From: Candidatus Micrarchaeota archaeon | Lineage (GTDB): Archaea; Micrarchaeota; Micrarchaeia; Anstonellales; Bilamarchaeaceae | Direction: 5' to 3' | DNA length: 64,000 bases | Assembly: GCA_040753215.1 (NCBI GenBank) | Contig: JBFMEZ010000025.1 | Coordinates: forward strand, 5,528-69,527 | Shown: in pieces, positions 1-64,000 of the stretch | Position numbering within the stretch: position 1 is the first letter of the stretch | Layout of the letters: each line of letters starts with the position of its first letter | Notes under the pieces: generated by a model | What the model was told of the DNA's origin: nothing | What the model saw: only the letters and a program-made list of their open reading frames with translations | Database searches by the model: none | Made by a program: the position numbers and the translations under genes

Positions 1-20
1 CTGCTTATGCCGTGAAGCTC

Positions 21-100
21 GCCCCATCTCCTGTTTCCGGTTTCCTGTTTCGGGTTTCCAGCACCGTTACCGGCAACGGGGAACTGGAAACTGAAAACTG
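21..100. repeat. inverted heptamer-repeat arrays (CTGTTTC/CGGTTTC ... GGAACTG/GAAACTG) downstream of gap; potential hairpin/terminator
   Basis: TGTTTCCGGTTTCCTGTTTCGGGTTTCC then, inverted, GGGGAACTGGAAACTGAAAACTGG. Confidence 0.7.
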
Positions 101-156
101 GTATTTCCGTCAGGGATGATGGCGATATGGTTCGGCTTCTTGTTTTCCATATTCCA

Positions 157-1155
157 TTACCACTTCTTCATGTGCAATACGAAATCTATGAGCCTGTTCG
201 AGTAGCCCCACTCGTTGTCGTACCACGCAAACACCTTGGCGAAATTCCCGGTTGCGCTCGTGAGCTGGGAATCCACTATCGAGGAGTGCGGGTTCCCGAT
301 TATGTCGCATGAGACTATGGGGTCCTCGGTATACTGCAGTATCCCCTTCATCTTCCCTTCCGCGGCCGCCTTTAGCGCCGCGTTCACCTGCTCCCTTGTT
401 GATTCCCGCTCCAGCTCAACGGACAGATCAACTAGGGAGCCGTCGGGAACCGGGACGCGGAGGGCGATGCCGTCCATCCTCCCCTTCATCTGGGGAATCA
501 CTTCCCCGATTGCTTTCGCGGCGCCGGTCGTGGTGGGGATTATGGAGACGGCGGCTGCCCGCGCGCGCCTCCAGTCCTTGTGGCTTCCGTCCACTATGTT
601 CTGGTCGTTGGTGTATGCGTGGACCGTGGTCATGTAGCCGCGCCTCACCCCGAAGGAATCCACGAGCACCTTAAGGACCGGCGCAAGGCAGTTGGTGGTG
701 CAGGATGCGAGCGAGAACACCTTCGCATTCCTGTCCGCATGCTCCATGTTCACCCCTGGAACTACGGAGGGGCAGCCCTTTGCGGGAGCGGAGATGAGGA
801 CGCGCTTCGCGCCCGCCTCCAGATGCTTTGACGCCTCGGAAGCGTCCTTGAATATGCCTGTGGACTCAATCACCACGTCCACGCCGTGCGCCTTCCACGC
901 GATTCCTGAGGGCTCGGTCTCCTTTGCCCACGGGATTTCGTATCCGTCTATTACGATGGATTTGTCCGTTGCCTTCACCGTGCCTTCGAAAGGCCCCATC
1001 ACCGAATCGTACTTGAAGAGGTGCGCGTTCACGAACTGGTCGCTGCGGTTGTTTATCAGCGAAAGCTCAATCTCCTTCCCGACAAGCCCGCGCCCGAACG
1101 CGGCGCGGACGAACATCCTGCCTATCCTTCCGAATCCTGAAACTCCTACCCTCAT
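157..1155 (-). CDS. gap: glyceraldehyde-3-phosphate dehydrogenase, class I (bacterial/eukaryotic type)
   Basis: N-terminal GFGRIGR Rossmann motif and the SCTTNCLAP catalytic-Cys signature. The ASCTTN/TVHA(Y)T/WYDNEWGYS blocks are class I GAPDH. I take MRVGVSGFGRIGR as the start; the ORF track begins three codons earlier. Confidence 0.9.
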   Translation of the reverse strand: MRVGVSGFGRIGRMFVRAAFGRGLVGKEIELSLINNRSDQFVNAHLFKYDSVMGPFEGTVKATDKSIVIDGYEIPWAKETEPSGIAWKAHGVDVVIESTGIFKDASEASKHLEAGAKRVLISAPAKGCPSVVPGVNMEHADRNAKVFSLASCTTNCLAPVLKVLVDSFGVRRGYMTTVHAYTNDQNIVDGSHKDWRRARAAAVSIIPTTTGAAKAIGEVIPQMKGRMDGIALRVPVPDGSLVDLSVELERESTREQVNAALKAAAEGKMKGILQYTEDPIVSCDIIGNPHSSIVDSQLTSATGNFAKVFAWYDNEWGYSNRLIDFVLHMKKW

Positions 1156-1213
1156 CAAAAGCACCCCAGAACAGATTATTCTATATTAAGAGGAAAATTT
1201 TATAAGCAGATAA

Positions 1214-3238
1214 TTATGTGCGCCAGTTCCCAAGGAGCCATTCGATGAGCACCGGGGTGAGGAACTTCGCATCTATCAGCACGAAGGAAAAGCCGGGATG
1301 CGCCCTGTTGGTGAAAACCGCGGCAGCCGACATGGATGTAAGCTCCGGGTTGAGGTCTTCCAGACCGCACTTGAACCTGAAAAGCGCATACTCCTTTCCC
1401 TCCGAGGTTTTCATAATCAGGTACCAGCGCTTCTCGGCCGGCTTCACCTCCTCTATGGAATCCGGCTCCATGAAAACATCCGCCAGCCCGTCCAGCCCGT
1501 CCAGCCCCTCCCCGGCCGTCAGGCAAAGCTCGGCGCCGCGGATAAGCTCCACCGTGTTCTTGCGCATCGCTGCGGCCTCGGAGTCTTCCTTCTTCGGCGC
1601 GGGCACGCCTGCCGCAGCAAGAACATGCCTAGGAATCATCGGGAGCGTATGGGGGGTCGGCTCCCCGTTTTCCCCGGCCTTCCTTACGGACTTTACCGTG
1701 AGGGTTATCTGCCCGCCGGAGGGAAGGCTTGCGGTCGGCCTTCCGGAGCCGGACAACGCTTCCATCAGGCGTACAGCCCGCCCGTTTGCGTAAAGGTGCT
1801 CCTCCATCCTCCTGTGCGCTTCGTCCCAGTCGCCATCGGTTACGAGGTAGCTCTTCCCCCCGCTCGAAAAGAGAACCGCTATGTGCCTGCCGCCCCCGCC
1901 AAAGGCCACCTCATCGTCCGGCCCCCATTTTGCTCCGGGGAAGCGTGCCACGTACTCCCTCACAGCATCATGGGCTTCGCTTGTTCTTCTTTCTGAGGCG
2001 GGTGCATCCTCCCTTGCGGGCTCCGGGACCGGTTTTGGCTCCTCCGGCCGGCCATCAAGTATCCGGGCGGTATTATCGAGGCTGCCGGCGGTAAAATCAG
2101 TATGGCCTTCCCTTACTTTTATGTAATAGAGTGCTCTTCCCTTCCGGTCTACGACTTCCATATACGCAGTTGGGTCTATGTAGCCTATCTGCTCCGCCCC
2201 GATATTCACGAGGTCGTTCGGGTGCCTTGGGGTTGCGATAAGCCTTACTCCTTCCACACCGGGGCGGGTGAGGACTACCTCATAGCCCCCGAACAATTCC
2301 ACCGCTTTATGGTTGTCCACTTTCCTCATTCCGCGCAAATCTTCCGGCTTTAACTTCACGCCCGGCTTTATCTCCAGGCTGTTGTGCAGCCCGGAGGCGG
2401 CGTCTTCCGCGCGCTCCGGGAAAGGCGAGGTGCCGCGGAGGAACTCCGGCTCCCTCGGCTGCCTTGCGGAAACCGCGGGAAGGTCTACCCCGCTCGGGGA
2501 TGAATCGCCTGAAAGCGGCTTAAGCTCCCCCACGCGGGTGAGGACGAAATCGGTTGCAGGGTTTTTCCTGCAGATGCCCATCAGCGTCCTCTCGATGCCG
2601 AGCGGGGCGAGGAATATGTAGATGTCCCTCCGGTCCTTCCTGCCGGGCGCGGAGAGCTTTATGCTCCTCGCGGCCGTGAGCTGGCCGTAGAAATCCAGGT
2701 CTATGTCCCCGAGCCGCGGGAGGGGGGCGTTGGTGAGGAGGAAGAGGCGGTTGAGCTCCCCGCCGCAATAAAGCAGGAGCGCCTCCAGGCGCTCCTCCCC
2801 GAACTCCCCTGCGAAGGTCGCGGACTGGAGGAAATTCCTCACAAATGCGATGGAGCCGGCTATGCAGCCCTTTGCAGCGGGCTGCCCGGACTCTGTTTTT
2901 ACCCTCCCGCCGATCCGGTCGTCCTCCTTCGGGGGCGCGGGGTACGAATCGATAACCGTTCTTATGTATTTGATGAGCTTCGCGTTTGGCGCCCCGAGGG
3001 CGGCGAAAACATCCGGCGAAAGCCTTGATTTGCCCTCCAGGCCGTCCATGTCCATTCTCGCCTGGATTCTTTGGGGCGCCTGCAGCGGCTCCTCGGCCAC
3101 GTCCCTCACGCGGTATCCGCGCACATCGGAAGAGATGGGCGGCTTCGGGGGAAGCGCGCTCCTCCTGGGCGCATCCCCGGCAACGGGCCCCCTGATGGTT
3201 TCTTTGAAGTCTCTGCGCTCGGGCATGGGTATTCGCAT
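1214..3238 (-). CDS. hypothetical protein (674 aa), no recognisable motif
   Basis: Long uninterrupted ORF with coding-like composition, in tandem with gap. I see no Walker or other diagnostic motif. Confidence 0.45.
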   Translation of the reverse strand: MRIPMPERRDFKETIRGPVAGDAPRRSALPPKPPISSDVRGYRVRDVAEEPLQAPQRIQARMDMDGLEGKSRLSPDVFAALGAPNAKLIKYIRTVIDSYPAPPKEDDRIGGRVKTESGQPAAKGCIAGSIAFVRNFLQSATFAGEFGEERLEALLLYCGGELNRLFLLTNAPLPRLGDIDLDFYGQLTAARSIKLSAPGRKDRRDIYIFLAPLGIERTLMGICRKNPATDFVLTRVGELKPLSGDSSPSGVDLPAVSARQPREPEFLRGTSPFPERAEDAASGLHNSLEIKPGVKLKPEDLRGMRKVDNHKAVELFGGYEVVLTRPGVEGVRLIATPRHPNDLVNIGAEQIGYIDPTAYMEVVDRKGRALYYIKVREGHTDFTAGSLDNTARILDGRPEEPKPVPEPAREDAPASERRTSEAHDAVREYVARFPGAKWGPDDEVAFGGGGRHIAVLFSSGGKSYLVTDGDWDEAHRRMEEHLYANGRAVRLMEALSGSGRPTASLPSGGQITLTVKSVRKAGENGEPTPHTLPMIPRHVLAAAGVPAPKKEDSEAAAMRKNTVELIRGAELCLTAGEGLDGLDGLADVFMEPDSIEEVKPAEKRWYLIMKTSEGKEYALFRFKCGLEDLNPELTSMSAAAVFTNRAHPGFSFVLIDAKFLTPVLIEWLLGNWRT

Positions 3239-3323
3239 ATAAATGTGTTAATTTATGTTTAAATATCTATGCTTTGCTGTGGAAACCGTTAAAAACACAA
3301 AAGTCCCGATATGCCTGAGTGGT

Positions 3324-4079
3324 ATGATGAAAGTGAAAACCGGCATTTCGGGGCTGGACAGGCTCATGGACGGGGGGATACCTGAGGAATCAGTTGTGCT
3401 TCTCTCGGGATGCACGGGCACGGGGAAGACCATATTCGGGCTGCAGTTCCTTGCGGAAGGGGCAAGGAAATACGGGGAGAGGGGATTGTACATAACCTTT
3501 GAGGAGAGGGAGGACAAGATAAGGGAGCAGGCGGAGCAGTTCGGATGGGATTTCACGGGGCTGGAAAAGAAGAGGATGCTGAAGATACTGAACATCTCCA
3601 AATTCACCATAGGCGAGATATTCAGGGAACTGAGCAGCGCCATACGCACGTATAAGCCCAGGAGGCTCGTGGTGGATTCCATCACGAACATGTGCCTCGC
3701 CGCGCATGTGAGGACGAAGCTCTTTGACCTGGACAAGGCGGACATAGATGAGATGATTTACGGGGAGGGGAATAATGTGGGGACTCCGCTTGACTGGGAT
3801 GGGATTATAGTGAAGAAGATGATGGTCGACCTTGTGAAAATCCTCCAGAGCCACCGCATAACCGCGCTCCTTACTTCGGAAGTTTCAAAGGAAAGCGAAT
3901 GGTACAGCCGGGACACCATAAGCGAGTTCGCTTGCGACGGCGTGATGCTCCTGAAGGCGGTCTCCATAGGGGAGGAGACGCAGAGGACGCTGGAGCTTGT
4001 GAAGATGAGGAACACGCCCATAAGGGGCGGGATTTACAATTTCGAATTCACGAAGAGCGGGGTAAAAATTAGTGTATGA
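3324..4079 (+). CDS. KaiC-like / RadA-RecA superfamily ATPase (single-domain archaeal KaiC homologue)
   Basis: GISGLDRLMDGGIPE...SGCTGTGKT Walker A and an LVVDSIT Walker-B-like block, the KaiC/RadB architecture. ATG at 3324 is preferred over the upstream ORF-track start. Confidence 0.8.
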   Translation: MMKVKTGISGLDRLMDGGIPEESVVLLSGCTGTGKTIFGLQFLAEGARKYGERGLYITFEEREDKIREQAEQFGWDFTGLEKKRMLKILNISKFTIGEIFRELSSAIRTYKPRRLVVDSITNMCLAAHVRTKLFDLDKADIDEMIYGEGNNVGTPLDWDGIIVKKMMVDLVKILQSHRITALLTSEVSKESEWYSRDTISEFACDGVMLLKAVSIGEETQRTLELVKMRNTPIRGGIYNFEFTKSGVKISV

Positions 4080-4929
4080 GAAGGAGGGCGGCGACCAGGG
4101 CCGCCGGTACGATGTCCGCCTCTGCCACAACGCCGCATATGAAACGCAGGTCGGCGTTATTTTTCTGGGATTCGAGAAGGTAGTAGAGCCCGAAGAGCGA
4201 CGTGGCTGCGGACATGAATACGAATGCGTAGGGCAGCGCCCCGTAGGCCCAGGAAACCAATGCCAGAATGAATGTGCCTGCATTTATCATATTGAGCAGG
4301 AGGAGAGCGCTGCCCGCGCCTATTGCAACGGGTATGGTTGGTATCCCCAGCCTCGCATCGCCTTCGACATCCCGCATGTCGAATACGGCGCTCACTAGGA
4401 AGAGGCGTGCGGCTATGAAGACGAACACTATCCATGCGGCGGGAGACAGCGGTGCGCCTGCATATAAAACGGGGATGAGGGCGAATGCCGCGTACATTAC
4501 GCCAACGCAGATGTTCTTCCCTACAAAAAGCTCCTTGAGCCTTGTGAAGCCGAGGAAACCGGGCAGGACGGGAAAGCTGTATAGCATGCTCGCGATGAAA
4601 TTCGCGGAGAGCAGGAGGAAGGCGGGCAGGCTTGCAGCTGCGAAATATGCGAGCGAGGCGAGCAGGCCGAGGAGCGAGAAAACGAGGACGAGGCCGCCGT
4701 TCCTGACGACAAATTCCGTGCGCTCCGGGTTGTTTATGCGGTCTATGTCCCTGTCCACCGCCCTGTTGAGCGCGTATATCGCAAGGGATTCGAAGAATAC
4801 CGCAAAGGCAACCGCCGGCTCAAGCGAAAGGCCGAGCACCGCTGCGGAAATGACCGGTACCGCAACCGCTATCAGCGAGGCGTAGATGTCAGTTACTACC
4901 AGTAGGTGCAGGAATTTGCCAAGGCGCAT
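4069..4929 (-). CDS. UbiA-family prenyltransferase, probably digeranylgeranylglyceryl phosphate synthase (archaeal lipid synthesis)
   Basis: Polytopic membrane protein with the Asp-rich NRAVDRDIDRIN motif and a second DMRDVEGD motif typical of UbiA/DGGGPS enzymes. Its 3' end overlaps the KaiC-like gene by 11 nt, convergently. Confidence 0.7.
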   Translation of the reverse strand: MRLGKFLHLLVVTDIYASLIAVAVPVISAAVLGLSLEPAVAFAVFFESLAIYALNRAVDRDIDRINNPERTEFVVRNGGLVLVFSLLGLLASLAYFAAASLPAFLLLSANFIASMLYSFPVLPGFLGFTRLKELFVGKNICVGVMYAAFALIPVLYAGAPLSPAAWIVFVFIAARLFLVSAVFDMRDVEGDARLGIPTIPVAIGAGSALLLLNMINAGTFILALVSWAYGALPYAFVFMSAATSLFGLYYLLESQKNNADLRFICGVVAEADIVPAALVAALLLIH

Positions 4930-4933
4930 AGGA

Positions 4934-6037
4934 CTAGCTCCGGAGCATAAGGTCGAGCGAACCGCGCGAAATGACCGGCTCGGAGTTTTTCAGCTCCACA
5001 TCCCTCGGGCCGGCGGAGAGTATTCCGGAAACCATCCCGCGCATCAGCGGGAACGTCGTTTCCCTGTGATATCTGGTCCACGGATAGCCGAAGCAGACTG
5101 CCTTTGAACCATCAAAATGGATGTCGCCCCATCCGAACGGGGGAAGGATGTCCGTGAGGAAATTTTCGGAGCTGGCCCCGCCTGGAACGCATCTCCTGCA
5201 GTGCTTGAACGCGACTTCGAAAAGAAGCCGCTCGCCGCCTTTCAGCTTCTCCAAGACCGTCTCCAAGAAGTAGACGGAGCTTGCTTCGTTTAGTACGAGC
5301 CTGCTCTTTCCGTACCTGAAAAAGCCGCCTTCGTATGCAATGACCCTGTTCTCCAGGAGGTCCCTGAGCGAATTCTTCGCATAATGTGCCCTCTTCGGCT
5401 GGTTCATCAGGAAGTATTCGGCTTCTAGCCCCAGGCCGGGGGGAACCTTGACCACGTGCGCGATTCCCTTTTTGTGGCTCTCCGGCGGCGCGCATAGTAT
5501 TACGCACTTCTCCCCGCGCTTCTGGCAGGCGAGCTTGACCCCCTCGGTCTGCACGCCCATCATATATTCCCAGGTCCCGTTGAGCGTGCCGGTGAGGAAA
5601 TCGCCGAGCCCGCTCTCCTTGCACACAAGCAAATCCTTTGCGGCAAACTCCAGCTCGCTTTTTGCAAGGTCGACCCTGTATTCTACTTTTGAGGAGTATT
5701 CGGACTCCAGCAGGCGCATTATCGCCTCTATGACCTCAAGCAGCGCCTCATCCGGCATCGAGCCGCGCTTCGGAAGCGCGGATGTCGCCGCGAACCTGTA
5801 GCCCCACATCTTTCCCGCAACATAGACCGCCTTCCTTCCCTCCTTTCCGTATTTCTCTGCGAATGCGGTCTCTATGCCGGCCAGCATCGACTCCGGCATC
5901 AGCACCTCGCGCAAGTAGCAGTTTTTCTTTTTCGAGCCGAAGCGGTATACGATGTACCCGGGCTTGTCTATTATCTCATTATTGGGAAGTATTATGTTCT
6001 TCATGAACCAGGACCTTATCCTTTTCTTTTCACCCAT
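4934..6037 (-). CDS. hypothetical protein (367 aa)
   Basis: Long ORF with coding-like composition. Several Cys pairs (CRRC, CxxP) but no firm family assignment. Confidence 0.45.
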   Translation of the reverse strand: MGEKKRIRSWFMKNIILPNNEIIDKPGYIVYRFGSKKKNCYLREVLMPESMLAGIETAFAEKYGKEGRKAVYVAGKMWGYRFAATSALPKRGSMPDEALLEVIEAIMRLLESEYSSKVEYRVDLAKSELEFAAKDLLVCKESGLGDFLTGTLNGTWEYMMGVQTEGVKLACQKRGEKCVILCAPPESHKKGIAHVVKVPPGLGLEAEYFLMNQPKRAHYAKNSLRDLLENRVIAYEGGFFRYGKSRLVLNEASSVYFLETVLEKLKGGERLLFEVAFKHCRRCVPGGASSENFLTDILPPFGWGDIHFDGSKAVCFGYPWTRYHRETTFPLMRGMVSGILSAGPRDVELKNSEPVISRGSLDLMLRS

Positions 6038-6077
6038 AACGCATCAACTTGGGATGGGAGAAACGCGCTCACAAACC

Positions 6078-6098
6078 TTATAAATTTTCCCCCCCCCC
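6078..6098 (+). promoter_or_regulatory. TATA box (TTATAAAT) followed by a C8 homopolymer, 24-31 nt upstream of the ATG at 6109
   Basis: Archaeal TATA-like octamer at the right distance for a leaderless transcript. An eight-C tract lies between the TATA box and the start codon. Confidence 0.45.
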
Positions 6099-6108
6099 GA
6101 ATTGCAGC

Positions 6109-6438
6109 ATGGCGCACCTGACTGGGCTGGAAGGAATTCTGCATCTCACGCTGTTTGCAATAGCAATCGCCACGCCGCTGATTTTGTTCTACATAGTTTC
6201 AAGGATGAGAAAGCATGTTTTCCGGGACATCATCATGATTTATGCGTTCGCCTTCCTCTTTTCCGCATTCAGGTGGGCGGGAGGCTCGATGACCGCAATG
6301 GGATATGAATTTACAGGCACGCTGCTCTTCCAGTGGGCGTGGTTCCTCACCGGGCTGCTCGCGGCAGTGCTGGGCATTGCTGCAACCATCAAGATGTACT
6401 ACTGGCTGAAGGAAAACGCTTTTGAGGCGGTGAAATAG
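6109..6438 (+). CDS. small membrane protein (3 predicted TM helices), hypothetical
   Basis: Hydrophobic 109-aa ORF starting at MAHLTGLEG. The upstream part of the tracked ORF precedes the TATA box and is unlikely to be coding. Confidence 0.5.
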   Translation: MAHLTGLEGILHLTLFAIAIATPLILFYIVSRMRKHVFRDIIMIYAFAFLFSAFRWAGGSMTAMGYEFTGTLLFQWAWFLTGLLAAVLGIAATIKMYYWLKENAFEAVK

Positions 6439-6516
6439 CAGGCCAAAAGCACCACGGAACCTGATTTTGCAGACGTAGCAACTGGAAACCCGAAACTGGG
6501 AACGAAATCAATGATT

Positions 6517-6588
6517 TGGGCCCGAAGGGAATCGAACCCCTGGTCTCTACCATGTCAGGGTAGCGTCTTGCCATTCGACTACGGGCCC
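6517..6588 (-). tRNA. tRNA-Val (anticodon GAC)
   Basis: Reverse complement reads GGGCCCGTAGTCGAATGGCAAGACGCTACC-CTGACAT-GGTAGAGACCAGGGGTTCGATTCCCTTCGGGCCC-A. It has a 7-bp acceptor stem, the GG D-loop, anticodon loop CUGACAU with U33 and A37, and a GGTTCGATTCC T-loop. CCA is not encoded. Confidence 0.9.
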
Positions 6589-6799
6589 AGAACAATTGCC
6601 GGTTTAGAGTTTTCAGTTTCCGGATAACGTGTTGACAAATAAAGGCGCATAAGTCCTTAAAAAGGATAGCACACCCCCGTGCGTGCGTAAGGAGTGCGAG
6701 CGAAGAGTTGCGAAGCGAAGTGGAAAGGGGGTATGATTACCCTAAAGAGAGGGGGGAACGCCTTCCCCCTTCCTCTTGGTGCCATTCGACTACGGGCCC
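6569..6799. repeat. 20-bp direct repeat (TGCCATTCGACTACGGGCCC) at 6569-6588 and 6780-6799, which is nt 1-20 of tRNA-Val; the copies bound a 192-bp segment
   Basis: Exact 20/20 identity. The second copy lies just outside the tRNA, 192 bp from the gene's 5' end. This is the pattern of an att-site duplication or a mini-element insertion. Confidence 0.7.
6727..6784 (+). repeat. conserved ~58-nt element, copy 1 (hairpin GGGGGAACGCCTTCCCCC plus CTAAAGAGA TATA-like box), ending in TGCCA
   Basis: About 85% identical to 33219-33274. Both copies sit in divergent intergenic regions directly beside tRNA sequence. Confidence 0.6.
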
Positions 6800-6830
6800 T
6801 CGGCGGGATATGATAGTAATTGCGGAGTAA

Positions 6831-7628
6831 ATGATTATAAAGAATCGTTCTGAAAGGAAGCGCATGAAAAAATCATCGCGCGTTCCCGCATCGGCAAGGC
6901 GGGCAGAACCGAAACCGGAAACCGGAAGCTGGAAACTGGAAGCCGGCGGCCGCACGCCCACCGGGATATCCGGGCTGGATGATTTGCTTGAGGGAGGGTT
7001 CCCGGAAGGGAGCTTCGTCCTTCTCTCGGGAACGTGCGGCACGGGCAAGTCCATCTTCGGGATGCAGTTCGTTTGCCGGGGCGCGGAGAGGGGCGAGCCG
7101 GGAGTGTTCCTCTCCATGGAGGAGGAGCCGGAGAGGATCATTAAGGACATGTCCGGCTTCGACTGGGATATAAGGAAGCAGGTGGACGAGGGGCGGCTGG
7201 CGATAGCCAAGCCGGAGATTTACGAGAGCGACGCGATAAAGAGGATGATAGTGGATTCCGTGGAAAGGACCGGCGCGAGGAGGCTGGTGATAGACTCCTT
7301 CACGCTGCTCAGCTCCTACCTGGAGAATCCCTTCGACATAAGGAAGATGATTTTCGACATAAGCAGGGAGATAAAGAAGCTGAACTGCACCACCCTCTCC
7401 ATCTCGGACATGCCGGAGGGCGGCGCATCCTACTCCATAAACGGGTTCGAGGAGTTCGTCTCCGACGGCGTGGTCGTGCTGTCCCTTGCGCAGGCGGGCA
7501 CGACCGGGGCGTACACGCGCGCGCTGCTCGTGAGGAAGATGAGGGCGACGTCGCATTCGCTGAAGATGGTTCCGTTCAAGATTGAGAGGGAGGGAATAAA
7601 GCTCTACCCCGAGGCGGAGCTTTTCTGA
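6831..7628 (+). CDS. KaiC-like / RadA-RecA superfamily ATPase, second paralogue
   Basis: GISGLDDLLEGGFPEGS...SGTCGTGKS Walker A and an LVIDSFT Walker-B-like block. The N-terminal ~40 aa contain a heptamer-repeat stretch (KPETGSWKLEAGG), so the true start may lie downstream or use a non-ATG codon. Confidence 0.75.
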   Translation: MIIKNRSERKRMKKSSRVPASARRAEPKPETGSWKLEAGGRTPTGISGLDDLLEGGFPEGSFVLLSGTCGTGKSIFGMQFVCRGAERGEPGVFLSMEEEPERIIKDMSGFDWDIRKQVDEGRLAIAKPEIYESDAIKRMIVDSVERTGARRLVIDSFTLLSSYLENPFDIRKMIFDISREIKKLNCTTLSISDMPEGGASYSINGFEEFVSDGVVVLSLAQAGTTGAYTRALLVRKMRATSHSLKMVPFKIEREGIKLYPEAELF

Positions 7629-7634
7629 CGGCGG

Positions 7635-8048
7635 TCAGCCGGCCGGCCTTGGCTGTGCGTGCAGCATCCGGAGAATCTCCTCCCGGGATATCTCCTGCCT
7701 GTGCCTCTGCTCCGCCTGGAGCTTCCTGAAAAAGTAGAAATACTCGTAAAGGCTGCCCTCGTCCTCCGCCCATATAACCCTATGGCTGTCCATCACCTCC
7801 CATTTGAGATAGAGGGGGAGCTCTTCGAAGCAGTAAACGTCGTAGCCCTTTCCGTATACATCCACATTGTGGTATACTCTTTTCATAATGCCCGCGCTTT
7901 TCTTCCCTGGAGCGACTATGCAGATGTCTACATCCCTCGCTCCGGCTTCGCCCTTTGCTGCGGAGCCGAAGAGGAGGACCGCAAGCGCGTCCTTTTTCAG
8001 GAATGAGAACTCTTTCCTGAGCGCCCGCATCATTTTTTCCCCAGCCAT
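7635..8048 (-). CDS. minimal nucleotidyltransferase (MNT/MntA-type antitoxin of a HEPN-MNT pair)
   Basis: LFGSAAKGEAGARDVDI is the GS-x9-13-DxD Pol-beta nucleotidyltransferase motif. The protein is small (137 aa) and overlaps the HEPN gene by 19 nt. Confidence 0.75.
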   Translation of the reverse strand: MAGEKMMRALRKEFSFLKKDALAVLLFGSAAKGEAGARDVDICIVAPGKKSAGIMKRVYHNVDVYGKGYDVYCFEELPLYLKWEVMDSHRVIWAEDEGSLYEYFYFFRKLQAEQRHRQEISREEILRMLHAQPRPAG

Positions 8049-8443
8049 TCCCCCACCGCCTGCGCGAGCTCTTCGAAGAACGGCAGCAGCCCGAGCATTG
8101 ATTCGTATGCCGTGTTCTCATCAAGCCCGTTGTATTCGTGGACGACCCTGTTCCTGAGGCCGTTCGCCTCCTTGAGCGCCTTCCCCAGCCTTCCGCTTAT
8201 GACTTTCTTCCCGAGTGCGGAGTCTATGTTTGAGTAGTCGTCCTTCGGGGGCGTGTTCTCATCGCGGAGAACCATCGCAAGGATGTCCATCGCCGCCTCG
8301 ACCATCTCCTGAAAAGCCTTGTAGCAGGCGAGGGCGGTTTTTTCATCCCCGAGGAAGTCGCCCTCCCATTCCTCTATCTCCGCCTTCCTTTTCCGCAGCA
8401 GGTCAAGCTTGTCCTTGTACCTCTTCAGCCTGGCGGCCTCCAT
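8030..8443 (-). CDS. HEPN-domain protein (DUF86/HepT-like toxin)
   Basis: The R-x4-H motif RNRVVHEY near the C-terminus and a small all-alpha protein, immediately upstream of and overlapping the MNT gene. Confidence 0.75.
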   Translation of the reverse strand: MEAARLKRYKDKLDLLRKRKAEIEEWEGDFLGDEKTALACYKAFQEMVEAAMDILAMVLRDENTPPKDDYSNIDSALGKKVISGRLGKALKEANGLRNRVVHEYNGLDENTAYESMLGLLPFFEELAQAVGEWLGKK

Positions 8444-8494
8444 GCAACCATTTCCAGCAGAAACCTATAAAAACACGCGCGGAGTGTAAAAGCC

Positions 8495-9067
8495 GTGGAC
8501 ATCGGAAAAGCGTTCGAGGGCCTTCACGAAGGCTTCGTGGTTCTGGTTATGGCGTCTCCCGACGAGTACGGGAAGGCAATCATTGATATCGTAAAGTATT
8601 TCGCGAACAGGAGGGGGCTCCCGCTCATATATGTAACGGCGAACAAGCCGTATGCGGTGCTCAGGAAGGAGCTGGAGAGGGGCAGCGCAAAGACAGATAA
8701 GATGTTCTTCATAGACATGATAACGAAGAAGGCGGCTGGGGCATCCGTGCGCGAGAAGGACTGCCTTTACATAGCGTCCCCGGACTCGCTGACCGAGCTG
8801 ACGATTGCGCTGAACAGCGCGGTTGCCGCATTGCCGCAGAAGGGGAAGGTCATATTGCTGGACAGCGTTTCCACGCTCCTGATGTACAACAACGCGGGCG
8901 CGGTCGGCAAATTCGTGCATTTCTTCACCGCGAAGATGGCGTCGTGGGATGCAGAAGGGGTGCTCGTGAGCCTGGAAGACGGGACAGATCCGATGCTTGT
9001 TTCGCAGCTAAGCCAGTTCTGCAGCAGGACCGTGCACATAAAGGGAGGGAAAGTAAAATGGGTATGA
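8495..9067 (+). CDS. RecA/KaiC-like fold protein with degenerate P-loop (hypothetical)
   Basis: VLVMASPDEYGKAI sits in the Walker A position, and KVILLDSVSTLLMYN is a Walker-B-like strand. The protein resembles an inactivated KaiC/RadB domain. GTG start. Confidence 0.4.
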   Translation: MDIGKAFEGLHEGFVVLVMASPDEYGKAIIDIVKYFANRRGLPLIYVTANKPYAVLRKELERGSAKTDKMFFIDMITKKAAGASVREKDCLYIASPDSLTELTIALNSAVAALPQKGKVILLDSVSTLLMYNNAGAVGKFVHFFTAKMASWDAEGVLVSLEDGTDPMLVSQLSQFCSRTVHIKGGKVKWV

Positions 9068-9103
9068 TTACAAACCGAAAACTGGGAACCGGGGAACTGG
9101 TGT

Positions 9104-9751
9104 GTGGGTATGATGTGGATTGATTTGATTTTGGGCGCTGCCACCCTTCTGCTGGGTGCGGCAGGCCTGGTGTACGTGTACTACGCCATACAGAGGCTGG
9201 AAAAAGGCGAGCTTAAAGGGATGCTGGAATGGGTTTTCTATGCGTATTTCTTCGCTCTCATGCATCTTGCCGTGCTTCTCTGGAATGACTTTTTCCCGGG
9301 GGGCCTGGAACTCCCTGCATACCTATTATTCCTGGCAGCGGTTCTGTGTGCGCTCCAGTCCGGGAGGCTCATAATGCGGTTCTCCAGGGCATACGGGTTT
9401 GCAGGGGTGGAGCTTGGGAAGGACCCCTGGTATGCGCTTATGGAATCAGTGGTGCGCTCCGTATACGGGCTTGAAGGCGCTGAAGCAATCGTGCATGCGA
9501 ATTCCGTGAAGGGGCTGAAGGTTGATGAGGAGATGAGGGTTGTTGAAATCAGAGGGAACAGGAAGAAGGCGCTGGAGGAGCTTGTGAAGAAGTACGAGGA
9601 AGTATACGGGAAGGCTGCCCTCAACATGATGAGAAAGGGAGCGGAGGCGGTTCTGCGGGAAAATGAGTGGCTTAGGGCGGATGTGGCGGGCATTTTTGGG
9701 GCGGGCGCTGGACGGGAGGAAAAGTTCTCCAAAGCTTTTGAGGTGGGATGA
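9104..9751 (+). CDS. membrane protein (4 TM N-terminal) with cytoplasmic C-terminal domain, hypothetical
   Basis: Hydrophobic N-terminal half and a charged C-terminal half, with coding-like codon usage. Confidence 0.5.
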   Translation: MGMMWIDLILGAATLLLGAAGLVYVYYAIQRLEKGELKGMLEWVFYAYFFALMHLAVLLWNDFFPGGLELPAYLLFLAAVLCALQSGRLIMRFSRAYGFAGVELGKDPWYALMESVVRSVYGLEGAEAIVHANSVKGLKVDEEMRVVEIRGNRKKALEELVKKYEEVYGKAALNMMRKGAEAVLRENEWLRADVAGIFGAGAGREEKFSKAFEVG

Positions 9752-10063
9752 ATGTTTGAACTTCTGGGTTACGCCCTTCAGCTGGCCGGGGTTTTCCTTG
9801 CGTTCCTTGCGGCAGGGCTGGCGTTTATAATAGCGGACATGACAAAGGGCGGCGCAACGGCGCGCTCCACGAGGATGATTGCCTTCGGGCTTATGGTGCT
9901 TGCGCTGGGAATTTTCCTTACATATGCAGGGACCCTCACCGGAGCAATAGACCCGCTCAGCCCGACGCCCTGGTGGCCCCTCCTTGGGGCGGTTACTGCG
10001 CTGGGCTTCGCGCTTCTTCTCTCGGGCCTGTGGACCATGCTGAAGGCGCTGAGGGGTGCCTGA
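9752..10063 (+). CDS. small membrane protein (103 aa, 3 TM), hypothetical
   Basis: Immediately follows the previous gene (TGATG overlap) and is entirely hydrophobic. Confidence 0.45.
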   Translation: MFELLGYALQLAGVFLAFLAAGLAFIIADMTKGGATARSTRMIAFGLMVLALGIFLTYAGTLTGAIDPLSPTPWWPLLGAVTALGFALLLSGLWTMLKALRGA

Positions 10064-10890
10064 TGAACGAAATGCAGAAGAAGTTCCTTGCCGCCGGTGC
10101 GGCGCTTGTGGTGCTTTTTCTGCTCTGGGAGCTGTGGGCGGCGCCATTCCTGCTTATGAATATGGACCTGAGGGACCAGCAGGTATCTGGCGGGGTGCAG
10201 GAGCTCTGGGTTTTCCCGGAAGGGGAGGAAGGGCCGTACTTTGTGGATGTGAGGCAGGTGGAGACGATAGTGGAGGAGGCCCCGGAGAAGGTTGTGATAA
10301 ATTCCACGTATATTGAGATAGACCCGCTTACCGGCGAGCTCTCCTGGGGGCACGAAGAAATAGTGGCGATAGGCAAGGCAACAAGGATGCATACATCGGG
10401 AGGGGATGTGGAGAGGAGCGGATATGCGGCCTTCCCCCTGCATGTGGGAAAGAGGGATTATGAGATATGGTACAGGCACCTTCTCGGGAAGGGCGTCTGG
10501 CATTTTGAACGGGAGAGTGTGCGGGAAGGCCTTCCGGTTTATGTGTTCAGCTACAAAGTGGTTTCCAATGCGACAAAGGAATACCCCGAGTGGGCGCCCC
10601 ATGAAGTGGTAGTCGAGGATACGGGCGAGATGGAGGTGGAGCCGGCCTCTGGAATGGTTGTTAATTGGGTAGAAAGGTGGGAGGGGTACGTGATAAAGGA
10701 TGGGGGGAGGGAACTCATAGATGTATGGACCGGGGCGTTCTACAGGAGCACCATCATGGCGCGGGCCGGGGAGGCGGCGGAGCGGAAAAGCTTCATATTT
10801 ATTGTTGAATGGATAGTTCCAGCGATGCTGGCCGGGCTCGCGCTCCTGATGGGCCTGCTCTCCCGCATCGCAAAGGAGGAGGCGGTGTGA
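10063..10890 (+). CDS. N- and C-terminally membrane-anchored protein, paralogue A (DUF3068-like architecture)
   Basis: Start MNEMQKKFLAAGAALVVLFLLW (TM), an acidic extracytoplasmic domain, and a C-terminal TM (AMLAGLALLMGLL). TGATG overlap with the upstream gene. Confidence 0.55.
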   Translation: MNEMQKKFLAAGAALVVLFLLWELWAAPFLLMNMDLRDQQVSGGVQELWVFPEGEEGPYFVDVRQVETIVEEAPEKVVINSTYIEIDPLTGELSWGHEEIVAIGKATRMHTSGGDVERSGYAAFPLHVGKRDYEIWYRHLLGKGVWHFERESVREGLPVYVFSYKVVSNATKEYPEWAPHEVVVEDTGEMEVEPASGMVVNWVERWEGYVIKDGGRELIDVWTGAFYRSTIMARAGEAAERKSFIFIVEWIVPAMLAGLALLMGLLSRIAKEEAV

Positions 10891-11724
10891 ATGGAAGCGC
10901 ACAAGGCTCTCGCGAAAGCCGGGATTGCCGTCCTTCTGCTCATCCCTCTCTGGCATATGCTTGTGGCTGAGGAATTGTACAAAACCGGGGAGGATTTCTA
11001 TTTCTATGCGGAGGGGTTCGGGGAAAGGGAATACCTCGCGCCCGGGGCGAATGAAACCAGGGAGATGCAGGTTATAACCATCATCACCAAGAGGATTGTG
11101 GAGAGCCGCGGGGACGAAGCCAGAATGGCTTTTGAAGTGGAAAGCAGGGAGCTGGCAACCGGGGCCCCCATATTTCACGCAAGCGAGGTGCTGGATTACA
11201 ACAGGCGCACATTTTCATTCACAAAGGACGGGAGCGCTTACAACTGGTTCCCGAGAAACGTGGAGAAGAGGGCGTATGAGGACGTCTACTACTCCTCCGC
11301 CCTGCCTGTGGCGGACTACGAATTCGAAGGGGTGGAAGAAGTGGAGGGGCTGGAGGCGTATGTGTTCGGGTTTGAGGGGAGGATGGATGCCTCGGGGAAA
11401 TACCCGGACTATCCCGATGCGCGCATAACCAGGGATATGGAGGGCAGGATATGGGTGGAGCCCAGAACGGGCAGTGTGGTGGACGTGGAAGTGGAATGGG
11501 TTGCGTATATGGATGCTGAAGGCGGCCCCGTGGTGATAGACAGGGGAGGCACAGGGTACTCGGATGACACGGCTGCCATGCTCGCGGAGGAGGCTTCGGG
11601 CAGGAAAAACCACATGCGGTTTGCGCTCATATGGATGCCGCTGCTTTTCGTGTTTGCCGCAATAGCGGCGTTTGCAGCATCCTGGCTTGCTAAACCAGGG
11701 AGGGAAGGATATGGAAGCAGGTAA
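10891..11724 (+). CDS. N- and C-terminally membrane-anchored protein, paralogue B
   Basis: Same architecture as 10063-10890 (N-terminal TM, EEL/YxxxE-rich domain, C-terminal TM), directly abutting it. Tandem paralogues. Confidence 0.55.
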   Translation: MEAHKALAKAGIAVLLLIPLWHMLVAEELYKTGEDFYFYAEGFGEREYLAPGANETREMQVITIITKRIVESRGDEARMAFEVESRELATGAPIFHASEVLDYNRRTFSFTKDGSAYNWFPRNVEKRAYEDVYYSSALPVADYEFEGVEEVEGLEAYVFGFEGRMDASGKYPDYPDARITRDMEGRIWVEPRTGSVVDVEVEWVAYMDAEGGPVVIDRGGTGYSDDTAAMLAEEASGRKNHMRFALIWMPLLFVFAAIAAFAASWLAKPGREGYGSR

Positions 11725-12478
11725 GGCCGCCCTTGGGGCAGCGCTGGTGCTTTCGGCAATCCTGCTGGCAGCCGGATTTGTATGGTATTCTGAGCTGGGG
11801 GCAGATGAATTCAGGGAATTCCATGTTGCAGTGGAGATGCTCACAGTGCTCGCGGGGCTGGCAGTTTTCTATTTCGCCTACACAAGCTACGCGGCGGAGA
11901 AGAATGTGCGCGTGCTTCTGATAGCGCTCGCCTTCCTGGCGATGGCTGTTTTTGATATTTTCCATACATATGCCTTTACTGAGATAGACCGCCCGCACAC
12001 CATAACGGCCATCAATACCTCAATATACTTCTGGCTGGCGGCGAGGGTGGGCGGGGCAATCCTGCTGGGGATGGCGTTCCTGCTGCCTGGCAGAACACTG
12101 GGCGAAAGGTTCGGGAAGGCGGTGTTTGCCGCAACCCTCGTGCTAATTCCGCTTGCGGCATTCGCAATCCTTGAGAACGCAACAGAGCCTTTCCTGCCGC
12201 AGATGTTTGTTTACGGGCAGGGGCTTACGCAGCTCAAGGTTGCGCTGGAGGCCTTTGCCGCCGCTCTCTATGCGCTGTGCGCCTTTGCGGCATTCAGGAT
12301 TTGGCAGAAGAACGGGGAAGAGATTGCAATCATGTTTGCAGCTGGGCTCGTGTTCATGGCTTACAGCGGGCTCGCCCTTATGCTTTACTCAAGCCCCTAC
12401 GATTCCTTCATGGTAATCGGGCATGTGTTCAAGCTTCTTGCGTTTGGCGCATTCCTCTACGCGGCTCTGGAGCACTGA
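11711..12478 (+). CDS. polytopic membrane protein (about 7 TM), hypothetical sensor-like
   Basis: Highly hydrophobic 255-aa ORF. The start MEAGKAALG is chosen over the ORF-track start to reduce overlap with the upstream gene. Confidence 0.5.
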   Translation: MEAGKAALGAALVLSAILLAAGFVWYSELGADEFREFHVAVEMLTVLAGLAVFYFAYTSYAAEKNVRVLLIALAFLAMAVFDIFHTYAFTEIDRPHTITAINTSIYFWLAARVGGAILLGMAFLLPGRTLGERFGKAVFAATLVLIPLAAFAILENATEPFLPQMFVYGQGLTQLKVALEAFAAALYALCAFAAFRIWQKNGEEIAIMFAAGLVFMAYSGLALMLYSSPYDSFMVIGHVFKLLAFGAFLYAALEH

Positions 12479-13015
12479 TTACTGCACAACCCCGTTAAGC
12501 GTGCCCGCCTCTATATATGAGAAGCCGGTTACACGGTCCGTGTAATTTATCCTCATTACGACCTGGAAGGACGTGCCTGCGCCGGTCGTGTAGTTGAACG
12601 CGCCCACCGGGATGGTGTCGGATATCTCGCCCACGCCGAGCGAGATGTTGAGGTCTCCGGAGTCTATCATGTCGCCCGCGTATGTAGCGTTTATGGAATT
12701 CACGGAGATTGGTACTCCCACCTGGTTCTGGAGCTTCACCGAAAGGTCGCCGCCCGAATTAAGGATGAAGGCGGGGACCGCGACCTGCGTGAAAGCGACC
12801 GGCCTGTTGCCGATGAAGGAGCCGATGTCGAATATTCCCAGCACGAAAAGGGCAGCGGCTACAAGAAGAACAATGAGGAGCGCCCATCCGTATGTAATGA
12901 GGAAATCCAGGGCGGCTTGGCCCCTTCGGTTTCGGGTTTCCTGTTTTCCGTTTCCCGCTTCCGGAAACCGGGGGCCGGCAACTGGAAACCGGCTTGCAGC
13001 CTGGCCTTTTTTCAT
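12479..13015 (-). CDS. archaeal type IV pilin-like protein (class III signal peptide, DUF361-type), paralogue 1
   Basis: MKKGQAAS...RRG|QAALDFLITYGWALLIVLLVAAALFVLGIF is a prepilin-peptidase site (K/R-G|Q-x-x-x-D/E) followed by a hydrophobic helix. The leader carries an in-frame heptamer-repeat insertion (RFPVAGPRFPEAGNGKQETRN). The ATG at 13015 is preferred over the tracked 13171. Confidence 0.7.
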   Translation of the reverse strand: MKKGQAASRFPVAGPRFPEAGNGKQETRNRRGQAALDFLITYGWALLIVLLVAAALFVLGIFDIGSFIGNRPVAFTQVAVPAFILNSGGDLSVKLQNQVGVPISVNSINATYAGDMIDSGDLNISLGVGEISDTIPVGAFNYTTGAGTSFQVVMRINYTDRVTGFSYIEAGTLNGVVQ

Positions 13016-13234
13016 TTTTTTCACCGGGTGAATAATGATAATACGGATTATAAAAGTTAGCACGAGCCGTAGGAGCATCCCTGTATCTGGTCGTACGCGC
13101 ACACGTAGCCGGTGTCGGGCCCGCAGTGGTCGTAGGTGCATGGGTCGCCGTCGTCGCAGGATGGCGGGCACACGCAGCCGAGCAGCAGGAGCGCGAGGAA
13201 GAGCAGCAGGAATGCGGCGCGTATTTTCTCCATC

Positions 13235-13723
13235 TCAGCTCACCTCCCCGAAAACCGTTCCCTTCGAAGCATAAGCAAACCCGGTTGCGCGGTCTTCGTA
13301 CCCTATCTTTATCGCGATTGCATAGCGCATGTCCGGGCTGATGCCGGTGAGGTTTCCCACCGGGATTATGTTCGATACTTCGCCAATGCCCAGCCGTGTA
13401 TTTGTGCACCAGGCGGTTATGGTCTGGTTCTGGTACGTTGCATTTATGTAGTTTATCCTTATCGGCCTTCCCGCATCGTTCCTGAGCTTCAGGAGAAGCA
13501 GGCCAGAGGGCGAAACCCTGAAAGCCGGGACTGAGACCTCGCTAAACCCTGCCGCCCTGTTGCCTATGAACGAGCCGACGTCAAGTATGCCCAGGGAAAA
13601 GAGGGATGCGCCTATGAGGATGAGCAGCACAACCGCCCATCCGTAGGTCATCAGGAAATCAAGCGCCTGGCCTTTATGGTTTCCTGTTTCCGGTCTTCGG
13701 TTTCCGGAATGCATTACGGACAT
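13235..13723 (-). CDS. archaeal type IV pilin-like protein, paralogue 2
   Basis: MSVMHSGNRRPETGNHKG|QALDFLMTYGWAVVLLILIGASLF is a class III signal. Leader codons are made of GGAAACC-type repeats. The mature domain is similar to paralogues 1 and 3 (IGNRxxGF, SVPAF, INATY). Confidence 0.7.
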   Translation of the reverse strand: MSVMHSGNRRPETGNHKGQALDFLMTYGWAVVLLILIGASLFSLGILDVGSFIGNRAAGFSEVSVPAFRVSPSGLLLLKLRNDAGRPIRINYINATYQNQTITAWCTNTRLGIGEVSNIIPVGNLTGISPDMRYAIAIKIGYEDRATGFAYASKGTVFGEVS

Positions 13724-13765
13724 TGAGAAGATAAAGGAAGAAAAGAAAAATAAAGGAATTGCTTG

Positions 13766-14272
13766 CTATTCCACGATTCCGTTCAGCGTCCCGGTCTCCA
13801 CGTAAGTGAAGCTCGTTGTGCGGTCGGTGTAGCCAACCCTCATAGTAACCACGTAGGAGTCGCCGCTGCTCAGCCCGGTGAACGCGCCCACGTTTATGGT
13901 GCTGGAGGTCCGCCCGATGCCAAGGTTCGTGGAAGGCGCGACGCTCACCGTCTGGTTGGTGTAGGTCGCGTTTATGGAATCTATCCTTATCGGGTTCCCG
14001 ACCTGGTTCTGGAGCTGCAGCGTTAGCGTCCCGTTTGACGCGATTTTGAACGCCGGGACCGCCACCTGCGTGAAACCCACTGCCCTGTTCCCTACGAAGG
14101 AGCCGATGTCGAATATCCCGAGCACGAAGAGTGCCGCTGCAATCAGGACAATCAGCAGTATGGCCCATCCGTAGGTCATCAGGAAATCCAAAGCCGCCTG
14201 GCCCTTCCTGTTTCCTGTTTCGGGTTTCCGGTTCCCGGAAACCTCTCTCTCTTGGCTTTTTCCCGAATACAT
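13766..14272 (-). CDS. archaeal type IV pilin-like protein, paralogue 3
   Basis: MYSGKSQEREVSGNRKPETGNRKG|QAALDFLMTYGWAILLIVLIAAALFVLGIF. Same family as the two downstream genes. N-x-S/T sequons are present. Confidence 0.7.
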   Translation of the reverse strand: MYSGKSQEREVSGNRKPETGNRKGQAALDFLMTYGWAILLIVLIAAALFVLGIFDIGSFVGNRAVGFTQVAVPAFKIASNGTLTLQLQNQVGNPIRIDSINATYTNQTVSVAPSTNLGIGRTSSTINVGAFTGLSSGDSYVVTMRVGYTDRTTSFTYVETGTLNGIVE

Positions 14273-14354
14273 ACTGGTATCACCTTGGGGTGAATAGGTT
14301 AAAAAGTTTATAAAGCTTGCTCCAGAAGCCCTGTTCGGTGGGGTATTGAAGGTC

Positions 14355-14490
14355 TTGGGGTCTTGAATGGTCTACGGGTCCCGGGGGTCTTGAATGGTCT
14401 ACGGGTCCCGGGGGTCTTGAATGGTCTACGGGTCCCGGGGGTCTTGAATGGTCTACGGGTCCCGGGGGTCTTGAATGGTCTACGGGAGCT
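14355..14490. repeat. tandem repeat, 27-bp unit (TCTTGAATGGTCTACGGGTCCCGGGGG) x5
   Basis: Five head-to-tail copies at 14361, 14388, 14415, 14442 and 14469 with no spacers, so not CRISPR-like. Located in the divergent region between the pilin paralogues and the adhesin gene. Confidence 0.85.
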
Positions 14491-14531
14491 GAAGACTATG
14501 CAAGACACGGAGACTACCGGTTGGTGATGAG

Positions 14532-14909
14532 TTGGTCCAAAATCCAAAGAACCTGCGTGTCTACGGGCAGGCATTCATGCTGTCCGCTGATGTTTACAAC
14601 CGTTTCCGGGATATCAAAACAAGTCTCAGGCTCAAGGACCAGCTTTTCGGGTCTGTGTCTTCTGTCTGCGCAAACCTGGCCGAGATGGGCGCCTTTGAGA
14701 GCAAGACGCAGCAGAAGCAGAAACTCATAACCTGCGTGGGGGAATGTAACGAAGCTGAGTATTGGTTTGATTTGTGCAGGGAGGTCGGCTTGCTTGGGGA
14801 GAAGGAGCATGGGGAATTCACCGGCAAGCTCAGGAAGGTACGGGTAATGCTCTTCAACCTGCTTGGCTCGGTAAAAGAGGACATCGGAAAAGAGGGTAGG
14901 AAGGCATGA
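14532..14909 (+). CDS. four-helix-bundle protein (23S rRNA intervening-sequence protein family, TIGR02436-like)
   Basis: CANLAEM...ESKTQQ...LEEL-type helical pattern (VSSVCANLAEMGAFESKTQQKQKLITCVGECNEAEYWFDLCREVGLL) characteristic of this small protein family. Confidence 0.55.
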   Translation: MVQNPKNLRVYGQAFMLSADVYNRFRDIKTSLRLKDQLFGSVSSVCANLAEMGAFESKTQQKQKLITCVGECNEAEYWFDLCREVGLLGEKEHGEFTGKLRKVRVMLFNLLGSVKEDIGKEGRKA

Positions 14910-14962
14910 GAAGAAAAATGCAGAAACAAGACGTGAAGGCACCCAAGACCAGAAGACCACCG

Positions 14963-15150
14963 CAAGACCTGGAGACCACGGTTGTGCGGTCTCGGAGTCC
15001 TGGAGTCTCGAGAGTCTTGAGAAACGTGGGGACTACGCAAGACCCCCAAGACCTGGAGACCACGGTTGTGCGGTCTCGGAGTCCTGGAGTCTCGAGAGTC
15101 TTGAGAAACGTGGGGACTACGCAAGACCCCCAAGACCTGGAGACAGCCTC
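14963..15150. repeat. tandem repeat, 84-bp unit x2.2, directly upstream of and in frame with the adhesin start
   Basis: Copies at 14963-15046, 15047-15130 and a partial 15131-15150. Translates as PQDLETTVVRSRSPGVSRVLRNVGTTQD. Shares GCAAGAC/GGTCT motifs with the 27-bp array and with the 5' end of the pilin gene at 18230. Confidence 0.85.
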
Positions 15151-15160
15151 AAGACCGTGC

Positions 15161-17218
15161 ATGAAAGGACAGGCGAGCCTTGAGAATTTGATAATGCTCG
15201 GCATAGGGCTCGCGGTCGCGACAGTATTCTTCTATTTTGCGCTCACGATGCTGGACGACAGCATAGCCGCTTCGCAGGCGAAGGACGCGGTGAACAGGAT
15301 TGCGCAGGAGGCGGATTACGTATACGCGCTCGCGCCAGGGACGACGAGGTATGTGGATTTCACAATCCCGCGCGGGACGGAGCTGATTGAGATAAGCGGG
15401 AGGAGGGTGCACATGCAGGTGCAGCTCTCCAGCGGGCTGACTGATTTCTATGCGAACACGCAGGCTGAGCTTGTGGGGGCAATTGACCTGAACCCCGGGC
15501 CCGCGAGGGTGGTGGTGAAGCATACCGAATCGGGAAACGTGCTGGTTGGGAACAAGGAGCTTTCCCTTTCCCCGGAAGTGCTTGAATTCTACCTCCAGAG
15601 GGGGCAGGGCGACAGCGGTCAGATAAACGTAACGAATGGGGGGGAGAGGAACCTTACCGGGATTGCTGCGTACGTGCTCGGGGACATACTGGACATGGTG
15701 ACGATAACCCAGCCCTCTGCGACGCTTGCGCCCGGGCAGAACTCGAGCATTTCTGTTTCTGTCCTTATTCCTGCTGCGAAGCCTTTCGGAACCTATTACG
15801 GGAGCGTGTATGCAAACTCAACGGAAGGGAGCTGGGACGAGACTGCGGTAAAGATTGTGGTGAGCGGGGGGGCGGCTGTTTCATGCGCGCTCTCCCCGGC
15901 CGTTGCGAACGTTTCGATAGGGTTCACGCAGGATTTCACGAGCACGTGCTATGATTCCGGGAGCTACGAGACAACGTGCCAGAACCTGAACTGGTATTCA
16001 GATGCGGGGGACATGATTCCATCCACTTCTCCTACGGGAAGCACTCTCTATGTGAATACGTATGGGACCCTGGTTAATGCGACCTCAGGCTCTTTCACTT
16101 GCAGCGCTTCGCTGAATTATCCGGATGCGAACGGGCCTCTTGTGGCCAATCTTACCTACTATCCACCTTCTCCGCTCAATGCAACCGCGAACATAACCGT
16201 GAATGCTACGGGCGACGATAGCACCACCGGCGGCTCCACCATAAAGATGTGCAGGGTGAACGTGGACTCGGGAACATGGATGAACATGGATGCCGTGGAC
16301 GGGAGCTATGACGAGGTTGTGGAGCCGGTCACAAAAAATATAGGGAATTATTCCTCGGGAAACCATACGATATACGTGCAGTGCCAGGATTACTACAACA
16401 ACTGGGGGCCGGTTTCGAGCACCACGTTCTTCGTTACGGATACTTCGGGCCCGAGCGTGAGCAACATATTCATAGACCCTGCGGGGGTGTGCAACCTGGA
16501 GACCGCAACCGTGTATGCGACCGCGACGGATACGGGTGGGATAGTGAGCATGTGCCAGTTCAGGCTGGATGCGGGCGGATGGAGCAACATGGAGGCGGAT
16601 GATGGGGCGTATGATGAGCAGACGGAACTGGTGAGATACTACCAGACCTCCGGCTTCACTGCGGGGAACCATACATTGTGGGTGAGGTGCACGGACCAGT
16701 ACAACAATACAGGAACCCCTGCAAGCCAGGTGGTGGCCATTCCCACATGCAACCCCGAGCTTTTCATGAACCCCGGATTCGACACCTATACCGGCTCGGT
16801 GAACAATGCGAACTGGCAGTTCTGGAACGAGGACAGGTTTAGCGGAGGGATTCTCGCCCCGGACGATGGGAGGACGATATTCGGGACATCGGTGCTTATG
16901 GCAAATGCGCAGATATGGCAGGGAGTTAGCATCAGCGGGTCTACGAATTATACGATGAGGGTGTGGGTGAAGAGCAGCAGGCCGCTCTCGGTGCCGATGA
17001 AATGGGGGGCGAGGGACAACAGCGGAAGGTGGCTGCAGCCTGGCGGAGGATGGGCAACGAGCACGTATTATTTCACGCAATATGTGAGTTCCTCATGGAC
17101 GCAGTTCAGCACCACGTTCGTAACGAGGGCGGGGGCGAACGCGGTCAGGATATACTACAGGATGGACACGCCTCCGGGGTACATATGGATAGATGATGCA
17201 AGCCTGAGGCGGACTTAG
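15161..17218 (+). CDS. large pilin-like surface adhesin: class III signal peptide, repeated beta-sandwich (CARDB/Ig-like) domains and a C-terminal carbohydrate-binding-module-like domain
   Basis: MKG|QASLENLIMLGIGLAVATVFFYFAL is a textbook DUF361-type prepilin signal at ATG 15161. The tracked ORF starts at 14906 and runs through the 84-bp repeats without a stop, so a long leader is possible. It is Thr/Ser/Asn-rich with many N-x-S/T sequons. The C-terminal GFDTY...NWQFW...YTMRVWVKS...YYRMDTPPGYIWIDD resembles CBM_4_9. Confidence 0.7.
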   Translation: MKGQASLENLIMLGIGLAVATVFFYFALTMLDDSIAASQAKDAVNRIAQEADYVYALAPGTTRYVDFTIPRGTELIEISGRRVHMQVQLSSGLTDFYANTQAELVGAIDLNPGPARVVVKHTESGNVLVGNKELSLSPEVLEFYLQRGQGDSGQINVTNGGERNLTGIAAYVLGDILDMVTITQPSATLAPGQNSSISVSVLIPAAKPFGTYYGSVYANSTEGSWDETAVKIVVSGGAAVSCALSPAVANVSIGFTQDFTSTCYDSGSYETTCQNLNWYSDAGDMIPSTSPTGSTLYVNTYGTLVNATSGSFTCSASLNYPDANGPLVANLTYYPPSPLNATANITVNATGDDSTTGGSTIKMCRVNVDSGTWMNMDAVDGSYDEVVEPVTKNIGNYSSGNHTIYVQCQDYYNNWGPVSSTTFFVTDTSGPSVSNIFIDPAGVCNLETATVYATATDTGGIVSMCQFRLDAGGWSNMEADDGAYDEQTELVRYYQTSGFTAGNHTLWVRCTDQYNNTGTPASQVVAIPTCNPELFMNPGFDTYTGSVNNANWQFWNEDRFSGGILAPDDGRTIFGTSVLMANAQIWQGVSISGSTNYTMRVWVKSSRPLSVPMKWGARDNSGRWLQPGGGWATSTYYFTQYVSSSWTQFSTTFVTRAGANAVRIYYRMDTPPGYIWIDDASLRRT

Positions 17219-17677
17219 ATGGTTTTCAGTTCCCAGTTGCCAGTTTTCGGAAGCCGGAAAGCGCAGGCAAGTATTGAGTTTACAATAATGGCCTTCTTTT
17301 CGCTCATGCTCCTGCTGGCGGCAACATTCATCTACTCCTGGCAGAGCGCGGAGATTGCGGAGGCGCGCACTTTCTCGGAGATGCGCTCCATCTGCTCCTC
17401 GCTCTCCGCGCGGGTCTCCGGGCTTGTGATGGCTGGAAGCGGGGCGAGTGTGAAGCTGGATTACCCCGAGAAATTGTATGGGGACAACTATTCAATATGG
17501 GTGCAGGGAAACGAGAGCATAGTGAAGGTCATAAGGACGGACGCGCTTGGGGAGGTTTCATCGGTCGGGTGCTACCTGAAAACGAGGGGGGTTTCGAACG
17601 GGACTTCGTATGCATTTTTCGCCGGGGCGAACGATACGCTGAGGAATGATGAAGGGGTAGTTGTATTCGGGAGGTAG
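17219..17677 (+). CDS. archaeal type IV pilin-like protein (class III signal), paralogue 4
   Basis: MVFSSQLPVFGSRKA|QASIEFTIMAFFSLMLLLAATFIY. The leader codons are heptamer repeats. Starts one nt after the adhesin stop (TAGATG). Confidence 0.65.
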   Translation: MVFSSQLPVFGSRKAQASIEFTIMAFFSLMLLLAATFIYSWQSAEIAEARTFSEMRSICSSLSARVSGLVMAGSGASVKLDYPEKLYGDNYSIWVQGNESIVKVIRTDALGEVSSVGCYLKTRGVSNGTSYAFFAGANDTLRNDEGVVVFGR

Positions 17678-17682
17678 GGAGA

Positions 17683-18243
17683 GTGCTGGGCACTGGAAAC
17701 CGGAAACGGGAAACTGGAAACAGGAAAGGTTACGCGACGGGCGTGGACTTCGTGCTCTCAATACTCATATTCTCGATAGTGCTTGCATACTCCATTGGCT
17801 CGTATTACTACTATCTTGGGGAATACCGGGCGGTGGAAGCGAGGAAGAACCTTGAGGTTTCGGCGCTTGCGCTTACGGACACGCTGCTCAAAAGCCCGGG
17901 GATTCCGGGAGACTGGGAGGCGGCCGCGGATTGGGAGGAATGGATGGAGGAAGAGGAGGAGGAAGAGGAGTGGATTCCCACGGGCCTGGAATCCATAGGG
18001 CTTGTGCGGAGGGCGAATGTGCTCGAGCCGGCGAAGGTCTTCGCGCTGGATATGATGGACTATAATTATTCCAGGGAAGTGCTTGGGATTGGGGCGGATT
18101 ATTTCCTCTACATAACAACCGTGGGCGGGATTACAGTGATGGAGAAGGGGGTGCGGATGGAGAACGCGAGCGTCATCTCGGTGAGGAGGATGGCGCTGTA
18201 CAACGGGACGTACGCATGGGTGACTTTGGATGTTTATGGATAA
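17683..18243 (+). CDS. pilin-like protein (class III-type signal), paralogue 5
   Basis: GTG start preceded by GGAGGT 7 nt upstream. MLGTGNRKRETGNRKG|YATGVDFVLSILIFSIVLAY. The leader is repeat-encoded and an acidic EEEEEEE stretch follows. Confidence 0.55.
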   Translation: MLGTGNRKRETGNRKGYATGVDFVLSILIFSIVLAYSIGSYYYYLGEYRAVEARKNLEVSALALTDTLLKSPGIPGDWEAAADWEEWMEEEEEEEEWIPTGLESIGLVRRANVLEPAKVFALDMMDYNYSREVLGIGADYFLYITTVGGITVMEKGVRMENASVISVRRMALYNGTYAWVTLDVYG

Positions 18244-18295
18244 GGATCGTCTTGGAGTCTTGAGTAGTCTCCATGTCTCCCGAGACTTGAGGACC

Positions 18296-18757
18296 ATGCA
18301 AGACACGAAGACCCCAAAGACGCGGGGACTAAACAGGAAAGGGCAGGTATTCACCATCGATGCCCTTCTCTCGGTCACGGTCCTCCTGCTTTTCATCTCC
18401 GCACTTGTTGGATTTTCGGTGAGCGGGAGGTTTGTGCGCAGCAGCATGCACGATGAGAAGCTCGCAGAGGACGTGCTCGTGGTTCTGGACGAGAACGGGC
18501 TGCTCACAAGGAACGCCACCTACCTCAATGCGACGCTTTACAACATCCTGGACGGGACCAGGCACTACGGGGTGGAAACCAGCGACTACGAATACCACGG
18601 GGGCAGTTTCGTCCTGGTGGGGAACGGGAGCGCGGGGGAGGTGCCGGCGGAATTTGATGAAGTGAGCGTGAGCGAGAGGAGCGCGGCAAGCTACGAGCCG
18701 GGGAAGGGGCCGCAGTTCGCGAACTTAACTATTGTGAGGCTGTATATATGGAGATGA
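18296..18757 (+). CDS. archaeal type IV pilin-like protein, paralogue 6
   Basis: MQDTKTPKTRGLNRKG|QVFTIDALLSVTVLLLFISALVGF. The ORF track extends to 18230 through sequence related to the 84-bp repeat, so the start is uncertain. Confidence 0.6.
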   Translation: MQDTKTPKTRGLNRKGQVFTIDALLSVTVLLLFISALVGFSVSGRFVRSSMHDEKLAEDVLVVLDENGLLTRNATYLNATLYNILDGTRHYGVETSDYEYHGGSFVLVGNGSAGEVPAEFDEVSVSERSAASYEPGKGPQFANLTIVRLYIWR

Positions 18758-19599
18758 GGGGGAAGCAGGGGCAGGCAGGCCGAAACCGGAAAGGTTTTAC
18801 CGCCACGCTTTCCACGCTGCTGCTCCTCTCATCGGTTGTGCTGCTGCTCATGCTCATACTGCAGGTGGAAGGGAGGGCGGATAAGGAGAACCTGGACATC
18901 GCGCGGCTCGGGATAATAAACAGCATAGATACGAACATAGGCGGGATGGCCCGGGAGGTGTACTCGCAGTCGGGATTCGTGATTGCGGGCGCGGGCGGGG
19001 AGGTGAACATAAGCGAGGACCGCTCCGCGTCCGGGAAGCTCTCGCAGAACCTGGGGGCGCTTGAGGCGTGGTGGGATGCAAGCAGGAGTGCGAACATAAC
19101 CCTGGAAATACCCAACGATGCGAAGACGCCGCTCTTCTGGATTATGCCGCAGAACATAAGCGTGGAGATAAAGCCGGGGAAGACAACGGTGCTGCCCCAG
19201 GATGCTCCGGAGAGCGCCGGGCAGGTAGAGGCGTATTCCGTTTATGAGATAACAACCTGCGCAAACCTCTCCGCGCAGTGGAACAACCTCTCGCTCGGGA
19301 GCGGGCCGGGCGCGGTGAATTTCACCATCAATTTCACGTGCAGCAATTACACCTACAACGATTTCAGGCAGCTCAATAAGTATGGGTACAGCGAGCTCGT
19401 GCTGCAGGAGAATGCGTTCACCCCCCTGCTCACGGTGAGGGTTTACTCGCCCGCGAAGATGGAGCTGGAGAAAAACAAGCCCCCCACTTATTTAAATTTG
19501 GCGGTAGAGGTGAATGGCAGCGCGAGGGTTGAGATGCCGGGTGTGCTGAACATAAGCATCGGAGAGGCGAGAAGGGACGGGAGGGTGGTGGTAGGGTAG
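18748..19599 (+). CDS. pilin-like protein (class III-type signal), paralogue 7, 283 aa
   Basis: MEMRGKQGQAGRNRKG|FTATLSTLLLLSSVVLLLMLIL, with an N-glycosylation-sequon-rich extracellular domain. Confidence 0.55.
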   Translation: MEMRGKQGQAGRNRKGFTATLSTLLLLSSVVLLLMLILQVEGRADKENLDIARLGIINSIDTNIGGMAREVYSQSGFVIAGAGGEVNISEDRSASGKLSQNLGALEAWWDASRSANITLEIPNDAKTPLFWIMPQNISVEIKPGKTTVLPQDAPESAGQVEAYSVYEITTCANLSAQWNNLSLGSGPGAVNFTINFTCSNYTYNDFRQLNKYGYSELVLQENAFTPLLTVRVYSPAKMELEKNKPPTYLNLAVEVNGSARVEMPGVLNISIGEARRDGRVVVG

Positions 19600-19650
19600 A
19601 TGTTTCCGGTTCCCTGTTTCGGGTTTCCGGAAACTGGCAACGGGGAACTG
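19600..19650. repeat. inverted heptamer-repeat array (GTTTCCN)n...(GGAAACN)n forming a potential hairpin
   Basis: GTTTCCGGTTCCCTGTTTCGGGTTTCCGGAAACTGGCAACGGGGAACTG, between the pilin 7 stop and the CBS gene start. Confidence 0.7.
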
Positions 19651-19652
19651 AC

Positions 19653-20303
19653 ATGAACGGGGAAATGAAGGTAAGGGACATCATGCGGAAGGACTTCATA
19701 TACCTTGATGAGGAGGAGAAGCTGGACGCGATAATAGAGAAGTTCGCAAAATACGGCATCCACGAGGCGCCGGTGCTGAGCAGGGGGGAGCTGAGGGGGC
19801 TCGTGTCCGACAGGGAGATTGCGGATGCCCTCCTGAAAAAGAGGGCGCTTCCTTTCCTGAGGGGCAGGGAGCTGCTTTCCGCGGAAAAGGCGAAAAACAT
19901 AAGGGCACGGGACATACTGAACAGGCATTTCCTCACGCTCGAGCCAGGCATGGAGCTCGTGGATGCGATAATAGACATGGCGCGCAGGGAGACGAACGTT
20001 ATCCCGGTAGTGGAGGGCGGGAGGGTGCTGGGGATAGTGACCGGGAAGGACGTGGTGGGCTACGTGGCGAAGAAATTCATAAGCCACGAGGCGGAGGAGA
20101 AGGGCGGCGAGGGGCTGCAATCCGCGGTGGATGCGGTGCTTGCGCTCGTGAAGGAGAGGAAGAAGGTCTCTGCTGAGGAGGCCTCGAAAAAGCTCGGGAT
20201 TTCCAGGGAAAGGGTTGAGGCGATAGCGAAATCCCTCGCAAAGCACGGGCTCGTCGAGGTGAGGTATACGATAGGCGGAAGGATGGAAGTGAGGGGGATC
20301 TGA
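19653..20303 (+). CDS. CBS-domain pair protein with C-terminal winged-helix-like domain
   Basis: Two CBS repeats (VRDIMRKDFIYLDEE..., ARDILNRHFLTLEPG... with GIVTGKDV) and a C-terminal KLGISRERVEAIAKSLAKHGLV HTH-like segment. Confidence 0.65.
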   Translation: MNGEMKVRDIMRKDFIYLDEEEKLDAIIEKFAKYGIHEAPVLSRGELRGLVSDREIADALLKKRALPFLRGRELLSAEKAKNIRARDILNRHFLTLEPGMELVDAIIDMARRETNVIPVVEGGRVLGIVTGKDVVGYVAKKFISHEAEEKGGEGLQSAVDAVLALVKERKKVSAEEASKKLGISRERVEAIAKSLAKHGLVEVRYTIGGRMEVRGI

Positions 20304-21775
20304 TGGCCCAGCTGGAGGAATATGCGGTAAGGAGCGAGGAGATGGAGGGGAAGGTCACGGTGGCGCGCGGGCCGGAGGATTACGTGCCCAGGTACAGCCT
20401 GCAGGTGCAGAAGCTCTCCGGGCCTACGGCCGCATACCTGGAAGACGTCAAGAACGAGCTGCTCAAGAGGATTACAATAGGGACGAGGGAGCTTACCGAG
20501 CTCAGCGCGCTCGAGGCGCTGAAGGCGGAGATAAAGAGGAATGCGGTGAAGCTGCTCAAAAGCGGCCTTCCGGGGGAGAGCGAGGATGATTACGCCTTCT
20601 TCGCATCGAAGATAGTGCAGGACATGGTGGGGCTGGGGGACCTGGAGTTCCTCATAGCTGACGACTGGCTGGAAGAGATATGCGTAAACAGGGCAGGGGA
20701 GCCGGTCTGGGTGTACCACAGGAAATACGGATGGCTGAAGAGCAACGTCATAATACCGGACGAGGCGCAGGTGAGGAACTACGCGGCCGCGATAGGGAGG
20801 AAGGTGGGCAGGCAGATAACGATACAGGACCCGCTGCTCGATGCGAACATGGTCACGGGGGACAGGGTGAACGCGACGCTCTCGCCGGTGTCCATGCTGG
20901 GGAACACCATCACAATAAGGAAATTCGCGAGGAAGCCATGGACGATTACGGACATGCTGAAGCTGAACACCCTTTCCTACGAATCCGCGGCCTTCCTCTG
21001 GCTGTGCATGGAATACGAAATCAACATCCTGGTGGGGGGCGGGACCGGAAGCGGGAAGACCTCCTTCCTCAACGTGCTCACCGCGTTCATGCCCGCGAGC
21101 CACAGGCTGGTCAGCATAGAGCAGACGCACGAGATAAAGCCGCCGAAGCACCTCCAGTGGGTGCCGATGGTGGTGAGGGAGCCGACGAGCGAGGGGAAGG
21201 GGGAGGTCTCCATGCTGGACCTCATGATAAATGCGCTCAGGATGAGGCCGGACCGCATAATAGTGGGCGAGGTGAGGAGGGCGGACGAGGCGGAGGTGCT
21301 CTTCGAGGCGATGCACACCGGCCACAGCGTGTATTCCACGCTGCACGCGGAGACCGCGAGGGAGACCCTGAAGAGGCTCACGCACCCCCCGATAGACATC
21401 CCTCCGGTTGTGCTCGGCTCGCTGCAGCTGATAGCGGTCATGTACAGGGACAGGAGGGCGAACGTGAGGAGGTTGTTTGAGGTGGTGGAGCTCCTGCCGA
21501 GCGAGGAGAGGGAGCCGATGAGCAGGACGCTCTTCAGGTGGAAGCCGCTGAAGGACCAGGTGTTCAGGGAGGAGGCGAGCGTGCGCGTGCTGGAGACGCT
21601 GAAAACCTTCACAAGGATGGACGAGAAGGAGATAGGGAGGAGCATAGCGGAGAAGGAGGAGATGCTCAGGTGGATGGTGAAGAAGGACGTAAACGCGGTG
21701 GACGCTGTCGGGAAGCTCGTGGCGGATTACTACATGGAGCCGGAAGCCGTGCTTGCAAAGGTGAGGAAGAAATAG
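20303..21775 (+). CDS. type IV pilus / type II secretion family assembly ATPase (archaeal PilB/FlaI/ArlI-like, VirB11 superfamily)
   Basis: ILVGGGTGSGKTSFLN Walker A, RIIVGEVR Walker-B region and a His box (MHTGHSVYSTLHA). 490 aa with the N-terminal domain typical of FlaI-like ATPases. TGATG overlap with the CBS gene. Confidence 0.85.
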   Translation: MAQLEEYAVRSEEMEGKVTVARGPEDYVPRYSLQVQKLSGPTAAYLEDVKNELLKRITIGTRELTELSALEALKAEIKRNAVKLLKSGLPGESEDDYAFFASKIVQDMVGLGDLEFLIADDWLEEICVNRAGEPVWVYHRKYGWLKSNVIIPDEAQVRNYAAAIGRKVGRQITIQDPLLDANMVTGDRVNATLSPVSMLGNTITIRKFARKPWTITDMLKLNTLSYESAAFLWLCMEYEINILVGGGTGSGKTSFLNVLTAFMPASHRLVSIEQTHEIKPPKHLQWVPMVVREPTSEGKGEVSMLDLMINALRMRPDRIIVGEVRRADEAEVLFEAMHTGHSVYSTLHAETARETLKRLTHPPIDIPPVVLGSLQLIAVMYRDRRANVRRLFEVVELLPSEEREPMSRTLFRWKPLKDQVFREEASVRVLETLKTFTRMDEKEIGRSIAEKEEMLRWMVKKDVNAVDAVGKLVADYYMEPEAVLAKVRKK

Positions 21776-21782
21776 GTGTCGT

Positions 21783-22667
21783 ATGGGCGCGAGGATTCCG
21801 TTCTTTGTCCCGGAAAAGGCCTCCTACCCGCTGGGGAGGCTGTTCGCGGGGGTTGTGCAGCCCTTCACGAGGCTGATGCCCGAGCTCGGGGAGAGCCTTC
21901 CGGTGCTGGGGATAGAGCACGACGAGGCGGAGTATACCGGGGCTGCGCTGGTGAACGCGCTGTTCGCGGGGGTTGTGCTCGGCGCCGCATTCTACATGGT
22001 CGCGGTGAGGGTGGGCGCCGCGGAGAGCATACGCGTGCACGGGAGCCTGATCACGGGGCTTGCAATCTTCCTCATGAGCCTCGCATACCTCCTCGCGTTC
22101 CCGGTGTGGGTGGTGAGGAGGAGGGCGGACGAGATAGAGGAGAACCTCCTGTATGCGGTGAGGCACATCATGGTGCAGACGACCGCGGGGGTGCCCTTCT
22201 TCGAGGCGCTCTCCTCGGCCGCGTCCGGGTACGGCCCGGTTTCGGCGGAATTCAGGAACATCGTCAACCAGGTGAACGGCGGGAAGGACCTGGCGGATGC
22301 GCTTGAGGAGAGCGCGGCGAAGAGCGCCTCCAAATATTACAAGAGGATACTGTGGCACGTGGCGAATTCAACGAGGTCCGGATATAACATAGCGGACATA
22401 ATGAAGGAGCTGGTGACCTACCTCGCATACGAGCAGCAGATAAGGGTGAAGAAATTCGGCTCCGAGCTCAACGTGATGTCCCTGTTCTACCTCTCCACCT
22501 GCGTGATACTGCCCACGATGGGGCTGATACTGGCCGTGATACTTTCCTCTTTCGCGGTCGTTTCGCTCAGCCCCACGCTGCTCGGGGTTTTTGTATTCGT
22601 GATAGCCATATTCAACCTGATGTTCCTGGGGATGGTGCAGTCGAGGAGGCCGAGGGGGCTCATATGA
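21783..22667 (+). CDS. TadC/FlaJ-like pilus assembly membrane protein (T2SS-F domain), first of two
   Basis: Polytopic membrane protein with a cytoplasmic helical domain, directly after the ATPase. This is the PilC/TadC/FlaJ platform architecture. Confidence 0.65.
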   Translation: MGARIPFFVPEKASYPLGRLFAGVVQPFTRLMPELGESLPVLGIEHDEAEYTGAALVNALFAGVVLGAAFYMVAVRVGAAESIRVHGSLITGLAIFLMSLAYLLAFPVWVVRRRADEIEENLLYAVRHIMVQTTAGVPFFEALSSAASGYGPVSAEFRNIVNQVNGGKDLADALEESAAKSASKYYKRILWHVANSTRSGYNIADIMKELVTYLAYEQQIRVKKFGSELNVMSLFYLSTCVILPTMGLILAVILSSFAVVSLSPTLLGVFVFVIAIFNLMFLGMVQSRRPRGLI

Positions 22668-23620
22668 ATCCTGTTAAAAGCTATGTGAATTACATACGGC
22701 AACTCCTGGCGTACTGCGACATCTCCGCATCGCCCAACAAGTTCGCCCTCTTCACGCTATGGTTCCCCTTCCTGACCGCGCTCATAATCTCGGTTTTCTT
22801 CCTCAGGGAGCAGGGGCACATCCTCTTCGCGGTGGGCGCCGCCGCATTCGTGGCGGCGGAGGCTGGGATATTCGGGTTCCTCATCCTCGCAAAGAACAGG
22901 AGGGCCGAGGCGGCGGAGGAGGCGATGCCGGACTTCCTGCTGCTCGCTTCAAACAACATAAGGAGCGGGATGACCCCGGACAGGGCGCTGATAGCATCGG
23001 CGAAGGACGAGTTCGGGGTGCTGAGCAGGGAAGTCATGCGGGTGATGCGGGAGACGGTCTCCGGAAGGCCTTTTGAGGAGATGCTGATGAAGGTCACCGA
23101 GAGGATAGATTCGCGGACTATTGAGAACACCGTGAGGCTCGTTGTCGAGGGGATGTATTCGGGCGGGGAGCTCCCCTCTCTCCTTGAAAGGACCTCCTAC
23201 GACATAAGGACGATGAAGACGCTCAGGAAGGACGTGCAGGCGCTCATAGTCACGTACCAGATGTTCATAGCGTCCGCCGTGATGTTCGGGGCGCCTATCC
23301 TCTTCGCGGTGGCAACGCACATAGTTGAGATAATGATCGCGCTGAGGGCAAAGATAACAATAAGCGGGCTTGCCGTGGCGGGGGGGCTGATACCGCTCGG
23401 CAGCGCGGCCGGAGTGAGCGCCGACACGCTCATGCTGTTTGCGGTGAGCGCGATATTCGTGAACTCCCTCTTCGCATCGGTTGCGATAGGGCTCATTTCA
23501 AAGGGAAGGAAGGTGGAGGGGCTGGGCTATTTCCCGCTCGTGTTCCTGGTCTCGCTGGCGTTCTTCTTCCTTGTGAGGCTCGTGCTCAAGAGCGCCCTCG
23601 GCGGCGTCCTGCCTGTATAA
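22664..23620 (+). CDS. TadC/FlaJ-like pilus assembly membrane protein (T2SS-F domain), second of two
   Basis: ATGA overlap with the previous gene and a similar TM/cytoplasmic pattern. Together the two genes resemble a split FlaJ. Confidence 0.65.
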   Translation: MNPVKSYVNYIRQLLAYCDISASPNKFALFTLWFPFLTALIISVFFLREQGHILFAVGAAAFVAAEAGIFGFLILAKNRRAEAAEEAMPDFLLLASNNIRSGMTPDRALIASAKDEFGVLSREVMRVMRETVSGRPFEEMLMKVTERIDSRTIENTVRLVVEGMYSGGELPSLLERTSYDIRTMKTLRKDVQALIVTYQMFIASAVMFGAPILFAVATHIVEIMIALRAKITISGLAVAGGLIPLGSAAGVSADTLMLFAVSAIFVNSLFASVAIGLISKGRKVEGLGYFPLVFLVSLAFFFLVRLVLKSALGGVLPV

Positions 23621-24253
23621 CTAGGGCAATGCCTCTACTTCCAGCATGGAGCCGTATTTAAGCCTGAGCTCGCCCATCAGGAAGACGGGGGCTATCACCT
23701 CTATTATGGAAAGCCCGTGCTGGGAGCGCCTGGGGAATATGACGGCCCCGTCTATGCTCCCTATCCTGCACCTGTAGGCGTCTATGGGCCCGTATGAGCG
23801 GCCGTTGCGCACGAAGCCGGATATCCTTATGGGCCTCCGGGAGCGCAGTTCCACGCGTTTTTCTATAAAGTCCGGTAGAAGCTCTAGATTGAGCGTCCCT
23901 GCGTAGGGCAGAAAGCCCAGCTTTTTCTCCATCCTCCTCCTGTAGCCGGGAAGCGACATGTAGTGGCCGCCCTCCCCGAGGCCCCTGGCGACCTTTCCCC
24001 TGAGGATGATGTGCCTGGATTCGAGCGCCTCCCTGAGCTGGGCGTATGCCTTTCTCAGCACCGCCTCCCCTTTTTTGGATATCCTTGCCTGCCCGCCGCT
24101 GCGCTCGGCCAGCCCCGCATGCACGAGGGCTCGGAGGCGCACGGATGCGTTCTGCTGGCTCATGCCGAGCGTCCTCCCAAGCTCGGTGGTCGTTAGGCGG
24201 ACCGGGGCGCGGAGCGCGCCCTTTTTTGCGAGGAGAAGGAGAAGTTCGTCCAT
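23621..24253 (-). CDS. ribK: CTP-dependent riboflavin kinase (archaeal RibK, MJ0056 family) with N-terminal winged-HTH domain
   Basis: The C-terminal domain has the PYAGTLNL and GSIDGAVIFPRRS blocks of archaeal CTP-dependent flavokinase. N-terminal HTH segment (TTTELGRTLGMSQQNASVRLRAL). Start at MDELLLLLAKKG. Confidence 0.7.
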   Translation of the reverse strand: MDELLLLLAKKGALRAPVRLTTTELGRTLGMSQQNASVRLRALVHAGLAERSGGQARISKKGEAVLRKAYAQLREALESRHIILRGKVARGLGEGGHYMSLPGYRRRMEKKLGFLPYAGTLNLELLPDFIEKRVELRSRRPIRISGFVRNGRSYGPIDAYRCRIGSIDGAVIFPRRSQHGLSIIEVIAPVFLMGELRLKYGSMLEVEALP

Positions 24254-24300
24254 ATATATTCGGTTGGCACGGGAAATATTTTTAAATGGAGGAGGGATAA

Positions 24301-25037
24301 TGCAGAGCATGTTCGAATCGGTAGGCGAGGCGCTGGAGCATTTCTCAAGGGACCCCGTCGCATTCATGGTGCCTACAATCCTCTATCCCGTTTTCATGCT
24401 CATAACCCTGGGCGCGGCGATTGGTGTGCTGTTCATACTCTTCCTCGTGCTCACGCTGGCCGGTGCGGGGGGCACCATCATGACCTACGTGCTGGGCGCG
24501 GTGGGCGCGTTCCTCGCCCTGGCATACCTGATACTGGCTGCGGGCTACAAGGGGGCGATGGTAAGCGAATACAACAACGCAACGGAGAAGAGGGAGGTCG
24601 GGCTCGTCCACTACATGAATTACGCGTTCTCGAACGCGGGCGGGCTCTTCGTGATTTCCCTGGTGAAGCTGGCGATAACCGGGTTCGTGGTGATGCCGTT
24701 CGTGCTGCTGTATTACTTCCTGCTCGTGGACCTGTGGGAAGGGTGGACCTACATCTTCGGGCTTGCTGCGCTGTTCCTCGTTTTTGCGATAGAGTTCCTT
24801 TTTTCCTTTTCCTTCACGGCGTATGCGGTCAGGAAGGTGTCGCCGATAACCGCGATGATGATATCCTTCAATTTCATAAAGGAGAAGAATGTGAAGGCGT
24901 TCCTCATCTACGGCTTCTATGCCGCCGTGGCGCTCAGCGTATGGATACCCATCCTCAACATAATAACGTACCTGGTGTTCTACCCGATCGCATACGCCTC
25001 ACTTATCCTTTTCTTTAAGCGCGGCAGCAGCGGATAG
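24301..25037 (+). CDS. polytopic membrane protein (about 6 TM), hypothetical
   Basis: Start [15 protein letters not shown]. Strongly hydrophobic. The 3' end overlaps trxB convergently by 39 nt. Confidence 0.5.
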
Positions 25038-25934
25038 CGCACGGCCAGCCATCACGGCGGCTATTGTGCCGTCGGAAACCGCGGTGGATATCTGGCGCAC
25101 GTAGGAGGCGCGCACATCGCCGGCCGCATAAACGAGCGGGACGCTCGTCTCCATCTTTTCATCCGTTATTATGTAGCCGGCCGCATCCGTTTTCAGCGCC
25201 CCCCCGAGGAAATCCGTGTTCGGCATGAGGCCTATGTAGAAGAAGACGCCGTCCACCCTCAGCCCGGATTCCTTTCCGGTCCTGTTGTTTTTCAGCGTGA
25301 GGCTTTCCACCCTCCCCTTCCCGTTGACCGAGACCACTTCGGTGTCCAGGAGGAACTCCATCTTCGGGTTTTTCATTGCGCGGTCCAGTATCGCCTTCTC
25401 CGCGCGGAACTGCCCGCGCCTGTGTATAAGCGTGACTTTCGACGCGAATTTCGTGAGGTAATTGCCCTCGTCAACCGCTGAATTGCCGCCCCCGACGACC
25501 GCGACGCGCTTCCCCTGGAAAAAGGGCGCGTCGCAGGTGGCGCAGTAGCTCACGCCCCTCCCCTTCAGCCCGCTTTCCCCCGGCACGCCGAGCTTCTTTT
25601 CGCGGGCGCCGGTTGCGATTATTATCGCCTTCGCGGCGATTTCACCTTTTGAAGTGCTTATTGCCTTTCTGGCGAGGTCTATGCCGCGCACCTCGGTGGC
25701 CTCCTTCAGCTTCGCCCCGAAAGAGAGGGCGTGCTCCGAGAACCTTGCCGAGAGCGCCGGGCCGGAGATGCTTTTCTCGCCCAGCCAGTTTTCGACCAGG
25801 AGCGTTGTGGCTATCTGGCCTCCCGGCTGGCCGCGCTCCAGCACGCAGGTGGAGAGCCCCTCGCGGGAGGCGTAGAGGGCTGCGGCGAGGCCCGCGGGGC
25901 CTCCGCCTATTATTACAACGTCGTATTTTTCCAC
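24999..25934 (-). CDS. trxB: thioredoxin-disulfide reductase
   Basis: [19 protein letters not shown]-binding site, CATCD redox-active disulfide, and a second [14 protein letters not shown](P)H-binding Rossmann motif. Confidence 0.9.
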
Positions 25935-25943
25935 AGGAACACC

Positions 25944-26747
25944 TCATATGGGGACGCGCTTTCCGGACGCATCCCTCCCGTATTTCCCGAATTCGGCTAT
26001 CTTTTCCGCCAGTTCTTTTTTAATTACCGGGCCTTCGGTGCACATCCTTATCCCGAGGGGGTCCACCGAGCACTGGCCGCAGATGCCTATGCCGCACTTC
26101 ATGTATCTCTCAAGGCTCAGCTCGCAGGGGATGCGGAACCCGTCCGAAATATCCACGACCTTCTTCATCATTATTTCCGGGCCGCAGGTGTATATCTTTC
26201 CTATCTTCTCCTTCCGGAGGAGAATCTGAAGGATGTCGGTGGCAAAGCCCCTTGCGCCGCGCGAGCCGTCGGCCGTGGATATCATGACTTCGGCCCCCGC
26301 CTTCTTCATCCTTCCCAGGAAGAAGAGATAGCCCTTCGAGCGCACGCCCTCAAGGAAGAACACCCTCTTCTTTTTCTTCAGCGCCTCGTCCGCGAGGAAG
26401 GCGAGCGGCGCGCAGCCGCACCCTCCGGAGACAAGGGCGATTGTTTTTTCCCTGCCCAGGGAGAAGGAAGTGCCGAAGGGGCCGCGGAAGCCGAGGACGT
26501 CCCCTTCCCGCACTTTCATCACGGCGCCGGAGAAATGGCCTGCGCTGGCTATGCTCAGGCCGAACCTTTCTTCATCGCGATAGGAGATGCTGATGGGCTT
26601 CTCTCCGGTTCCGGGGAGCCAGAGCATAACGAACTGGCCTGGCTTCGCATCCAGCGCATAATCGAAATAGAGGGTTTTGACATAGGGGTTCTCCTGCACC
26701 GCGCGGGAAACCTTCATCGAAACCATCGGCTCATTTCTCATGCGCAA
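25944..26747 (-). CDS. pyrK: dihydroorotate dehydrogenase electron-transfer subunit (PyrK, FAD/2Fe-2S)
   Basis: Ferredoxin-reductase-like fold and a C-terminal CGIGICGQCSVD...C 2Fe-2S cluster motif, immediately downstream of pyrD. The start may be the MVSMKV Met at 26726. Confidence 0.8.
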   Translation of the reverse strand: MRMRNEPMVSMKVSRAVQENPYVKTLYFDYALDAKPGQFVMLWLPGTGEKPISISYRDEERFGLSIASAGHFSGAVMKVREGDVLGFRGPFGTSFSLGREKTIALVSGGCGCAPLAFLADEALKKKKRVFFLEGVRSKGYLFFLGRMKKAGAEVMISTADGSRGARGFATDILQILLRKEKIGKIYTCGPEIMMKKVVDISDGFRIPCELSLERYMKCGIGICGQCSVDPLGIRMCTEGPVIKKELAEKIAEFGKYGRDASGKRVPI

Positions 26748-27645
26748 TACCCCGCATCTCCTTTATGGAGGAGAAACCTTCCTTCTGCATGAATTCCCCT
26801 ATTTCCGCGCAAACCTTCCTGAAGATGCCCATCCCGCGGTAGTATACGCCGCTCCCGATGCCCACCGCTGAGGCGCCGGCCATTATGAATTCTATGGCAT
26901 CCGCGCCTGTTGTTGCCCCGCCCGTTCCGATGATGGGGAGCTTCGTTTCCCTGTAAATGTCATAGACGCATCTCACCGCTATGGGCTTTATCGCCGGGCC
27001 GGAAACCCCGCCGCACTTGTTGGAGAGGACGGGGCGCCTCGCAACGATGTCTATCTGCATCCCGGGGCCTGCGGTGTTGATTGCGGTTATGCCGTCCGCG
27101 CCTGCCGATTTTGCTGCGCGGGCGACTTCAACCAGGTCAGGGGTGTTCGGGGAGAGCTTTACGAATACTGGGATTTTTGTATTCCTCTTTGCGGCGCGGG
27201 TTGCCCATTCCGCGGCAGCAGGGTCGTGGGAGAATGGCTTCCCGAACTCGTCATTCACATTCGGGCAGGATAGGTTTATTTCTATGAGGGCGGGATTCGC
27301 CCTGCTTATCTCTTTGGCGAGGGGGCCGAAATTCTCCGCCTTGAATTCTACAAGCGAGGCGATTACGGGGACGCCCGCATTCTTTACGGCGTATTCTATT
27401 TCAGGAAGGGAGTCCTTTATGCCCGCGTTGGAAAGGCCAACCGCATTGAGCATCCCCTGTCCGTAAGTAAGGATTACCGGGTTGGGATGGCCTTTTCTCG
27501 GCTCAAGGGAGATGGATTTGGAAGTGACTGCGCCCGCACCGTTCTTTGCGATTAGGGAAAGGGATGCGCCTGAGACGCCCATTATTCCTGAAGCGAGGAT
27601 TGTGGGGTTGGCCAGCTTTACCCCTGCAAGTTCGGTCTCCAGCAT
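26731..27645 (-). CDS. pyrD: dihydroorotate dehydrogenase catalytic subunit (class 1B)
   Basis: TIM-barrel DHOD signature blocks: NAVGLSNAGI, NLSCPN, and GGVSGPAIKPIAVR with the IGTGG motif. Confidence 0.9.
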   Translation of the reverse strand: MLETELAGVKLANPTILASGIMGVSGASLSLIAKNGAGAVTSKSISLEPRKGHPNPVILTYGQGMLNAVGLSNAGIKDSLPEIEYAVKNAGVPVIASLVEFKAENFGPLAKEISRANPALIEINLSCPNVNDEFGKPFSHDPAAAEWATRAAKRNTKIPVFVKLSPNTPDLVEVARAAKSAGADGITAINTAGPGMQIDIVARRPVLSNKCGGVSGPAIKPIAVRCVYDIYRETKLPIIGTGGATTGADAIEFIMAGASAVGIGSGVYYRGMGIFRKVCAEIGEFMQKEGFSSIKEMRGIAHEK

Positions 27646-27760
27646 CAGAAATAATAGGTGGGAATTGTTTATATGGATTTGGGAAGGATGAAAATATAGA
27701 AGAAAAGCAAAAAAGAAAAATTAGGACGAAACTGGAAACCCAAAACGGGAAACTGGAAAC

Positions 27761-29422
27761 TCAGTACTCGCCCTCGCCCATCCCGCCTGGGCCTCCTGGA
27801 GGCATCGGCGGGCCCTTCGCGCCGCCCTTCGCCGCGATTATGTCGTCTATGCGGAGGATGAGCCGCGCGGTCTCCGTGGCGGAGCTGAGCGCCTGCTTCT
27901 TCACGCGCAGCGGCTCGAGCACGCCGAGTTCCTCCATGTTGTCTATTTTGCCTTTGAGCACCGCAACGCCCGAGGTCGTCTCCTTGCCGCCCTTGTGCTT
28001 GTTCCTGAGGGCGACGAGGGTGTCGATCGCATCCATCCCCGCATTCTCGGAAAGGGCCTTCGGGATGGACTCCAGGGATTCCGCGAACGCCTGGATTGCG
28101 AGCTGCTCCCTTCCCCCGATTTCAACAGCGTAGGACTGAAGGGCAGCGGAAAGGGCCATCTCCGTGCTCCCGCCGCCGGTAACGTAGGAGCCGTCCTCAA
28201 TAGTCGCGCCCACCGCGCCGATTGCGTCCTTTATCGCGCGCTCCACCTCGCTCACGACGTGGTCGGTCCCTCCGCGGAGGAATACGGAGACGGACTTCGG
28301 ATGCCTGCACTGCTTTGCGAACACCATCGCCTCGCCCGCAATCTTCTTCTCCTCCACGACGCCCGCCTCGCCGAGGTCTGCCTTGGAAAGGTCCTCGAGG
28401 GAGGAGGCGATCTTCGCGCCCGTTGCGCGCGAGAGCTTCTCCATGTCGCTCTTCTTCACGCGCCGAACAGCGGCGACGCCGTCCTTCGCGAGGTAGTGCT
28501 GGGCGAGGTCGTCTATCCCCTTCTGGCAGAAGACCACGGTGGCTCCGGTCGCCTTTATCTTCGCGACCATCTCCTTCAGCATCTTCTCCTCCTGCTTCAG
28601 GAAGGCCTCCATCTGCTCGGGGGAGGTGATTTCTATCTTCGCATCGGTCTCCGTCTTCTCTATCTCCAGCGCGGTGTCGAGAAGCGCTATCCTGGCGTCC
28701 TTAACCAGCTTGGGCATGCCAGCGTGGACAATCTCCTTGTCCACGACCACGCCCTGTATGAGCTCGCTGTCCATCACTTCCCCGCCGGCCTTCTTCTCTA
28801 TCTTGACGAGGTCGCCGTCCACCACGTACTGGCCGTTCTTCTCCTCCGCGACCTGCTTTATCGCGGAAACGATGAGGGAGGAGAGCTTCTTCTTCTCCTC
28901 TTCGCTCCCTATCCCCTTGGAGCCCATCGCGATTAGCGCTATCCTGGTGAGGATTTCCTCGTCCTCAGGTGTTACCTTCCTGCCAAACTTCCTCAGCAGC
29001 TCCTCTGCCCTGCGTGCGGCGAGCTCGTACCCCTTTATTATCGTGGTGGGGTGGACGTTCTGGTCCAGGAGGTCGCCCGCCTGCTTCAGGAGGTTCCCCG
29101 CGAGCACGACCGAGGTCGTGGTGCCGTCGCCCACCTCCTTGTCCTGCGTCTTCGCAATCTCCACCATCAGCTTCGCGGCCGGGTGGTCAACGTTCATCTC
29201 CTCGAGGATGGTCGCCCCATCGTTCGTAATCACGATGTCGCCCAGCTCGCTCACGAGCATCTTGTCCATCCCCTTCGGGCCGAGCGTGGTCTTTATTATG
29301 TTCGCCACCGCGTAGCCGATTGCGATGTTCACGCGCATCGCGTCGCGGCCGAGCACACGGGTGCTGCCCTCGCGCATCACATATCCGCCTTCTCCTCCTA
29401 CTTCCCTGGCCATAGTTTTCAC
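27761..29422 (-). CDS. ths: thermosome subunit (group II chaperonin)
   Basis: GPKGMDKML, ITNDGATIL and the VGDGTTT ATP-binding motif. 553 aa with a Gly/Met-rich C-terminal tail (GGPGGMGEGEY). Confidence 0.95.
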   Translation of the reverse strand: MKTMAREVGGEGGYVMREGSTRVLGRDAMRVNIAIGYAVANIIKTTLGPKGMDKMLVSELGDIVITNDGATILEEMNVDHPAAKLMVEIAKTQDKEVGDGTTTSVVLAGNLLKQAGDLLDQNVHPTTIIKGYELAARRAEELLRKFGRKVTPEDEEILTRIALIAMGSKGIGSEEEKKKLSSLIVSAIKQVAEEKNGQYVVDGDLVKIEKKAGGEVMDSELIQGVVVDKEIVHAGMPKLVKDARIALLDTALEIEKTETDAKIEITSPEQMEAFLKQEEKMLKEMVAKIKATGATVVFCQKGIDDLAQHYLAKDGVAAVRRVKKSDMEKLSRATGAKIASSLEDLSKADLGEAGVVEEKKIAGEAMVFAKQCRHPKSVSVFLRGGTDHVVSEVERAIKDAIGAVGATIEDGSYVTGGGSTEMALSAALQSYAVEIGGREQLAIQAFAESLESIPKALSENAGMDAIDTLVALRNKHKGGKETTSGVAVLKGKIDNMEELGVLEPLRVKKQALSSATETARLILRIDDIIAAKGGAKGPPMPPGGPGGMGEGEY

Positions 29423-29490
29423 CTTTTTTCAAATCCCAAGAGCATTTACTCTGAAGAAATTGTGAGTAAAATAGATGTGAAGAAAAAAAT

Positions 29491-30225
29491 TTAAATGGGT
29501 GGGTTGGCTACCTCGAAGCCGACCTCCCTTGCGGTCTGGCCGAGAAGCCAGGGCGGCCACCTCACGTTCACTGTGGCTCCGCTCATGTCAATCACCGCGG
29601 TTACCCTGCGGGTCGCGGCGTCCTCCTCCGAGTAGACCCTCTTTGCACCGGCGTAGGCCCGGCCCGGAACATAATCCTCCGGCGGCTGGAGCGCATGGTT
29701 TGCGTTGTAGGCCTCGAACACCAGGCTGGAAAAATCGCGCTGCTGGTCCGTGAAACCCTCGCTGATGAGGTTACCTTCATCATCCCTCTGAGGGCCAAGT
29801 GTAAATGATATTGACGAACTTCCCGTACCAGTCTTAACCCGGTTTATTGCCTGCTCCATAATCGCGCCCAACGAATCCTCGGTCTCGCGCCTCATCCCCC
29901 TTGCCCATTCCACAACCCCGCCGACGTCTATGCGGAAGCTCTCCTCTTCCGGGCTTCCCGCCGCAGGGAAGGATTCCTCGGGGATTCCATAGCTTATTAC
30001 GTCCCTGTATATCCTGCCTATTATTTCGGACCTCGCTTCCGGAGTGGTGGCGGCATCAAGCTCGCGGTTGTATGCTTCCGCACGCTGCTGCGCAAGCTCC
30101 ACCGCCTCATCGAACGAAGAGCTTACCGCCCTGGAAACGGCATGGTCAGTTATCCTTACCTCGGCCGCTTCTGTGGGCGCTTCCTTTGCCTTTACCTGTC
30201 CTCTTGCCATGTTCGCACCAGCCAT
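29491..30225 (-). CDS. hypothetical protein (244 aa)
   Basis: ORF with coding-like composition and no recognisable motif. Confidence 0.4.
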   Translation of the reverse strand: MAGANMARGQVKAKEAPTEAAEVRITDHAVSRAVSSSFDEAVELAQQRAEAYNRELDAATTPEARSEIIGRIYRDVISYGIPEESFPAAGSPEEESFRIDVGGVVEWARGMRRETEDSLGAIMEQAINRVKTGTGSSSISFTLGPQRDDEGNLISEGFTDQQRDFSSLVFEAYNANHALQPPEDYVPGRAYAGAKRVYSEEDAATRRVTAVIDMSGATVNVRWPPWLLGQTAREVGFEVANPPI

Positions 30226-30249
30226 ATCTGTTTATGAGTGAATATAAAC

Positions 30250-31203
30250 CTAATCTTCCGGAAGCTGAATCAGCCCAAGGCTGCTGAAATCGCCCGGCTC
30301 GGTCTCAGATGCGAGGAAGCGCCTGCCTCCGGTTATGATTATCGTCTCCATGCCCCTCCGCACCACGGTAAGCGGCGATTCGACTCCCGGGAGCTCCCGC
30401 TCCTGCGTAAGTATTGATTCTGTTCCGAAATCTGCCTTAAGGAAAGTGACTGCGTCCTCTCCGGGCTGGAAGTGCAGTGCCATGCCGTTTGTGAGCCCGA
30501 CAAGCACCGCATTCCCGGAGGCGGGCAGCCAGGCCGTGGCGACCGGGGGGTTCATCCGGTCCGTCCTCCTTGCGCGCACATATCCGTTCCTGTTGATGAA
30601 ATATAGAATGCCTTCCGTTCCGTCCGCATCCTTTACAACTGCCGAAGAAAGAAGGTTGCCGTTCCGGCAATCTTCAGGAAGCTGGAATTCCACCGAAGTG
30701 CTCGTCCTGAATCCACCATCCATCTTCAGAAGAAACTCCCCGCGGAATGTGGCATCATAGCCTATTGTTATTATTACGGAATTTTCAAACACGAGCACGG
30801 TCCTTTCTGCGCCGGGGAACTCCTGCAGCAGGGAGCCCATCCCGTCGTGTAGCGGGACTATCGGCCCTGCGGAGCGGCCCGAGCGGTCTTCGTAATCGAT
30901 AACGAGCAGCCTCTGGCCGTCTTCGTTTCTCGTGTATCTTATGGAAGTATCCACCGGGCCCTGCGACGGGCCAAGGCTTATTCCGGTTACGGGCGCCTCC
31001 GGCTTGTCCGTATCCGCGGTACGTGGCGGCTTGGATGGGGCGCTTACGCCGCGCGCCTCTGAAATGCCGGGACGTGCCAGCTCAAGCGCCGCAAGGGCGG
31101 CCGCAGCTGCGAACCTCCCCTGTTTCCTGAACGGCTTCCTCGGAGGGACGTATTTCGGGTCTTTTGCCTTCTCGGGTTTGCGCTCTTCGGGCCGCCTTTT
31201 CAT
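30250..31203 (-). CDS. hypothetical protein (317 aa), basic N-terminus with a hydrophobic anchor, possibly secreted
   Basis: MKRRPEERKPEKAK...AAAALAALELA hydrophobic stretch. No family recognised. Confidence 0.4.
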   Translation of the reverse strand: MKRRPEERKPEKAKDPKYVPPRKPFRKQGRFAAAAALAALELARPGISEARGVSAPSKPPRTADTDKPEAPVTGISLGPSQGPVDTSIRYTRNEDGQRLLVIDYEDRSGRSAGPIVPLHDGMGSLLQEFPGAERTVLVFENSVIITIGYDATFRGEFLLKMDGGFRTSTSVEFQLPEDCRNGNLLSSAVVKDADGTEGILYFINRNGYVRARRTDRMNPPVATAWLPASGNAVLVGLTNGMALHFQPGEDAVTFLKADFGTESILTQERELPGVESPLTVVRRGMETIIITGGRRFLASETEPGDFSSLGLIQLPED

Positions 31204-31234
31204 AGAGTTATACGCATTAAAACAGTTTAAATAA

Positions 31235-31741
31235 CTATTCTTCAGGATTCAGCTTCAGCGCCTCCCCCATCACGTGGCCGAAGTAGCCGAGGAAGAAGCC
31301 GCAGAGGGAGAGGAAGGAGGCGGCTGGCGGAAGGCGGAGGTAAAGGAGGAGCGCGGAATAAGCGAGCGTGAAGAGCGCCATCGGGATGAGGCCGTGGAGA
31401 GGGGGCTTGAGCGGGCTCATCAGGTCGAAAACGAGGAACAGGGCTGTGAGAAGGAGGAGGGCGTATAGGACGAGGTTCTCGCAGAACGGGATGATGAGGT
31501 ACAGGCATATCACGTAGCCCCCGGACCAGGCGAGATAGATTAGGAAGGCGGCGGAGAGGAGCACGAGGACCCTCAGGTGGCCCCGGTAACCCTTCAGGAG
31601 AGAATCGAGGTCCGGGAGGGCTGAGCCGAGGAGTATCCCGACTCCGGCGAGGGCTATCGAATAAGAATCATATTTCAGGAAATAAAGGGCGGTGGCGAAG
31701 AGCAGGAAGAGCCCGATTGCAAAGACCTGCCTGGGGCGCAT
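31235..31741 (-). CDS. polytopic membrane protein (168 aa), hypothetical
   Basis: Entirely hydrophobic. Abuts the glnA stop. Confidence 0.45.
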   Translation of the reverse strand: MRPRQVFAIGLFLLFATALYFLKYDSYSIALAGVGILLGSALPDLDSLLKGYRGHLRVLVLLSAAFLIYLAWSGGYVICLYLIIPFCENLVLYALLLLTALFLVFDLMSPLKPPLHGLIPMALFTLAYSALLLYLRLPPAASFLSLCGFFLGYFGHVMGEALKLNPEE

Positions 31742-31743
31742 AT

Positions 31744-33132
31744 TTACACATTATAGTAGGCCTCGAACTCGTAGGCGGAGGTGCGGAGGTTGTGCTCCTT
31801 CTGCTCGTTCATCTTCTGCTCAAGGTAGTCCTCCAGAAGCTCCGGGGAGAGCACGCCCTTTAGGAAGGCGTTGTCGGTCTCGAATTCGCTCACCGCCTCC
31901 AGCAGGCTGGACGGGAGATAGCCCACTCCCGCGTCCTTCCTCTCCTTCGCGCCCATGGAGGAGATGTCCTTGTCCACAGGGTCTCCGGGGTCCTTCTTTT
32001 TCTTTATGCCGTCAAGGCCCGCGGCTACTACAACGGAGTAGGCAAGGTAGGGATTGACGGACGGGTCCGCGCCCATGAATGCGACGCACTTGCCGAGCTT
32101 GTCGTTCTTCCTCTCGAACGGGATGCGGACCAGCGCCCCGTTGCTCCTCTTGCCCCATGCGATGTAGAGCGGGTCGCCGAGCAGCTTCTTGTAAGAGTTG
32201 GTCGTTGGCGCGGTGAAAAGCGAGAGGGCGGATGCGTGCTCGAGGATTCCGCCTGCGAAATAGCGGCCGTTCTGGCTGAGCTGCGCGTACGTGTCCGCGG
32301 GGTCGTAGAAGACGTTCTCGTCGCCCTTCCAGAAGGACTGCGAGACCCTGAGGGAGCTGCCCCTCTCGGTGTGTATCGGCAGGGGCATGAATGTGGATGT
32401 GCTGTTCGCTATGAAGGCGAGGTTGCGGACCACGTATTTTGCGGTGACCATCGCATCTGCGGCGGTGCGCAGCGGGTTCGGCTTGAGCGCCAGGGACTGC
32501 TGGGAGCTGGGAGCCCTGCCGTGCACGTGGCCCTGCACGAAGAAGCGGAAGTTGTCCTCAAGCACCTCGGACACCTGCGTGCGCGCGGAGTAGAGGGAAT
32601 CGAACGGCTGGCCTATGAACGCGCCGTTCTTCGCGTTCCAGAGCGGGGAGGGGTTCCACGGCGCCTCCCTGGAATCTATAAGGTAGTTGGGGCCCCTGCC
32701 GGGGGTCATCTTGTCCACGCTCACCGCGTCGAATACGTAGAATTCCATCTCTGTGGCTGCGGATACGTCGGTCAGCCCCATCGCCCTCGCATTCACCATA
32801 ACGCGCTCGGCGACGTAGCGGGGGTCCTTGAGGAAGCGCTCCATCTTCGGGGCGACTGCGACGTCGCAGAGGAAGCGGACTGTGTTCGCCTCCCACGGCA
32901 CCCTGCCGAAGGTGTCCGGGTCTGGCCTCAGGACGAGCTCGCCGTCCTCGCTGAAGCCGAAGAGCTCCTGCAGGTTGCCGCACTGCACGCCGGCTGCGAA
33001 GGAATCCACGCTGAAATCCCTCGCGTGCACGGTCGCGCGGTTCAGCCTTCCGGTCGTGTCCACGAACTGGAGGTCTATCCACTTTGTGTTGTTCACGCTT
33101 ATGAATTCCAGTGCCTCTTCAGGAGTCGGCAT
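31744..33132 (-). CDS. glnA: glutamine synthetase (type I-alpha-like)
   Basis: Beta-grasp N-domain plus the catalytic domain, with NPLRTAADAMV, GALVRIPFERKN and NPYLAYSVVVAAGLDG blocks. The start at MPTPEEALEF is preferred over the longer ORF-track start. Confidence 0.85.
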   Translation of the reverse strand: MPTPEEALEFISVNNTKWIDLQFVDTTGRLNRATVHARDFSVDSFAAGVQCGNLQELFGFSEDGELVLRPDPDTFGRVPWEANTVRFLCDVAVAPKMERFLKDPRYVAERVMVNARAMGLTDVSAATEMEFYVFDAVSVDKMTPGRGPNYLIDSREAPWNPSPLWNAKNGAFIGQPFDSLYSARTQVSEVLEDNFRFFVQGHVHGRAPSSQQSLALKPNPLRTAADAMVTAKYVVRNLAFIANSTSTFMPLPIHTERGSSLRVSQSFWKGDENVFYDPADTYAQLSQNGRYFAGGILEHASALSLFTAPTTNSYKKLLGDPLYIAWGKRSNGALVRIPFERKNDKLGKCVAFMGADPSVNPYLAYSVVVAAGLDGIKKKKDPGDPVDKDISSMGAKERKDAGVGYLPSSLLEAVSEFETDNAFLKGVLSPELLEDYLEQKMNEQKEHNLRTSAYEFEAYYNV

Positions 33133-33218
33133 ACATACACCCGCGGAGATACCGAAGAATACATAAATAAAGATTTCTATGGCAAATAGCCTAAGCGTAT
33201 AGCCCTTCAATCATAAAT

Positions 33219-33274
33219 GGGGGGTTATGATTACGCTAAAGAGAAGGGGGAACTCCCCCTTCTTCTTGCTGCCA
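33219..33274 (+). repeat. conserved ~58-nt element, copy 2, ending in GCCA, which forms the first four nt of the downstream tRNA
   Basis: GGGGGGTTATGATTACGCTAAAGAGAAGGGGGAACTCCCCCTTCTTCTTGCTGCCA. CTAAAGAGAA lies at -35 to -26 relative to the tRNA 5' end, like a TATA box. The hairpin is AAGGGGG-AAC-TCCCCCTT. Confidence 0.6.
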
Positions 33275-33414
33275 CGGTAGCTCAGCTGGGAGAGCACTCG
33301 AGGTCTTCTGAGATTAATTTCATTTGACCGGTGAAGCTGAAGTTCCGTTCCCGCAATGGGGCGGATATTCTCCCGGAAACCGAGGGGTCGCTGGTTCAAA
33401 TCCGGCCCGTGGCA
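33271..33414 (+). tRNA. intron-containing tRNA (144 nt precursor, intron about 70 nt); isotype not resolved
   Basis: 5' GCCACGG-TA-GCTCAGCTGGGAGAGC (acceptor and D arm) and 3' ...CCGAG-GGGTC-GCTGGTTCAAATCCGGC-CCGTGGC-A (anticodon 3' strand, variable loop, T arm, acceptor) are canonical. About 70 nt in between cannot be folded into an anticodon loop without a non-canonical splice. Confidence 0.7.
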
Positions 33415-33418
33415 ATTT

Positions 33419-34099
33419 TCATTTTATATAGATTCCTTTTTCTCTCGGGAAATCCACCCTGCGCACAAGGTTCAGCCCTGGCCTGCGCTCCGAATCGTAG
33501 TGCGCATATGCGAGGAGGGCGGCGGCGAGGAATTCCTTCGTGTAGCCGCCGTATGCCATTTTCTTGACCAGCCCTGCGAAGTCGAGGGAGAACGACTTCC
33601 CGCGGAATTCGAATGAGATTTCGCCCTTTTCGTAATCTATGCCGGCGTTGGACGCGCCCAGCTCCTCCAGGCATCTTTCGGCATAGCTGCTCATGTAGGG
33701 GAAGCTGAGGAGGATGTATGTCCCGAACAGCCCCTTCCTGACCGGGCCGGCGAAGGATTTTGGCAGCCATTTCCAGGGCGGCTCCTCCGCCTCTTCCTCG
33801 TTTTTCATTATGTCCCCGAAATGGAGTATCGTAGCAGGGCCGGATATCTTCCTCCCGGAGAACCTGACCATCTCCTCGAGCGGCTTCTTCCAGCCCTTTT
33901 CGCCTTTCTTTACCGGAGGCATCACGCCGATGTAATATGCGCCCTGCTCTATCTCGGCGAAAACCGGGGCCCTCTTCTTCAGGGAGAAATTTATTATGTC
34001 GATCCACGCGCCGCGGGCGGCCGAGGGGCCGGCGGCCGCATAGTTGCGCGAAAGCGCGCCGCGGGTTATCGATTCAGAAACGAAATACCCACTGTCCAT
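33419..34099 (-). CDS. hypothetical protein (227 aa)
   Basis: Start MDSGYFVSE; the upstream extension of the tracked ORF overlaps the tRNA. No family recognised. Confidence 0.4.
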   Translation of the reverse strand: MDSGYFVSESITRGALSRNYAAAGPSAARGAWIDIINFSLKKRAPVFAEIEQGAYYIGVMPPVKKGEKGWKKPLEEMVRFSGRKISGPATILHFGDIMKNEEEAEEPPWKWLPKSFAGPVRKGLFGTYILLSFPYMSSYAERCLEELGASNAGIDYEKGEISFEFRGKSFSLDFAGLVKKMAYGGYTKEFLAAALLAYAHYDSERRPGLNLVRRVDFPREKGIYIK

Positions 34100-34223
34100 G
34101 CTGGTATTTGGAGGGCAAAGCTTAAATATGAAAAGAGCCGCAATACAATAAATGATGAAATGTACAACCTCTGAGCCGTGCTTGCACGGCGTTGATGACA
34201 CCAACAGCGTCTGAATCGTAATT

Positions 34224-37200
34224 CTAGTGATGGAGCTTCCTTGCGCCCCTCGGGACGGGCGGAGGGCCCTGCACAAGCCCCCTGAATCTCTTAGGGAGCG
34301 GCAGGCCGGGACTCGGCGCCGGCCTCGGCGCATTCATGGAAGCGGCAATCCGCCCCCTAAGTTCGGGCCCGAAGTATCCTGCGTAGTATGCGGGCAGCTC
34401 CCTCCTGTCCCTCGCCATCATGCGCTCGTCTGCCAGCCTCTTGTCCACCGCATCCCTCATGAGCTCGCCTATTTCCGCAGCCGTGAACATGCCGGATGCT
34501 ATGAGCTGCGACGCCGCAGACGCCTCGCCGCGGTACACCACTGCCTTTACCGCCGCCCATTTTAGCAGCAGCTTCTGCCATTCTGCGGGCGGGCTGCCGG
34601 AGAACGCCGCGGACATCGGCACACCGACGTCCTTTCCGCACTGCACCGCGCATAGAAGCGCGGAGAATGGCGAATCCAGCTCTGCCGCGAAATTCAGCGC
34701 CTCGTATTTCTCCTCAAGGTCGCCCTGCCCCCCCCGGAGGGCCATTGGCTCGAGCAGCTTTTCGCCTATTGCCGGGCTGCCTGCTGCCACCCCGAGCACT
34801 TCGGAAATGACCTCGGGGAGCATCCTGGAATCGCCAATTATGGCTGCGAAATGCTCTGCCGCCGGCCCGCCTGCGGCCGCCATGAGCTGCGCCGCGGTTT
34901 TTCTTGAGGCGATTTCAAGGTCGAGCGGGAGAAGGTCCTGCGGATGAACCCTCAGGCGCACCATGCGCTCCAGCTCGTCAAGGGGCACGTACGGGCCAGC
35001 CGCCTTCAGCGCGTCTTCCGCGCACGTGCTGACCATCCCGTTCCTGTGCCTGAGCAGCCCTGCGAGGAGCCTCGTGTTCTCCCGGAACTCCGGGAGCACG
35101 CTGAGCTCCTTCGGCGTTTCCCTTCCGCTCTGCAGCACCCTGGTAAACAGCTCCGCGGCCTGCACCGCCTTGTTCTCGTCCCCGGAGCGCAGCATCGCGC
35201 CTATCTGCTCCTGTGCGCCCCTTCCCATCAGCCTCAGGACGTTGTACACCCTTGCGGCCAGCTTTTCCCCGCCTTCCGTGCTGAGGACGGCGGCGACGCT
35301 GTCGAGGAGGTTTATGTTCCTCATCTCGGAAAGGACCATCGCGACAACGCCCTCGGAAAGCTCCTTCATGCCTATCGCATTCAGCAGGCATTCCCTGGCC
35401 TTCTTTTCTGTCGCCTCGCTCTGCCTGTGGCCTTTCTTCTTTCTGGCGTAGCCGGCGAGCTCGCCTATGGTCACGAGCGCGTTCCTGCGGTATTCCGGCG
35501 GGTAGCGCGAAAAATCGACGGAAAGGACGATGTCCGAAAGCTGGCCAACCGCGAGGTCGCCGTTCCTCACCAGGATTGTGCGTGCCTCCCTGAGGCGGTC
35601 CGCATTGTCAGCGGCCTCCACATCCCCGAAGAGGTGCGCCTTCACGCACGCCTTTATCAGGTCCGCGCCGCAGTCCTTCTGCTCGCGGAAAATCTTGAAA
35701 GCCACGAGCCCGAGGTCTGAAAGCTCGCCCCTGTCGAAGGCTGCGCGCATCAGGCAGGGGCGGACCTCCCCCTTTCCGTAGGCAGCCGAGAGGGCTTCCT
35801 CCACCCTGCGGCCGGTCCTCACGGCCTCGTCCCCGAGGCTCTTCCCGGAAACGAGCCCGGAGAGGAGCCTGTATGAAGCGTCGGAATTTATGCGTGCGAG
35901 CAATACCGCGATTGCCGCGGCTTCCTTCGGGGCGATTCCCTCCTTCTCCCTGTCAGCCAGGAACCGCCCGGCATGCTTCGTTGCCCCTTCCGCGAAAACC
36001 GGCAGGGATGCGAAATCCTGCATAGCGGCAACATCTGCGGCATCCATGTCCTTTATGAGGGGAAGCATGTGGCCTGCGAGGGCGGCGCACCTGCCGCTCT
36101 CCAGCAGCCCGCCGAAGGCCGATGCGAGGCCGGAAAGCGCGAGCGCCTCCTTCGGGGTGAGTGCCCCTTCCCGGGATTTCCTTTCCGCGTATTCGAGGAG
36201 GATTGCTTCCCCGTGGGCCGCGTCCAGCTTGATTGCGAGGTCCTGCAGCTTCTCGAGCTGGGCAGGGTTCATTCTAACTGCCTCCGGGAGCGCATGCTTC
36301 AGGAACTCCACGCCCTCCTTTGCGCCTATGTCTTCAACGACTATGGAAAGGAGGTGGGCACCGTCTGCGCCGAGGCCCTCTGCGGCGGCTTCCGCATACC
36401 TCAGTATTACGGGGACCGCGCCCTTTCCTATCTTCCTGGCGAAGCGCGCGGCTGCGACAAGCTGCTCGTCGTCCATTCCCTTCAGTACCGGCAGGGAGCT
36501 GGCGAGGATGCGGTTTGCGTCATCATCCGCAAAGCCGGCTTCCATCGCAAGGGAAATCATGAAGCGGCATTCTTCCGCGGTCAGCGTGCCTTTTGAGGAT
36601 TCCGCCTCCGCGTAAGAGGCGAGGTGCGCGACAGGATTGCTGCCCTTTTCCGCCATCTCCATCACCAGCTGGCTGATGAGCGGGTCGTGCACGCGGCCGA
36701 GCGTCCTGCTTTCGGAAAGCGCGACTGCGAGCATTCCTGCGGGTTCCATTGCGGCGAGGAGGGATGCCACGCTTTCCCTGAGCTCCGGCTGCTGCTGGTA
36801 GGCGTTGAGGAGCAGCGGGACCGAGGTTCCTGCGGCCTGCCCGCCAACGAGCGCCGCGGCGCTCTTCCTTGCCGCGAAGGGGGCGTTGTAATCGCCCAGG
36901 ACTGCGCACACGCGGCCGAAATCGGCTTCGGCCTCCATGATTTCCATCGCCCTGGAGTTCCCGGAAGCCGCCTCCAGCAGCCTTGAATATGCGTAGTGCA
37001 CGTCGGCATCATCGCCCTTGGCCGAGAGGAACAGCTCGGCGGCCCTTTCAACCGCAACCTCAGGGCTGCCGGGGTCCAGAAGCGTATCCTCAAGGTGGCG
37101 CAGGGCATCGAAGCTGCCCTCGTGCAGCGCCTGCATTATGGTGTGGGAGGCCTCGGTGTCGCCCTCCGCAATCGCGGAGGCGAGGAGCGGGTATGCGTCC

Positions 37201-40200
37201 CTGTGCCCAGGGGCAAGCTCCGCAAGAAGGCCCGCGGCTCCGCGCCTGACATTAACATCTTCGTTGTGAGCCAGCAGCTCCCCGAGGAGGGGCCCTGCAC
37301 GGCTGAAATCCATCGCAAGGAAGTACCTCCGGGTGTCCAGGCCTTTTCCGCCCAAAAGTATGAGCCGGCTGGCCGCACCCTCTGCGACCTGCTGGGAATC
37401 GTGGGTGAGCATCGGGGCGAGCACATCGCACGCCTCTTCGGTGCCCATCTGTCCCAGCACGGATATCGTTCTGAGGTTTTCCCCGTCCTCCCTGCCTGCG
37501 TATATGGACGGCAGGAGGCGGAGGCCGCCGGAGTGTATGCTTGAAACCGCGAGCTTCCTGACTTCGGCGTTCCCGCCGGCTGTTGCGGAACAGAGCACGG
37601 GGTAAACATCTTCAGGGTAGCGCACCGCGAATTCCGAGAGCAGGGTGGCGGCTGAGACGCCGGCTGCTTCGCTGAGCTCGCTGCCATCGCTGTCCAGCAC
37701 CGCTTCCTTCAGGAGGGCGAGCGAGCGGTTGAAATCCAGGTTCCTGAAATATTTGTGGGTGTCAGTGCCATCTGCTCCGTGCGCGGCGAGCAGCACACGG
37801 GCCGCCTCTGCGGAAACTGCGGGCTCCGTGTCGAGCAGCACGGGCGAGAGCGCGGCAAGCGCCTCCTGCGTCCCTATCTCCCTCAGGACCGAGACCGCGT
37901 TTAGCTTGCCCTCCCTTGTGCATGAGCCGAATTCCTCGGACACGGCCCGTATCACTGCGCCGTCCCCCCGGGATATGAGCATGGAGCATACGCCCATCGC
38001 GACATCCGGGTAGTCCAGGGCTCCGGCGAGGCCGTTGAGCGCCGCCGGGTCGTTTATGTCCGCCAGCCTCTGGAGGGCTGCGAGGCGGGCATCGGAGTCC
38101 TTCGCCCTGTGGAGCAACTTCACGAGCCTTGCTACCTCCCTGCCGGATTCCCTGGAAGATGCGACCAGCTCCGGAGCGGGAGGCGAGTAAACTGTAGGCC
38201 CCGCGTTTTCTGGCCCGGATTTTCCCACAAGCCCCTGCGGAGGCGGGTATAGGGATGTCGGCCTCGCTTCCAGAGGTATTCCATCTGCATGGGCCTCTGC
38301 TGTTTGCGGCACCGGAGCTGGCGGCTCTGGTTCGGCCGCAGGAACATGCGAGGTTGCGCCCGGCGTTTCCGGAGCCGGCTGGCCTTCAGCGGCAGGTGCA
38401 GCAGGTTCCTCGCCCAAAACATCCTCTTCCCTCACCGGAGCAGGCGGCTGGGACGGGGTTTCTGGCAAACCAAACCCCCGCCCTCCCGGTCCCACTTCGG
38501 CTCTGGAGGTTTGGTTTGGTCTCCCGTTTCCTGTTTCCGGTTTCGCGTCCGCTGTTGGCTGCGGAGCGCCTGCTGCCTGCGCTTCTGCCTTTTCTCCTGC
38601 AAGCGCTGCGGCTATCTCTTCCGGTGTGGGGGCACGTCTCTGAAACGTCCTCCATTTATCCGGAGGCAGCAGTTTTCCATCGGGGCCGAGCAGCGCGGGG
38701 CCCACATCCGGCGCAGGTGCGGGGCCTTTCATTGTCGGGTGCGCGGAAGGAACATCAGCAACCGGCTGGGGAGTGGAAACTGTAGAGTGGGAACCGGGAA
38801 CCGGAAGCGGGGAACTGGTTGCTGGCTGCGCTGCGGGCATCCCTACTGCGGTCCCTCCCCTCGCAGCGTCTGCCATCTCTTGTGAACCTGAAACGGGCGG
38901 CTTTCCTGCCGTAAGGTCAATCACCCGCTGGAACTCGCCGCTTTCGGAAGCATCCGGCGCATGTGGCACAATTTCCAAGTGCAGCTTCTTTGCACCCGGT
39001 TTCCCGCTTTCTGTTTCGGAACTGGAAACCGGAGACAGGAAACCGGAAACTGCGCTGCCACCTGCGGGCGGGACTGCGTGACCGGCAACCGTTCTGCCTC
39101 TCAGCGCCTCTGCCATTGCGAGGCTCTCGGGGGCAGCGGAGGAAACCGGCCCGGAACCGGAAACTGGAAGCCGGGAACCGTGAACCGGCTCTGTTGGTGC
39201 AGCTGCGGTGGCGGCTCTTGGCGCTTCCGCTGGGGGAGTCGGCACTTCGGGAGTTTCCGGCAACCGGGAACCGGAAACTGGAAGCTGGGGTGCCGGGTAA
39301 GGAGGAGGAAGCGGCTTAAGGAGGCCTGAATCGCCTTCTGAGCCGGCTGCGATTGTGGCAGCGAGGCCTATGGGCGCGGCGATTTCGACCGCATGCACGC
39401 GCGGGCCGGAGCCGTTTGCAGGAGGGGCTGCTGGAACCGTGGGCCTTGCTTCACTCTCCTTTGCGGCCTCAAGCTCGCGCTCGACAACCTTAAGGAATTC
39501 CAGCACTGCCGGCCCGGAGGGAAGCCCTATCCTTTCGGAATTTATCTTGTCCAATGCCGCGTGCATCAGTTCCGGCGCAATGGAACCGTTGCCGCAGAGA
39601 AGGTAGATGTGGAGCTTTGCAGGGTAGGGGTGGCCCGCATCTATGCACAGCCCGGAGAAGAATGCCGTCTCCTCATCAATGCCGCTGAACTGCTTCCTCT
39701 CGGAAAGGAGGATTGCGAGTGCCTTCTTTCCCACATCCTCGGGAATGAAGCCCCTCTGCACCCTGTTGTCTATCTGCCTTTTCGTCCTTATTTCGGCCCT
39801 GCAGACCGTGAAGAGCTTGTCCGCCTCTTCGGGGGTTTTCACCGACGCCTCGCCTGCGCGAACACGCCTAAGGGCTTCCTCCGCGGCCATGGCAGCGTAG
39901 TTGTCGGCCGGCGGCTTCCATTCCTTTCCGACTGCGCGCATGAGTGCGGCGAGCCGCTCGGGCATCGCGAGAACTGCGTTCCAGCCCTCGAGTTCTGCCT
40001 CCTTTTCGGCAAGGGCTGCGGGAGCGGGTTCCTTCTTTCTCATGCCCCCAACAGACTTGCCGAGGGTTTCAACAAAACCTTCCGCGGTCCTGCGCAGCTT
40101 CTCGCCCTGGAAAATATTGAGCAGGCCGGAGCGGCCCACGCGCACTCCGCCCATGGTTCTCGGGCCTTCCGCGAGCATAGTATAAGCGTTATCTTCGGGC

Positions 40201-42500
40201 TCTGCGCCGAACGCTGCCTTCCACGCCTTCTGCAGGAGCTGGGCGAGCTCCGGGTCCGCCTGCTCTATTTCGAGGATGTGGAGCCTCCTGGCCGCCTCTC
40301 CCATTTTGATTACATAGGCAAGTGCAGCGGCCTTGACCAGGTCTTCGGCGGCCTTATCCGTTTCCGGTTTCCCGCTTCCAGTTTCCGGCAACGGAGAACC
40401 GGGAACTGGCAACTGCTGGGCGCCTTCTGCCGCCTCTTCCGTGCTGCCTGAATCGTACCATCCGAGATATCTCTCGTCCGCAACGAGCCGCCGCACCTGC
40501 TCCTCCCTCGGCAATCTGAGGAGTTCCGGCGGGACTATTGCGCCTGCCTTCTGCCTTATTGCCTGCTCCAGCCCGGCCGCAAGCGAATCCATGGAATCGT
40601 TCAGCCCTCCAACGGCATCCGGCCCCAGGATTTCGGCGTTTGCAAGGAAAACCCTGCAGGAATCCCTCACAAATGAGCGCACATCAGACTGGAATTCCTT
40701 TTCTTCCTTAAGGGAGGCGAGGACCTGCGGGCGGGTGAGCAGGATGCCTGAAGCGAGGTATCTCCTCTCTGCCTCAAATGCAACGGAATAGGAATAGCCG
40801 CCCTCTTCTGCAATCATCCATATGTATTCGCCGCTGCTGCCCTGCAGCTTAAAGCGTGCCTGGAGAAGAATGTCGCCGGCGGAATCCAGGTCGGACGGGA
40901 TGACGAAATGGGTCCCGGAGAGCCGGATTGCGGCATCGGCTTCCTCATCCGTATAGCCGGAACCCTCTGCGGCCTTACTTATCAGCTTTGCGGCATCCTC
41001 TTCTTTCAGGAGATACTCCTTTGCCGCTGCCAGGTATCCTGAGGCCGCTTCCTCATCCTGGAGAATAGTGCCCTTTGCCTCTGCAGCATTCTGGGCCGCT
41101 ATCCAGGCTTTCATCGGGAATCCGCCTTTATCACCGGCTTTTCCTACAAGGACATGGTTCTGGATTTTCTGCTCTTCGGTGAGGACTGGCGGCCTGGGCA
41201 TCACGGTTGTGGATTCGGATTCGTGGATGAGCATCTGCCTTGTTTCCTCAAGGACATGGCGGGAATATTCATCGGGATGCATGCTGGGGAGCTTTACCGG
41301 GACCGCGTCGCCTGAGCCGATGTCCGCCTTTCCTGAAAGGCGCTCGGCTGCGCGCATGTAAACCCTCCTCGGGAATCCGCCGGATTTCCCGGAACCGTAT
41401 ACGTAGGATGATGGGTTGCTGAGGAAGGAGTGCTCTGCCCTCATCTCTGCAAGCACCTCTTCGGAGACTATTCTCTTTCCTGAAGAGGAGTGCCTTCCGG
41501 CTACTGTGGTGATGACCGGGGTGCGGAGCGGGCCGGCGGGAACTCCCCTCCCGCCGAGCATCCTCACATATTCGTATCCGTGCCTCGCCTGCATTAGGAG
41601 GTCGAGCGCTTCGGATTCCAGCGCCTCGCGCCTTTCCTTGCGGCCGTGCGTGACGTGCATCCCGAGGGCCTTTGCAGGCGGCTTCGGGAACCAGTTGTAT
41701 TTTGCGCAGAGGGCGAGGGCTGAGGCGGCTTCCCTTGCGGTGAAGCCGTTCTTTTTCGCGAGCCTGCGGATGAATCTTTCAGTTGCATTCGGGATTCCGG
41801 CTTCCGGTGAAACAACCACTTTGGGGGGAGCGGGCTGCGGCGCGGGCGGCTGGGGCGGAATGGCAGGGGCAGTAACCGGCCGGGTTGCCATGGACGATAC
41901 AGAAGCTGGAGATGCGGACGAGACTGGGGTGGAAGCAGGAACTGGCAGCCGGGAACTGGAAACTGGAGACCGCGGGGCTGCCATGCCTTTTGGATGCGGC
42001 TGCGCTGCTTTGCTTAGGAGGCCGAGGGCTCCAGCCTCATCCGCCGGAATGCTGCCGGAGCAGAAGGAGATGCCCCTTGCCCTTAGGATGTCATCTTCCG
42101 TGAAACGGGTGTCCCTGCCGGCTGCCTTCCTGAGGAGGCGCATGAGCTTTTTTTCGGAGCCCGCCCATTCCTCTGCGCGCACGAGCAGGTCGCGGGCGCT
42201 GTTTCCTGTGAGCCTTGTGCCGGGCGGAAGGTCGAGGCACAGGTCCTTTGCAAGCCCGATTACGGCTGCTGTGCAAGGGTACCCTTTATTGCCTGTGTAT
42301 TCCACCACGTACCAGTTTGTGGCGATGTCGAGCAGGTTGCGCGCAGAGGATGCATCAAATGCCGAGCCTTCTGGCAGGCGCTTTACTAAGCCCTTGGCTG
42401 CCGCAAGCGCATCGTTGGTATATCCATCGTACTCTGCGACATTTTCAAGCAATGCAAGGTTCCTTTCGGTTCCAGCTGGGAGTGCAGTAGTGTCTCTCAT
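34224..42500 (-). CDS. giant protein (2758 aa): N-terminal globular regions, ~450-aa Pro/Ala-rich low-complexity linker, ~1500-aa array of PBS-lyase/HEAT-like repeats
   Basis: 8.3-kb open frame in 60% GC DNA, which cannot be chance. The C-terminal half is repeated helical units (e.g. DSDARLAALQRLADINDPAALNGLAGALDYPD, NEDVNVRRGAAGLLAELAPGH). The linker contains in-frame GGAAACC-family repeats giving PVSGS and PETGN peptides. Confidence 0.7.
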   Translation of the reverse strand: MRDTTALPAGTERNLALLENVAEYDGYTNDALAAAKGLVKRLPEGSAFDASSARNLLDIATNWYVVEYTGNKGYPCTAAVIGLAKDLCLDLPPGTRLTGNSARDLLVRAEEWAGSEKKLMRLLRKAAGRDTRFTEDDILRARGISFCSGSIPADEAGALGLLSKAAQPHPKGMAAPRSPVSSSRLPVPASTPVSSASPASVSSMATRPVTAPAIPPQPPAPQPAPPKVVVSPEAGIPNATERFIRRLAKKNGFTAREAASALALCAKYNWFPKPPAKALGMHVTHGRKERREALESEALDLLMQARHGYEYVRMLGGRGVPAGPLRTPVITTVAGRHSSSGKRIVSEEVLAEMRAEHSFLSNPSSYVYGSGKSGGFPRRVYMRAAERLSGKADIGSGDAVPVKLPSMHPDEYSRHVLEETRQMLIHESESTTVMPRPPVLTEEQKIQNHVLVGKAGDKGGFPMKAWIAAQNAAEAKGTILQDEEAASGYLAAAKEYLLKEEDAAKLISKAAEGSGYTDEEADAAIRLSGTHFVIPSDLDSAGDILLQARFKLQGSSGEYIWMIAEEGGYSYSVAFEAERRYLASGILLTRPQVLASLKEEKEFQSDVRSFVRDSCRVFLANAEILGPDAVGGLNDSMDSLAAGLEQAIRQKAGAIVPPELLRLPREEQVRRLVADERYLGWYDSGSTEEAAEGAQQLPVPGSPLPETGSGKPETDKAAEDLVKAAALAYVIKMGEAARRLHILEIEQADPELAQLLQKAWKAAFGAEPEDNAYTMLAEGPRTMGGVRVGRSGLLNIFQGEKLRRTAEGFVETLGKSVGGMRKKEPAPAALAEKEAELEGWNAVLAMPERLAALMRAVGKEWKPPADNYAAMAAEEALRRVRAGEASVKTPEEADKLFTVCRAEIRTKRQIDNRVQRGFIPEDVGKKALAILLSERKQFSGIDEETAFFSGLCIDAGHPYPAKLHIYLLCGNGSIAPELMHAALDKINSERIGLPSGPAVLEFLKVVERELEAAKESEARPTVPAAPPANGSGPRVHAVEIAAPIGLAATIAAGSEGDSGLLKPLPPPYPAPQLPVSGSRLPETPEVPTPPAEAPRAATAAAPTEPVHGSRLPVSGSGPVSSAAPESLAMAEALRGRTVAGHAVPPAGGSAVSGFLSPVSSSETESGKPGAKKLHLEIVPHAPDASESGEFQRVIDLTAGKPPVSGSQEMADAARGGTAVGMPAAQPATSSPLPVPGSHSTVSTPQPVADVPSAHPTMKGPAPAPDVGPALLGPDGKLLPPDKWRTFQRRAPTPEEIAAALAGEKAEAQAAGAPQPTADAKPETGNGRPNQTSRAEVGPGGRGFGLPETPSQPPAPVREEDVLGEEPAAPAAEGQPAPETPGATSHVPAAEPEPPAPVPQTAEAHADGIPLEARPTSLYPPPQGLVGKSGPENAGPTVYSPPAPELVASSRESGREVARLVKLLHRAKDSDARLAALQRLADINDPAALNGLAGALDYPDVAMGVCSMLISRGDGAVIRAVSEEFGSCTREGKLNAVSVLREIGTQEALAALSPVLLDTEPAVSAEAARVLLAAHGADGTDTHKYFRNLDFNRSLALLKEAVLDSDGSELSEAAGVSAATLLSEFAVRYPEDVYPVLCSATAGGNAEVRKLAVSSIHSGGLRLLPSIYAGREDGENLRTISVLGQMGTEEACDVLAPMLTHDSQQVAEGAASRLILLGGKGLDTRRYFLAMDFSRAGPLLGELLAHNEDVNVRRGAAGLLAELAPGHRDAYPLLASAIAEGDTEASHTIMQALHEGSFDALRHLEDTLLDPGSPEVAVERAAELFLSAKGDDADVHYAYSRLLEAASGNSRAMEIMEAEADFGRVCAVLGDYNAPFAARKSAAALVGGQAAGTSVPLLLNAYQQQPELRESVASLLAAMEPAGMLAVALSESRTLGRVHDPLISQLVMEMAEKGSNPVAHLASYAEAESSKGTLTAEECRFMISLAMEAGFADDDANRILASSLPVLKGMDDEQLVAAARFARKIGKGAVPVILRYAEAAAEGLGADGAHLLSIVVEDIGAKEGVEFLKHALPEAVRMNPAQLEKLQDLAIKLDAAHGEAILLEYAERKSREGALTPKEALALSGLASAFGGLLESGRCAALAGHMLPLIKDMDAADVAAMQDFASLPVFAEGATKHAGRFLADREKEGIAPKEAAAIAVLLARINSDASYRLLSGLVSGKSLGDEAVRTGRRVEEALSAAYGKGEVRPCLMRAAFDRGELSDLGLVAFKIFREQKDCGADLIKACVKAHLFGDVEAADNADRLREARTILVRNGDLAVGQLSDIVLSVDFSRYPPEYRRNALVTIGELAGYARKKKGHRQSEATEKKARECLLNAIGMKELSEGVVAMVLSEMRNINLLDSVAAVLSTEGGEKLAARVYNVLRLMGRGAQEQIGAMLRSGDENKAVQAAELFTRVLQSGRETPKELSVLPEFRENTRLLAGLLRHRNGMVSTCAEDALKAAGPYVPLDELERMVRLRVHPQDLLPLDLEIASRKTAAQLMAAAGGPAAEHFAAIIGDSRMLPEVISEVLGVAAGSPAIGEKLLEPMALRGGQGDLEEKYEALNFAAELDSPFSALLCAVQCGKDVGVPMSAAFSGSPPAEWQKLLLKWAAVKAVVYRGEASAASQLIASGMFTAAEIGELMRDAVDKRLADERMMARDRRELPAYYAGYFGPELRGRIAASMNAPRPAPSPGLPLPKRFRGLVQGPPPVPRGARKLHH

Positions 42501-42521
42501 AACATATATTTGTCGCTGAAA

Positions 42522-42534
42522 ATGTTTTTAAAGG
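42522..42534 (-). promoter_or_regulatory. TATA box (CTTTAAAAAC) 23-33 nt upstream of the giant-gene ATG; leaderless transcript likely
   Basis: A/T-rich box in otherwise GC-rich DNA at the canonical archaeal distance from the start codon. Confidence 0.5.
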
Positions 42535-42620
42535 GATGCTATTTATAAACATCCAAAACCACTACGGAAAAAAGGGCTGGAAACAGAAAACCGGAAACCT
42601 GGCGGAGGAAGGTTTATTAG

Positions 42621-42638
42621 TTTTATATGATATAATTA
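42621..42638 (+). promoter_or_regulatory. TATA box (TTTTATATGATATAATTA) upstream of PCNA
   Basis: AT-rich box 16-33 nt upstream of ATG 42654. Confidence 0.5.
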
Positions 42639-42653
42639 CGCGGGGTGGAGAAA

Positions 42654-43397
42654 ATGAAAATTGTGATGGATGACGCTACTTCTCTCAAGGATGCGGTGGA
42701 TACCATTGTGAACCTGGTGGAAGAAGGGCTGTTCGAATTCACGAACGAGGGCGTGCGGCTGAAGGCAATGGACCCTTCGCAGATTTCCATGATTTCCTTC
42801 TTCATGCCGAAGGAGGCGTTCTCCCACTACGGGATTGACGAGGAGAGGAAAATCGGGATAGACGTGGACAAGCTGAGCCGGGTGCTCGCGCGCGGGATGA
42901 AGGGCGAGAGCGCGGAGCTGGGGCTTGAGGAGGGGCGGCTGAAAATCACATTCAGCGGCGCCAAGAAGAGGAGGGTTTTCCGGCTTCCGCTCATAGACGT
43001 CGGCTCAGGGCTGGAGAGGGAGCCGAAAATAGAGTATAAGAACCATATAAAGGTGGATGCGGACGCGTTCAGGGAGGTGCTCAAGGACGCGAAGCTGCTG
43101 AGCAGCCACATACGGCTCATACTGGAGGACGGGAAGTTCAGGGTGGAGATACGGGGGGATGAGGGCGAAGTGAAGGAAGAGTTCGAGAAGGATTCGGATG
43201 CTGTGAAGGAGCTTAAGGCGGTGGACGGGGCGAGGGCCACATTCCCGCTGCAGTACCTCGAGGACATAGTCAAGGCGAGCAAGGGCGGCACCCCGCTCAC
43301 CATTTACATGGAGACGGACAGGCCGCTGAAAGTGGAGTACGAAGTGGTGGGCGCGAAGAGCGTGTATTACTTAGCGCCGAGGATTGAGAGCGCGTGA
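42654..43397 (+). CDS. pcnA: DNA polymerase sliding clamp (PCNA)
   Basis: Length about 248 aa. N-terminal MKIVMDDATSLKDAVDTIVNLVEEGLFEFTNEGVRLKAMDPSQISMISF is the PCNA N-domain pattern. The ORF track uses an upstream GTG. Confidence 0.85.
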   Translation: MKIVMDDATSLKDAVDTIVNLVEEGLFEFTNEGVRLKAMDPSQISMISFFMPKEAFSHYGIDEERKIGIDVDKLSRVLARGMKGESAELGLEEGRLKITFSGAKKRRVFRLPLIDVGSGLEREPKIEYKNHIKVDADAFREVLKDAKLLSSHIRLILEDGKFRVEIRGDEGEVKEEFEKDSDAVKELKAVDGARATFPLQYLEDIVKASKGGTPLTIYMETDRPLKVEYEVVGAKSVYYLAPRIESA

Positions 43398-43410
43398 ATT
43401 GCCCGGCACT

Positions 43411-44280
43411 TTAGGCAAGGGTGTCTATGGCTGCGCGGATTTCCGGGTTCCTCGTTGCCCGTTTCAGCTCCTGCAGAAGCGATTCCCTTTCGGGGGCTTC
43501 TCCGCGGGATGCGTGGCGCGAGGCAACGCGGCTGAGCATTTTCTCCAGTTCGGAGTTGAGGGCGGAGCGCGTATCAAAATCCATCTCCGCGTAGCCCGGG
43601 ACCGCTGCAGTTATGCTGTCTAACACCTCGCGGGCGAGGGCGGACAGCTGCTCGAGCGCCTGCACGTGCTCTGCGGATATTTCCCTCTTTGCATTTCCCA
43701 TGGAATCCACTTCAAAGTACCTGGTCTCGCCTGCGGCGTTTGTGGCGGACCTGACGCTCATTCCGTAGTAACCCGTCTGTGATACGTCCGTGTAGCCCTG
43801 CGTCTGGAGCTCTGCAATTGTGGGTGCATGCCTCCTCGGGGTGGCCCTGCGGGCTTCAGCCGCGGCCGCCTCCTCGCGCGCGGGCACCTCCTCAAGCGTG
43901 CGGGGCAGGGTGAGCGGCGGGGGCGGAAGCCCCAATATGGCAGGCCCCCTCTCTGCGCCCCTCAGCTCGTCTATCGCATATGCGAGGTCCGGGTTGCGCA
44001 CCCGGTTCGGGCCGAACCTGAGCTCCGTGAGGAGGGTGTCGCGCGTGGGGGCCGGGGCACCGCGGTGCGTGCGGTAGAATTCCGTGTAATGGAGCATCAG
44101 CGAACGGAGGGCGCGCTGCAACTCCGCCGCTGCATTCCGCTGCGCGGTTTCTTCCATTACCTGCGGCAGATGCCGGATTATGTCATTTGTGAGCGCATTC
44201 ATCTCGCGGCTTATTGAGTCCAGCTTTTCACCATAAACATCTGCGACGCGTGCCATATGGACACCGGATAAATAGCGCAA
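43411..44280 (-). CDS. hypothetical protein (289 aa), alpha-helical
   Basis: Coding-like ORF with no motif recognised. Confidence 0.4.
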   Translation of the reverse strand: MRYLSGVHMARVADVYGEKLDSISREMNALTNDIIRHLPQVMEETAQRNAAAELQRALRSLMLHYTEFYRTHRGAPAPTRDTLLTELRFGPNRVRNPDLAYAIDELRGAERGPAILGLPPPPLTLPRTLEEVPAREEAAAAEARRATPRRHAPTIAELQTQGYTDVSQTGYYGMSVRSATNAAGETRYFEVDSMGNAKREISAEHVQALEQLSALAREVLDSITAAVPGYAEMDFDTRSALNSELEKMLSRVASRHASRGEAPERESLLQELKRATRNPEIRAAIDTLA

Positions 44281-44292
44281 TGGAAGTTTTTA

Positions 44293-45609
44293 TTACTTCC
44301 TGCTTTTCGCAACCACAAGCAGAAAAGTTGAGACGAGCACCGCGGCGACGGGGCAGGCCGCGGAGCCCGGGGAACCTGAAACCGGGGGCTGGGAACGGGA
44401 GACCGTTATGCTGTCGCTTATCTCGGTGCCCTGGGTGCTTACGAGGTACGGGACGGAGTAGGTGCCGCTGCCCAGCGAATCAAGGTTGAGCGCGTATGAA
44501 AGGGCCTTCCTGCCGCCGGGGGGAAGGAAAAGGATTCCGGACTCCTCGCCGTGCACGTAGGGCGGGAACGTGATTATGTAGGTGGGCGTGAGGTAATTCG
44601 CGCCCGGGTTGCTTATCACAACGCTGAATTCTGTGCCGTCAAAAGCGGCATACGCGGAGGAAACGGGCGGGAAGGGCCCGCTCTGGAGTATACGTATCCT
44701 GGCGACCGTATCGAAAGAGAAGGGGCCTCCCCTCGCAGTGAGCCGGTCGGCAGCGCCGGACTGGTCCAGGGAATAGGTGCCCGCGATGCGGCGCGCATCC
44801 AGGTTCCCCAGCTCCCGGAATGTGGGGTCCGAGGGCACCCACTGGCCGCCCATATCCAGCTCGGCCCATGCGTGCTCCTGCCAGCCGTCGCCGCTGAAGA
44901 CGTAGCCTGAAACGTAGCGCGTGCCGATGCCGAGAGAGCGGGCAAGCGAGATGAGGAGGTGCGTGTAGCCCACGCAAACGGCGCGTCGGCCGGCATATAC
45001 CTCCTCTGCCGGGGCGTCGTCCCCCCAGAAATCCTCATCGTATTCCACGTTCCTGTGCACCCAGTCGGTGAGGACCGCCGCGGCCTCCAGCTGGCCGCTG
45101 CTCTCGGCAGTATGGGAGCGGGCGAAGGCGGCCATTGCTGTGGTGTATGTTGTGAGCGTCGTGCCCGGGATGGAAGCGTTGGGGAGGGGCGGGTTGGAGG
45201 AGAGGTCCGGCATATAGCGCGTCTCAACGACCGCAACGGCAGTTATCTTTTTGGGGGTGGAGAGGTTGGCGGAGCGGTAGATTATCCTTATCTCGTCGCC
45301 GTGGCGGACCGCCTCGCCGTCGCTCAGGTTTATCTGGATTATCCTCTGGAACGGTGATTCGACAAGGAAGGTCGCATTCAGGACCGCGTCGCGGAGGGTG
45401 CCGTTTGAGACTATGTTCCATTCCTTTTCGAACTCGGCTGCCATGTAGCCGGTGTATGTGGAAAAGGAGATTGGGAGGAGAAGGAGGAAAATGAGAGCCG
45501 GAAACCGTGGGCTCAAACCGTGAAGCCAGGGACGGACGGGGGGACGGGAGGGCGGCTTCACGTCTTGACGGGAAACAGGGAACTGGAGGCTGGCTGGCAC
45601 GGGTTTCAT
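44293..45609 (-). CDS. secreted/anchored transglutaminase-like (cysteine-protease-fold) protein
   Basis: RRAVCVGYTHLL (catalytic Cys), WQEHAWAELD (His) and SDPT (Asp) form the transglutaminase-like core. N-terminal signal/TM (ALIFLLLLPISF) and C-terminal TM (VAAVLVSTFLLVVA). The leader region is encoded by heptamer repeats. The start ATG overlaps the purD stop (ATGA). Confidence 0.6.
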   Translation of the reverse strand: MKPVPASLQFPVSRQDVKPPSRPPVRPWLHGLSPRFPALIFLLLLPISFSTYTGYMAAEFEKEWNIVSNGTLRDAVLNATFLVESPFQRIIQINLSDGEAVRHGDEIRIIYRSANLSTPKKITAVAVVETRYMPDLSSNPPLPNASIPGTTLTTYTTAMAAFARSHTAESSGQLEAAAVLTDWVHRNVEYDEDFWGDDAPAEEVYAGRRAVCVGYTHLLISLARSLGIGTRYVSGYVFSGDGWQEHAWAELDMGGQWVPSDPTFRELGNLDARRIAGTYSLDQSGAADRLTARGGPFSFDTVARIRILQSGPFPPVSSAYAAFDGTEFSVVISNPGANYLTPTYIITFPPYVHGEESGILFLPPGGRKALSYALNLDSLGSGTYSVPYLVSTQGTEISDSITVSRSQPPVSGSPGSAACPVAAVLVSTFLLVVAKSRK

Positions 45610-46901
45610 CTCTTCAGCCTGCGCATGTGCTCCACCCTCTTCCTCACGAGCAGCTGGGTGCCTATGTCGGGCCTGTGCCACAGCGGGCCGTGCACCGCGC
45701 GCGTGCAGCATTCCGCCTTCTCCTCGGCGCGCTCCAGCAGCGGGTCCTGCGCGGCGACCGCCACCGCGCGGGAGGAGGTTGTGAGTATCCTGCCATCCTT
45801 CTCATAAACCGAGCCGAGGTATGCCTTGCCGCCGCAGTCCCACACCGCCCTGTTGTCAACCTCCACGGCAGCATCCTTCTTCCCGTTCTCTGGATAGCCC
45901 TCCGGGACCAGGTATTTCACGACGGTGCAATTGGGCAGGAAGGAAGCGCCGGTGAGGCTGCCCTCCACTATGGACTGGAGCACGTCCGCGAGCTGCGTGC
46001 GCAGCACGAGCAGGGCGTTCAGCGCCTCGGGGTCGCCGAAGCGCGCGTTGTATTCTATCAGCTTCACGCCGCTGCCGGTTATCATGAAGCCGCCGTAGAG
46101 GACGCCGCGGAAGGTGTTCCCCTCTGCGCGCATCGCGTCTATGGTCTGCTGCATTATGGATTTCGCCTCCTCCAGGTCCCTGAGCTCCATGAAAGGGAGA
46201 AGGCGGCCGGTGGAGTAGGAGCCCATCCCGCCTGTGTTGGGGCCCATGTCGTTGGTGAACGCGCGCTTGTGGTCCTGGACCGGCGGCATCACGGAAAGGC
46301 GCTCGCCGTCGGAGAATGCCTGGAGGCTGAACTCCTCGCCGTCCAGCTTCTGCTCAAGCAGCGCCTGCTTGTCCTTCCGGAGGAGCTCCCTCACGTAGTC
46401 CAGGGCTTCCTCCGCAGAATTGAGGTGCTCGCCCATAACGCGCACGCCCTTGCCGCCGGTGAGGCCCACGGGCTTGACCACCACGTCGCCGAATTCGGAA
46501 ATGAAGGAGGATGCGTCCGATTCGCTCTTTGCTATGCGGAAGGCCGGGAGGCCCGGGATGCCGTGCTTCTGGAGCAGGGTGCGGGCGTATCCCTTGTCCC
46601 ATTCTATGCGCGCGGCCTCCTTCAGCGGCGAGGCGACCTTGAGGCCCGCGCCTGCGAGGATGTCCGTCACGCCCTTGGCCAGGAGAGCGTCGGGGCTTAC
46701 GAAGCCGAGTTCTATCCCCTTCTCTATGCACCATGCGCCGACGGTCTCCCTGTCCGCCGGGTCGCAGACGAGGACCTCGCCGGCGAGCCTGGCGATTCCG
46801 GGGTGCTTCTTCTCCATTATCGCGTAGAGCGACGAGCTCCGGGAGAGCTGCTCGGCGATTGCGTGCTCGCGCGCGCCGGAGCCTACGAGGACCACCTTCA
46901 T
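45606..46901 (-). CDS. purD: phosphoribosylamine-glycine ligase
   Basis: MKVVLVGSGAREHAIA N-domain and an ATP-grasp central domain. 431 aa. Confidence 0.9.
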   Translation of the reverse strand: MKVVLVGSGAREHAIAEQLSRSSSLYAIMEKKHPGIARLAGEVLVCDPADRETVGAWCIEKGIELGFVSPDALLAKGVTDILAGAGLKVASPLKEAARIEWDKGYARTLLQKHGIPGLPAFRIAKSESDASSFISEFGDVVVKPVGLTGGKGVRVMGEHLNSAEEALDYVRELLRKDKQALLEQKLDGEEFSLQAFSDGERLSVMPPVQDHKRAFTNDMGPNTGGMGSYSTGRLLPFMELRDLEEAKSIMQQTIDAMRAEGNTFRGVLYGGFMITGSGVKLIEYNARFGDPEALNALLVLRTQLADVLQSIVEGSLTGASFLPNCTVVKYLVPEGYPENGKKDAAVEVDNRAVWDCGGKAYLGSVYEKDGRILTTSSRAVAVAAQDPLLERAEEKAECCTRAVHGPLWHRPDIGTQLLVRKRVEHMRRLKR

Positions 46902-47193
46902 TGCTTACCACCCGGAACCGGAAACTGGATGGCGGAAACCAGCAGGTTTCTGCCATGGCGGAATCCCGAAGGATTCTGCCAGTCTTCTCCGCAGAGAAGC
47001 GGAGTCATCGCCGCAGCGATGCGGAAACTGGAAACCGTCATGGCTTACCACCAACTATCCTTGAGAAGGTCTGGGAGAGTATGGAGAGCATGTCCATCCT
47101 GTACTGGCGGGCTATCATGTAGGAGCGTGGGCGGGAGAGCTTCCTTATTATGTCGAACCTGAAGACGCCGGGCTTTGTTTCCCTTGCCATGGT

Positions 47194-47889
47194 TCACCTC
47201 TTCCTTATGAAGCCGTTCTTGATGAGGGCATCGAGCCCCTCCTCCACCCTGCCGGCCGCGACGCTGTTCAGCTTGGAGAATTCCAGTACGTCTATCTCGC
47301 CGTCGTGGGTGCGTATCCACTCGAAAAGCTGCGCCTGCAGCTCCGTGTCGCCCATGCCCTCGAGGCGCTGCATCCGCTCCAGCAGGTCCTCGTTCTTTCG
47401 CTCGTATTCCACGAGGAGGCGCGCGTTCTGCGCGCTTGCCTGCACCAGGTCGTTGTATTTCTTCTCCAGGGAGGCGTGCTTCTGGCCGAGGTCCTTGAGC
47501 CGCGAGTACATCTCCATCTTTTCGCTGTCGGTGGCCTCGCCCATGGATTTCAGCAGGCTGAAATAGAATGTGTATACGGACTGGATCGGCACATCATAGT
47601 ATGCGGTGAGTATCTGGAACAGGTTCAGGAGCATGACCCCCATGTCAAGCGAGCGCGAGAGGCGGTGCTCAAGCACGGGGGTGGTGTATTTCAGTATTAT
47701 GGCGTTCTTGAGCAGCTCTATGCGGTAGTAGAGGTAGGGCTTCCCGTTCAGGTCCTCGGACTCGACCTTTTCTATGATGAGGGCGTCGTCGGAATAGTCC
47801 ATCCTGTTGAAGCCGAGCGAGCCGAGCGTCTGGAGGAGCGGCTTGAGCGGCCTCTTCCTCTTCGTGCTTATGCGTATTATCTCTTCCAT
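47194..47889 (-). CDS. coiled-coil protein with C-terminal winged-helix-like domain; last gene of the ATPase operon
   Basis: Heptad-rich central region (KHASLEKKYNDLVQASAQNARLLVEYERKNEDLLERMQRLEG) and a C-terminal LEFSKLNSVAAGRVEEGLDALIKNGFIRKR. Starts 2 nt after the ATPase stop. Confidence 0.5.
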   Translation of the reverse strand: MEEIIRISTKRKRPLKPLLQTLGSLGFNRMDYSDDALIIEKVESEDLNGKPYLYYRIELLKNAIILKYTTPVLEHRLSRSLDMGVMLLNLFQILTAYYDVPIQSVYTFYFSLLKSMGEATDSEKMEMYSRLKDLGQKHASLEKKYNDLVQASAQNARLLVEYERKNEDLLERMQRLEGMGDTELQAQLFEWIRTHDGEIDVLEFSKLNSVAAGRVEEGLDALIKNGFIRKR

Positions 47890-47891
47890 TT

Positions 47892-50800
47892 CTACTCCTC
47901 CCTCAAAGAAAGGTCAACCATGCCCTTGGAAGCCTTCCGCCTGCGGGCCAGGGAGAATATCTCCACTATGTCCTTCTCGCCCACCTCGAGCTGGCGGAGG
48001 AACCCCATTACGGAAGAGGGCGAGTAGCCGAACTTCTCAAGTATGGACACGAATTCCGTGGCGTCCATCACCCCGTCATTCCTCTCGAACTCGTTCTTCA
48101 CAAGCCCTATCTGCTCGTCGGTAAGGCCGAGCTCGTAGAGCATGTTGCAGAACTGCTCCCTTTCCTTTTCGACAGACATTCCATCAGCCTCCAGCGCATA
48201 CACGAACAGCGGCTCCTCCCCGTCTATCTTGTTAAGAAGGAAGGTGTGCGAGCCGCCTGCCCGCTTCGCGAATATCATGTTGAGGGCCGCGTCGCCCACG
48301 CCGAATTTGGAGATTTCGCCGTCTATGTAATCCGAGTAGTTCAGCGACTGCCGGACGTAGTCCTTGAACTCGCGCAGGACCAGCCGCAGTATGAACATCG
48401 TGCCGACGTTGCTCAGGATCGTCTTGTGCATGTCGGTAGGGTTCTGGGAGGCGACGATGAGGGCGAAGTTGTATTTCCTGCCCTCGCGCACTATCGTAAT
48501 CACGTCGCTGCGCTCGTCGGAGGCGATCTTCCACGCCTCGTCCACCACCACGAAGAGGCGGACGCCCTTCTCCTCCTTCATCTGCTCCCTGCGCATCCTC
48601 TCCTTGAGGAACTGGAGGATCGTGAGGCCCGCGAGGGAGCGCATCTCCTCGGTGGGGAGGGAATGGAGGTCTATGCACACCAGGCCCGAGTCCGTGAGCT
48701 TCTCCAGGGCCAGCGTGGAGGGCTTCGCGAAGAAGTCGCTGCCCTGAGTGGTGAAGCGCTTCAGCAGGCGCGCGGCGCCCCTCTTCTTTTTCTCCTCAAG
48801 CCTTTTCACGACGTCGGTGAGCGTGGGGTTCTTCGCACCGTCGTATGTTTCCTCGAGCGCCTCCTCTATGTCGTAGCGCTCGGAGGGGAAGTTGTGCAGG
48901 TCCAGCAGGATTTCGAGCGCGGACATTATCTGCTTCATCCGCTCGGATGGCGTGAGGCCAGCGAGGTCGAGGAGGTTGAGGTGCTCCTCGCCCAGGTGGA
49001 TGACCTTGCCGCCCGCCTGCTTCACCCACTTGTCGTACTCGCCGACCCAGTCCAGGATGAGCGCGTTGGAATTCCAGACGAGCGAGGCGCGGGTTAGGAA
49101 TGTTTTGGTTAAGTACGAGTTGTGGACAAACAACCCGCCAAAGCCGGCCATGAAAACCTCGCTGTCAACGGAAAGATCGTAAACGAACTCATCCCCAGAA
49201 GGCTCTTCCGCCTTTTCCACTATGGGGTCCCAGAAGAGGTCGGATTGTGCGAGCAGGTTGAGGAATTCCACTTCCTTGTCCCCGGTTGCCTGCACCGAAA
49301 CCTGCTCCAGAAGGCTTGCAAGATATTTTTTGGTTGGCCTCCTCAAGCCGGTTTGTATGGAGTAAGTCATCTGTGTGCGCGGGAGAGAATATTTCTTCAT
49401 CACGGAAGCAACGACGCCTTCTATGTTCGGAATCACATCAACGTTGCTGTGGCCCTTCCCGCATCTCTGGAGCAGCAGAACGAGGTTGTGGTTTTTCCTT
49501 TGAGTTACGAAGCCGATGTTTTCCGTGTATTTTCTGATGTTCTCCTTGCCGGATACCGTAACACGGTAGTATAACCCTCCCTTATGCTTAGAGTTGGTTG
49601 CCCTCTTCTTGCTTGGGTGGACTCTAGCGATTATGCCGAACCTCAGGAGCATGTAGCACAGCTGGCTGGCGAGCTCTTTTGACTTGGTGGTAGCGCTTAT
49701 GCACTTCTGCTCAACGCCGCCATCACCCTCAAAGTAACCCTTTAGGAATTCTGCGAGGTATTCCAGCTTGGAGGCCATAATGGGCGCGGGTATTTTCTTG
49801 CTGCCGGCATTGCCCTCAAGGCCGATTCTTTTTAGTAGCCGGACTACCGCGCTCGCTGAAGTGCGAAGCCCATGAGGTATTGGGAAGAACTGGAAGCCGA
49901 CAATCCCAAAGCAGCTTTTCATGTCGTCAAGAAGTTCCGGCTCGGTCGTGTGCACGTTTATGAAATGCTTTGCAATTGTGCCTTCTGAAACTATGTAGCC
50001 GCACAGCCTTGCGAGTGCCATCGCCTTTTCATTTTCTATCTTCGGGAGCAGAAGGGCGGAGCCGCTGGGCGACCTGAGTTTCAGTCCGGGAATAATGCGT
50101 GCGTCCAGACCGAGGAGTTCCATGATCTGGCTGAAATACGCGAGTGGGATTGCCCTTCCGGCTTTGTAGAAGCGGAGGTACTTGTCATATTTTTTGTTTA
50201 TCGGGAGCCACTTGTGCAACCTTTCGCAGTTGTCCGCGATAACTCCGGCTGCGCCTACCACATGGACATCGTCGTGTTTAAGCAGCCCAAGGGTGTCTAC
50301 GGCGAACTCTTCGCCTTCGAATGACAGCTCTCGCGGGGTGGGAATGTAATCACCCGTGCGCACCTCCGAGCCCTTGGCCACCGAGATACCGCCATCGCGC
50401 AGGACGAGGATGTTGTGGTCACCTGTCGTCCTTATCTCCCTGCCACTTGCGGTTTTGAATGAGTACAGTGTGCTCGGGGACTTTTTCCGCCCGGCGAAAT
50501 TAACGGGCACCCATTTCGCCTTTAGATTGCCATCAAATGAGTATATCTCGATGCCGGGGCTGCTGACGCCCTCCACATCGTCAATCGTTTCTGCAGAACC
50601 GGAATTTTGGATGAGCCCGTCTATAAGTTCTCCGATTTTTGCGATGCGGACCTTTCCGTTTTGCCTTATTATCACCGGCTCGTTTCTATCAATCGACTTT
50701 CCGCTCCCCGTGATGCCGACGATGGCGATGTGCGGGTTGATGAGCTTCTGGTAGTTCCAGAAGACCGGAACGTTCAGCCAGCGGGTTTTTCCCACATATA

Positions 50801-50906
50801 TCCCGTCTCCGGAGGATGAGATGAGGTATTCGGGCCTGGGCTCCGGCGGGTGCACCAGGAAAAGGCGCTCTGCAAGCTGCGGGGTGTAGATTTTCTGCAC
50901 TTTCAT
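47892..50906 (-). CDS. HerA/FtsK/VirB4-superfamily ATPase (DUF87-like) interrupted by a large intein
   Basis: Walker A AIVGITGSGK|S is interrupted after GK. Walker B is LFVVVDEAW and the sensor is ALIVASQNPTD. The inserted segment carries two LAGLIDADG motifs (LARLCGYIVSEGT, LKGYFEGDG) and ends ...GGLFVHN|S (intein blocks F and G with +1 Ser). Confidence 0.8.
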   Translation of the reverse strand: MKVQKIYTPQLAERLFLVHPPEPRPEYLISSSGDGIYVGKTRWLNVPVFWNYQKLINPHIAIVGITGSGKSIDRNEPVIIRQNGKVRIAKIGELIDGLIQNSGSAETIDDVEGVSSPGIEIYSFDGNLKAKWVPVNFAGRKKSPSTLYSFKTASGREIRTTGDHNILVLRDGGISVAKGSEVRTGDYIPTPRELSFEGEEFAVDTLGLLKHDDVHVVGAAGVIADNCERLHKWLPINKKYDKYLRFYKAGRAIPLAYFSQIMELLGLDARIIPGLKLRSPSGSALLLPKIENEKAMALARLCGYIVSEGTIAKHFINVHTTEPELLDDMKSCFGIVGFQFFPIPHGLRTSASAVVRLLKRIGLEGNAGSKKIPAPIMASKLEYLAEFLKGYFEGDGGVEQKCISATTKSKELASQLCYMLLRFGIIARVHPSKKRATNSKHKGGLYYRVTVSGKENIRKYTENIGFVTQRKNHNLVLLLQRCGKGHSNVDVIPNIEGVVASVMKKYSLPRTQMTYSIQTGLRRPTKKYLASLLEQVSVQATGDKEVEFLNLLAQSDLFWDPIVEKAEEPSGDEFVYDLSVDSEVFMAGFGGLFVHNSYLTKTFLTRASLVWNSNALILDWVGEYDKWVKQAGGKVIHLGEEHLNLLDLAGLTPSERMKQIMSALEILLDLHNFPSERYDIEEALEETYDGAKNPTLTDVVKRLEEKKKRGAARLLKRFTTQGSDFFAKPSTLALEKLTDSGLVCIDLHSLPTEEMRSLAGLTILQFLKERMRREQMKEEKGVRLFVVVDEAWKIASDERSDVITIVREGRKYNFALIVASQNPTDMHKTILSNVGTMFILRLVLREFKDYVRQSLNYSDYIDGEISKFGVGDAALNMIFAKRAGGSHTFLLNKIDGEEPLFVYALEADGMSVEKEREQFCNMLYELGLTDEQIGLVKNEFERNDGVMDATEFVSILEKFGYSPSSVMGFLRQLEVGEKDIVEIFSLARRRKASKGMVDLSLREE
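49119..50696 (-). mobile_element. intein with LAGLIDADG homing-endonuclease domain (about 526 aa) inside the ATPase P-loop
   Basis: Boundaries inferred from extein continuity: GITGSGK-[S71...N596]-SYLTKTF restores a Walker A plus helix. Terminal HN with +1 Ser. The first residue Ser is unusual but known. Confidence 0.7.
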
Positions 50907-51686
50907 CTAGAACACTTCGTCCCTTAGCTGTTCCGCCTCGGGCGGCAGGAAGTATTCCCACTCGAAGCACCTCACCATGTCCAGGTCGAACAGCTCGTTG
51001 ACGTCCGCGCCGAGCGTGGAGGAGATTATGGTCTTCACTTCCTTCGACTGCCTGCGGACCTTGGAAAGCGCCTCCTCGCGCGTGACGCCGTATGCGGTGG
51101 TGGAGACGAAGGACGTGATTTCGAGCGGGCGGTCTCCCCGGCTTATGCGCTCGAGCTGGCGGTTGTACATCGCGATCTCGCGGTCTAGGCGCACGAGCTC
51201 CTCGCTGTTCGGGGGGAGCTTGCGGCGCTTGCCCTCCGCCGCAGCGCGGCGCGTCTTTATGTCGTCTATCTCGCGCGTGAGGTCGACCTCGGAGACCAGG
51301 AGGGATATCTTCACCGCGTGCTTGAGGGATGCGAGCGCCTTCTCGAACGAGGAGAGCATGGACGCGCGGTCCTGCGAGTCCTTGTCCATCGTGCTCTCGT
51401 AGTACTTTATCTCCAGGAATTTGGTGGCGTAGAAGCCGTTGCCCGCCTTCTTCACGATGCAGTCGCGGGTGGAGGGTATCTCATAGCCGCCGCGGATCTC
51501 GACTATGTTGGTCGCGGAAGTGAAGTATGGTATCAGGAGGTAGCCGTACTTCCAGACGACCAGCGAGAGGACGAAGAAGAGGGCTGAGAGGGCGGCGAAT
51601 ATGGGGTTGCCCATAACCACCGCAATCACCAGGGCCGCAAGCCCGCCTCCGAGCGACATCAGCGTCATCATCCTGTTTTCTATCAT
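50907..51686 (-). CDS. membrane protein: 2 N-terminal TM helices plus a ~190-aa cytoplasmic domain (VirB3/TrbD- or CedA-like position in operon)
   Basis: Start MIENRMMTLMSLGGG; the ATG overlaps the upstream gene's stop (ATGA). The cytoplasmic domain has a coiled-coil segment. It abuts the ATPase start. Confidence 0.5.
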   Translation of the reverse strand: MIENRMMTLMSLGGGLAALVIAVVMGNPIFAALSALFFVLSLVVWKYGYLLIPYFTSATNIVEIRGGYEIPSTRDCIVKKAGNGFYATKFLEIKYYESTMDKDSQDRASMLSSFEKALASLKHAVKISLLVSEVDLTREIDDIKTRRAAAEGKRRKLPPNSEELVRLDREIAMYNRQLERISRGDRPLEITSFVSTTAYGVTREEALSKVRRQSKEVKTIISSTLGADVNELFDLDMVRCFEWEYFLPPEAEQLRDEVF

Positions 51687-52612
51687 AGGGAGCCCACCGC
51701 GAAGAAGAATTCCCCGCCGAATATTTCTGTTACCTCCTTTATGAATATTGCGGTTACGATGAGGGAGAAGAGGGGGGCGAGCAGCACGAAGAGCGAGAGC
51801 GACGAGATGGATTCGCTTATGCGCTGGGCGGCGAGCGTGAGGTCGCCTGTGAAGTCGCCGGTGGTCATGTTGTCGAGCTTCCCGGCGATTGCGTAATTGT
51901 CGTTTAGGTCGAGGATGGGCGTGGTCCTGTAGAGCGTGCTGTTGGTGACGTTGGTGAGGTTTGCTGTCGTCACGTTCAGCTCCGGGACCGGGAATATGAG
52001 GATGAACGCCGGGTAGAAGAGGTACACCCCTATGGAGAGGGCGATCAGGAACCCGCCGAGCCTGCGGGTGGAGAAGAAGGAGCGGAAGATGAGCCCGACC
52101 GGGAGGAAGAACGTGAGCAGCTGCGGGGCGAAGAAGCCGAGCACCTGGACCTGGAACTGGGAGACTGTGAGCAGCGCCTGCAGCGTGAGTATCTGCGACT
52201 GCAGGACGGACGCGATTGAGGAGAGGCCCGACATCGGCTGGATGGAGAACGTGGAGAATTCCAGGTTTATCGTCTGGTAGTACGAAACCATCTGGTGGAG
52301 GCTCACCGCCTGGGCGAGCAGCGCGAAGATCTCTGAGGAGAGGCTGGAGAATATGCACTGGAGGTTCTCTATCGCGTCTCCCGCGGTGCACGCGCCCTCA
52401 GTTATTATCCCGCGGCTTATTTCTGTGGCTGCGGCGACTATTGCGGTGTAGGCGCCGACCAGCGCCGCGTTTATCACGGACTGGATGAGCTCCTCCGTGC
52501 CGAAGTGCTCAAGCCGCTTCGAGTTCAGCGTCCTGCCGAGCCCCATCAGTATGCCTGAGAGGATTATGGAAAGGCTTACGACTATGCCGGCGAGGGTAAG
52601 GTCAGCTGCCAT
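51683..52612 (-). CDS. polytopic membrane protein (309 aa, at least 6 TM), candidate translocon/VirB6- or CedA-like component
   Basis: Hydrophobic throughout, with an extracytoplasmic loop carrying N-x-T sequons. Same operon. Confidence 0.5.
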   Translation of the reverse strand: MAADLTLAGIVVSLSIILSGILMGLGRTLNSKRLEHFGTEELIQSVINAALVGAYTAIVAAATEISRGIITEGACTAGDAIENLQCIFSSLSSEIFALLAQAVSLHQMVSYYQTINLEFSTFSIQPMSGLSSIASVLQSQILTLQALLTVSQFQVQVLGFFAPQLLTFFLPVGLIFRSFFSTRRLGGFLIALSIGVYLFYPAFILIFPVPELNVTTANLTNVTNSTLYRTTPILDLNDNYAIAGKLDNMTTGDFTGDLTLAAQRISESISSLSLFVLLAPLFSLIVTAIFIKEVTEIFGGEFFFAVGSL

Positions 52613-52629
52613 TTTTCACCTTCCCTGGG

Positions 52630-52875
52630 TCAGGTCAGGAGGTTCGACGCCACCGTCTGTATCAGCTCTGCGGCGCCTATTATCGCGGCGATAAGGACGC
52701 CGCCTATGAAAAGCCCTATCGCGGTGTTCTGCCACCTTCCCCTTGTCTCCCCGGGCTGGAGCTGTGCAAGCCCGTAGGCGACGCCCCCGACTATTATCAG
52801 GAGCAGCGAGAGGGTGACGCCGGCGGACTTCATGACTTCCAGCCAGCTCGAGAGGAGCGTCTCTATATACGCCAT
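52630..52875 (-). CDS. small two-TM membrane protein (81 aa), VirB2/TrbC-pilin- or CedA1-like
   Basis: Two hydrophobic helices separated by a short polar loop. First gene of the co-directional cluster. Confidence 0.45.
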   Translation of the reverse strand: MAYIETLLSSWLEVMKSAGVTLSLLLIIVGGVAYGLAQLQPGETRGRWQNTAIGLFIGGVLIAAIIGAAELIQTVASNLLT

Positions 52876-52936
52876 GGCCTTCTAATCGTAAGGAAGCTAT
52901 ATAAAGCTTTTTCGGGGGCTTTAATTCGGGGAAAAC

Positions 52937-53686
52937 GTGAAAGTGGGCATTGGGCTTGGAAAGAGCATACATGAGAATGCAGCGCGCTACTACGAAGAGG
53001 CGAAGAGGGCGAGGGAGAAGGCGGAGGGCGTGCGGAAGGCCATGGAGCAGACGCGGAAGAGGATGAAAGAGGCGGCCGGGAGAAAGAAGGCGGCCGTGAA
53101 GGTCGCCCGGAGGAGGGAGTGGTTCGAGGAATTCCACTGGAGCTTCACGAATGAGGGAAAGCTTATTCTGGCGGGGAAGAATGCGCAGCAGAACGACAAA
53201 TTATTCGGGAAAATGGAGGAGGGGGACTTGTTTTTCCATGCGGACATACGCGGAGCCGCGGCGACTATTCTGAAGGGAGGGGTTGGCGCGGGCGGGGAAG
53301 AGAAGAAAACGGCCGCCACCATCGCCGCATCCTACTCGAAAGCGTGGGGAATGAGGATGGCGGCGGTTGATGTGTATGCGGTGAGGAGGGGGCAGCTTTC
53401 CAAGCATGTGAGCGGAGGGTTTGTTGGGGCTGGAGGGTTCGCGATTTCCGGGGAGAGGGAGTGGTTCGGGAATACAAAGCTGGTGCTCGCAGTCGGGGTG
53501 GAGGGGAACGGGCGGGTTTCGGCCGGGGCCGGGGATGCGGAGTGGATGAAGAAGAAAGTGCTCATTGTGCCGGGGAAGATGGAGAAGAAAGAGGCGGCGG
53601 GGAGGATTGGGGAATTGCTCGGGGTGCCGGGGAGCGAAGTGATGCCTGTCCTGCCTCCGGGCAGGATAAGTATTGCGCGGGGTTAG
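52937..53686 (+). CDS. NFACT-R (DUF814) domain protein, Rqc2/FbpA-family C-terminal-domain homologue
   Basis: WFEEFHWSFTNEGKLILAGKNAQQNDKLF...DLFFHADIRGAAATILK matches the DUF814/NFACT-R signature. Gly-rich C-terminal part. Confidence 0.55.
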   Translation: MKVGIGLGKSIHENAARYYEEAKRAREKAEGVRKAMEQTRKRMKEAAGRKKAAVKVARRREWFEEFHWSFTNEGKLILAGKNAQQNDKLFGKMEEGDLFFHADIRGAAATILKGGVGAGGEEKKTAATIAASYSKAWGMRMAAVDVYAVRRGQLSKHVSGGFVGAGGFAISGEREWFGNTKLVLAVGVEGNGRVSAGAGDAEWMKKKVLIVPGKMEKKEAAGRIGELLGVPGSEVMPVLPPGRISIARG

Positions 53687-54034
53687 GAAGGGAATGTGAA
53701 CCTCCACGGCTCGGTCACACCTTGTAGTCGCCTGCGTGGCGGCGATAGGTCTGCCTAGCCATTGGGTGCGGCTACAAGGTGTGAGGAAGCCTCGGCATTT
53801 ATGCCGGGGAGGAGAGCCGAGGCTTCCTCTAAAGGCAGCAGGAATACAGTTGCCCCTTCATCTATGAAGAAGCCACGGCCTTTGGACCGTGGAGGTTCAG
53901 TAACCATGGTTACATGCCAGTTTTCAGCTACCTGTTTTCAGTTTTCAGTAACGGATGCCGGAAACAGGAAACCGACAACGGGAAACCGCAGGAAGAAAAC
54001 AAGAGTTATATATCTTGCTCAATAAAAATGCGCC

Positions 54035-56965
54035 ATGGGGGGAGCACGCCGTATAGAGGTCAGGCCGAAGGGCGCACTGCGCGACCCGCGCTCAGCTTCG
54101 CTGGCGAAGGAGGCGGAGGAGCTTTCCAGAACGAAAGTCTCTGATTTTGCGATAGTAAAGGCGTACAATATAGATGGCGGGCTGGATGACGCGGAGATGG
54201 AGAAGCTGGGGAAGGAGCTCTTCGCGGACCCGGTAACCGAGGAGTTTTCGTACAGGGAGCCGTTCTACGGCGGTTACTGGCGCATTGAGGTGGGCTTCCT
54301 GCCGGGAATGACCGACAACGAGGGGAATACGAGCAGGCAGGGGATAAGGGACGTGCTCGGGAAGGATGCGGACGTCTATGCATCGCGCGTTTATGCGATA
54401 AAGGCGGATTTTGAAGACGATGCAGTGCTCGGCGAGATTGCCAGGAGGATGCTCGCAAACGAGGTGATACAGGCGTGGAAAGTGTACGAGCCGGAGAGCG
54501 GCAGCTTCGAGCCGTACATACCGAAGGTCGAGCTAGACCATGCCCCGGTCGCGGAAGAAATCGACCTCCAGGTCTCAGACGAGCACCTGATGCGCCTGAG
54601 CAGGGAGAGGACGCTCGCCCTCTCGCTGGAAGAGATGCGGGCGATAAAGGCGCACTTCTCAAAGGCGGGTGTCGCGAAGGAGAGGGAGAAGGTCGGGCTC
54701 GGGAAGGGCGTGACCGATGTGGAGCTGGAGGCGCTCGCGCAGTCGTGGAGCGAGCACTGCAAGCACAAGATATTCAACGCGAGGATACGCTACTCGGAGG
54801 AGGGGGAAGGGGCGGAGGGGGAGGAGATAGATTCCATATTCAGCACTTACATAAAGGCGGCAACAGACGAGGTGAGGAAGCCGTATGTGGTTTCGGTCTT
54901 CAGGGACAACGGGGGGATAATAAAGTTCGACCCGGAGAACGACATCGCGGTGAAGGTGGAAACGCACAATGCGCCTTCTGCCCTCGACCCTTATGGCGGA
55001 GCCCTGACCGGCATCCTTGGCGTGAACAGGGACGTGCTCGGAACAGGGCTGGGCGCAAAGCCAATCGCAAACATCAACGTGCTCTGCTTCGGGTTCCTTG
55101 ACGAGAAAGACGTGCCTAACGGATGCCTGCACCCGAAGAGGATTGCGAAGGGCGTGGTCAGGGGCATAGAGCACGGGGGGAACATGGTGGGCATCCCGAC
55201 CGTTAACGGTTCCGTAGTGTTCGAGAAGTGCTATGCGGCGAGGCCGCTCGTGTACGCGGGAACGGTCGGGCTTATGCCCCACGTGGTCGGGGAGCGGGAG
55301 ACCGCCCGCAAGGAGATAAGGCCCGGGTACCTCGCGGTGATGGCCGGGGGCAGGATAGGGAAGGACGGGATACACGGCGCGACGTTCTCGTCCCAGCAGC
55401 TCACGACCGGGCTTTCGGGGAGCGTGGTGCAGATAGGCGACCCGATAACCCAGAAGAAGGTCATAGACATGGTCCTCGAGGCGAGGGACCTGCGGCTCTA
55501 CGAGGCGGTCACGGACAACGGGGCCGGCGGGCTTTCTTCAAGCGTGGGCGAGCTTGCCCAGCTCAGCGGGGGCTGCGAGATATACCTCGACAAGTGCCCG
55601 CTGAAATACCCCGGGCTGGACCCGTGGGAGATACTGCTCTCGGAATCGCAGGAGAGGATGACCCTTGCGGTTCCTCCAGAAAAGCTCGATGAGATAATGA
55701 AGGTGGCGAAGAAACATGATGTCGAGGCGGCCGTTGTCGGGAAGTTCACGGATTCAGGGAAATTCCACGCGCTGTTTGGGAAGAGCACCGTTGCCTACCT
55801 TGGCATGGATTTCCTGCACGGCGGCGCGCCGCAGATGAGGCTCAAGGCAGTATGGAAGAAGAGGATGCTGAACCCTCCGGACAGGCCGCGGCTCGGGCAC
55901 GGCGAGGCGCTGAGGGCGCTACTCGCCTCCCCGAACATCGCATCAAAATGGTGGGTGATAAGGCAGTACGACCACGAGGTGCAGGGAGGGAGCGCGATAA
56001 AGCCGCTCATGTACAACGATGCGCCATCCGACGCCGGGGTTATAAGGCCAATCCTGGAGAGGAAGGACGGGATTGTGGTAGCCCACGGAATATGCCCGCG
56101 CTATATAGAAGATGCGTACTGGATGGCTGCAAATGCGGTGGATGAGGCGGTGAGGAACGCGGCCGCGGCCGGAGCCAAATTCGGCTACCTTGCATGCCTA
56201 GACAACTTCTCATGGCCCGACCCGGTAAAGGGGCCCAGGAACCCGGACGGGGACTTCAAGCTGGCGCAGCTCGTGCGCGCTGCGAGAGGGATGCACGACG
56301 CCGCGGTCGCATACGGCATTCCGATAATATCCGGGAAGGACAGCATGAAGAACGACTATTTCGCAGGAGAGGAGAAGTACTCAATAAACCCGACGCTGCT
56401 CGTCACCGTGGTGGGGAGGATTGATGATGTTTCTTCCGCGGTAAGCTCCGACTTCAAGGAAACGGGCGACCTGGTCTATCTGCTCGGGACAACCAGGGAC
56501 GAGATGGGGGGGAGCGAGTACAACAAGCTGCACGGCGGCGTGGGCGGAGGCATGCCCCGCGTTGATTTTAAGGAAAACGCGCCGCTTTACGCCGCGCTCT
56601 CCAGGGCCCTGGAGAAGGGGCTGGTGAAGAGCGCGCACGATGTTTCAGACGGAGGGGTTGCGGCCGCTTTCGCGGAATGCGCGATGGGCGGCGCTGTGGG
56701 GGCTGAGCTTGACCTGTCGCTGGCCGCCAGAGAGACTGATGACGAGGTGGCCCTGCTCTTCTCGGAAAGCGCGGGCAGGTTTATAGTGAGCGTCGCTGAA
56801 AAGGACGCGTTCAGGTTTGAGAAGATGATGTTCGGCACAAAAACCAGGAAGGTTGGCAGGGTGCGCGGGGACAAGCGGGTGGTGCTCCGCTACAGGGACA
56901 ACACGCTCGTGAACGAGGACGTCTTCGCGCTGCGAGACATCTGGAACGGGGGGCTGAAATGGTGA
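54035..56965 (+). CDS. purL: phosphoribosylformylglycinamidine synthase, PurS-PurL fusion (FGAM synthase II with N-terminal PurS-like domains)
   Basis: PurL blocks (SWSEHCKHKIFN, VETHNAPSALDPYGGA, AIRE-like domains duplicated) preceded by about 170 aa resembling PurS (RIEVRPKGALRDPRSASLAKE). 976 aa versus about 720 for stand-alone archaeal PurL. Confidence 0.9.
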   Translation: MGGARRIEVRPKGALRDPRSASLAKEAEELSRTKVSDFAIVKAYNIDGGLDDAEMEKLGKELFADPVTEEFSYREPFYGGYWRIEVGFLPGMTDNEGNTSRQGIRDVLGKDADVYASRVYAIKADFEDDAVLGEIARRMLANEVIQAWKVYEPESGSFEPYIPKVELDHAPVAEEIDLQVSDEHLMRLSRERTLALSLEEMRAIKAHFSKAGVAKEREKVGLGKGVTDVELEALAQSWSEHCKHKIFNARIRYSEEGEGAEGEEIDSIFSTYIKAATDEVRKPYVVSVFRDNGGIIKFDPENDIAVKVETHNAPSALDPYGGALTGILGVNRDVLGTGLGAKPIANINVLCFGFLDEKDVPNGCLHPKRIAKGVVRGIEHGGNMVGIPTVNGSVVFEKCYAARPLVYAGTVGLMPHVVGERETARKEIRPGYLAVMAGGRIGKDGIHGATFSSQQLTTGLSGSVVQIGDPITQKKVIDMVLEARDLRLYEAVTDNGAGGLSSSVGELAQLSGGCEIYLDKCPLKYPGLDPWEILLSESQERMTLAVPPEKLDEIMKVAKKHDVEAAVVGKFTDSGKFHALFGKSTVAYLGMDFLHGGAPQMRLKAVWKKRMLNPPDRPRLGHGEALRALLASPNIASKWWVIRQYDHEVQGGSAIKPLMYNDAPSDAGVIRPILERKDGIVVAHGICPRYIEDAYWMAANAVDEAVRNAAAAGAKFGYLACLDNFSWPDPVKGPRNPDGDFKLAQLVRAARGMHDAAVAYGIPIISGKDSMKNDYFAGEEKYSINPTLLVTVVGRIDDVSSAVSSDFKETGDLVYLLGTTRDEMGGSEYNKLHGGVGGGMPRVDFKENAPLYAALSRALEKGLVKSAHDVSDGGVAAAFAECAMGGAVGAELDLSLAARETDDEVALLFSESAGRFIVSVAEKDAFRFEKMMFGTKTRKVGRVRGDKRVVLRYRDNTLVNEDVFALRDIWNGGLKW

Positions 56966-57735
56966 AGGCGAACGCGCTCGTGCTGGACGGGTACGGGATA
57001 AACTGCCCGCATGAGACCGCATACGCGGTGAGGGCTTCCGGCGGCGCTGCGGAGATACGGCACGTGGGCGAGCTCGCCGGGAACCCCGGCATGCTGGGCG
57101 CCTACAACATGGTTGTTTTTCCGGGCGGGTTCTCGTTCGGAGACGACATAGCTTCGGCAAGGGTGCTGGCGAACAGGCTGAAATACCGGGCAAAGGATGA
57201 GCTGCGGGGATTCGTTTCAGACGGCAAGCTCGTGCTCGGGATATGCAACGGGTTCCAGGCGCTGGTTAAGATGGGGCTGCTGCCGAAGCCGGATTTCGTG
57301 CAGAGGGTTACGCTGACCTACAACGCTTCCGGGAAATTCGAGGACAGGTGGGTCAGGCTCAGGATGAACCAGAAGAGCCCGTGCGTATTCACAAAAGGCA
57401 TCGAATACCTCGACCTGCCGGTCAGGCACGGGGAGGGCAGGTTCATACCCGAAAGCAGGGAGGCGCTGGAAGAGATTGCGGCCGGCAACATGCTGGCGTG
57501 CCAGTACGTGGACTTCCGCGGCGAGCTGGCGGGATATCCGTACAACCCGAACGGCTCGGTTGCGAACACCGCGGGCATATGCGACCCCAGCGGCAGGATA
57601 TTCGGGTTGATGCCGCACCCCGAAGCGTTCAACCACTTCACGAACCACCCGGGATGGACAAGGGGCATTGCGAGACAGGGCGAGGGGCTGAAGATTTTCA
57701 GGAACGCGGTGGAGTACATAGAATCCAATTTATAG
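56959..57735 (+). CDS. purQ: phosphoribosylformylglycinamidine synthase glutaminase subunit
   Basis: Class I glutamine amidotransferase with GICNGFQAL (catalytic Cys) and HPE (His). Overlaps the purL end by 7 nt. Confidence 0.9.
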   Translation: MVKANALVLDGYGINCPHETAYAVRASGGAAEIRHVGELAGNPGMLGAYNMVVFPGGFSFGDDIASARVLANRLKYRAKDELRGFVSDGKLVLGICNGFQALVKMGLLPKPDFVQRVTLTYNASGKFEDRWVRLRMNQKSPCVFTKGIEYLDLPVRHGEGRFIPESREALEEIAAGNMLACQYVDFRGELAGYPYNPNGSVANTAGICDPSGRIFGLMPHPEAFNHFTNHPGWTRGIARQGEGLKIFRNAVEYIESNL

Positions 57736-57743
57736 GTGACTTA

Positions 57744-58223
57744 TTGAGGAGGCTCAAGACCTTCAGGGTTTCCGGGAAGAACTCCCTCAACCATTGGACG
57801 AGATTCAGGAATCCTTTGATGGTAGCGTATAATTTCCTGCTGGTGGAGGCATCGAGGTACGCGCCCTCCCTGGCGCTGAAGCGCTTCCTGCTGCGCATGA
57901 CCGGGATGAAGGTTGGCAGGGACGCGGCCGTCGGCCTGATGGCCATGTTTGACATATTCTATCCGGAGTTCATAGAGCTCGGCGACAACTGCATAATAGG
58001 ATACAACGCGACAATCCTGGCGCACGAGTTCCTGAGGGACGAGCTGCGCACCGGGAAGACCGCAATCGGGAGGGGCGCGATGGTCGGCGCGAATGCGACC
58101 GTGCTCGCTGGCGTAAATGTCGGGGAAGGGGCGGCGGTTTCGGCGATGACGCTGGTTGACCGGGACGTGCCCGCCGGCTCGTTCGCAAAAGGAAACCCGA
58201 TGAGGATAACCGGGCGCGGATGA
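57744..58223 (+). CDS. hexapeptide-repeat (left-handed beta-helix) acyl/acetyltransferase
   Basis: Repeated [LIV]GxxxxI hexapeptides (IGDNCIIGYNATILAHE..IGRGAMVGANATVLAGVNVGEGAAV). Probable TTG start at 57744 with GGTGA 8 nt upstream; the first in-frame ATG is at 57820. Confidence 0.6.
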   Translation: MRRLKTFRVSGKNSLNHWTRFRNPLMVAYNFLLVEASRYAPSLALKRFLLRMTGMKVGRDAAVGLMAMFDIFYPEFIELGDNCIIGYNATILAHEFLRDELRTGKTAIGRGAMVGANATVLAGVNVGEGAAVSAMTLVDRDVPAGSFAKGNPMRITGRG

Positions 58224-58270
58224 ATAATCTTTTATAATTAGGCATACCTGTTGAAACAGCTGGTGATGGG

Positions 58271-59740
58271 ATGAAGGTAGAATTCCTGAGAAAGGACTTT
58301 GGTGTGGTTTCTGCCGACGCCCTTGCGGTGCCTTGCTTCAGGGGGAGGATCCCGAAATGGGTGCACGAGGAGATGGAACGCGCGGGCGTGGCAGGGGATT
58401 TCAGCGGGGAAAAGGGGAAGACTTATGCGATTCCGGCAAAGGGAAAGCCGTACAGGCGGCTCATCCTTGTCGGGCTGGGGAGGGAGAAGAGCATAGAGCT
58501 GGATGAATTCCGGCTGGCCGCTGCGAAGATACTGAAAACCGCGAAGAACATGCGGCTGAAAAACATCGCGGTGTGGCTGGACTTTGACGGCGCAACCAGG
58601 CATTCGGAAAAAGACGTGGCCGCCGCAACCGCGGAAGGCATGCTGCTCTCCGGCCTGAGGCTCGAGCCGTATAAGAAAAAGAAGAAAGATGAGCGCGCGG
58701 TCGAGCGGGCGGTGCTCGTCTCAAGGACTGACCTTTCGGAAGCTGTGCGGGAAGGGAGGGTGCTGGCCGAATCGCAGAATTACGCGCGGCTTGTCGCCGT
58801 TGAGCCCGCGAACATAATGACACCGAAAAAGCTCGCCGGGGTTGCGCACGACTTAGCAAAGAAATACGGGCTCGCCTTCCGTGCGATTGGGAGCTCCGGG
58901 ATGGAGAAAATGGGCATGAACGGGATACTCGCCGTGGCGAGGGGGAGCGCTCAGGAGCCTGTGCTGGTCGAATTGCGGTATAATGGGGGCAGGAACCTGC
59001 CGCACGTGGTGCTCGTAGGCAAGGGCCTGACATTTGACAGCGGCGGCATCAGCATAAAGCCGGCGAAGGGGATGGAAACGATGAAGTTCGACAAGTGCGG
59101 GGCGGTCGTGATGCTTGGCGTCGTGAGGGCCGCCGCAGAGATGAAGCTTCCGCTGAGGATAACGGCACTGGTGCCGGCAACGGAAAACATGCCGAGCGGA
59201 AGCGCCACCAAGCCCGGCGACATTGTGCGGATGTATAATGGAAAAACCGTTGAGATACTCAACACGGACGCGGAGGGCCGGCTCGTCCTCGGGGATGCGC
59301 TTGCCTATGCCGCCGAGGCAGAACCAGACCTGATAATAGATGCGGCGACGCTGACCGGTGCGGTGCTGATCGTGCTGGGGAAGCATGGCATAGGGATGCT
59401 GGGGACAGACGACGGCGCGATGAAGCTGATGTACGATTGCGGGATGGAAACGAATGAGCGTGTATGGGGGCTGCCGCTATGGAAGGAGTATTCCGAAATG
59501 ATGAAGGGGGACTACGCGGACCTTAAGAACATCGGCAGCGAAACGGGAGAGGCGGGGACCATAACCGCGGCCGCGTTCCTGAAGGAATTTGTAGGCAAGA
59601 CTCCGTGGGTGCATCTCGATGTCGCTGGCGTCGAGTGGGTTGATAGCGAAGGGGGGTACTTCTGCAAGGGCCCCACGGGAAAGGGCGTCAGGCTGCTTGC
59701 CACCTTCCTGAAAGATTGGGCCAAGGCAAGGAAAAGGTAG
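58271..59740 (+). CDS. pepA: leucyl aminopeptidase (M17 family)
   Basis: NTDAEGRLVLGDAL and VGKGLTFDSGG signatures of the M17 dinuclear-metal site. 489 aa. Confidence 0.85.
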   Translation: MKVEFLRKDFGVVSADALAVPCFRGRIPKWVHEEMERAGVAGDFSGEKGKTYAIPAKGKPYRRLILVGLGREKSIELDEFRLAAAKILKTAKNMRLKNIAVWLDFDGATRHSEKDVAAATAEGMLLSGLRLEPYKKKKKDERAVERAVLVSRTDLSEAVREGRVLAESQNYARLVAVEPANIMTPKKLAGVAHDLAKKYGLAFRAIGSSGMEKMGMNGILAVARGSAQEPVLVELRYNGGRNLPHVVLVGKGLTFDSGGISIKPAKGMETMKFDKCGAVVMLGVVRAAAEMKLPLRITALVPATENMPSGSATKPGDIVRMYNGKTVEILNTDAEGRLVLGDALAYAAEAEPDLIIDAATLTGAVLIVLGKHGIGMLGTDDGAMKLMYDCGMETNERVWGLPLWKEYSEMMKGDYADLKNIGSETGEAGTITAAAFLKEFVGKTPWVHLDVAGVEWVDSEGGYFCKGPTGKGVRLLATFLKDWAKARKR

Positions 59741-59758
59741 GGAGACCCCCCACTTCCA

Positions 59759-59992
59759 CTATTCCAGCCTCTCTATCTGCCTGCAGCGTATCTTATACAC
59801 AACGCAGAATTTCGTGTACTCTTTGAAGAACCTGTCTACGGGCCGTTCCATATTTTTCGGGACTACGATTACTGACTTTGTTTTCCAGTAAAACCTGCCC
59901 AGGCCGTTTCTGTGCAGATTGTAGTAAAACACCCTTTTGAGGCGGTTGTAGTTCCTGACGCTGGATTTGAGGTCATAGAGATAGACAATCAT
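59759..59992 (-). CDS. small hypothetical protein (77 aa)
   Basis: MIVYLYDL...R.KRV...G.GR...SV gives a faint Cas2/ferredoxin-like-fold flavour, but the Cas2 signature is incomplete. Confidence 0.3.
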   Translation of the reverse strand: MIVYLYDLKSSVRNYNRLKRVFYYNLHRNGLGRFYWKTKSVIVVPKNMERPVDRFFKEYTKFCVVYKIRCRQIERLE

Positions 59993-60124
59993 CGAATCAC
60001 TATGTAACCATGGTTACAATATAATTAAATACCCATCGCCAAGCATAAGAGTATAATGCGGATTAGTGGAAACACACCCTCTCCACACCTCCTTCTTTTA
60101 ATCTCTTTACCTCAATATTAACTC

Positions 60125-61597
60125 ATGAATCTGGAGCCCCGGGCCTACCAGGCGCAGATAATCGATTCCGTAAAGAGGAACGGCAACACCCTCGTGGTCC
60201 TCCCAACCGGCCTTGGCAAAACCCTGATCGCGCTTTCATTGATGGAAAAAACCATTTCAGAAGGCGGGAATGCGCTGTTTCTCACACCAACAAAACCACT
60301 CGCAAGGCAGCACGCCGCAACCATACAAAACACACTCGATCTCGCCCAAAGCGACGTTGCATTTGTTACCGGCGAAATACCCGGCCATAAGAGGCAGGCA
60401 CTGTACTCTTCGAAAATATGCGTCTCCACCCCACAGACGATTAGAAACGACATCAGAAGCATGGTCTACCCCGCAAACAATACAAAATTTGTTGTCTTTG
60501 ACGAGGCGCACCGCGCTGTCGGGGGCTACGCTTATGTGGAAATCGCCGGCAGCATGCCAGAAGGATGCCTCTTTCTGGCCCTCACCGCTTCCCCGGGCGG
60601 CGACCTGGCCAGAATAAGGGAGGTGCTGTCCAACCTTAGGATAAGGAACATAGAGATACGGACCGAATCCGATGAGGACGTAAGGCCTTTCGTGAAAAAC
60701 CTGGCGCACAATTGGATATCCGTGGAACTTTCCCCGCGGATGAGGGAAGCAGATTCCATACTCTCGTCCCTTGCGGATGCGTACGCACAGAGACTGGCGC
60801 GCTCGTTCGCGAAGCCCCCGGTTATCTCCAAGCGGCAGTTTGTGCTTTACGGCCAGCGCCTCAGGGCCATGAGGCACCCGGCAAAATATACTCTGTTGTC
60901 GCACTATTACACACTACTTCATATAATACATATGCAGGAGCTCATGCAGACGCAGGGGCCGTACCCGTTCCTTTCCTACCTCCAAAAACTGGAAAACTCA
61001 AGCTCAAAATCAGCAAAGATTCTGGCGAAAAGCCAGGCGCTCTCGAGGGCAAAGCAGCTCCTGCTGGAAGCCGGCGACCACCCCAAGACAGAGAGGCTGC
61101 TGCGGCTCCTTTCCTCGCTCAGGGGGAAGAAGGTGATAGTGTTCGTGCAGTACAGGGACCAGATAAAAAGGATAAAGGAACTGCTTGACGCGCATGGCTT
61201 CTCATCCAGGATTTTTGTTGGGAAAAAGGATGGCTTCACAAGGAGAATGCAGGAAGAGACGATGGATGTATTCAGGAGGGATGGGTTCAGCATCCTGATA
61301 GCAAGCTCAATAGGTGAAGAGGGGCTGGACATACCCGCCGTGGATTCGGTGATATTCCACGAGCCGATACCCAGCGAGATACGCTCAATACAGAGAAGGG
61401 GGCGCGCGGGCAGGTTCAGGGACGGCTCTGTTTACATATTGATGGCGAAATCAACCAGGGACGAGCATTACTATTGGGCATCAAAAAAGCGCGAAATGAA
61501 GATGAAGGAGATACTTCTCTCGTTGCAGAAGGCGCTGGAAAGGAACAGGCCTGCCCTTCCCGGAAACGGTCAGTCCAAGCTAGGTTCGTTCATGTAG
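60125..61597 (+). CDS. Hef/ERCC4-type (RIG-I-like) superfamily 2 helicase, helicase module only
   Basis: Motif I LPTGLGKT, motif II VFDEAH, motif III TASP, motif VI QRRGRAGR. The inserted helical domain between the RecA lobes is typical of the Hef/FANCM family. No XPF nuclease domain. Confidence 0.7.
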   Translation: MNLEPRAYQAQIIDSVKRNGNTLVVLPTGLGKTLIALSLMEKTISEGGNALFLTPTKPLARQHAATIQNTLDLAQSDVAFVTGEIPGHKRQALYSSKICVSTPQTIRNDIRSMVYPANNTKFVVFDEAHRAVGGYAYVEIAGSMPEGCLFLALTASPGGDLARIREVLSNLRIRNIEIRTESDEDVRPFVKNLAHNWISVELSPRMREADSILSSLADAYAQRLARSFAKPPVISKRQFVLYGQRLRAMRHPAKYTLLSHYYTLLHIIHMQELMQTQGPYPFLSYLQKLENSSSKSAKILAKSQALSRAKQLLLEAGDHPKTERLLRLLSSLRGKKVIVFVQYRDQIKRIKELLDAHGFSSRIFVGKKDGFTRRMQEETMDVFRRDGFSILIASSIGEEGLDIPAVDSVIFHEPIPSEIRSIQRRGRAGRFRDGSVYILMAKSTRDEHYYWASKKREMKMKEILLSLQKALERNRPALPGNGQSKLGSFM

Positions 61598-63996
61598 TCT
61601 GCTTTTTTCAGCCGCCTCAGCTGGTGCTGCCCGCCTTTTGGCAGCCCCGGCCCTGCCTTTCCGAGAAGCAGGAACAGCACAACCCCTATCACAAGCAGCG
61701 CGGTCACGCCAAGCACGAGGATGCCGTCGTCCCCGCCGCCGCTTTCCCGCAGGGCTTCCAGCGCATTCTCATAGGCGAGTATCGCCTTTGCGTACTGTTT
61801 CCGTTCGTAATAGTCTTCAGCCATCCGGATTGCTTCGTCCATTCCCGCCCGCCCGCTTTCATCCATCCCTCCCCTGCTCTCTTCGTACAGCTCTCTAACC
61901 GACGCCCCAAGCCGCGCCCCCTCGCCTTCCAGAAATCCTATCACGCCATTCATCTCTCCGTTCAGGGCCGAAACCTCACCCATCGCCTCCCCCACATCAG
62001 CGCTTCCTGAAAGCGCATCGAGCCTGCCTTCGATCCACGACGGGCTCTTTTCAAAAAGCGAGACAAGGCGGTGGCTCCTCGGTATCGCATCCCTCTCTTC
62101 CCTGTATTCCGCGGCTGTCTCCCTCGCCTCGCCCAGCATCCTCTCAAGCGCGCTCTCCATCTCTGCGGATGCGGCATCCTGCCTGGCCTTCACATTCTGG
62201 AGCGCGGCGTCCGCTTCCTGCAGCGCCGCAAGCGCTGCAATCCCGTCCTCAAACATCATGGTTCCTGAGAAAGCGGCGTTCTTCTCTTCCATCGAATCCA
62301 CGGCGGCGCTCAGGTTCCTGTCATCGACGCCAAGGGCCATCCACTCCTTCTTTATCCTCTTCTCCCCATCTTTCAGGTATTTCTCAATCTTCTTCAATTC
62401 CCTGCCTTCCCACCCCAGATCCACGTCCTCAAGCGGGCTCGTGGTTGCCGCCGGGCTGAGGTTTTTCGCAAGCATCTCTTCCAGATACCCCTTCCTCGCA
62501 GCCATCTCGTCCACATAGCCGCCGGTTACTCCCGCCCTCTCCGCAGCCGCAATCGCTCCCCCGAGCTCCGCGGCCTTCCTGCTTGTCTCATCCACTAGCT
62601 TCTGGTGCTTCTCAAACAGCTTCGCATTTGCCCTGCCCTCCTTCTCAATCTGCGCATCCACATCCCCAAGCGCCGCTAGTGCGCCATCATAATCCCCTGC
62701 TCCGTATAGCGCCGATGCGTTGTTGAAGTATGCCTGCGCCTGCTGGCCCAGTGTCGCGTTTTCCAGTTCGGACAGCCTGCGTTCAACATAGCCTCGCGCA
62801 TCCAGGAACTCGTACCTCACCCGGACCTTGGCCAGTCTGCCTTCCTCGAGCCCGTTTACCTCAAAGTATGCAACACCACTGGATTCCCGCTTGTTTGTTA
62901 TGCGCTCGCCGGTGTATGCGAATATGTCCATCCGCCCAGGGCTCTTGCCGCTCTCGTCCACCCATACAGGCACGTAGTCCAGGCCCATGGCCGGCATTAT
63001 ATCAATCATGTATTCCACCGTTGTTTTCGTCCCGATCGTGGTGGCAGTTTCGGTCCCTTTGCTGATCGCGTAAGCGTCAGGCACTTCGCTCACGAGGATG
63101 AAGTCATGCCTGCCGGCCGGCAGCCTTGCCGTGAGCATGCCGTTATGCAGCACGTGCCAGCTGCCATCGATGCCTGCGCGTTCAGCGTCCTCGCCTACAT
63201 AAATGGAATCCACGCCCGCGGTGCAATAGAGTTCCATGCTTTCCGTGACCTTCGCATTCCCATACACATCCCCCACCGCGCTTCTCCCATAATCCGAGGC
63301 GGTGCACGGGGTGTAATTTTTCGAGAACGCCAGCATTATCTCTTCGTGCGGGCTTATGTTGTACAGCTGTATGGTTGCGACCCCTCCCTCATACGCCACC
63401 GTGCGCACGCGCTCCCTCCCTTCCACCAGGTCCATGGTTCTCAGTTCCGCTCCGGCAGGGACACCGAATGCGATATTTTCTCCGCCAATGCCCAGCCTGT
63501 TCTTCACTTCGATAAGCAGGGCATATGCACTCTCCCCGCTGAGGCTCGCAGCGGTGGTCGTCTCATGGTAATCAACAAACAAGGCATTGCCAACGGCGCC
63601 GTTTGCCCGCTGCACGACCTCATCCCGTATGCGCGAATACGAGGATTCCATCCCCCCCAGCCCGCCGAGTCCGCACCAGTAATCCAGCCTTTCCCCCGAA
63701 TAACATTCCTCGTTCTCAAACCACGTCCTCAGAAATGCCAGCTGCTGCCCGCCCCCGTCTATTACGGAAAGAAGCTCCTTCCTCTCTTCAGGAAGCCGGC
63801 CATACATCACCTCCGCCTTTCTGAGCAGCCCTTCCCTCACCCTCATAAGTATTGATATGGAATCCGCGGGCCTCTTTTCCTCCACTATCCCGAGAAGCGC
63901 CCTCTCCATGGCGGTGTCTATCCCATCTTCTTCCGCCTTTGCGATTGCGGACCTCGTTTCAGCGAGCGCAACCGCGAATTCCGTGGAATTCTCCAT
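61570..63996 (-). CDS. large coiled-coil-rich surface-associated protein (at least 808 aa) with C-terminal TM anchor; may start beyond the window
   Basis: Long helical/coiled-coil central region, and the C-terminal ILVLGVTALLVIGVVLFLLLGKAG TM followed by a basic tail. The first Met is 4 nt from the window edge. Confidence 0.5.
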   Translation of the reverse strand: MENSTEFAVALAETRSAIAKAEEDGIDTAMERALLGIVEEKRPADSISILMRVREGLLRKAEVMYGRLPEERKELLSVIDGGGQQLAFLRTWFENEECYSGERLDYWCGLGGLGGMESSYSRIRDEVVQRANGAVGNALFVDYHETTTAASLSGESAYALLIEVKNRLGIGGENIAFGVPAGAELRTMDLVEGRERVRTVAYEGGVATIQLYNISPHEEIMLAFSKNYTPCTASDYGRSAVGDVYGNAKVTESMELYCTAGVDSIYVGEDAERAGIDGSWHVLHNGMLTARLPAGRHDFILVSEVPDAYAISKGTETATTIGTKTTVEYMIDIMPAMGLDYVPVWVDESGKSPGRMDIFAYTGERITNKRESSGVAYFEVNGLEEGRLAKVRVRYEFLDARGYVERRLSELENATLGQQAQAYFNNASALYGAGDYDGALAALGDVDAQIEKEGRANAKLFEKHQKLVDETSRKAAELGGAIAAAERAGVTGGYVDEMAARKGYLEEMLAKNLSPAATTSPLEDVDLGWEGRELKKIEKYLKDGEKRIKKEWMALGVDDRNLSAAVDSMEEKNAAFSGTMMFEDGIAALAALQEADAALQNVKARQDAASAEMESALERMLGEARETAAEYREERDAIPRSHRLVSLFEKSPSWIEGRLDALSGSADVGEAMGEVSALNGEMNGVIGFLEGEGARLGASVRELYEESRGGMDESGRAGMDEAIRMAEDYYERKQYAKAILAYENALEALRESGGGDDGILVLGVTALLVIGVVLFLLLGKAGPGLPKGGQHQLRRLKKADYMNEPSLD

Positions 63997-64000
63997 CTCG

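Follow-up and report, generated by a model that had tools for sequence, protein, structure and literature searches.

DPANN archaea live fixed to host cells, and their mode of attachment is largely unknown. A cluster of pilin-like genes at positions 12479-23620 of a 64-kb stretch of DNA (64,000 nucleotides, hereafter the window) from the metagenome-assembled genome of a Candidatus Micrarchaeota archaeon raises the question of which filament it encodes, and whether this filament could serve such an attachment.

Gene content and conservation of the locus

The locus comprises three paralogous pilin genes (pilA1-3) on the minus strand and an operon on the plus strand, which encodes a large pilin-like protein of 685 or 770 residues, four smaller pilin-like proteins (m1-m4), a CBS-pair protein with a winged helix-turn-helix (wHTH), an ATPase of the FlaI/TadA family and two half-size TadC-like platform proteins. 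The genes of the operon abut or overlap with each other. All the genes listed in the initial annotation are present; its description of the locus as complete is overstated, because the window contains no prepilin peptidase gene, with no match to Peptidase_A24, PibD or EppA among the membrane ORFs of the 64 kb. Such a gene is commonly sited away from the pilus locus, as in the Micrarchaeota genome Mia14 (PMC5498576), and a peptidase encoded elsewhere would cleave the prepilins after the (K/R)(G/A) site.

Eight proteins of the locus possess a class III signal peptide, (K/R)(G/A)↓(Q/F/Y) followed by ~20 hydrophobic residues (the arrow marks the predicted cleavage site), which shows that they share pilin-type N-termini. 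Two of these class III proteins fit the QxSxE motif, with Gln at position +1. The many N-glycosylation sequons noted earlier for the large protein are part of a general enrichment, the pilin-like proteins having 1.6-3.5 sequons per 100 aa versus 0-0.4 in cytoplasmic proteins, which is consistent with a predicted extracellular location and counts as support for it. The pilins match neither PF04021 nor any other pilin-family model of Pfam and NCBIfam, and have no sequence relative with a solved structure. As these databases do not recognise the pilins, the proposed check by HMM searches can confirm only the ATPase, both platform proteins and the CBS protein, all of which were recognised.

The ATPase, the split platform and the eight class III proteins together define a type IV filament (TFF) rather than an archaellum. 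Dozens of DPANN loci contain the same operon. Searches by tblastn against 79 DPANN loci, with gene order kept, revealed counterparts of pilA in 46-47 loci, of the large pilin in 36, of m1, m2, m3 and m4 in 21, 28, 13 and 9, respectively, of the CBS gene in 44, and of the two platform genes in 76 and 72, showing that the gene set is conserved. Two loci, L080 and the Micrarchaeia locus L001, are fully syntenic, and the ATPase shares 77% identity with its L001 counterpart. Altogether, we consider it probable that the product of the locus is a non-motile type IV pilus (T4P) of Micrarchaeota (DPANN), built by one ATPase and two half-platforms with about five minor pilins, the large protein being a modular adhesin pilin.

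The assembly machinery

The CBS-pair protein (19653-20303; Pfam CBS, 1.7e-22) has a C-terminal winged helix-turn-helix at residues 157-205, with weak Pfam matches to TrmB, MarR_2 and Rrf2. Its gene lies immediately upstream of the ATPase gene in 44 of the 79 loci, and here the two genes share 1 nt, the stop of the CBS gene overlapping the start of the ATPase gene. The CBS protein, whose translation is thus coupled to that of the ATPase, may act as a nucleotide-sensing regulator of assembly or transcription.

The assembly ATPase (20303-21775) belongs to the FlaI/TadA/GspE superfamily (T2SSE, PF00437, 2.7e-35). Its best NCBIfam match is the FlaI model, with an E-value of 2.1e-82 and a score of 277 bits that lies below the cutoff of 550, and its PDB sequence matches include 2OAP (1.3e-64), FlaI (5e-55) and CpaF (1e-47). 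The platform is split into two proteins, each with a single T2SSF domain (PF00482): the TadB/TadC-like half 1 (21783-22667, 6.2e-16) and half 2 (22664-23620, 1.4e-12), whose genes overlap by 4 nt. We propose that the ATPase and this TadB/C-like pair would pull the pilins out of the membrane.

The locus had also been likened to the Ups/Ced pairing, in which case it would encode a DNA-damage-induced, Ups-like aggregation pilus acting in DNA exchange with a VirB4/CedB-like module at 47-53 kb. Such a module is indeed present: a VirB4/HerA-type ATPase is encoded at 47892-50906 (DUF87 and AAA_10; CedB model, 6.6e-26; VirB4-like CD1110 model, 3.5e-19) and adjoins an 81-aa two-helix protein, a 309-aa polytopic protein and a ~245-aa protein with an N-terminal membrane segment, the small and polytopic ones giving no family or PDB match. 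Moreover, Golyshina et al. speculated on T4P-mediated DNA exchange in Mia14 (PMC5498576). However, the platform proteins score only 23-30 bits against the UpsF cutoff of 400, the ATPase has no UpsE match, the CedB model gives 91 bits against a cutoff of 700, and no UpsX-like gene is present. The two modules lie 24 kb apart with housekeeping genes between them, and the spacing of ~25 kb remarked on in the initial annotation is a distance, not a linkage. The syntenic loci L001 and L080 cover the pilus locus but extend only to ~31 kb and ~26 kb of the window, respectively, and are therefore silent on the region at 47-53 kb. To our knowledge, Ups pili are confined to Sulfolobales. A role of this pilus in an Ups/Ced-like DNA exchange is thus very unlikely, and the analogy drawn earlier is left unsupported apart from the presence of the module itself.

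The major pilins

The three minus-strand pilins share the sequence (K/R)G↓QA(A)LDFL(I/M)TYGW, followed by a hydrophobic helix, and have mature lengths of 144-146 aa. PilA1 (12479-13015) is a 178-aa prepilin with a 32-aa leader that contains a dyad heptamer array and ends at G↓QAALDFLITYGW; its gene is preceded by a TATA-like TTTTATAA and a GGTGA Shine-Dalgarno (SD) sequence, and its homologs adjoin the ATPase operon in 47 of 79 DPANN loci. PilA2 (13235-13723) has an 18-aa leader and a G↓QALDFLMTYGW site, and pilA3 (13766-14272) has a 24-aa leader with four heptamers and a mature protein of 144 aa. Each with its own TATA and SD elements, the three genes may provide interchangeable major subunits. 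A further minus-strand ORF among the pilins, overlooked in the initial annotation, encodes a putative Cys-rich lipoprotein of 58 aa (13057-13233), with the lipobox LLLGC, nine cysteines and a CDDGDPCTYDHC motif in its translation. It begins 2 nt past the pilA2 stop and has a 60-aa counterpart at the same place in L080; one more tblastn match is found in locus L009, apart from pilin genes.

The AlphaFold2 model of pilA3 (pLDDT 88.6), for which 112 homologs were found, all those with an organism name being Micrarchaeota, consists of a helix (residues 22-51) followed by a β-sandwich, resembling a "lollipop". Structural similarity search with this model showed a pilin fold, the best PDB match being the archaeal type IV pilus of Pyrobaculum (8FK7, E-value of 1.5e-4), followed by 6W8U and 8FJ5.

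As this top fold match has been described as a "flagellar-like" archaeal pilus, and FlaI is the best NCBIfam match of the ATPase, we considered whether the locus encodes an archaellum or a rotating archaellum-like filament. In addition, three genes for KaiC-like proteins are found upstream, at 3.2-9 kb. However, two of these proteins reach 37 and 53 bits with the ArlH model (cutoff of 215) and the third matches no NCBIfam family, while the FlaI score of the ATPase falls short of its cutoff and the platform, unlike FlaJ, is divided between two half-size genes. No match to archaellin, FlaF, FlaG, FlaC/D/E or the FlaH/ArlH family was found in the window ORFs that were scanned, in agreement with the initial annotation, which had named nearby archaellum-specific genes as a point to check. 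Micrarchaeota are reported to have two T4P systems, with jelly-roll LamG-like proteins linked to T4P loci, and no archaellum (PMC5498576). An archaellum or a rotating archaellum-like filament is thus extremely improbable.

The large modular minor pilin and m1-m4

The first gene of the operon (14906-17218) encodes a protein of 770 aa from the ATG at 14906, or of 685 aa from the ATG at 15161. The start is ambiguous: the position of ATG 14906 matches the start in L080, and the MKG↓QASLEN signal assigned to this protein earlier is present when translation begins at 15161. The protein consists of an N-terminal pilin helix and head, five to seven β-sandwich domains and a C-terminal CBM_4_9-like jelly roll. 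In the predicted structure, a helix at residues 6-56 is followed by a string of β-sandwich domains and a jelly-roll-like β domain at residues 555-678, such that a pilin N-terminus fronts several β-sandwich domains and a CBM-like end. The fold matches are Ig-, FN3- and cadherin-like, in line with the Ig part of the previous "Ig/CARDB-like" label; CARDB is matched by one of 13 family members. CBM_4_9 (PF02018) scores 18.8 bits on this protein (E-value of 0.002), below the gathering score of 25.9, and six of the 13 family members match it at E-values of at most 0.01, the best being 5.2e-7.

Profile-profile comparison aligns the N-termini of the large-protein family with those of the pilA family. 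Across the large-pilin family, the ORFs vary from 134 to 1499 aa (~126-1477 aa mature) around a constant N-terminal module, such that the first minor pilin has ~130 aa in many DPANN versus 500-1500 aa in Micrarchaeota. As judged from these sequences, the large protein corresponds to the conserved first minor pilin, to which Micrarchaeota added Ig-like domains and a CBM_4_9-like jelly roll. We propose that its conserved 130-aa pilin module anchors it within the filament, whereas the lineage-specific Ig-like stalk and lectin-like C-terminal module would bind a glycan on a surface or host cell, and thereby serve the attachment needed by DPANN episymbionts. It is best described as a modular adhesin pilin, probably located at the pilus tip; of the two roles suggested in the initial annotation, tip adhesin or sheath, the latter finds no support.

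Downstream of the large pilin gene, m1 (17219-17677) has an RKA↓QASIEF site that fits the QxSxE class III motif. The m2 gene (17683-18243) has a GTG start, a leader encoded by five GGAAACN units and an RKG↓YATGVDF site. The m3 gene (18296-18757; alternative ATG at 18230) encodes MQDTKTPKTRGLNRKG↓QVFTIDA, with the RKG↓QVFTIDA site, and its leader contains a solo GTCTTG/CAAGAC dyad; m3 also shows a weak Pfam match to DUF7288 (E-value of 0.026). The m4 protein (18748-19599) has 283 aa, an RKG↓FTATLS site and ten sequons. Together with the large protein, m1-m4 would make five operon-encoded minor pilins, which may form a priming or tip complex.

Alternatively, the machinery might not build a long pilus but a short pseudopilus, or a surface assembly of the bindosome type, like those of the Sulfolobus Bas system and the bacterial T2SS. 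The CBM-bearing large protein and m1-m4 would then be displayed at the cell surface, where they would capture substrates or act in secretion. The carbohydrate-binding-like module of the large protein fits this arrangement, as does the fact that, of the eight class III proteins, five are other than major pilins of the filament type, and BasE is a further model matched by the ATPase (1.3e-40, 139.6 bits). This score is nevertheless far under the BasE cutoff of 1000, the locus contains neither solute-binding-protein domains nor ABC transporter genes, and three small paralogous pilins, whose fold resembles that of archaeal T4P, adjoin the operon and co-occur with it across DPANN. Such an assembly is thus unlikely, and a pilus with an adhesin-type minor pilin is the reading we adopt.

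Comparison to known pilus systems

The locus belongs to an already catalogued type, the DPANN/Epd-like "two-platform" type IV pilus. Two tadC genes, five or more minor pilins and large adhesin-like proteins are features of the archaeal clade 1 and clade 2 systems (PMC4858521), and TFF system 1 has been found in DPANN (bioRxiv 10.64898/2026.04.22.720090). Similar to the Epd/TFF system 1 (clade 1 of Makarova et al. 2016; EpdA-L of Methanococcus maripaludis), our locus combines one FlaI-like ATPase with two platform genes, five or more minor class III proteins per operon with Gln at +1 (QxSxE in two here) and large adhesin-like class III proteins, and it likewise occurs in DPANN. They differ in the major pilins, which have 144 aa and a β-sandwich head here compared to the ~70-aa headless Epd pilin, and in the absence from our locus of an EppA peptidase or MinD/FleN gene. 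In addition, a CBS-wHTH gene precedes the ATPase here, and the likeness is one of gene content.

A clade 2-type T4P system is carried by Mia14 (PMC5498576). Many loci of the euryarchaeal clade 2 pili (Haloferax PilA/PilB3C3 type) also have two tadC-like genes; a variable-length β-rich minor pilin (arCOG02911, Ig-like) and interchangeable PilA paralogs are further shared features. By contrast, the pilins described here adjoin the ATPase instead of being encoded in trans, and match no haloarchaeal pilin Pfam family except for the weak DUF7288 match of m3.

Among bacterial systems, the PilB and PilC proteins of Streptococcus sanguinis fuse a pilin module to a vWA or lectin module that is displayed on or at the pilus tip with the assistance of minor pilins, whereas the PilY1-type tip adhesins of bacterial T4P are not themselves pilins. 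The large protein resembles these modular minor pilins in joining a pilin module to putative adhesive modules; the sequences are unrelated, and the extension here consists of Ig-like repeats and a CBM_4_9-like jelly roll. Bacterial Tad/Flp pili share the CpaF/TadA-like ATPase and a platform of two single-T2SSF proteins (TadB/TadC), but our locus lacks a secretin, TadZ and TadD, and its pilins are not Flp-like and bear archaeal class III signal peptides.

Repeat arrays and an inserted four-helix-bundle gene

A plus-strand gene (14532-14909) separates the large pilin gene from the shared promoter. It encodes a 125-aa four-helix-bundle protein of the 23S rRNA IVS protein family, with scores above the curated cutoffs of both PF05635 (3.6e-16, 59.7 versus 33.8 bits) and TIGR02436 (1.2e-15, 57.7 versus 24 bits). 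Its stop overlaps the ATG at 14906, and an identical protein is encoded on a Micrarchaeota contig at NCBI. The gene is flanked on the left by a 27-bp tandem array of 4.8 copies (GGGGTCTTGAATGGTCTACGGGTCCCG, 14357-14486) and on the right by an 84-bp tandem array of 2.3 copies (CAAGACC-type, 14953-15144), the latter being in frame with the large pilin when translation begins at 14906. The two arrays, both annotated on the plus strand, are inverted to each other, with 32-nt arms of 78% complementarity and a duplex dG of -183.7 versus -126.9 ± 10 for shuffles. Neither the syntenic loci L080 and L001 nor any of the 79 DPANN loci contains the gene, which, together with its flanking arrays, is by sequence comparison an insertion at the operon start.

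A second type of repeat, the GGAAACN heptamer, forms arrays within nearly every pilin leader peptide, in copy numbers that differ from those of the closest relative. The spacer between m4 and the CBS gene (19601-19649) contains a dyad of (GTTTCCN)x4 followed by (GGAAACN)x3, and a similar dyad is found at the same place in L080. Both the leader arrays and the four-helix-bundle gene with its arrays were overlooked in the initial annotation.

Two known types of element are similar. The 23S rRNA intervening sequences can carry an S23p/four-helix-bundle ORF, in which the PF05635 ORF lies between inverted sequences able to pair; the element here precedes a protein-coding operon and is not in rRNA. 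The cyanobacterial STRRs are tandem heptanucleotide arrays dispersed in the genome; the arrays here lie not only in intergenic regions, but also inside coding sequence (leader peptides and linkers), and the host is an archaeon.

These features raise the possibility that the pilin genes are contingency loci. GGAAACN arrays would be open in all six reading frames and, located in the stretch from the start codon to the site of prepilin cleavage, might rapidly grow, shrink and insert; 7-nt slippage would therefore turn single pilins on or off, or alter the leader length, and the cleaved leader peptide would offer a safe harbour for a selfish or regulatory repeat. The position of the IVS-protein gene between inverted arrays at the operon start suggests that this family is part of a mobile hairpin element invading archaeal protein-coding operons. 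Taken jointly, contingency pilins and a mobile hairpin element make a tentative proposal, to which we give limited credence.

Implications for DPANN attachment

As the locus type was already catalogued, the gain for type IV pilus classification is incremental. For the attachment of DPANN archaea, the locus offers a candidate that is both concrete and conserved: a type IV pilus in which Micrarchaeota have lengthened the first minor pilin into a long Ig-like stalk with a lectin-like end. This extension suggests that glycans are recognised at the pilus tip, and gives a testable protein. The less expected part of the locus is the combination of repeat arrays in signal-peptide leaders with an inserted IVS-protein cassette. 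If the arrays vary within populations, they would represent slipped-strand phase variation of archaeal pilins, of which we know no earlier example, and would hint at what the four-helix-bundle IVS proteins do.

Gene organization of the pilus locus

An ORF map of the window from 10 to 26 kb, together with domain searches, confirmed every gene of the pilus locus listed in the initial annotation. On the minus strand lie three small paralogous pilin-like proteins, pilA1 (12479-13015), pilA2 (13235-13723) and pilA3 (13766-14272), which share an N-terminal (K/R)G|QA(A)LDFL(I/M)TYGW motif ahead of a hydrophobic helix. Each of the three genes possesses its own TATA-like box and GGTGA Shine-Dalgarno sequence. 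The plus-strand genes abut or overlap one another as a single operon, which opens with the large pilin-like protein (685 aa from a start at 15161, MKG|QASLEN, or 770 aa from the ATG at 14906). It is followed by four smaller pilin-like proteins with class III-type N-termini (m1, RKA|QASIEF; m2, RKG|YATGVDF; m3, RKG|QVFTIDA; m4, RKG|FTATLS), a CBS-pair protein with a winged HTH at its C-terminus (CBS, 1.7e-22), an ATPase (T2SSE, 2.7e-35) and two single-domain T2SSF platform proteins, TadC1 and TadC2 (6e-16 and 1e-12). The nearest sequence matches of the ATPase are Archaeoglobus GspE2 (2OAP, 1.3e-64), then FlaI (5e-55) and CpaF (1e-47); its score of 277 bits against the FlaI model falls short of the cutoff of 550, and an exact-sequence look-up matched no record. 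Rfam detected no RNA family within the pilus locus.

Between pilA2 and pilA1, a 58-aa ORF (13057-13233, minus strand) carries a lipobox LLLGC, nine cysteines and a CDDGDPCTYDHC motif. This ORF, which is kept in L080, a syntenic locus of another genome (GCA_020052735.1), may encode a pilus-associated small lipoprotein.

Structural features of the pilin-like proteins

The HMM check proposed with the initial annotation recovered the ATPase, the platform proteins and the CBS protein but not the pilins: none of the eight pilin-like proteins matched a pilin family model in Pfam or NCBIfam, and their only matches in these databases are weak ones to DUF7288 (m3) and DUF4064 (pilA1). Sequence search of the PDB returned no match for pilA3 or the large protein, and the 112 homologs of pilA3 are all unnamed. 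The AlphaFold model of pilA3, built from a 46-sequence alignment with a pLDDT of 88.6, comprises a helix (residues 22-51) and a beta-sandwich head. Its best fold match in the PDB is the archaeal type IV pilin of Pyrobaculum calidifontis (8FK7, E 1.5e-4), and the P. arsenaticum pilin (6W8U) and a Haloferax pilin (8FJ5) are also among the matches. In a profile-to-profile comparison, the N-termini of the large-protein and pilA families align over 38 columns. In addition, the eight pilin-like proteins contain 1.6-3.5 N-glycosylation sequons per 100 residues, compared to 0-0.4 in the cytoplasmic proteins of the window.

The large protein as a probable modular adhesin pilin

About nine full-length homologs of the large protein were found at 54-88% identity, on Micrarchaeota contigs wherever the source is named. 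In its AlphaFold model (pLDDT 77.5), a long N-terminal helix (residues 6-56) leads into a small beta head, which is followed by a series of beta-sandwich domains and a C-terminal jelly-roll-like domain. The matches of the whole model in a Foldseek search of the PDB were all generic strings of Ig, FN3 and cadherin domains; no specific adhesin was among them. The CBM_4_9 model gives 18.8 bits on the protein of the window, under the threshold of 25.9, and matches six of 13 family members, with a best E of 5e-7; CARDB and the Class III signal model were each found in one member.

In 36 DPANN loci, the first gene of the operon encodes a conserved N-terminal pilin module, (K/R)(G/A)|Q(A/S)S(L/I/M)E. 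The ORF at this position spans about 130-165 aa in most loci of Aenigmarchaeota, Woesearchaeota and Nanoarchaeota, and 560-1500 aa in most Micrarchaeota loci. This combination of a constant pilin module with a variable ORF length indicates that the large protein is a conserved minor pilin that acquired lineage-specific extracellular modules, which we read as a modular adhesin pilin. By analogy with bacterial minor pilins, we infer a position at the tip or in the priming complex. The earlier reading of the locus as a pilus for adhesion, whose large pilin resembles an adhesin, was largely right, and nothing points to the sheath role offered beside it.

Conservation of the locus in DPANN archaea

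Searching genome collections with the ATPase yielded 79 loci, which belong without exception to DPANN archaea. Sequence identity is highest in Micrarchaeota (77% in the locus L001) and falls to 45-59% in Aenigmarchaeota, Woesearchaeota, Nanohaloarchaeota, Altiarchaeota and others. A tblastn search of these loci with every protein of the pilus locus revealed a conserved operon order of large pilin, m1-m4, CBS protein, ATPase, TadC1 and TadC2. TadC1 was matched in 76 loci, TadC2 in 72, the CBS protein in 44 and the large pilin in 36, and the minor pilins in 28 (m2), 21 (m1), 13 (m3) and nine (m4). A pilA homolog is present in 46-47 of the 79 loci, lying divergently upstream in Micrarchaeota and many Woesearchaeota, and directly 3' of TadC2 in Aenigmarchaeota and others. 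L080 shares about 80% nucleotide identity with the window and is collinear with it from the KaiC-like genes to thioredoxin reductase.

Systems of this kind have been described before, so the locus type is known. The Micrarchaeota genome Mia14 encodes two type IV pilus systems without an archaellum, together with a single FlaK-like peptidase encoded elsewhere and LamG-like jelly-roll proteins associated with the pilus loci (PMC5498576). The clade 1 and clade 2 systems described by Makarova et al. combine two tadC genes with at least five minor pilins and with large adhesin-like proteins (PMC4858521), and a 2026 preprint reported its "system 1" from DPANN (bioRxiv 10.64898/2026.04.22.720090). 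To call the present locus complete, as was done at first, is too strong, because the window contains no prepilin peptidase.

Neighboring genes and the 47-53 kb module

Three KaiC-like/DUF7504 ATPases (3255-4079, 6831-7628 and 8495-9067, plus strand) lie 3-9 kb upstream of the pilins. Two of them score 37-53 bits on the ArlH model, for which the cutoff is 215, and the third matched no NCBIfam family; given these scores, the statement that FlaH is missing holds. Directly upstream of the pilins, this region also encodes a stand-alone membrane sensor of the MASE3 type and a pair of PorA/DUF3068 (PgfA-like) envelope proteins, the block extending through 9973-11724 and 11672-12478 (plus strand). From the second KaiC-like gene (6831) on, it is kept as a unit in L080 and is absent from L001; it may represent a regulatory or envelope neighborhood of the pilus. 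A HepT/MNT (nucleotidyltransferase) toxin-antitoxin pair is located at 7635-8443 on the minus strand. Further downstream, a tRNA gene detected by Rfam only (33271-33414, plus strand) spans 144 nt and thus probably contains an intron.

The VirB4/HerA/CedB-like module (47194-52875, minus strand) consists of a 1004-aa ATPase with small and membrane protein neighbors. The ATPase is interrupted just past the Walker A region by a LAGLIDADG intein, and it reaches only 91 of the 700 bits that the CedB model sets as its cutoff. Three of its neighbors have membrane segments: an 81-aa two-helix protein (52630-52875, minus strand), for which PDB sequence search gave nothing meaningful, a 309-aa polytopic protein, and a protein of about 245 aa whose segment is N-terminal. 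The fourth is a 231-aa coiled-coil protein unrecognised by Pfam. The set may constitute a minimal module of the conjugation or Ced/Ted type. Of the proposed echo of the Ups/Ced pairing, the module itself proved real, but the pilus locus shows no link to it, and none of the Ups models matched.

An IVP cassette inserted at the operon start

The spacer between pilA3 and the large pilin gene, where the initial annotation overlooked an insertion, measures 890 bp in the window, compared to about 70-120 bp in L080 and L001. The inserted DNA comprises a 27-bp tandem array of 4.8 copies (14357-14486), a gene for a 125-aa four-helix-bundle/23S-rRNA-IVS protein (IVP; 14532-14909, PF05635, 3.6e-16) and an 84-bp tandem array of 2.3 copies (14953-15144). 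This cassette, which is missing from the syntenic L080 and L001, separates the large pilin gene from the shared promoter. The stop codon of IVP overlaps the ATG at 14906, which aligns with the large-pilin start codon of L080. The 27-bp and 84-bp arrays are mutually inverted, and their predicted pairing, with a dG of -183.7, is far stronger than that of shuffles (-126.9 +/- 10; z -5.6). A solo copy of the GTCTTG/CAAGAC dyad present in these arrays also occurs in the m3 leader (18249-18312).

The IVP of the window is identical to an NCBI protein from a 151,904-bp Micrarchaeota contig, and other homologs in Micrarchaeota reside in unrelated genomic contexts. In two such loci (L201:3860-4400 and L203:3880-4410), IVP again lies between short tandem arrays in inverted orientation, which differ in sequence from those of the window. 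A crude folding test of the flanks at five other IVP loci gave z values of -0.6 to -2.4, none standing out from shuffles as in the window, and by this test the pairing in L201 and L203 is not significant. The hairpin architecture is thus firmly supported in the window alone, and the inverted arrays of L201 and L203 are local ones. The combination of an IVP gene with inverted arrays recalls the architecture of rRNA intervening sequences. Since Avd is likewise a four-helix bundle, we also considered a diversity-generating retroelement; however, no reverse transcriptase was found among the scanned ORFs, and the flanking repeats, being tandem and inverted arrays, do not form a TR/VR pair, so this reading was abandoned.

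Heptamer arrays in leader peptides and linkers

A second overlooked feature is a set of arrays of the heptamer GGAAACN. Allowing one mismatch, GGAAACNGGAAAC gave 48 two-unit matches in the window against 0.36 expected, and arrays of at least three units occur at roughly 25 distinct places, for example at 32-99, 6484-6621, 6910-6944, 12928-12990, 14209-14236, 17221-17262, 17695-17729, 19601-19649, 27727-27761, 38518-41971 and 42579-42599. Many of them are dyads of (GTTTCCN)n and then (GGAAACN)m; a single unit contains no stop codon in any of the six frames. Within the pilus locus, arrays lie in the part encoding the leader peptides of pilA1, pilA2, pilA3, m1, m2 and m4; others are located in the m4-CBS spacer, around tRNA-Val and upstream of PCNA. 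Moreover, a 2758-aa HEAT-repeat ORF with long Pro/Ala-rich linkers (34224-42500, minus strand; PF13646, 6e-12) carries eight arrays in frame within its disordered linkers, translated as PVSGS or PETGN motifs.

The pilA leaders of the window measure 18, 24 and 32 aa, compared to a median of 6 aa in the pilA family, and array copy number differs between the window and L080, its closest relative. The leader of pilA3 has 24 aa in the window and is MYARKG| in L080, and that of pilA1 has 32 aa and 16 aa, respectively. In L080, the start codon corresponding to that of m2 is shifted out of frame by 28 nt, the length of four heptamers. By purD, a composite repeat (46929-47036) consists of two copies of a 26-mer (ATGGCGGAAACCAGAAGGATTCTGCC) and two of a 22-mer, followed by GGAAACN units. 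A related copy forms an in-frame insertion in the m4 leader of L080 (10260-10350; …GWRNPEGFCQTSPQRCGNPKRGTGNRKG|F).

Runs of four consecutive GGAAACN units also turned up in at least 120 metagenome contigs, with a GC content of 33-70% among the 45 inspected, none of which resembled the window. Only nine of 155 metagenome arrays are followed by a hydrophobic segment, indicating that the array is not in general a pilin-specific signal. Being common in unrelated contigs without association with a pilin-like N-terminus, it is instead a general dispersed element, which in the window occupies cleaved leaders and linkers. Among known repeats, it is reminiscent of the STRR heptamers of cyanobacteria and of Rickettsia palindromic elements, which lie in frame. 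Altogether, the kind of pilus system encoded here is known, and the unexpected features of the locus are its repeat-laden leaders and the IVP cassette.

Follow-up and report, generated by a model that had tools for sequence, protein, structure and literature searches.

The two tandem repeat arrays between the divergently transcribed pilin-like and adhesin genes of this locus, from an uncultured Micrarchaeota archaeon, are, on balance, probably the arms of an inserted selfish cassette, similar to the intervening sequences (IVS) of rRNA genes, that lies in the transcribed leader of the adhesin gene. The repeat-flanked gene looks like a mobile cassette, rather than a demonstrated on/off switch, because a similar gene and inverted-repeat layout recurs, from archaea to cyanobacteria, in a minority of the loci of its family. 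The window is the whole stretch of 64,000 nucleotides (64 kb) that was analysed, and the features needed first are these:

14307..14314, no strand assigned: palindromic TATA box TTTATAAA, the sole TATA-like element in 14100-15400
14342..15166, plus strand: 825-bp block (left array, four-helix-bundle gene and right array), replacing 65 bp of leader-coding DNA of the syntenic locus L052
14346..14366, plus strand: remnant of the ancestral adhesin start, whose TTG now opens a 6-codon ORF (MKVLGS and a stop)
14532..14909, plus strand: four-helix-bundle protein gene, 125 aa with a TTG start, 23S_rRNA_IVP / TIGR02436 / Avd-like family, intact
15161..17218, plus strand: pilus adhesin-like gene, 685 aa from ATG 15161, with a class III-type N-terminus

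The 825-bp block is missing at the syntenic pilin/adhesin locus of three relatives, L052, L053 and L056, all of which keep the shared TATA/start region and the class III cleavage site (G|Q, the bar marking the cut). In a blastn comparison with L052, whose adhesin is 88% identical in amino acid sequence to that of the window, homology ends at 14341 and restarts at 15167 (6683 and 6749 of L052). The intervening 65 bp of L052 are leader-coding sequence that spans the distance from the conserved TATA box and start codon to the G|Q site, and this leader site already carries a heptamer array. The absence of the block from three relatives marks the arrays as components of an inserted cassette and not as spacers of a promoter. 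An ancestral cassette lost in the relatives was rejected as less parsimonious, there being three empty sites, including two outgroups; each empty site has an intact, differing leader, and the four relatives have four different adhesin leader sequences. At the junctions with L052 the leader is seen to have been replaced; neither a target-site duplication nor defined ends were found there, and the cassette contains no transposase or integrase. Recombination into a pre-existing leader array is as possible as movement of a cassette.

The TATA box TTTATAAA and the adjoining TTGCNCCAGAAGCCCT form a conserved divergent promoter core, and the motif TTTTATAAAGSTTGCNCCAGAAGCCCT is kept in L052, L053 and L056, that is, in four genomes with the window. 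The TATA box and the ancestral TTG at 14346, the positional homolog of the TTG with which the L052 adhesin begins (6689), both lie to the left of both arrays, and there is no further TATA-like element inside the 825-bp block. At the other end, the adhesin has the signal peptide that had been predicted at 15161, in the form of a class III-type start, MKG|QASLENLIMLGIGLAVA (MKG|QASLENL). The leader of class III signal peptides is removed by cleavage at G|Q. The adhesin orthologs P0036-P0044, 54-88% identical, all have G|Q(A/S/G)S(L/M)EN at this site, with leaders of 15-33 aa, whereas ATG 15161 gives just 3 aa. The C-terminus of the adhesin has a weak match to CBM_4_9.

The ORF at 14532-14909 matches PF05635 (E 3.6e-16, 59.7 bits, cutoff 33.8) and TIGR02436 (57.7 bits, cutoff 24), and its product is 100% identical to a protein from a Candidatus Micrarchaeota MAG; a protein-guided metagenome scan gave no relative closer than 68% identity. 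The AF2 model (pLDDT 92.5) consists of helices 9-25, 32-52, 58-84 and 90-124, and superimposes in Foldseek on 2RLD and 2GSC (Xcc0516) with TM 0.76-0.83 and rmsd 1.4-1.5 Å, and on Avd (4DWL) with TM 0.75 and rmsd 1.7 Å. A profile search also matches 2RLD (E 1.4e-13). The SxxxNxxE motif, which is conserved in the four-helix-bundle family (PMC3936711), is present as SSVCANLAEM, and residues C46, A47, N48, L49, A50, E51 and M52 are invariant in an alignment of 35 family sequences. A Shine-Dalgarno-like GGTGAT (14523-14528) precedes the gene.

As the original prediction held, the gene is flanked by two real tandem arrays, situated between the divergent genes in sequence that codes for the adhesin leader or lies upstream of it. 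Their copy numbers are given as assembled, the source being a short-read MAG assembly and the repeats perfect:

14351..14491, plus strand: left array, a perfect 27 bp x4.8 repeat (Tandem Repeats Finder: 14357-14486, period 27, 100% matches)
14936..15156, plus strand: right array, 84 bp x2.3 plus a degenerate lead-in (Tandem Repeats Finder: 14953-15144, 98% matches)
14438..14531, plus strand: complete copy of the B element, immediately 5' of the four-helix-bundle gene (alignment copy A2; RNA fold)

Both arrays are composed of 8-9-nt sub-repeats. The 27-bp unit has three of about 9 nt (GGTCTTG, GGTCTAC and GGTCCCG), and its 25-mer core is present in 5 copies in the window, where shuffled sequence gives an expectation of 0.00. 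The 84-bp unit is one B element, in which GGTCTCG/GAGTCYYG sub-repeats are followed by inverted sub-repeats of the CAAGACC type. B elements in general are about 85-95 nt long, with GGTCTYG-type sub-repeats and then their complement CAAGACC; four copies are homologous, with a mean column identity of 68% in the four-sequence alignment. GGTCTTG occurs 6 times on the plus strand to the left of the gene (14351-14473) and 7 times on the minus strand to its right (14944-15156), with 2 more copies in the rest of the 64 kb. The cores that the two arrays had been said to share are indeed related, but they are reverse complements, and the arrays are therefore mutually inverted, with 32-nt arms that are 78% complementary.

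In the predicted RNA, the last units of the left array and GAAGACTATGCAAGACACGGAGAC pair as a strong hairpin in the B copy at 14438..14531 (-38.2 kcal/mol, z -4.1), and in the minimum free energy fold of 14330-15165 (z -3.9) the two arrays are paired with each other. The ORF is bracketed by complementary stem-forming ends with tandem short repeats on its 5' side, the arrangement of an IVS. A point against an IVS-like cassette is that the four-helix-bundle gene sits between B elements, not inside the loop of one hairpin. Rfam assigns neither the arrays nor the conserved non-coding flanks at homolog loci to a family, and in the window it finds no rRNA and only two tRNAs. Metagenomes scanned for a 20-mer from the 27-bp unit contained 0 matches.

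The cassette would thus consist of an intact four-helix-bundle gene between copies of the hairpin-forming B element, one copy having been partly amplified to give the 27-bp array and one whole copy amplified to give the 84-bp array. It would have taken the place of the repeat-encoded adhesin leader, with the promoter and the old TTG start on one side and the site of prepilin cleavage on the other. From the one upstream TATA box, a transcript would cross the left array, the gene and the right array before reaching the adhesin. Within this transcript the left arm, rich in G and U, and the right arm, rich in C and A, would fold into local hairpins and also enclose the gene in a long-range stem, much as in rRNA intervening sequences, where a double-strand-specific RNase cuts the stem. 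With processing or insulation at the stem, the passenger gene could use GGTGAT as its own ribosome-binding site and so be expressed, and the adhesin mRNA would have its 5' start near ATG 15161. Gain or loss of array units would alter the length of the stem, leaving promoter geometry and reading frame as they are. Where transcription starts, how the RNA is processed and which adhesin start codon is used are inferred. A point against the model is that RNase III is not known from most archaea; a literature search for it in Micrarchaeota was unproductive.

The 23S rRNA IVS of Coxiella burnetii and Leptospira (PMC4990558) contain a gene of the same protein family, also situated between complementary stem-forming ends. 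The Coxiella IVS is regarded as a selfish element, in which tandem heptamers (GACAGAT x2-3) directly precede the S23p ORF, their number depends on the strain and RNase III cuts at the first repeat (PMC4990558). Unlike the rRNA IVS, the present cassette occupies the leader of an archaeal protein-coding gene, not a 16S/23S rRNA helix, and has far longer arms, of 130 and 220 bp, with amplified 27-bp and 84-bp units; its excision is a proposal. Genes of the four-helix-bundle family also intrude into operons, for example between cmr3 and cmr2 (PMC3936711), and are found in CPR rRNA insertions. Besides the Coxiella IVS, the literature searched gave no link of this family to flanking repeat arrays.

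Similar cassettes are found at other loci. The closest homologs, with 66-68% identity (L007, L008/L001 and L004), have short-repeat arrays on both sides, as do the more distant L010, L017, L018, L037, L046 and L103. The array motifs are lineage-specific (GGTTTTG/CAAAACC, GGTCTTG/CAAGAC and CTGGACYC), and at nearly all array-bearing homolog loci the G-rich arm on the sense strand, as judged by eye, is the upstream one. The neighbours are unrelated housekeeping genes: EndA and CoaBC, a tRNA and SecD, CarS, and an Asn-synthase-like gene. Short-repeat-flanked members of the family occur beside unrelated housekeeping genes in Micrarchaeota, Altiarchaeota, Woesearchaeota and Bacteroidota, and five of the six cyanobacterial plasmid copies sampled are also flanked by short-repeat arrays; the plasmid copies gave no match to the archaeal protein in tblastn and required a bacterial homolog as query. 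In L057, L058, L060 and L061 the plasmid arrays are inverted, with GGAGCAG- or GGAGA-type repeats upstream and the complement downstream, whereas those of L059 are direct.

The strong inverted-array layout is a minority trait, since about 5-10% of the 116 loci pass objective thresholds. An inverted, quadratic k-mer score places 6 of the 116 above the 99th percentile of background, an enrichment of about fivefold; because this supports enrichment in a minority of loci only, universality of the layout is not claimed. About half of the Micrarchaeota copies occur in another conserved context without flanking arrays. Predicted arm-to-arm pairs number 32-85 in array-bearing cassettes against 0-25 at array-less loci. 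Shuffling of the downstream arm reduces the predicted pairing, often without abolishing it, because the arms are compositionally complementary. Shared 6-mers (250-nt flanks), exact 5-mer clusters and RNAduplex (200-nt flanks) are uninformative for imperfect arrays and were left out as evidence. Several genomes have 2-4 copies of the family, many of them near contig ends.

Repeats of the same kind occur in neighbouring genes:

13766..14272, minus strand: divergent pilin-like gene, whose 24-aa leader contains GGAAACN heptamers (14204-14240)
18243..18340, plus strand: solitary B element, replacing 27 bp of L052

The L052 ortholog of the first gene has no GGAAACN heptamers, and its leader is MYARKG|Q. 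The solitary B element, whose hairpin is less pronounced (-30.3 kcal/mol, z -1.4), provides ATG 18296 and the leader MQDTKTPKTRGLNRKG, up to the cleavage site, of the next pilin-like gene; it is the related sequence that had been noticed at the pilin ORF at 18230. The repeat-encoded leaders of the locus differ from those of the close relative L052 in unit number (+21 bp and +54 bp), and such arrays are therefore unstable over evolutionary time. The locus resembles an archaeal type IV pilus locus in having [KR]G|Q sites with hydrophobic N-termini near a T2SSE ATPase gene and T2SSF membrane protein genes, and the syntenic L052 locus contains PF00437 and two PF00482 genes. The label pilin rests on motif and context, because no pilin HMM matched a window gene. 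Gene-less arrays of the same kind are dispersed over the window, within leaders and spacers between genes and next to a tRNA, and are indel-variable relative to L052; the GGAAACN/GTTTCCN pairs among them resemble the heptamer array pairs of Xanthomonas and Nostoc.

A less likely reading, with some chance of being right, places the function at the level of DNA, the RNA structure being incidental. The arrays would then be iteron-like binding sites for a protein, the encoded pentameric one, or else terminal inverted repeats or portable homology by which the gene is mobilised between array-bearing sites. The spread of gene-less, indel-variable arrays over the window would fit such a role, as would the heptamer array already present at the L052 site and the multiple gene copies of several genomes, many at contig ends. 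Avd, the nearest characterised relative, works in a nucleic-acid complex (PDB 8UB7). The lack of a transposase or integrase in the cassette and of a target-site duplication argues against it, and the sub-repeat period of 7-9 bp is out of phase with the DNA helix. A role in the transcript would predict a constant polarity relative to the coding strand, and the G-rich arm is indeed the upstream one at nearly all array-bearing loci. The same lack of a duplication and of a cognate transposase separates the cassette from MITEs and REP-type palindromes, which it resembles as a small dispersed hairpin repeat near gene ends that differs between close relatives; its arms are tandem 7-9-nt arrays and not a unique inverted repeat.

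Quite improbable is a contingency locus, in which slipped-strand change in the copy number of the 27-bp and 84-bp arrays would switch or tune expression of the pilin and adhesin and so cause phase or antigenic variation. The perfect 27-bp repeats and the 98% identity of the 84-bp repeats imply recent amplification, the leaders of the neighbouring pilins differ from L052 by whole units, the adhesin leader differs in each of four relatives, and Coxiella strains vary in heptamer number. Seen from the minus-strand pilin, the arrays lie upstream of the TATA box. A contingency locus would have its tract between promoter elements, or a unit that is not a multiple of three, and neither is found. The proposed effect of copy number on promoter spacing is contradicted by the position of the arrays, downstream of the sole TATA box and of the ancestral start codon of the adhesin. 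Slippage cannot shift the frame because both unit lengths are multiples of 3, which excludes a frameshift-type phase switch. Antigenic variation by leader length is unlikely because the leader is cleaved off at G|Q. The arrays are part of an 825-bp gene-bearing insertion, and the same layout is found beside housekeeping genes. Exact-protein look-ups and metagenome scans found no second assembly of the population that could show heterogeneity. In Neisseria opa, CTCTT repeats in the signal-peptide region have 5-nt units whose slippage shifts the frame. The present arrays are similarly placed in the leader or signal-peptide part of a surface-appendage gene, but their units of 27 and 84 nt are frame-neutral, a passenger gene is present and similar cassettes occur at housekeeping loci. 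The arrays of the original prediction are thus confirmed, and its interpretation of them is supported in part.

The arrays might also be translated, and two open frames bear on this:

14363..14527, plus strand: 54-codon ORF across the left array (MNGLRVPGV repeated), open by composition; a predicted ORF
14906..15160, plus strand: open frame across the right array into the adhesin, from ATG 14906; a possible 85-aa leader extension

Ribosomes would pass from the old start along a chain of ORFs to an adhesin with an 85-aa repeat-encoded leader, removed by prepilin peptidase, a relay that is more improbable again. Stops and starts overlap or nearly abut along the chain (14346-14366, 14363-14527, 14532-14909 and 14906 onward): the stop of the second ORF falls 4 nt short of the four-helix-bundle gene, and ATG 14906 overlaps the stop of that gene as ATGA. 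Translation of the right array would also remedy the short leader, 3 aa before cleavage from ATG 15161 against 15-33 aa in the orthologs. In L010 the downstream array is likewise in frame with CoaBC, whose Flavoprotein domain begins at residue 31, and other pilin leaders at the locus are repeat-encoded. The right array is in frame with the adhesin, as had been predicted, and open from ATG 14906, but two of the three forward frames are open in each array (shuffle P 0.15), as expected from the sub-repeat composition. The in-frame reading is therefore unremarkable and does not amount to evidence of translation. An 85-aa class III leader would far exceed that of every ortholog, and ATG 15161 stands exactly three codons ahead of the cleavage site, like a new start. 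Such a relay would be compatible with the cassette model.

Diversity-generating retroelements (DGRs) are common in DPANN archaea, and the locus could be read as the remnant of one, the four-helix-bundle gene being Avd (accessory variability determinant) and the repeats debris of template and variable repeats, given the match of the fold (4DWL, TM 0.75; 8UB7), the shared superfamily and the rank of PF05635 as the commonest DGR accessory family (PMC10053308). This identity is scarcely credible and was rejected: no reverse-transcriptase motif occurs in the six frames of the 64 kb, homolog locus L038 lacks a reverse transcriptase (Pfam) and none is annotated in L001-L006, the arrays are tandem or inverted short repeats and not a long A-mismatched TR/VR pair, and identity to Avd is 8-10%.

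With the IVS-like cassette as the preferred reading, its repeats may be compared with the heptameric arrays of Xanthomonas and Nostoc (Rehm et al. 2015, PMC4692102) and the STRR heptamers of heterocystous cyanobacteria, which also consist of tandem short units, here of 7 nt. The Xanthomonas and Nostoc heptamers are frequently paired on plus and minus strands, with the capacity to fold into stem-loops, are mostly intergenic and vary in length among close relatives (PMC4692102). They have other unit sequences and no tie to four-helix-bundle genes, whereas here and on the Nostocales plasmids the arrays bracket such a gene.

The four-helix-bundle family is abundant, is annotated outside DGRs only as 'four helix bundle protein', and intrudes into rRNA genes and operons. 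In the present locus an intact member, flanked by inverted short-repeat arms, has entered an archaeal pilus adhesin gene downstream of its start codon and ahead of the site where the signal peptide is cut, and similar repeat-flanked copies recur in three archaeal phyla, Bacteroidota and cyanobacteria, in a minority of the loci examined. An IVS-like cassette in transcribed leaders would join the heptamers of the Coxiella IVS and the heptamer excess of Xanthomonas and Nostoc in one testable model. Gene-start annotation should not read through such arrays, and repeats beside surface-protein genes should not be equated with a phase-variation switch before unit length and promoter position are checked. 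A speculative extension, rather unlikely to hold, is that the IVS/Avd-like four-helix-bundle proteins are the trans-acting partner of inverted 7-9-nt arrays across domains. Gene-bearing cassettes would be autonomous, and gene-less heptamer arrays, such as Micrarchaeota GGAAACN (leaders and spacers), convergent Xanthomonas GGGAATC pairs and the Nostocales heptamers, would be non-autonomous derivatives or targets that are bound, protected, processed or spread. If true, this would explain the build-up of arrays in cleavable pilin leaders, which tolerate in-frame junk, and would assign a role to an orphan protein family as well as to the long-unexplained excess of heptameric repeats in prokaryotes.

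The two tandem arrays upstream of the adhesin gene are very probably parts of an inserted, IVS-like cassette. Orthologs of the adhesin (685 aa counted from ATG 15161) are 54-88% identical to it. Window ~6.9-24 kb is colinear with the contig that carries the closest ortholog (L052, 88%). Both share the gene order KaiC-like ATPase, two PorA genes, MASE3, minus-strand pilins, adhesin, four small pilin-like genes, CBS, T2SSE ATPase and two T2SSF genes. In blastn, L052 homology ends at window position 14341 and restarts at 15167; therefore, 825 bp of the window stand in place of 65 bp of L052. The four-helix-bundle gene is absent from L052, where the pilin-adhesin gap is 73 bp, and from two more distant relatives, L053 and L056. 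The relevant features are:

14342-15166 (+), cassette, 825 bp
14357-14486, left array: period 27, 4.8 copies, 100% matches
14438-14531, B element copy 1: last left units plus junction
14532-14909, four-helix-bundle ORF: TTG start, GGTGAT preceding
14953-15144, right array: period 84, 2.3 copies, 98% matches; its two 84-bp units are B element copies 2 and 3
18243-18340, B element copy 4, solitary

Both arrays were recovered by Tandem Repeats Finder as originally predicted, and a 25-nt core of the 27-bp unit occurs five times against none expected. The two "cores" attributed to the arrays are present, but they are reverse complements of each other: GGTCTTG has six plus-strand copies in the left array and seven minus-strand copies within or close to the right array; the rest of the 64 kb has only two more. 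A repeat search gives inverted arms of 32 nt that are 78% complementary. The 27-bp unit consists of three ~9-nt sub-repeats (GGTCTTG, GGTCTAC and GGTCCCG), and in the 84-bp unit four forward sub-repeats precede inverted ones of the CAAGACC type. The four B element copies (~85-95 nt) are homologous, with 68% mean column identity in the alignment, and fold into imperfect hairpins; the copy directly 5′ of the four-helix-bundle gene has an energy of -38.2 kcal/mol (z -4.1). The solitary copy, which is the related repeat predicted at the 5′ end of the downstream pilin ORF, is an indel relative to L052 (96 bp in place of 27 bp) and provides the start codon, ATG 18296, for the pilin-like gene that follows.

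All four genomes (the window, L052, L053 and L056) have TTTTATAAAGSTTGCNCCAGAAGCCCT, comprising the TATA box and the region 3′ of it, and then a start codon, TTG or GTG. The interval from this start to the class III signal-peptide cleavage site, between G and Q, has different content in each: a non-repetitive leader in L053, four GGTGCYG heptamers in L056, five GGAAACN heptamers in L052 (encoding MRKKARTGNRGLETENGKLLG up to the cleavage site) and the 825-bp cassette in the window, where the old TTG (14346) now starts a 6-codon ORF. In L053 (3001-3060), the public adhesin gene call (MYLDFIKLAPEALAV...) begins 5′ of the conserved TATA box and reads through it; translation probably begins at the GTG ~45 nt further 3′. 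In these MAGs, start calls tend to be over-extended in array-rich regions and in leaders.

The original prediction was that copy-number change would act through promoter spacing or a leader peptide. Since 14100-15400 contains a single TATA-like element, TTTATAAA at 14307-14314, both arrays are downstream of the promoter for the adhesin direction and 3′ of the ancestral start, so that they do not form a promoter spacer. Because 27 and 84 are both divisible by three, gain or loss of units causes no frameshift. What holds of the copy-number idea is evolutionary lability of arrays in leaders, as the repeat-encoded leaders of neighbouring pilins (ETGNRK...) differ from those of L052 by +21 and +54 bp.

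Alternatively, ribosomes may translate through the right array, giving the adhesin an 85-aa leader that is ATGA-coupled to the upstream gene. This option is retained because leaders of adhesin orthologs have 15-33 aa, versus only MKG before the cleavage site from ATG 15161, and consecutive ORFs tile the block (14346-14366, 14363-14527, 14532-14909 and 14906 onward). The 84-bp array is indeed in frame with the adhesin, the 14906 frame being open, but a second forward frame is open too and the required frame stays open in 15% of shuffled units.

The four-helix-bundle gene is single copy within the 64-kb window. Its product matches PF05635 23S_rRNA_IVP (E 3.6e-16) and TIGR02436 "four helix bundle protein" (57.7 bits, cutoff 24), and is 100% identical to a Candidatus Micrarchaeota MAG protein. 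The AlphaFold model (pLDDT 92.5) has four helices and resembles 2GSC (Xcc0516; TM 0.83, rmsd 1.4 Å), 2RLD (BT_0352; TM 0.76, rmsd 1.5 Å) and 4DWL, the DGR accessory protein Avd (TM 0.75, rmsd 1.7 Å). A DGR identity was rejected because no reverse-transcriptase motif was found in the window.

The closest homologs (L007/L063, L008 = L001, L004; 66-68% identity) also have arrays on both sides, with GGTCTTG.../...CAAGAC or GGTTTTG.../...GAAAACC motifs. Related arrays accompany more distant archaeal copies (L010, L037 and L103; L017 and L018 from Altiarchaeota; L046 from Woesearchaeota), and Draconibacterium L051 has direct AGTCGTRM arrays. Flanking genes are housekeeping and locus-specific (EndA and CoaBC, tRNA and SecD, CarS, an Asn-synthase-like gene). 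In L010, the array downstream of the gene is likewise fused in frame with the next gene, whose Flavoprotein domain begins at residue 31. For cyanobacterial plasmids, tblastn with a bacterial homolog as query gave 36 records, mostly Nostocales; short-repeat arrays flank five of the six copies inspected and are inverted in four. L057, L058 and L060 have two or three GAGCAG upstream and none downstream, and three CTGCTCC downstream and none upstream; L061 has an inverted pair of GGAGA-type arrays and L059 long, direct GGGAGAG arrays. By eye, nearly all array-bearing cases have the G-rich arm 5′ of the gene on the coding strand. The strong inverted-array layout is a minority feature among 116 loci: the inverted k-mer score exceeds the background 99th percentile in six (~5-fold enrichment) and the 95th in 10%. 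Between the arms, 32-85 base pairs are predicted for array-bearing cassettes versus 0-25 for array-less loci, and much of this pairing survives mononucleotide shuffling of the 3′ arm because the arms are compositionally complementary. Directly after the cassette, L001 (6407-6680) and L004 (6395-6610) share a conserved ~250-nt non-coding stretch (GCATGAATATGTGGGGCGGGGGTGAAGGATAAGGTTTGT...GGGAGGTGAAATCCATGGCCC) with no Rfam match, a candidate for an undescribed RNA.

Roughly half of the copies from Micrarchaeota (51/116; L019-L045 and many of L063-L142) have a different conserved context, exemplified by L038 3700-4700. The 5′ part is a ~100-nt hairpin (GGGGAAGTTTTGCTCGCTTCACTCC...GGAGTGAAGCTCGCCGTAAAACTTCCCC); next comes an ORF of ~26 aa, with ...G[KR]W* at its end, that overlaps the start of the gene, and hairpins, heptamers and TAGCGGAGC follow the gene. 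This module contains no reverse transcriptase and matches no Rfam family. Window 1-30 starts with ...GTGAAGCTCGCC, the 3′ half of a hairpin of this type. Altiarchaeota-type copies (L014, L016, L074, L079, L083, L093, L101 and similar loci) share a conserved upstream non-coding stretch (...CCAGTGCTCACCGCTCA...GCAGTAAGCCAAGTTTAAGG) and a small downstream ORF, MYKRLIKGNWY.YRS.R.G..V...YMGKA, with which the gene may form a two-gene module.

Gene-less heptamer arrays (GTTTCCN and/or GGNAACN) occur in the window at 33-93, 6478-6505, 6907-6947, 19602-19650, 38526-38546, 39260-39280 and 43447-43467. Two of these, at 33-93 and 19602-19650, are inverted pairs forming near-perfect hairpins (z -3.9 and -3.1, respectively), and the latter is found in L052 too, with 6-7-bp indels. 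One array adjoins tRNA-Val, one is in the N-terminus of a KaiC-like ORF and one occupies the whole 53-bp spacer 5′ of the CBS gene. GGAAACN heptamers also encode class III leaders of pilin-like genes (...ETGNRK...) at:

12886-13036 (-), pilin leader
13670-13723 (-), pilin leader
14201-14272 (-), pilin leader
17683-17730 (+), pilin leader

The pilin of ORF 12479-13171 reads MKKGQ[28 aa, heptamer-coded]GQAALDFL, and its sequence looks like an 84-bp in-frame inverted heptamer element inserted between the near-identical GGCCAGGC and GGCCAAGC. Elsewhere, a tRNA match at 33271-33414 (+) spans 144 nt, which implies a ~70-nt intron uncalled by ARAGORN, and a 2758-aa ORF at 34224-42500 (-) lies within a stretch whose G+C is raised, at 0.63 versus ~0.57 in the flanks.

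The Coxiella 23S rRNA IVS has been described as a selfish element; two or three tandem GACAGAT heptamers, depending on strain, lie 5′ of its S23p ORF, and RNase III cuts at the first (PMC4990558). Genes of the family are also found between cas genes (PMC3936711) and within insertions in CPR rRNA. Both Xanthomonas, with ~70 convergent plus/minus pairs per genome, and Nostoc show strong enrichment of heptamer arrays; these differ in length among close relatives and are without known function, and the gene family goes unmentioned in that work (PMC4692102). The literature search found no published description of a gene plus inverted-array cassette outside rRNA.

Between its hairpin-forming arms, then, the cassette carries a passenger gene that is intact and has a ribosome-binding site of its own; the cassette as a whole is inserted in a leader behind a single conserved promoter, in a layout that recurs elsewhere. 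The explanation we lean towards, by a modest degree, is an IVS-like cassette whose arms act at the RNA level in the adhesin leader; the original observation stands, and its interpretation does so in part, for leader-array lability and not for promoter spacing. A single transcript would begin at ~14340, cross the cassette and continue into the adhesin, and the cassette arms would fold into local hairpins plus a long-range stem; in the MFE structure of 14330-15165 the left array pairs with the right (z -3.9). By analogy with rRNA IVSs, the stem could be processed or at minimum be insulating, although a processing step is only tentatively proposed. The adhesin would be translated from ATG 15161 close to a new 5′ end, or by coupling from 14906, and a change in copy number would affect nothing but the length of the stem. 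This would place a four-helix-bundle cassette of the IVS type in the leader of an archaeal mRNA, and not in rRNA.

Follow-up and report, generated by a model that had tools for sequence, protein, structure and literature searches.

Results

A tRNA gene with surplus sequence in its anticodon arm lies beside GlnA

The window, by which we mean the whole 64,000-nucleotide stretch of DNA analysed here, carries on its forward strand a 144-nt gene (33271-33414) that matches the Rfam tRNA model at 44.1 bits (gathering score 29, E 4e-6), a modest score that belongs to the unspliced form of the gene. Four of its parts can be read without ambiguity: the acceptor stem (GCCACGG/CCGUGGC), the D arm (GCUC-AGCUGGGA-GAGC), the variable loop (GGGUC) and the T arm (GCUGG-UUCAAAU-CCGGC). 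CCA is absent from the gene, and a T-rich tract, ATTTTCATTTT, follows exon 3. The distance from A26 to the variable loop is 88 nt, against an expected 17, and the surplus of 71 nt falls between G30 and A38. A preliminary description of the region had read the same four arms and had counted about 70 extra nucleotides in a 144-nt precursor, as we do. Its start at 33219 has to be corrected: that position is 52 nt too far upstream of the true 5' end, and what lies at 33219-33270, a leader or an intergenic stretch, includes a terminator-like hairpin of its own (Table 1).

Table 1. Parts of the tRNA gene and associated elements, in window coordinates
Feature	Position	Strand	Basis
Exon 1: tRNA 1-30 (acceptor 5' strand, D arm, A26, C27-G30)	33271-33300	+	Rfam alignment, relatives
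Intron 1: 35 nt, position 30/31, strict hBHBh'	33301-33335	+	BHB scan, covariation
Exon 2: 7-nt micro-exon GCUGAAG (G31-G37), anticodon GAA at 33339-33341	33336-33342	+	Five syntenic relatives, valid arm
Intron 2: 36 nt, canonical position 37/38, relaxed hBH/BHL	33343-33378	+	3'-site pairing, hairpin covariation, L005 homologue
Exon 3: tRNA 38-73 (A38, CCGAG, GGGUC, T arm, acceptor 3' strand, A73)	33379-33414	+	Rfam
UUCUCCCGG tract within intron 2, complementary to the D arm	33368-33376	+	Recurrence in relatives, shuffles
Symmetrical GC hairpin, T-rich tails on both strands, outside the tRNA	33241-33267		Upstream of the tRNA, in the insertion

The divergent neighbour (31744-33132, reverse strand) encodes the glutamine synthetase GlnA. 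The protein is 100% identical to one from a Candidatus Micrarchaeota metagenome-assembled genome (MAG), and further matches in a homology search, at 83-50% identity, are also from Micrarchaeota. By homology, this adjacent gene places the window in Candidatus Micrarchaeota. Two genes away from the tRNA lies a giant open-reading frame (ORF) of 2758 aa (34224-42500, reverse strand). Large ORFs stand at the matching position in three related loci (2777, 2015 and 1613 aa in L001, L004 and L005), and those of L001 and L005 have weak or faint Pfam matches to HEAT repeats.

Upstream of the tRNA, an insertion of about 80 nt (33191-33270), absent from the closest relatives, separates the 5' end from a conserved, AT-rich, TATA-like box (ATAAATAAAG, about 33163-33172). 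Loci L002, L137 and L145 have no insertion, and there the TATA-like box is about 25-35 nt upstream of the tRNA; in L001 there is a related insertion of about 55 nt. Since the insertion in the window contains a symmetrical hairpin that is terminator-like on both strands, the tRNA may be transcribed with a long 5' leader or from a new promoter. The surroundings of the gene differ among relatives. In L003 and L004 the tRNA-Phe gene has the opposite orientation with respect to GlnA and is found some 22-27 nt downstream of a LAGLIDADG_3 ORF of 202 aa (1620-2228 and 1659-2267, respectively); the same arrangement occurs in L052, L127, L146 and L152, and the window has no such ORF. The final codons of this ORF (ATTTTAAAATAG) resemble the TATA box of the tRNA.

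No single excision gives a valid anticodon arm

We enumerated all 18 single excisions that would leave 17 nt between A26 and the variable loop, and all of them fail to combine a 5-bp stem with U33 and a purine at position 37. The canonical cut at 37/38, made alone, produces CUCGA-GGUCUUA-CCGAG. The same loop, GGUCUUA, had appeared in the preliminary description, which had likewise concluded that the anticodon arm could not be assigned in this way.

In default mode ARAGORN misses the gene. Run with -i, as the preliminary description had proposed for a bulge-helix-bulge (BHB) search, it reports an implausible tRNA-Asn(AUU), in which a 62-nt intron sits at 33/34 and the variable arm is long. We give this single-intron reading practically no chance of being correct. 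It leaves an A·C mismatch in the anticodon stem and an A34 that is unmodified, requires a long variable arm, which is foreign to class I tRNAs, and has junctions with no BHB; nor is any single excision legal. The proposed loop, AUAUUCU, moreover falls in variable sequence: it reads AACAUCU, AGCAUCU or AUUAUCU in relatives and is absent from L005. At lower stringency ARAGORN returned a reverse-strand tRNA-Ala(GGC) with a 190-nt intron, which we rejected as implausible.

Removal of two introns, at 30/31 and at 37/38, gives a 73-nt tRNA-Phe(GAA) with the anticodon stem CUCGG/CCGAG and the loop CUGAAGA. ARAGORN recognises the spliced 73-mer as tRNA-Phe(gaa) with a perfect cloverleaf and five Watson-Crick pairs in the anticodon stem. 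The spliced molecule has the layout of an archaeal tRNA-Phe(GAA), with a 7-bp acceptor stem, a 4-bp D stem, a 5-bp anticodon stem, a 5-nt variable loop and a 5-bp T stem; the anticodon loop is 7 nt long with U33 and a purine at 37, and the T loop is UUCAAAU. The Phe identity elements for archaeal and eukaryal PheRS are G20, the anticodon G34 A35 A36 and the discriminator A73. All are present here, with G20 at 33290 and A73 at 33414. A non-canonical intron position and a pair of introns had both been among the explanations first offered for this gene, and both apply.

Intron 1 has a strict bulge-helix-bulge motif that covaries across archaea

A BHB-geometry scan, which looks on each strand of the motif for an outer helix, a 4-bp helix, a 3-nt bulge and an inner helix, found a strict 3-4-3 motif at 30/31. 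Its 5' strand is ag-CACU-CG↓A-gguc and its 3' strand gacc-GGUG-AA↓G-cu, where the arrow marks the cut. The strict hBHBh' form is defined by two 3-nt bulges, a 4-bp helix between them, flanking helices of at least 2 bp and a cut after the second bulge nucleotide, and intron 1 conforms to it throughout. The outer helix is A23-U33 and G24-C32, the central helix pairs 33295-33298 with 33330-33333, the bulges are CG↓A (33299-33301) and AA↓G (33334-33336), and the inner helix pairs 33302-33305 with 33326-33329. Cutting after the second bulge nucleotide on each side excises intron 1 and joins G30 to the G at 33336, which reads CUCG+G followed by CUGAAG.

The unconstrained minimum free energy (MFE) fold of the precursor contains neither splicing motif and, with an ensemble frequency of 0.005, tells little. 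When the intron 1 motif (BHB-1) is enforced, the best fold has -55.2 kcal/mol against -58.0 for the MFE structure. The BHB-1 conformer is thus predicted to be accessible, within 2.8 kcal/mol of the minimum.

To compare this motif across archaea, GTDB species genomes were scanned for a D arm followed by 20-50 nt and AAGCUGAAG, which gave at least 120 matches; at least 64 loci passed an independent test for the acceptor and T arms. The tRNA-Phe genes among the matches listed come from Nitrososphaerales, Bathyarchaeia, Desulfurococcales, Micrarchaeota, Aenigmatarchaeota and Iainarchaeum, with a few bacterial chance matches. In at least 37 of the at least 64 loci among the matches listed, the 30/31 intron is the only one, and GCUGAAGA and the 3' stem strand follow it directly. 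The 30/31 introns of tRNA-Phe(GAA) in these groups share the AA↓G 3' bulge (L006-L125, among the matches listed). The micro-exon is present in the pattern-found loci because the search patterns contain it.

When the junctions of 47 distinct sequences are aligned without gaps, the 30/31 BHB is 96.6% paired, against 71.5% in column shuffles and 27-38% in slid registers. Seven of its ten pairs covary in these 47 distinct tRNA-Phe genes, which represent several archaeal phyla among the matches listed. The central helix is 100% paired, with covariation at three of four pairs (A26-U to G26-C; U28·G, C28-G and A28-U), and all four pairs of the intron helix covary. The alignment has a covariation score of 0.691 and shuffled alignments one of 0.196, and 0 of 500 shuffles scored as high. 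The search pattern had fixed the AA bulge and the micro-exon and had left the helices free, so this covariation is independent evidence for the motif.

Some loci seem to have yet another intron farther downstream, in the T loop (L075, L095, L129, L141, L144 and L150) or in the variable/T region (L028, L079 and L086); one such case reads GGTTCAAA and continues into non-tRNA sequence. If real, these would mean three introns in one tRNA-Phe gene.

Exons and junctions are conserved in syntenic relatives

We also fetched the GlnA loci of relatives with GlnA identities of 83, 79, 78 and 66%, and the tRNA gene stands beside GlnA in each. The five syntenic relatives were located through GlnA and not through the tRNA sequence, so the invariance of AAGCUGAAG, which is by construction in pattern-found loci where the scan patterns fixed it, is not so in these five. 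Their exons are conserved except for a compensatory change in the acceptor stem (A4-U69 to G4-C69) and small differences of length and base in the D loop. All keep the junctions (CUCG↓A, GGUGAA↓GCUGAAG↓ and ↓ACCGAG). The micro-exon GCUGAAG is identical in the five, and both introns that flank it vary. The inner helix of intron 1 is maintained by compensatory variants, reading GGUC/GACC, GGCC/GGCC, AGC/GCU or AGCUUUUCG/CGGAAAGCU.

A gene that the default search misses and that scores modestly against Rfam in its unspliced form might be a decaying pseudogene, with insertion debris as the extra sequence. The conservation of its exons over GlnA identities from 100% down to 66%, including the paired A4-U69 to G4-C69 change, makes this highly improbable, as do intron helices kept by compensatory changes, two intact splice motifs and a perfect spliced cloverleaf.

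A side observation concerns copy number. The MAG AlinenSediments_bin-2471 holds two near-identical two-intron tRNA-Phe genes (L052 and L060), one adjoining LAGLIDADG and the other GlnA. The pair could be a true duplication, a mixture of strains or a binning artefact.

Intron 2 has a relaxed motif at the canonical position

Intron 2 consists of a hairpin (33344-33365), a single-stranded UAUUCUC, the tetramer CCGG (33373-33376) and the 3' bulge AA↓A (33377-33379), and its excision joins G37 to A38-CCGAG. Within the tetramer, C104-G106 pair with G34-C32 (C32-G, U33·G and G34-C in the window), and A35 is mismatched with C103. Intron 2 therefore falls outside the strict hBHBh' definition: the central helix has 3 bp and the A35·C mismatch, 7-8 unpaired nucleotides (UAUUCUC) lie between the hairpin and CCGG, opposite the 5' site, and no helix stands directly opposite that site. 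The relaxed hBH/BHL form has one intact half, made of an outer helix, a 3-nt bulge and a central helix, and places the other site in a helix-closed loop. Intron 2 has this form, with the CCGAG stem, the AA↓A bulge and C32-G34 paired with G106-C104 on one side and, on the other, a 5' site (AG↓U) in an internal loop closed by the stable hairpin.

Comparison with relatives, for which a metagenome scan added 29 Micrarchaeota-type loci, points to the same pairing. In 48 distinct 37/38 introns of tRNA-Phe, the tetramer before the last two intron bases can pair with C32 in 48, with U33 in 46, with G34 in 46 and with A35 in 17. Shifted registers at the 3' site lose the pairing with C32-G34. The hairpin, which the preliminary description had picked out as GC-rich, is 94.7% paired in 12 distinct close relatives, with double changes at two pairs. 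RNAalifold prefers to pair the intron CCGG with U28-G31; we disfavour this alternative, given that a G-to-A change in L146 breaks that pair and keeps the pair with U33. The BHB scan also returned a 24-nt candidate for a third intron nested in intron 2, which we rejected: the 12-nt remainder would have no BHB, and the relatives are unsupportive.

The 37/38 intron of L005 has a length of just 14 nt (GGAAUCUCUCAGCA) and forms a perfect BHB (CUGA / AG↓G ... UCAG / CA↓A) that conforms to the strict definition. The BHB cut rule, applied to it, gives a 7-nt anticodon loop identical to that of the window. In this comparison of homologous introns, the cleavage rule checks out as internally consistent.

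Two introns could formally be cut at other places. Junctions at 31/32 and 39/40 would produce the arm CUCGA-CUGAAGU-UCGAG, which is legal in having 5 bp, U33 and G37. We regard this shifted assignment as very unlikely. In none of the BHBs found do its junctions follow the second nucleotide of a 3-nt bulge; it would put A31·G39 in L005 and G38 in L001; and in the at least 37 single-intron relatives G31 comes directly after the AA bulge and pairs with C39.

The preliminary description had further suggested that an RNA might be embedded in the intron, on the model of the box C/D guide in the tRNA-Trp intron of Haloferax and other Euryarchaeota (PMC4090602), and had drawn attention to CUGA elements. 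Two CUGA tetramers do occur within 78 nt, at 33308 and 33337. The second belongs to the real anticodon loop, as C32-A35, and the first forms the 5' strand of intron 1's inner hairpin, where relatives have AUGA, CUGG or UCGA. Box C/D sRNAs are marked by a C box (RUGAUGA) and a D box (CUGA) close to their ends and by C'/D' boxes in between that can fold into k-turns. A C box was sought in the precursor, which has no UGAUGA within one mismatch, and each intron, at 35-36 nt, is shorter than a C/D sRNA. An Rfam search of 33150-33500 at E<=10 returned no credible C/D family, only chance-level matches (MIR529, STnc290, sR19 and sR39, E about 9) that either miss the introns or lie on the opposite strand. 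The embedded guide RNA is thus extremely improbable, and the CUGA elements keep their place in the gene as part of a hairpin and of the anticodon loop.

A tract in intron 2 is complementary to the D arm

The two-intron arrangement has one further regularity. The UUCUCCCGG tract of intron 2 can pair over 9 bp, 2 of them G·U, with CUGGGAGAG in the D loop and D stem (33286-33294, tRNA positions 16-24, C16-G24). In a fold constrained to contain BHB-1, the helix between UUCUCCCGG and the D arm stacks on the 2-bp outer helix. Most two-intron relatives (L001-L005, L020-L154) have a tract of this kind, at the 5' end, in the middle or at the 3' end of intron 2. Variants of this pyrimidine tract include CUCUCAG, CUCUCAU, UUCUCA and CUCCCA, and the D-arm target is YUGGGAGAG, from the D loop and the 3' strand of the D stem.

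The longest helix between intron 2 and the D arm averages 7.4 bp, against 6.0 bp when the D arm is reversed and 5.4 bp when the introns are shuffled. Helices abutting G22 amount to 167 bp in 33 intron families, against 111.5 +/- 7.7 bp in shuffles and 122 +/- 8 bp in shuffles with the last 6 nt fixed, with 0 of 1000 shuffles as high; because the 33 families are related, the significance of this enrichment is overstated.

Discussion

We conclude that the locus is very probably a functional tRNA-Phe(GAA) gene of Candidatus Micrarchaeota with two protein-spliced BHB introns. Comparison of the related genes shows that both motifs are present and conserved and that, under the standard cleavage rule, they would yield a legal tRNA-Phe. 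The preliminary description had held that a clean BHB with a standard anticodon loop would make this an ordinary intron-containing tRNA. That is largely the outcome: intron 1 has a clean BHB and the loop, CUGAAGA, is standard. The gene is neither structurally anomalous nor a new kind of element; it is a multi-intron archaeal tRNA of the ordinary sort.

Processing may proceed as follows. Intron 1, together with the 3' strand of the D stem, A26-U28 and C32/U33, would fold into the strict 3-4-3 BHB. The 3' half of the intron 2 motif would be canonical, made of the anticodon stem, the bulge AA↓A and a helix of 3 bp formed by C32-G34 with GCC of the intron. By the BHB rule, an archaeal splicing endonuclease, presumably of a broad-specificity type (epsilon2 or (alpha-beta)2), would cut after the second nucleotide of each bulge, and an RtcB-type ligase would presumably join the exons. 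BHB-1 uses C32 and U33 in G24-C32 and A23-U33, and the motif of intron 2 (BHB-2) uses C32-G34; the two share C32/U33 and therefore could not coexist, so that removal would have to be sequential. Intron 1 would probably leave first: BHB-2 has as its outer helix the anticodon stem with G31-C39, and this stem is complete only once intron 1 is gone. Sequential removal would leave the 7-nt micro-exon attached to a larger exon at all times. CCA would be added to the 73-nt tRNA post-transcriptionally.

The complementarity between intron 2 and the D arm may help to order these two steps. Bound to the D arm, the tract would stack on the outer helix of BHB-1 and keep CCGG off C32-G34; once intron 1 is gone, it would switch to the anticodon loop and build the 37/38 BHB. 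As for the other intron, one ancient origin, in place of repeated gains, could account for the 30/31 introns in tRNA-Phe of Micrarchaeota, Aenigmatarchaeota, Iainarchaeota, Bathyarchaeia, Nitrososphaerales and Desulfurococcales. The joint proposition, that the pyrimidine tract is a conformational switch ordering two splicing events around the micro-exon and that the 30/31 intron of tRNA-Phe is ancient, is speculative, and we consider it doubtful that both parts hold.

Archaeal tRNAs with up to three protein-spliced introns, some at non-canonical positions, have been described (Marck and Grosjean in 2003; Sugahara et al. in 2007 and 2008; as cited in PMC4033280 and PMC8450103), and tRNAscan-SE 2.0 handles closely spaced introns that need successive removal (PMC8450103). 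As these citing papers present them, the multi-intron tRNAs of Thermoproteales and Thaumarchaeota resemble the present gene in having a BHB for each junction, sequential removal and a conformer that borrows exon nucleotides for its BHB; unlike those genes, this one belongs to a DPANN archaeon. The closest parallel in phylum is ARMAN-2 (Candidatus Micrarchaeum acidiphilum), in which strict and relaxed (hBH/BHL) motifs occur together in one genome, as they do here, and tRNA-Pro(GGG) has two introns six nucleotides apart, at 53/54 and 59/60 (Fujishima et al., 2011, PMC3239211; Hirata et al., 2012, PMC3488258; PMC12397907). These ARMAN-2 examples concern the T loop, or position 37/38 in other tRNAs, whereas the introns described here flank the anticodon. 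The epsilon2 splicing endonuclease of ARMAN-2 has been shown to cut both motif types (PMC3239211), and by analogy within the phylum we would expect a broad-specificity enzyme of this type to act on the present gene. The tRNA-Trp intron of Haloferax volcanii, which holds a box C/D guide RNA according to the legend of Fig. 5C in PMC4090602, shares with this gene an intron-containing archaeal pre-tRNA with CUGA-like tetramers; unlike it, the present gene has no C box and no conserved D box, and its introns are too short.

Multi-intron tRNAs and an endonuclease for relaxed motifs are thus already published for the lineage, and this gene adds to a well-described kind. In the multi-intron literature we found no naming of the 30/31 and 37/38 pair with a 7-nt micro-exon in tRNA-Phe, within a search for which "30/31" is not a usable term.

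For annotation, the value of the result is that default tRNA finders miss an essential gene or call it Asn(AUU), and anyone who assumes a single intron will see an anomaly; with correct splicing, a gene emerges that may be the tRNA-Phe of this genome. The gene also adds a well-supported DPANN case in which a 7-nt micro-exon lies between a strict and a relaxed BHB, and the comparison shows the 30/31 intron of tRNA-Phe across several archaeal phyla. The D-arm tract raises a testable idea of how the order of splicing may be enforced.
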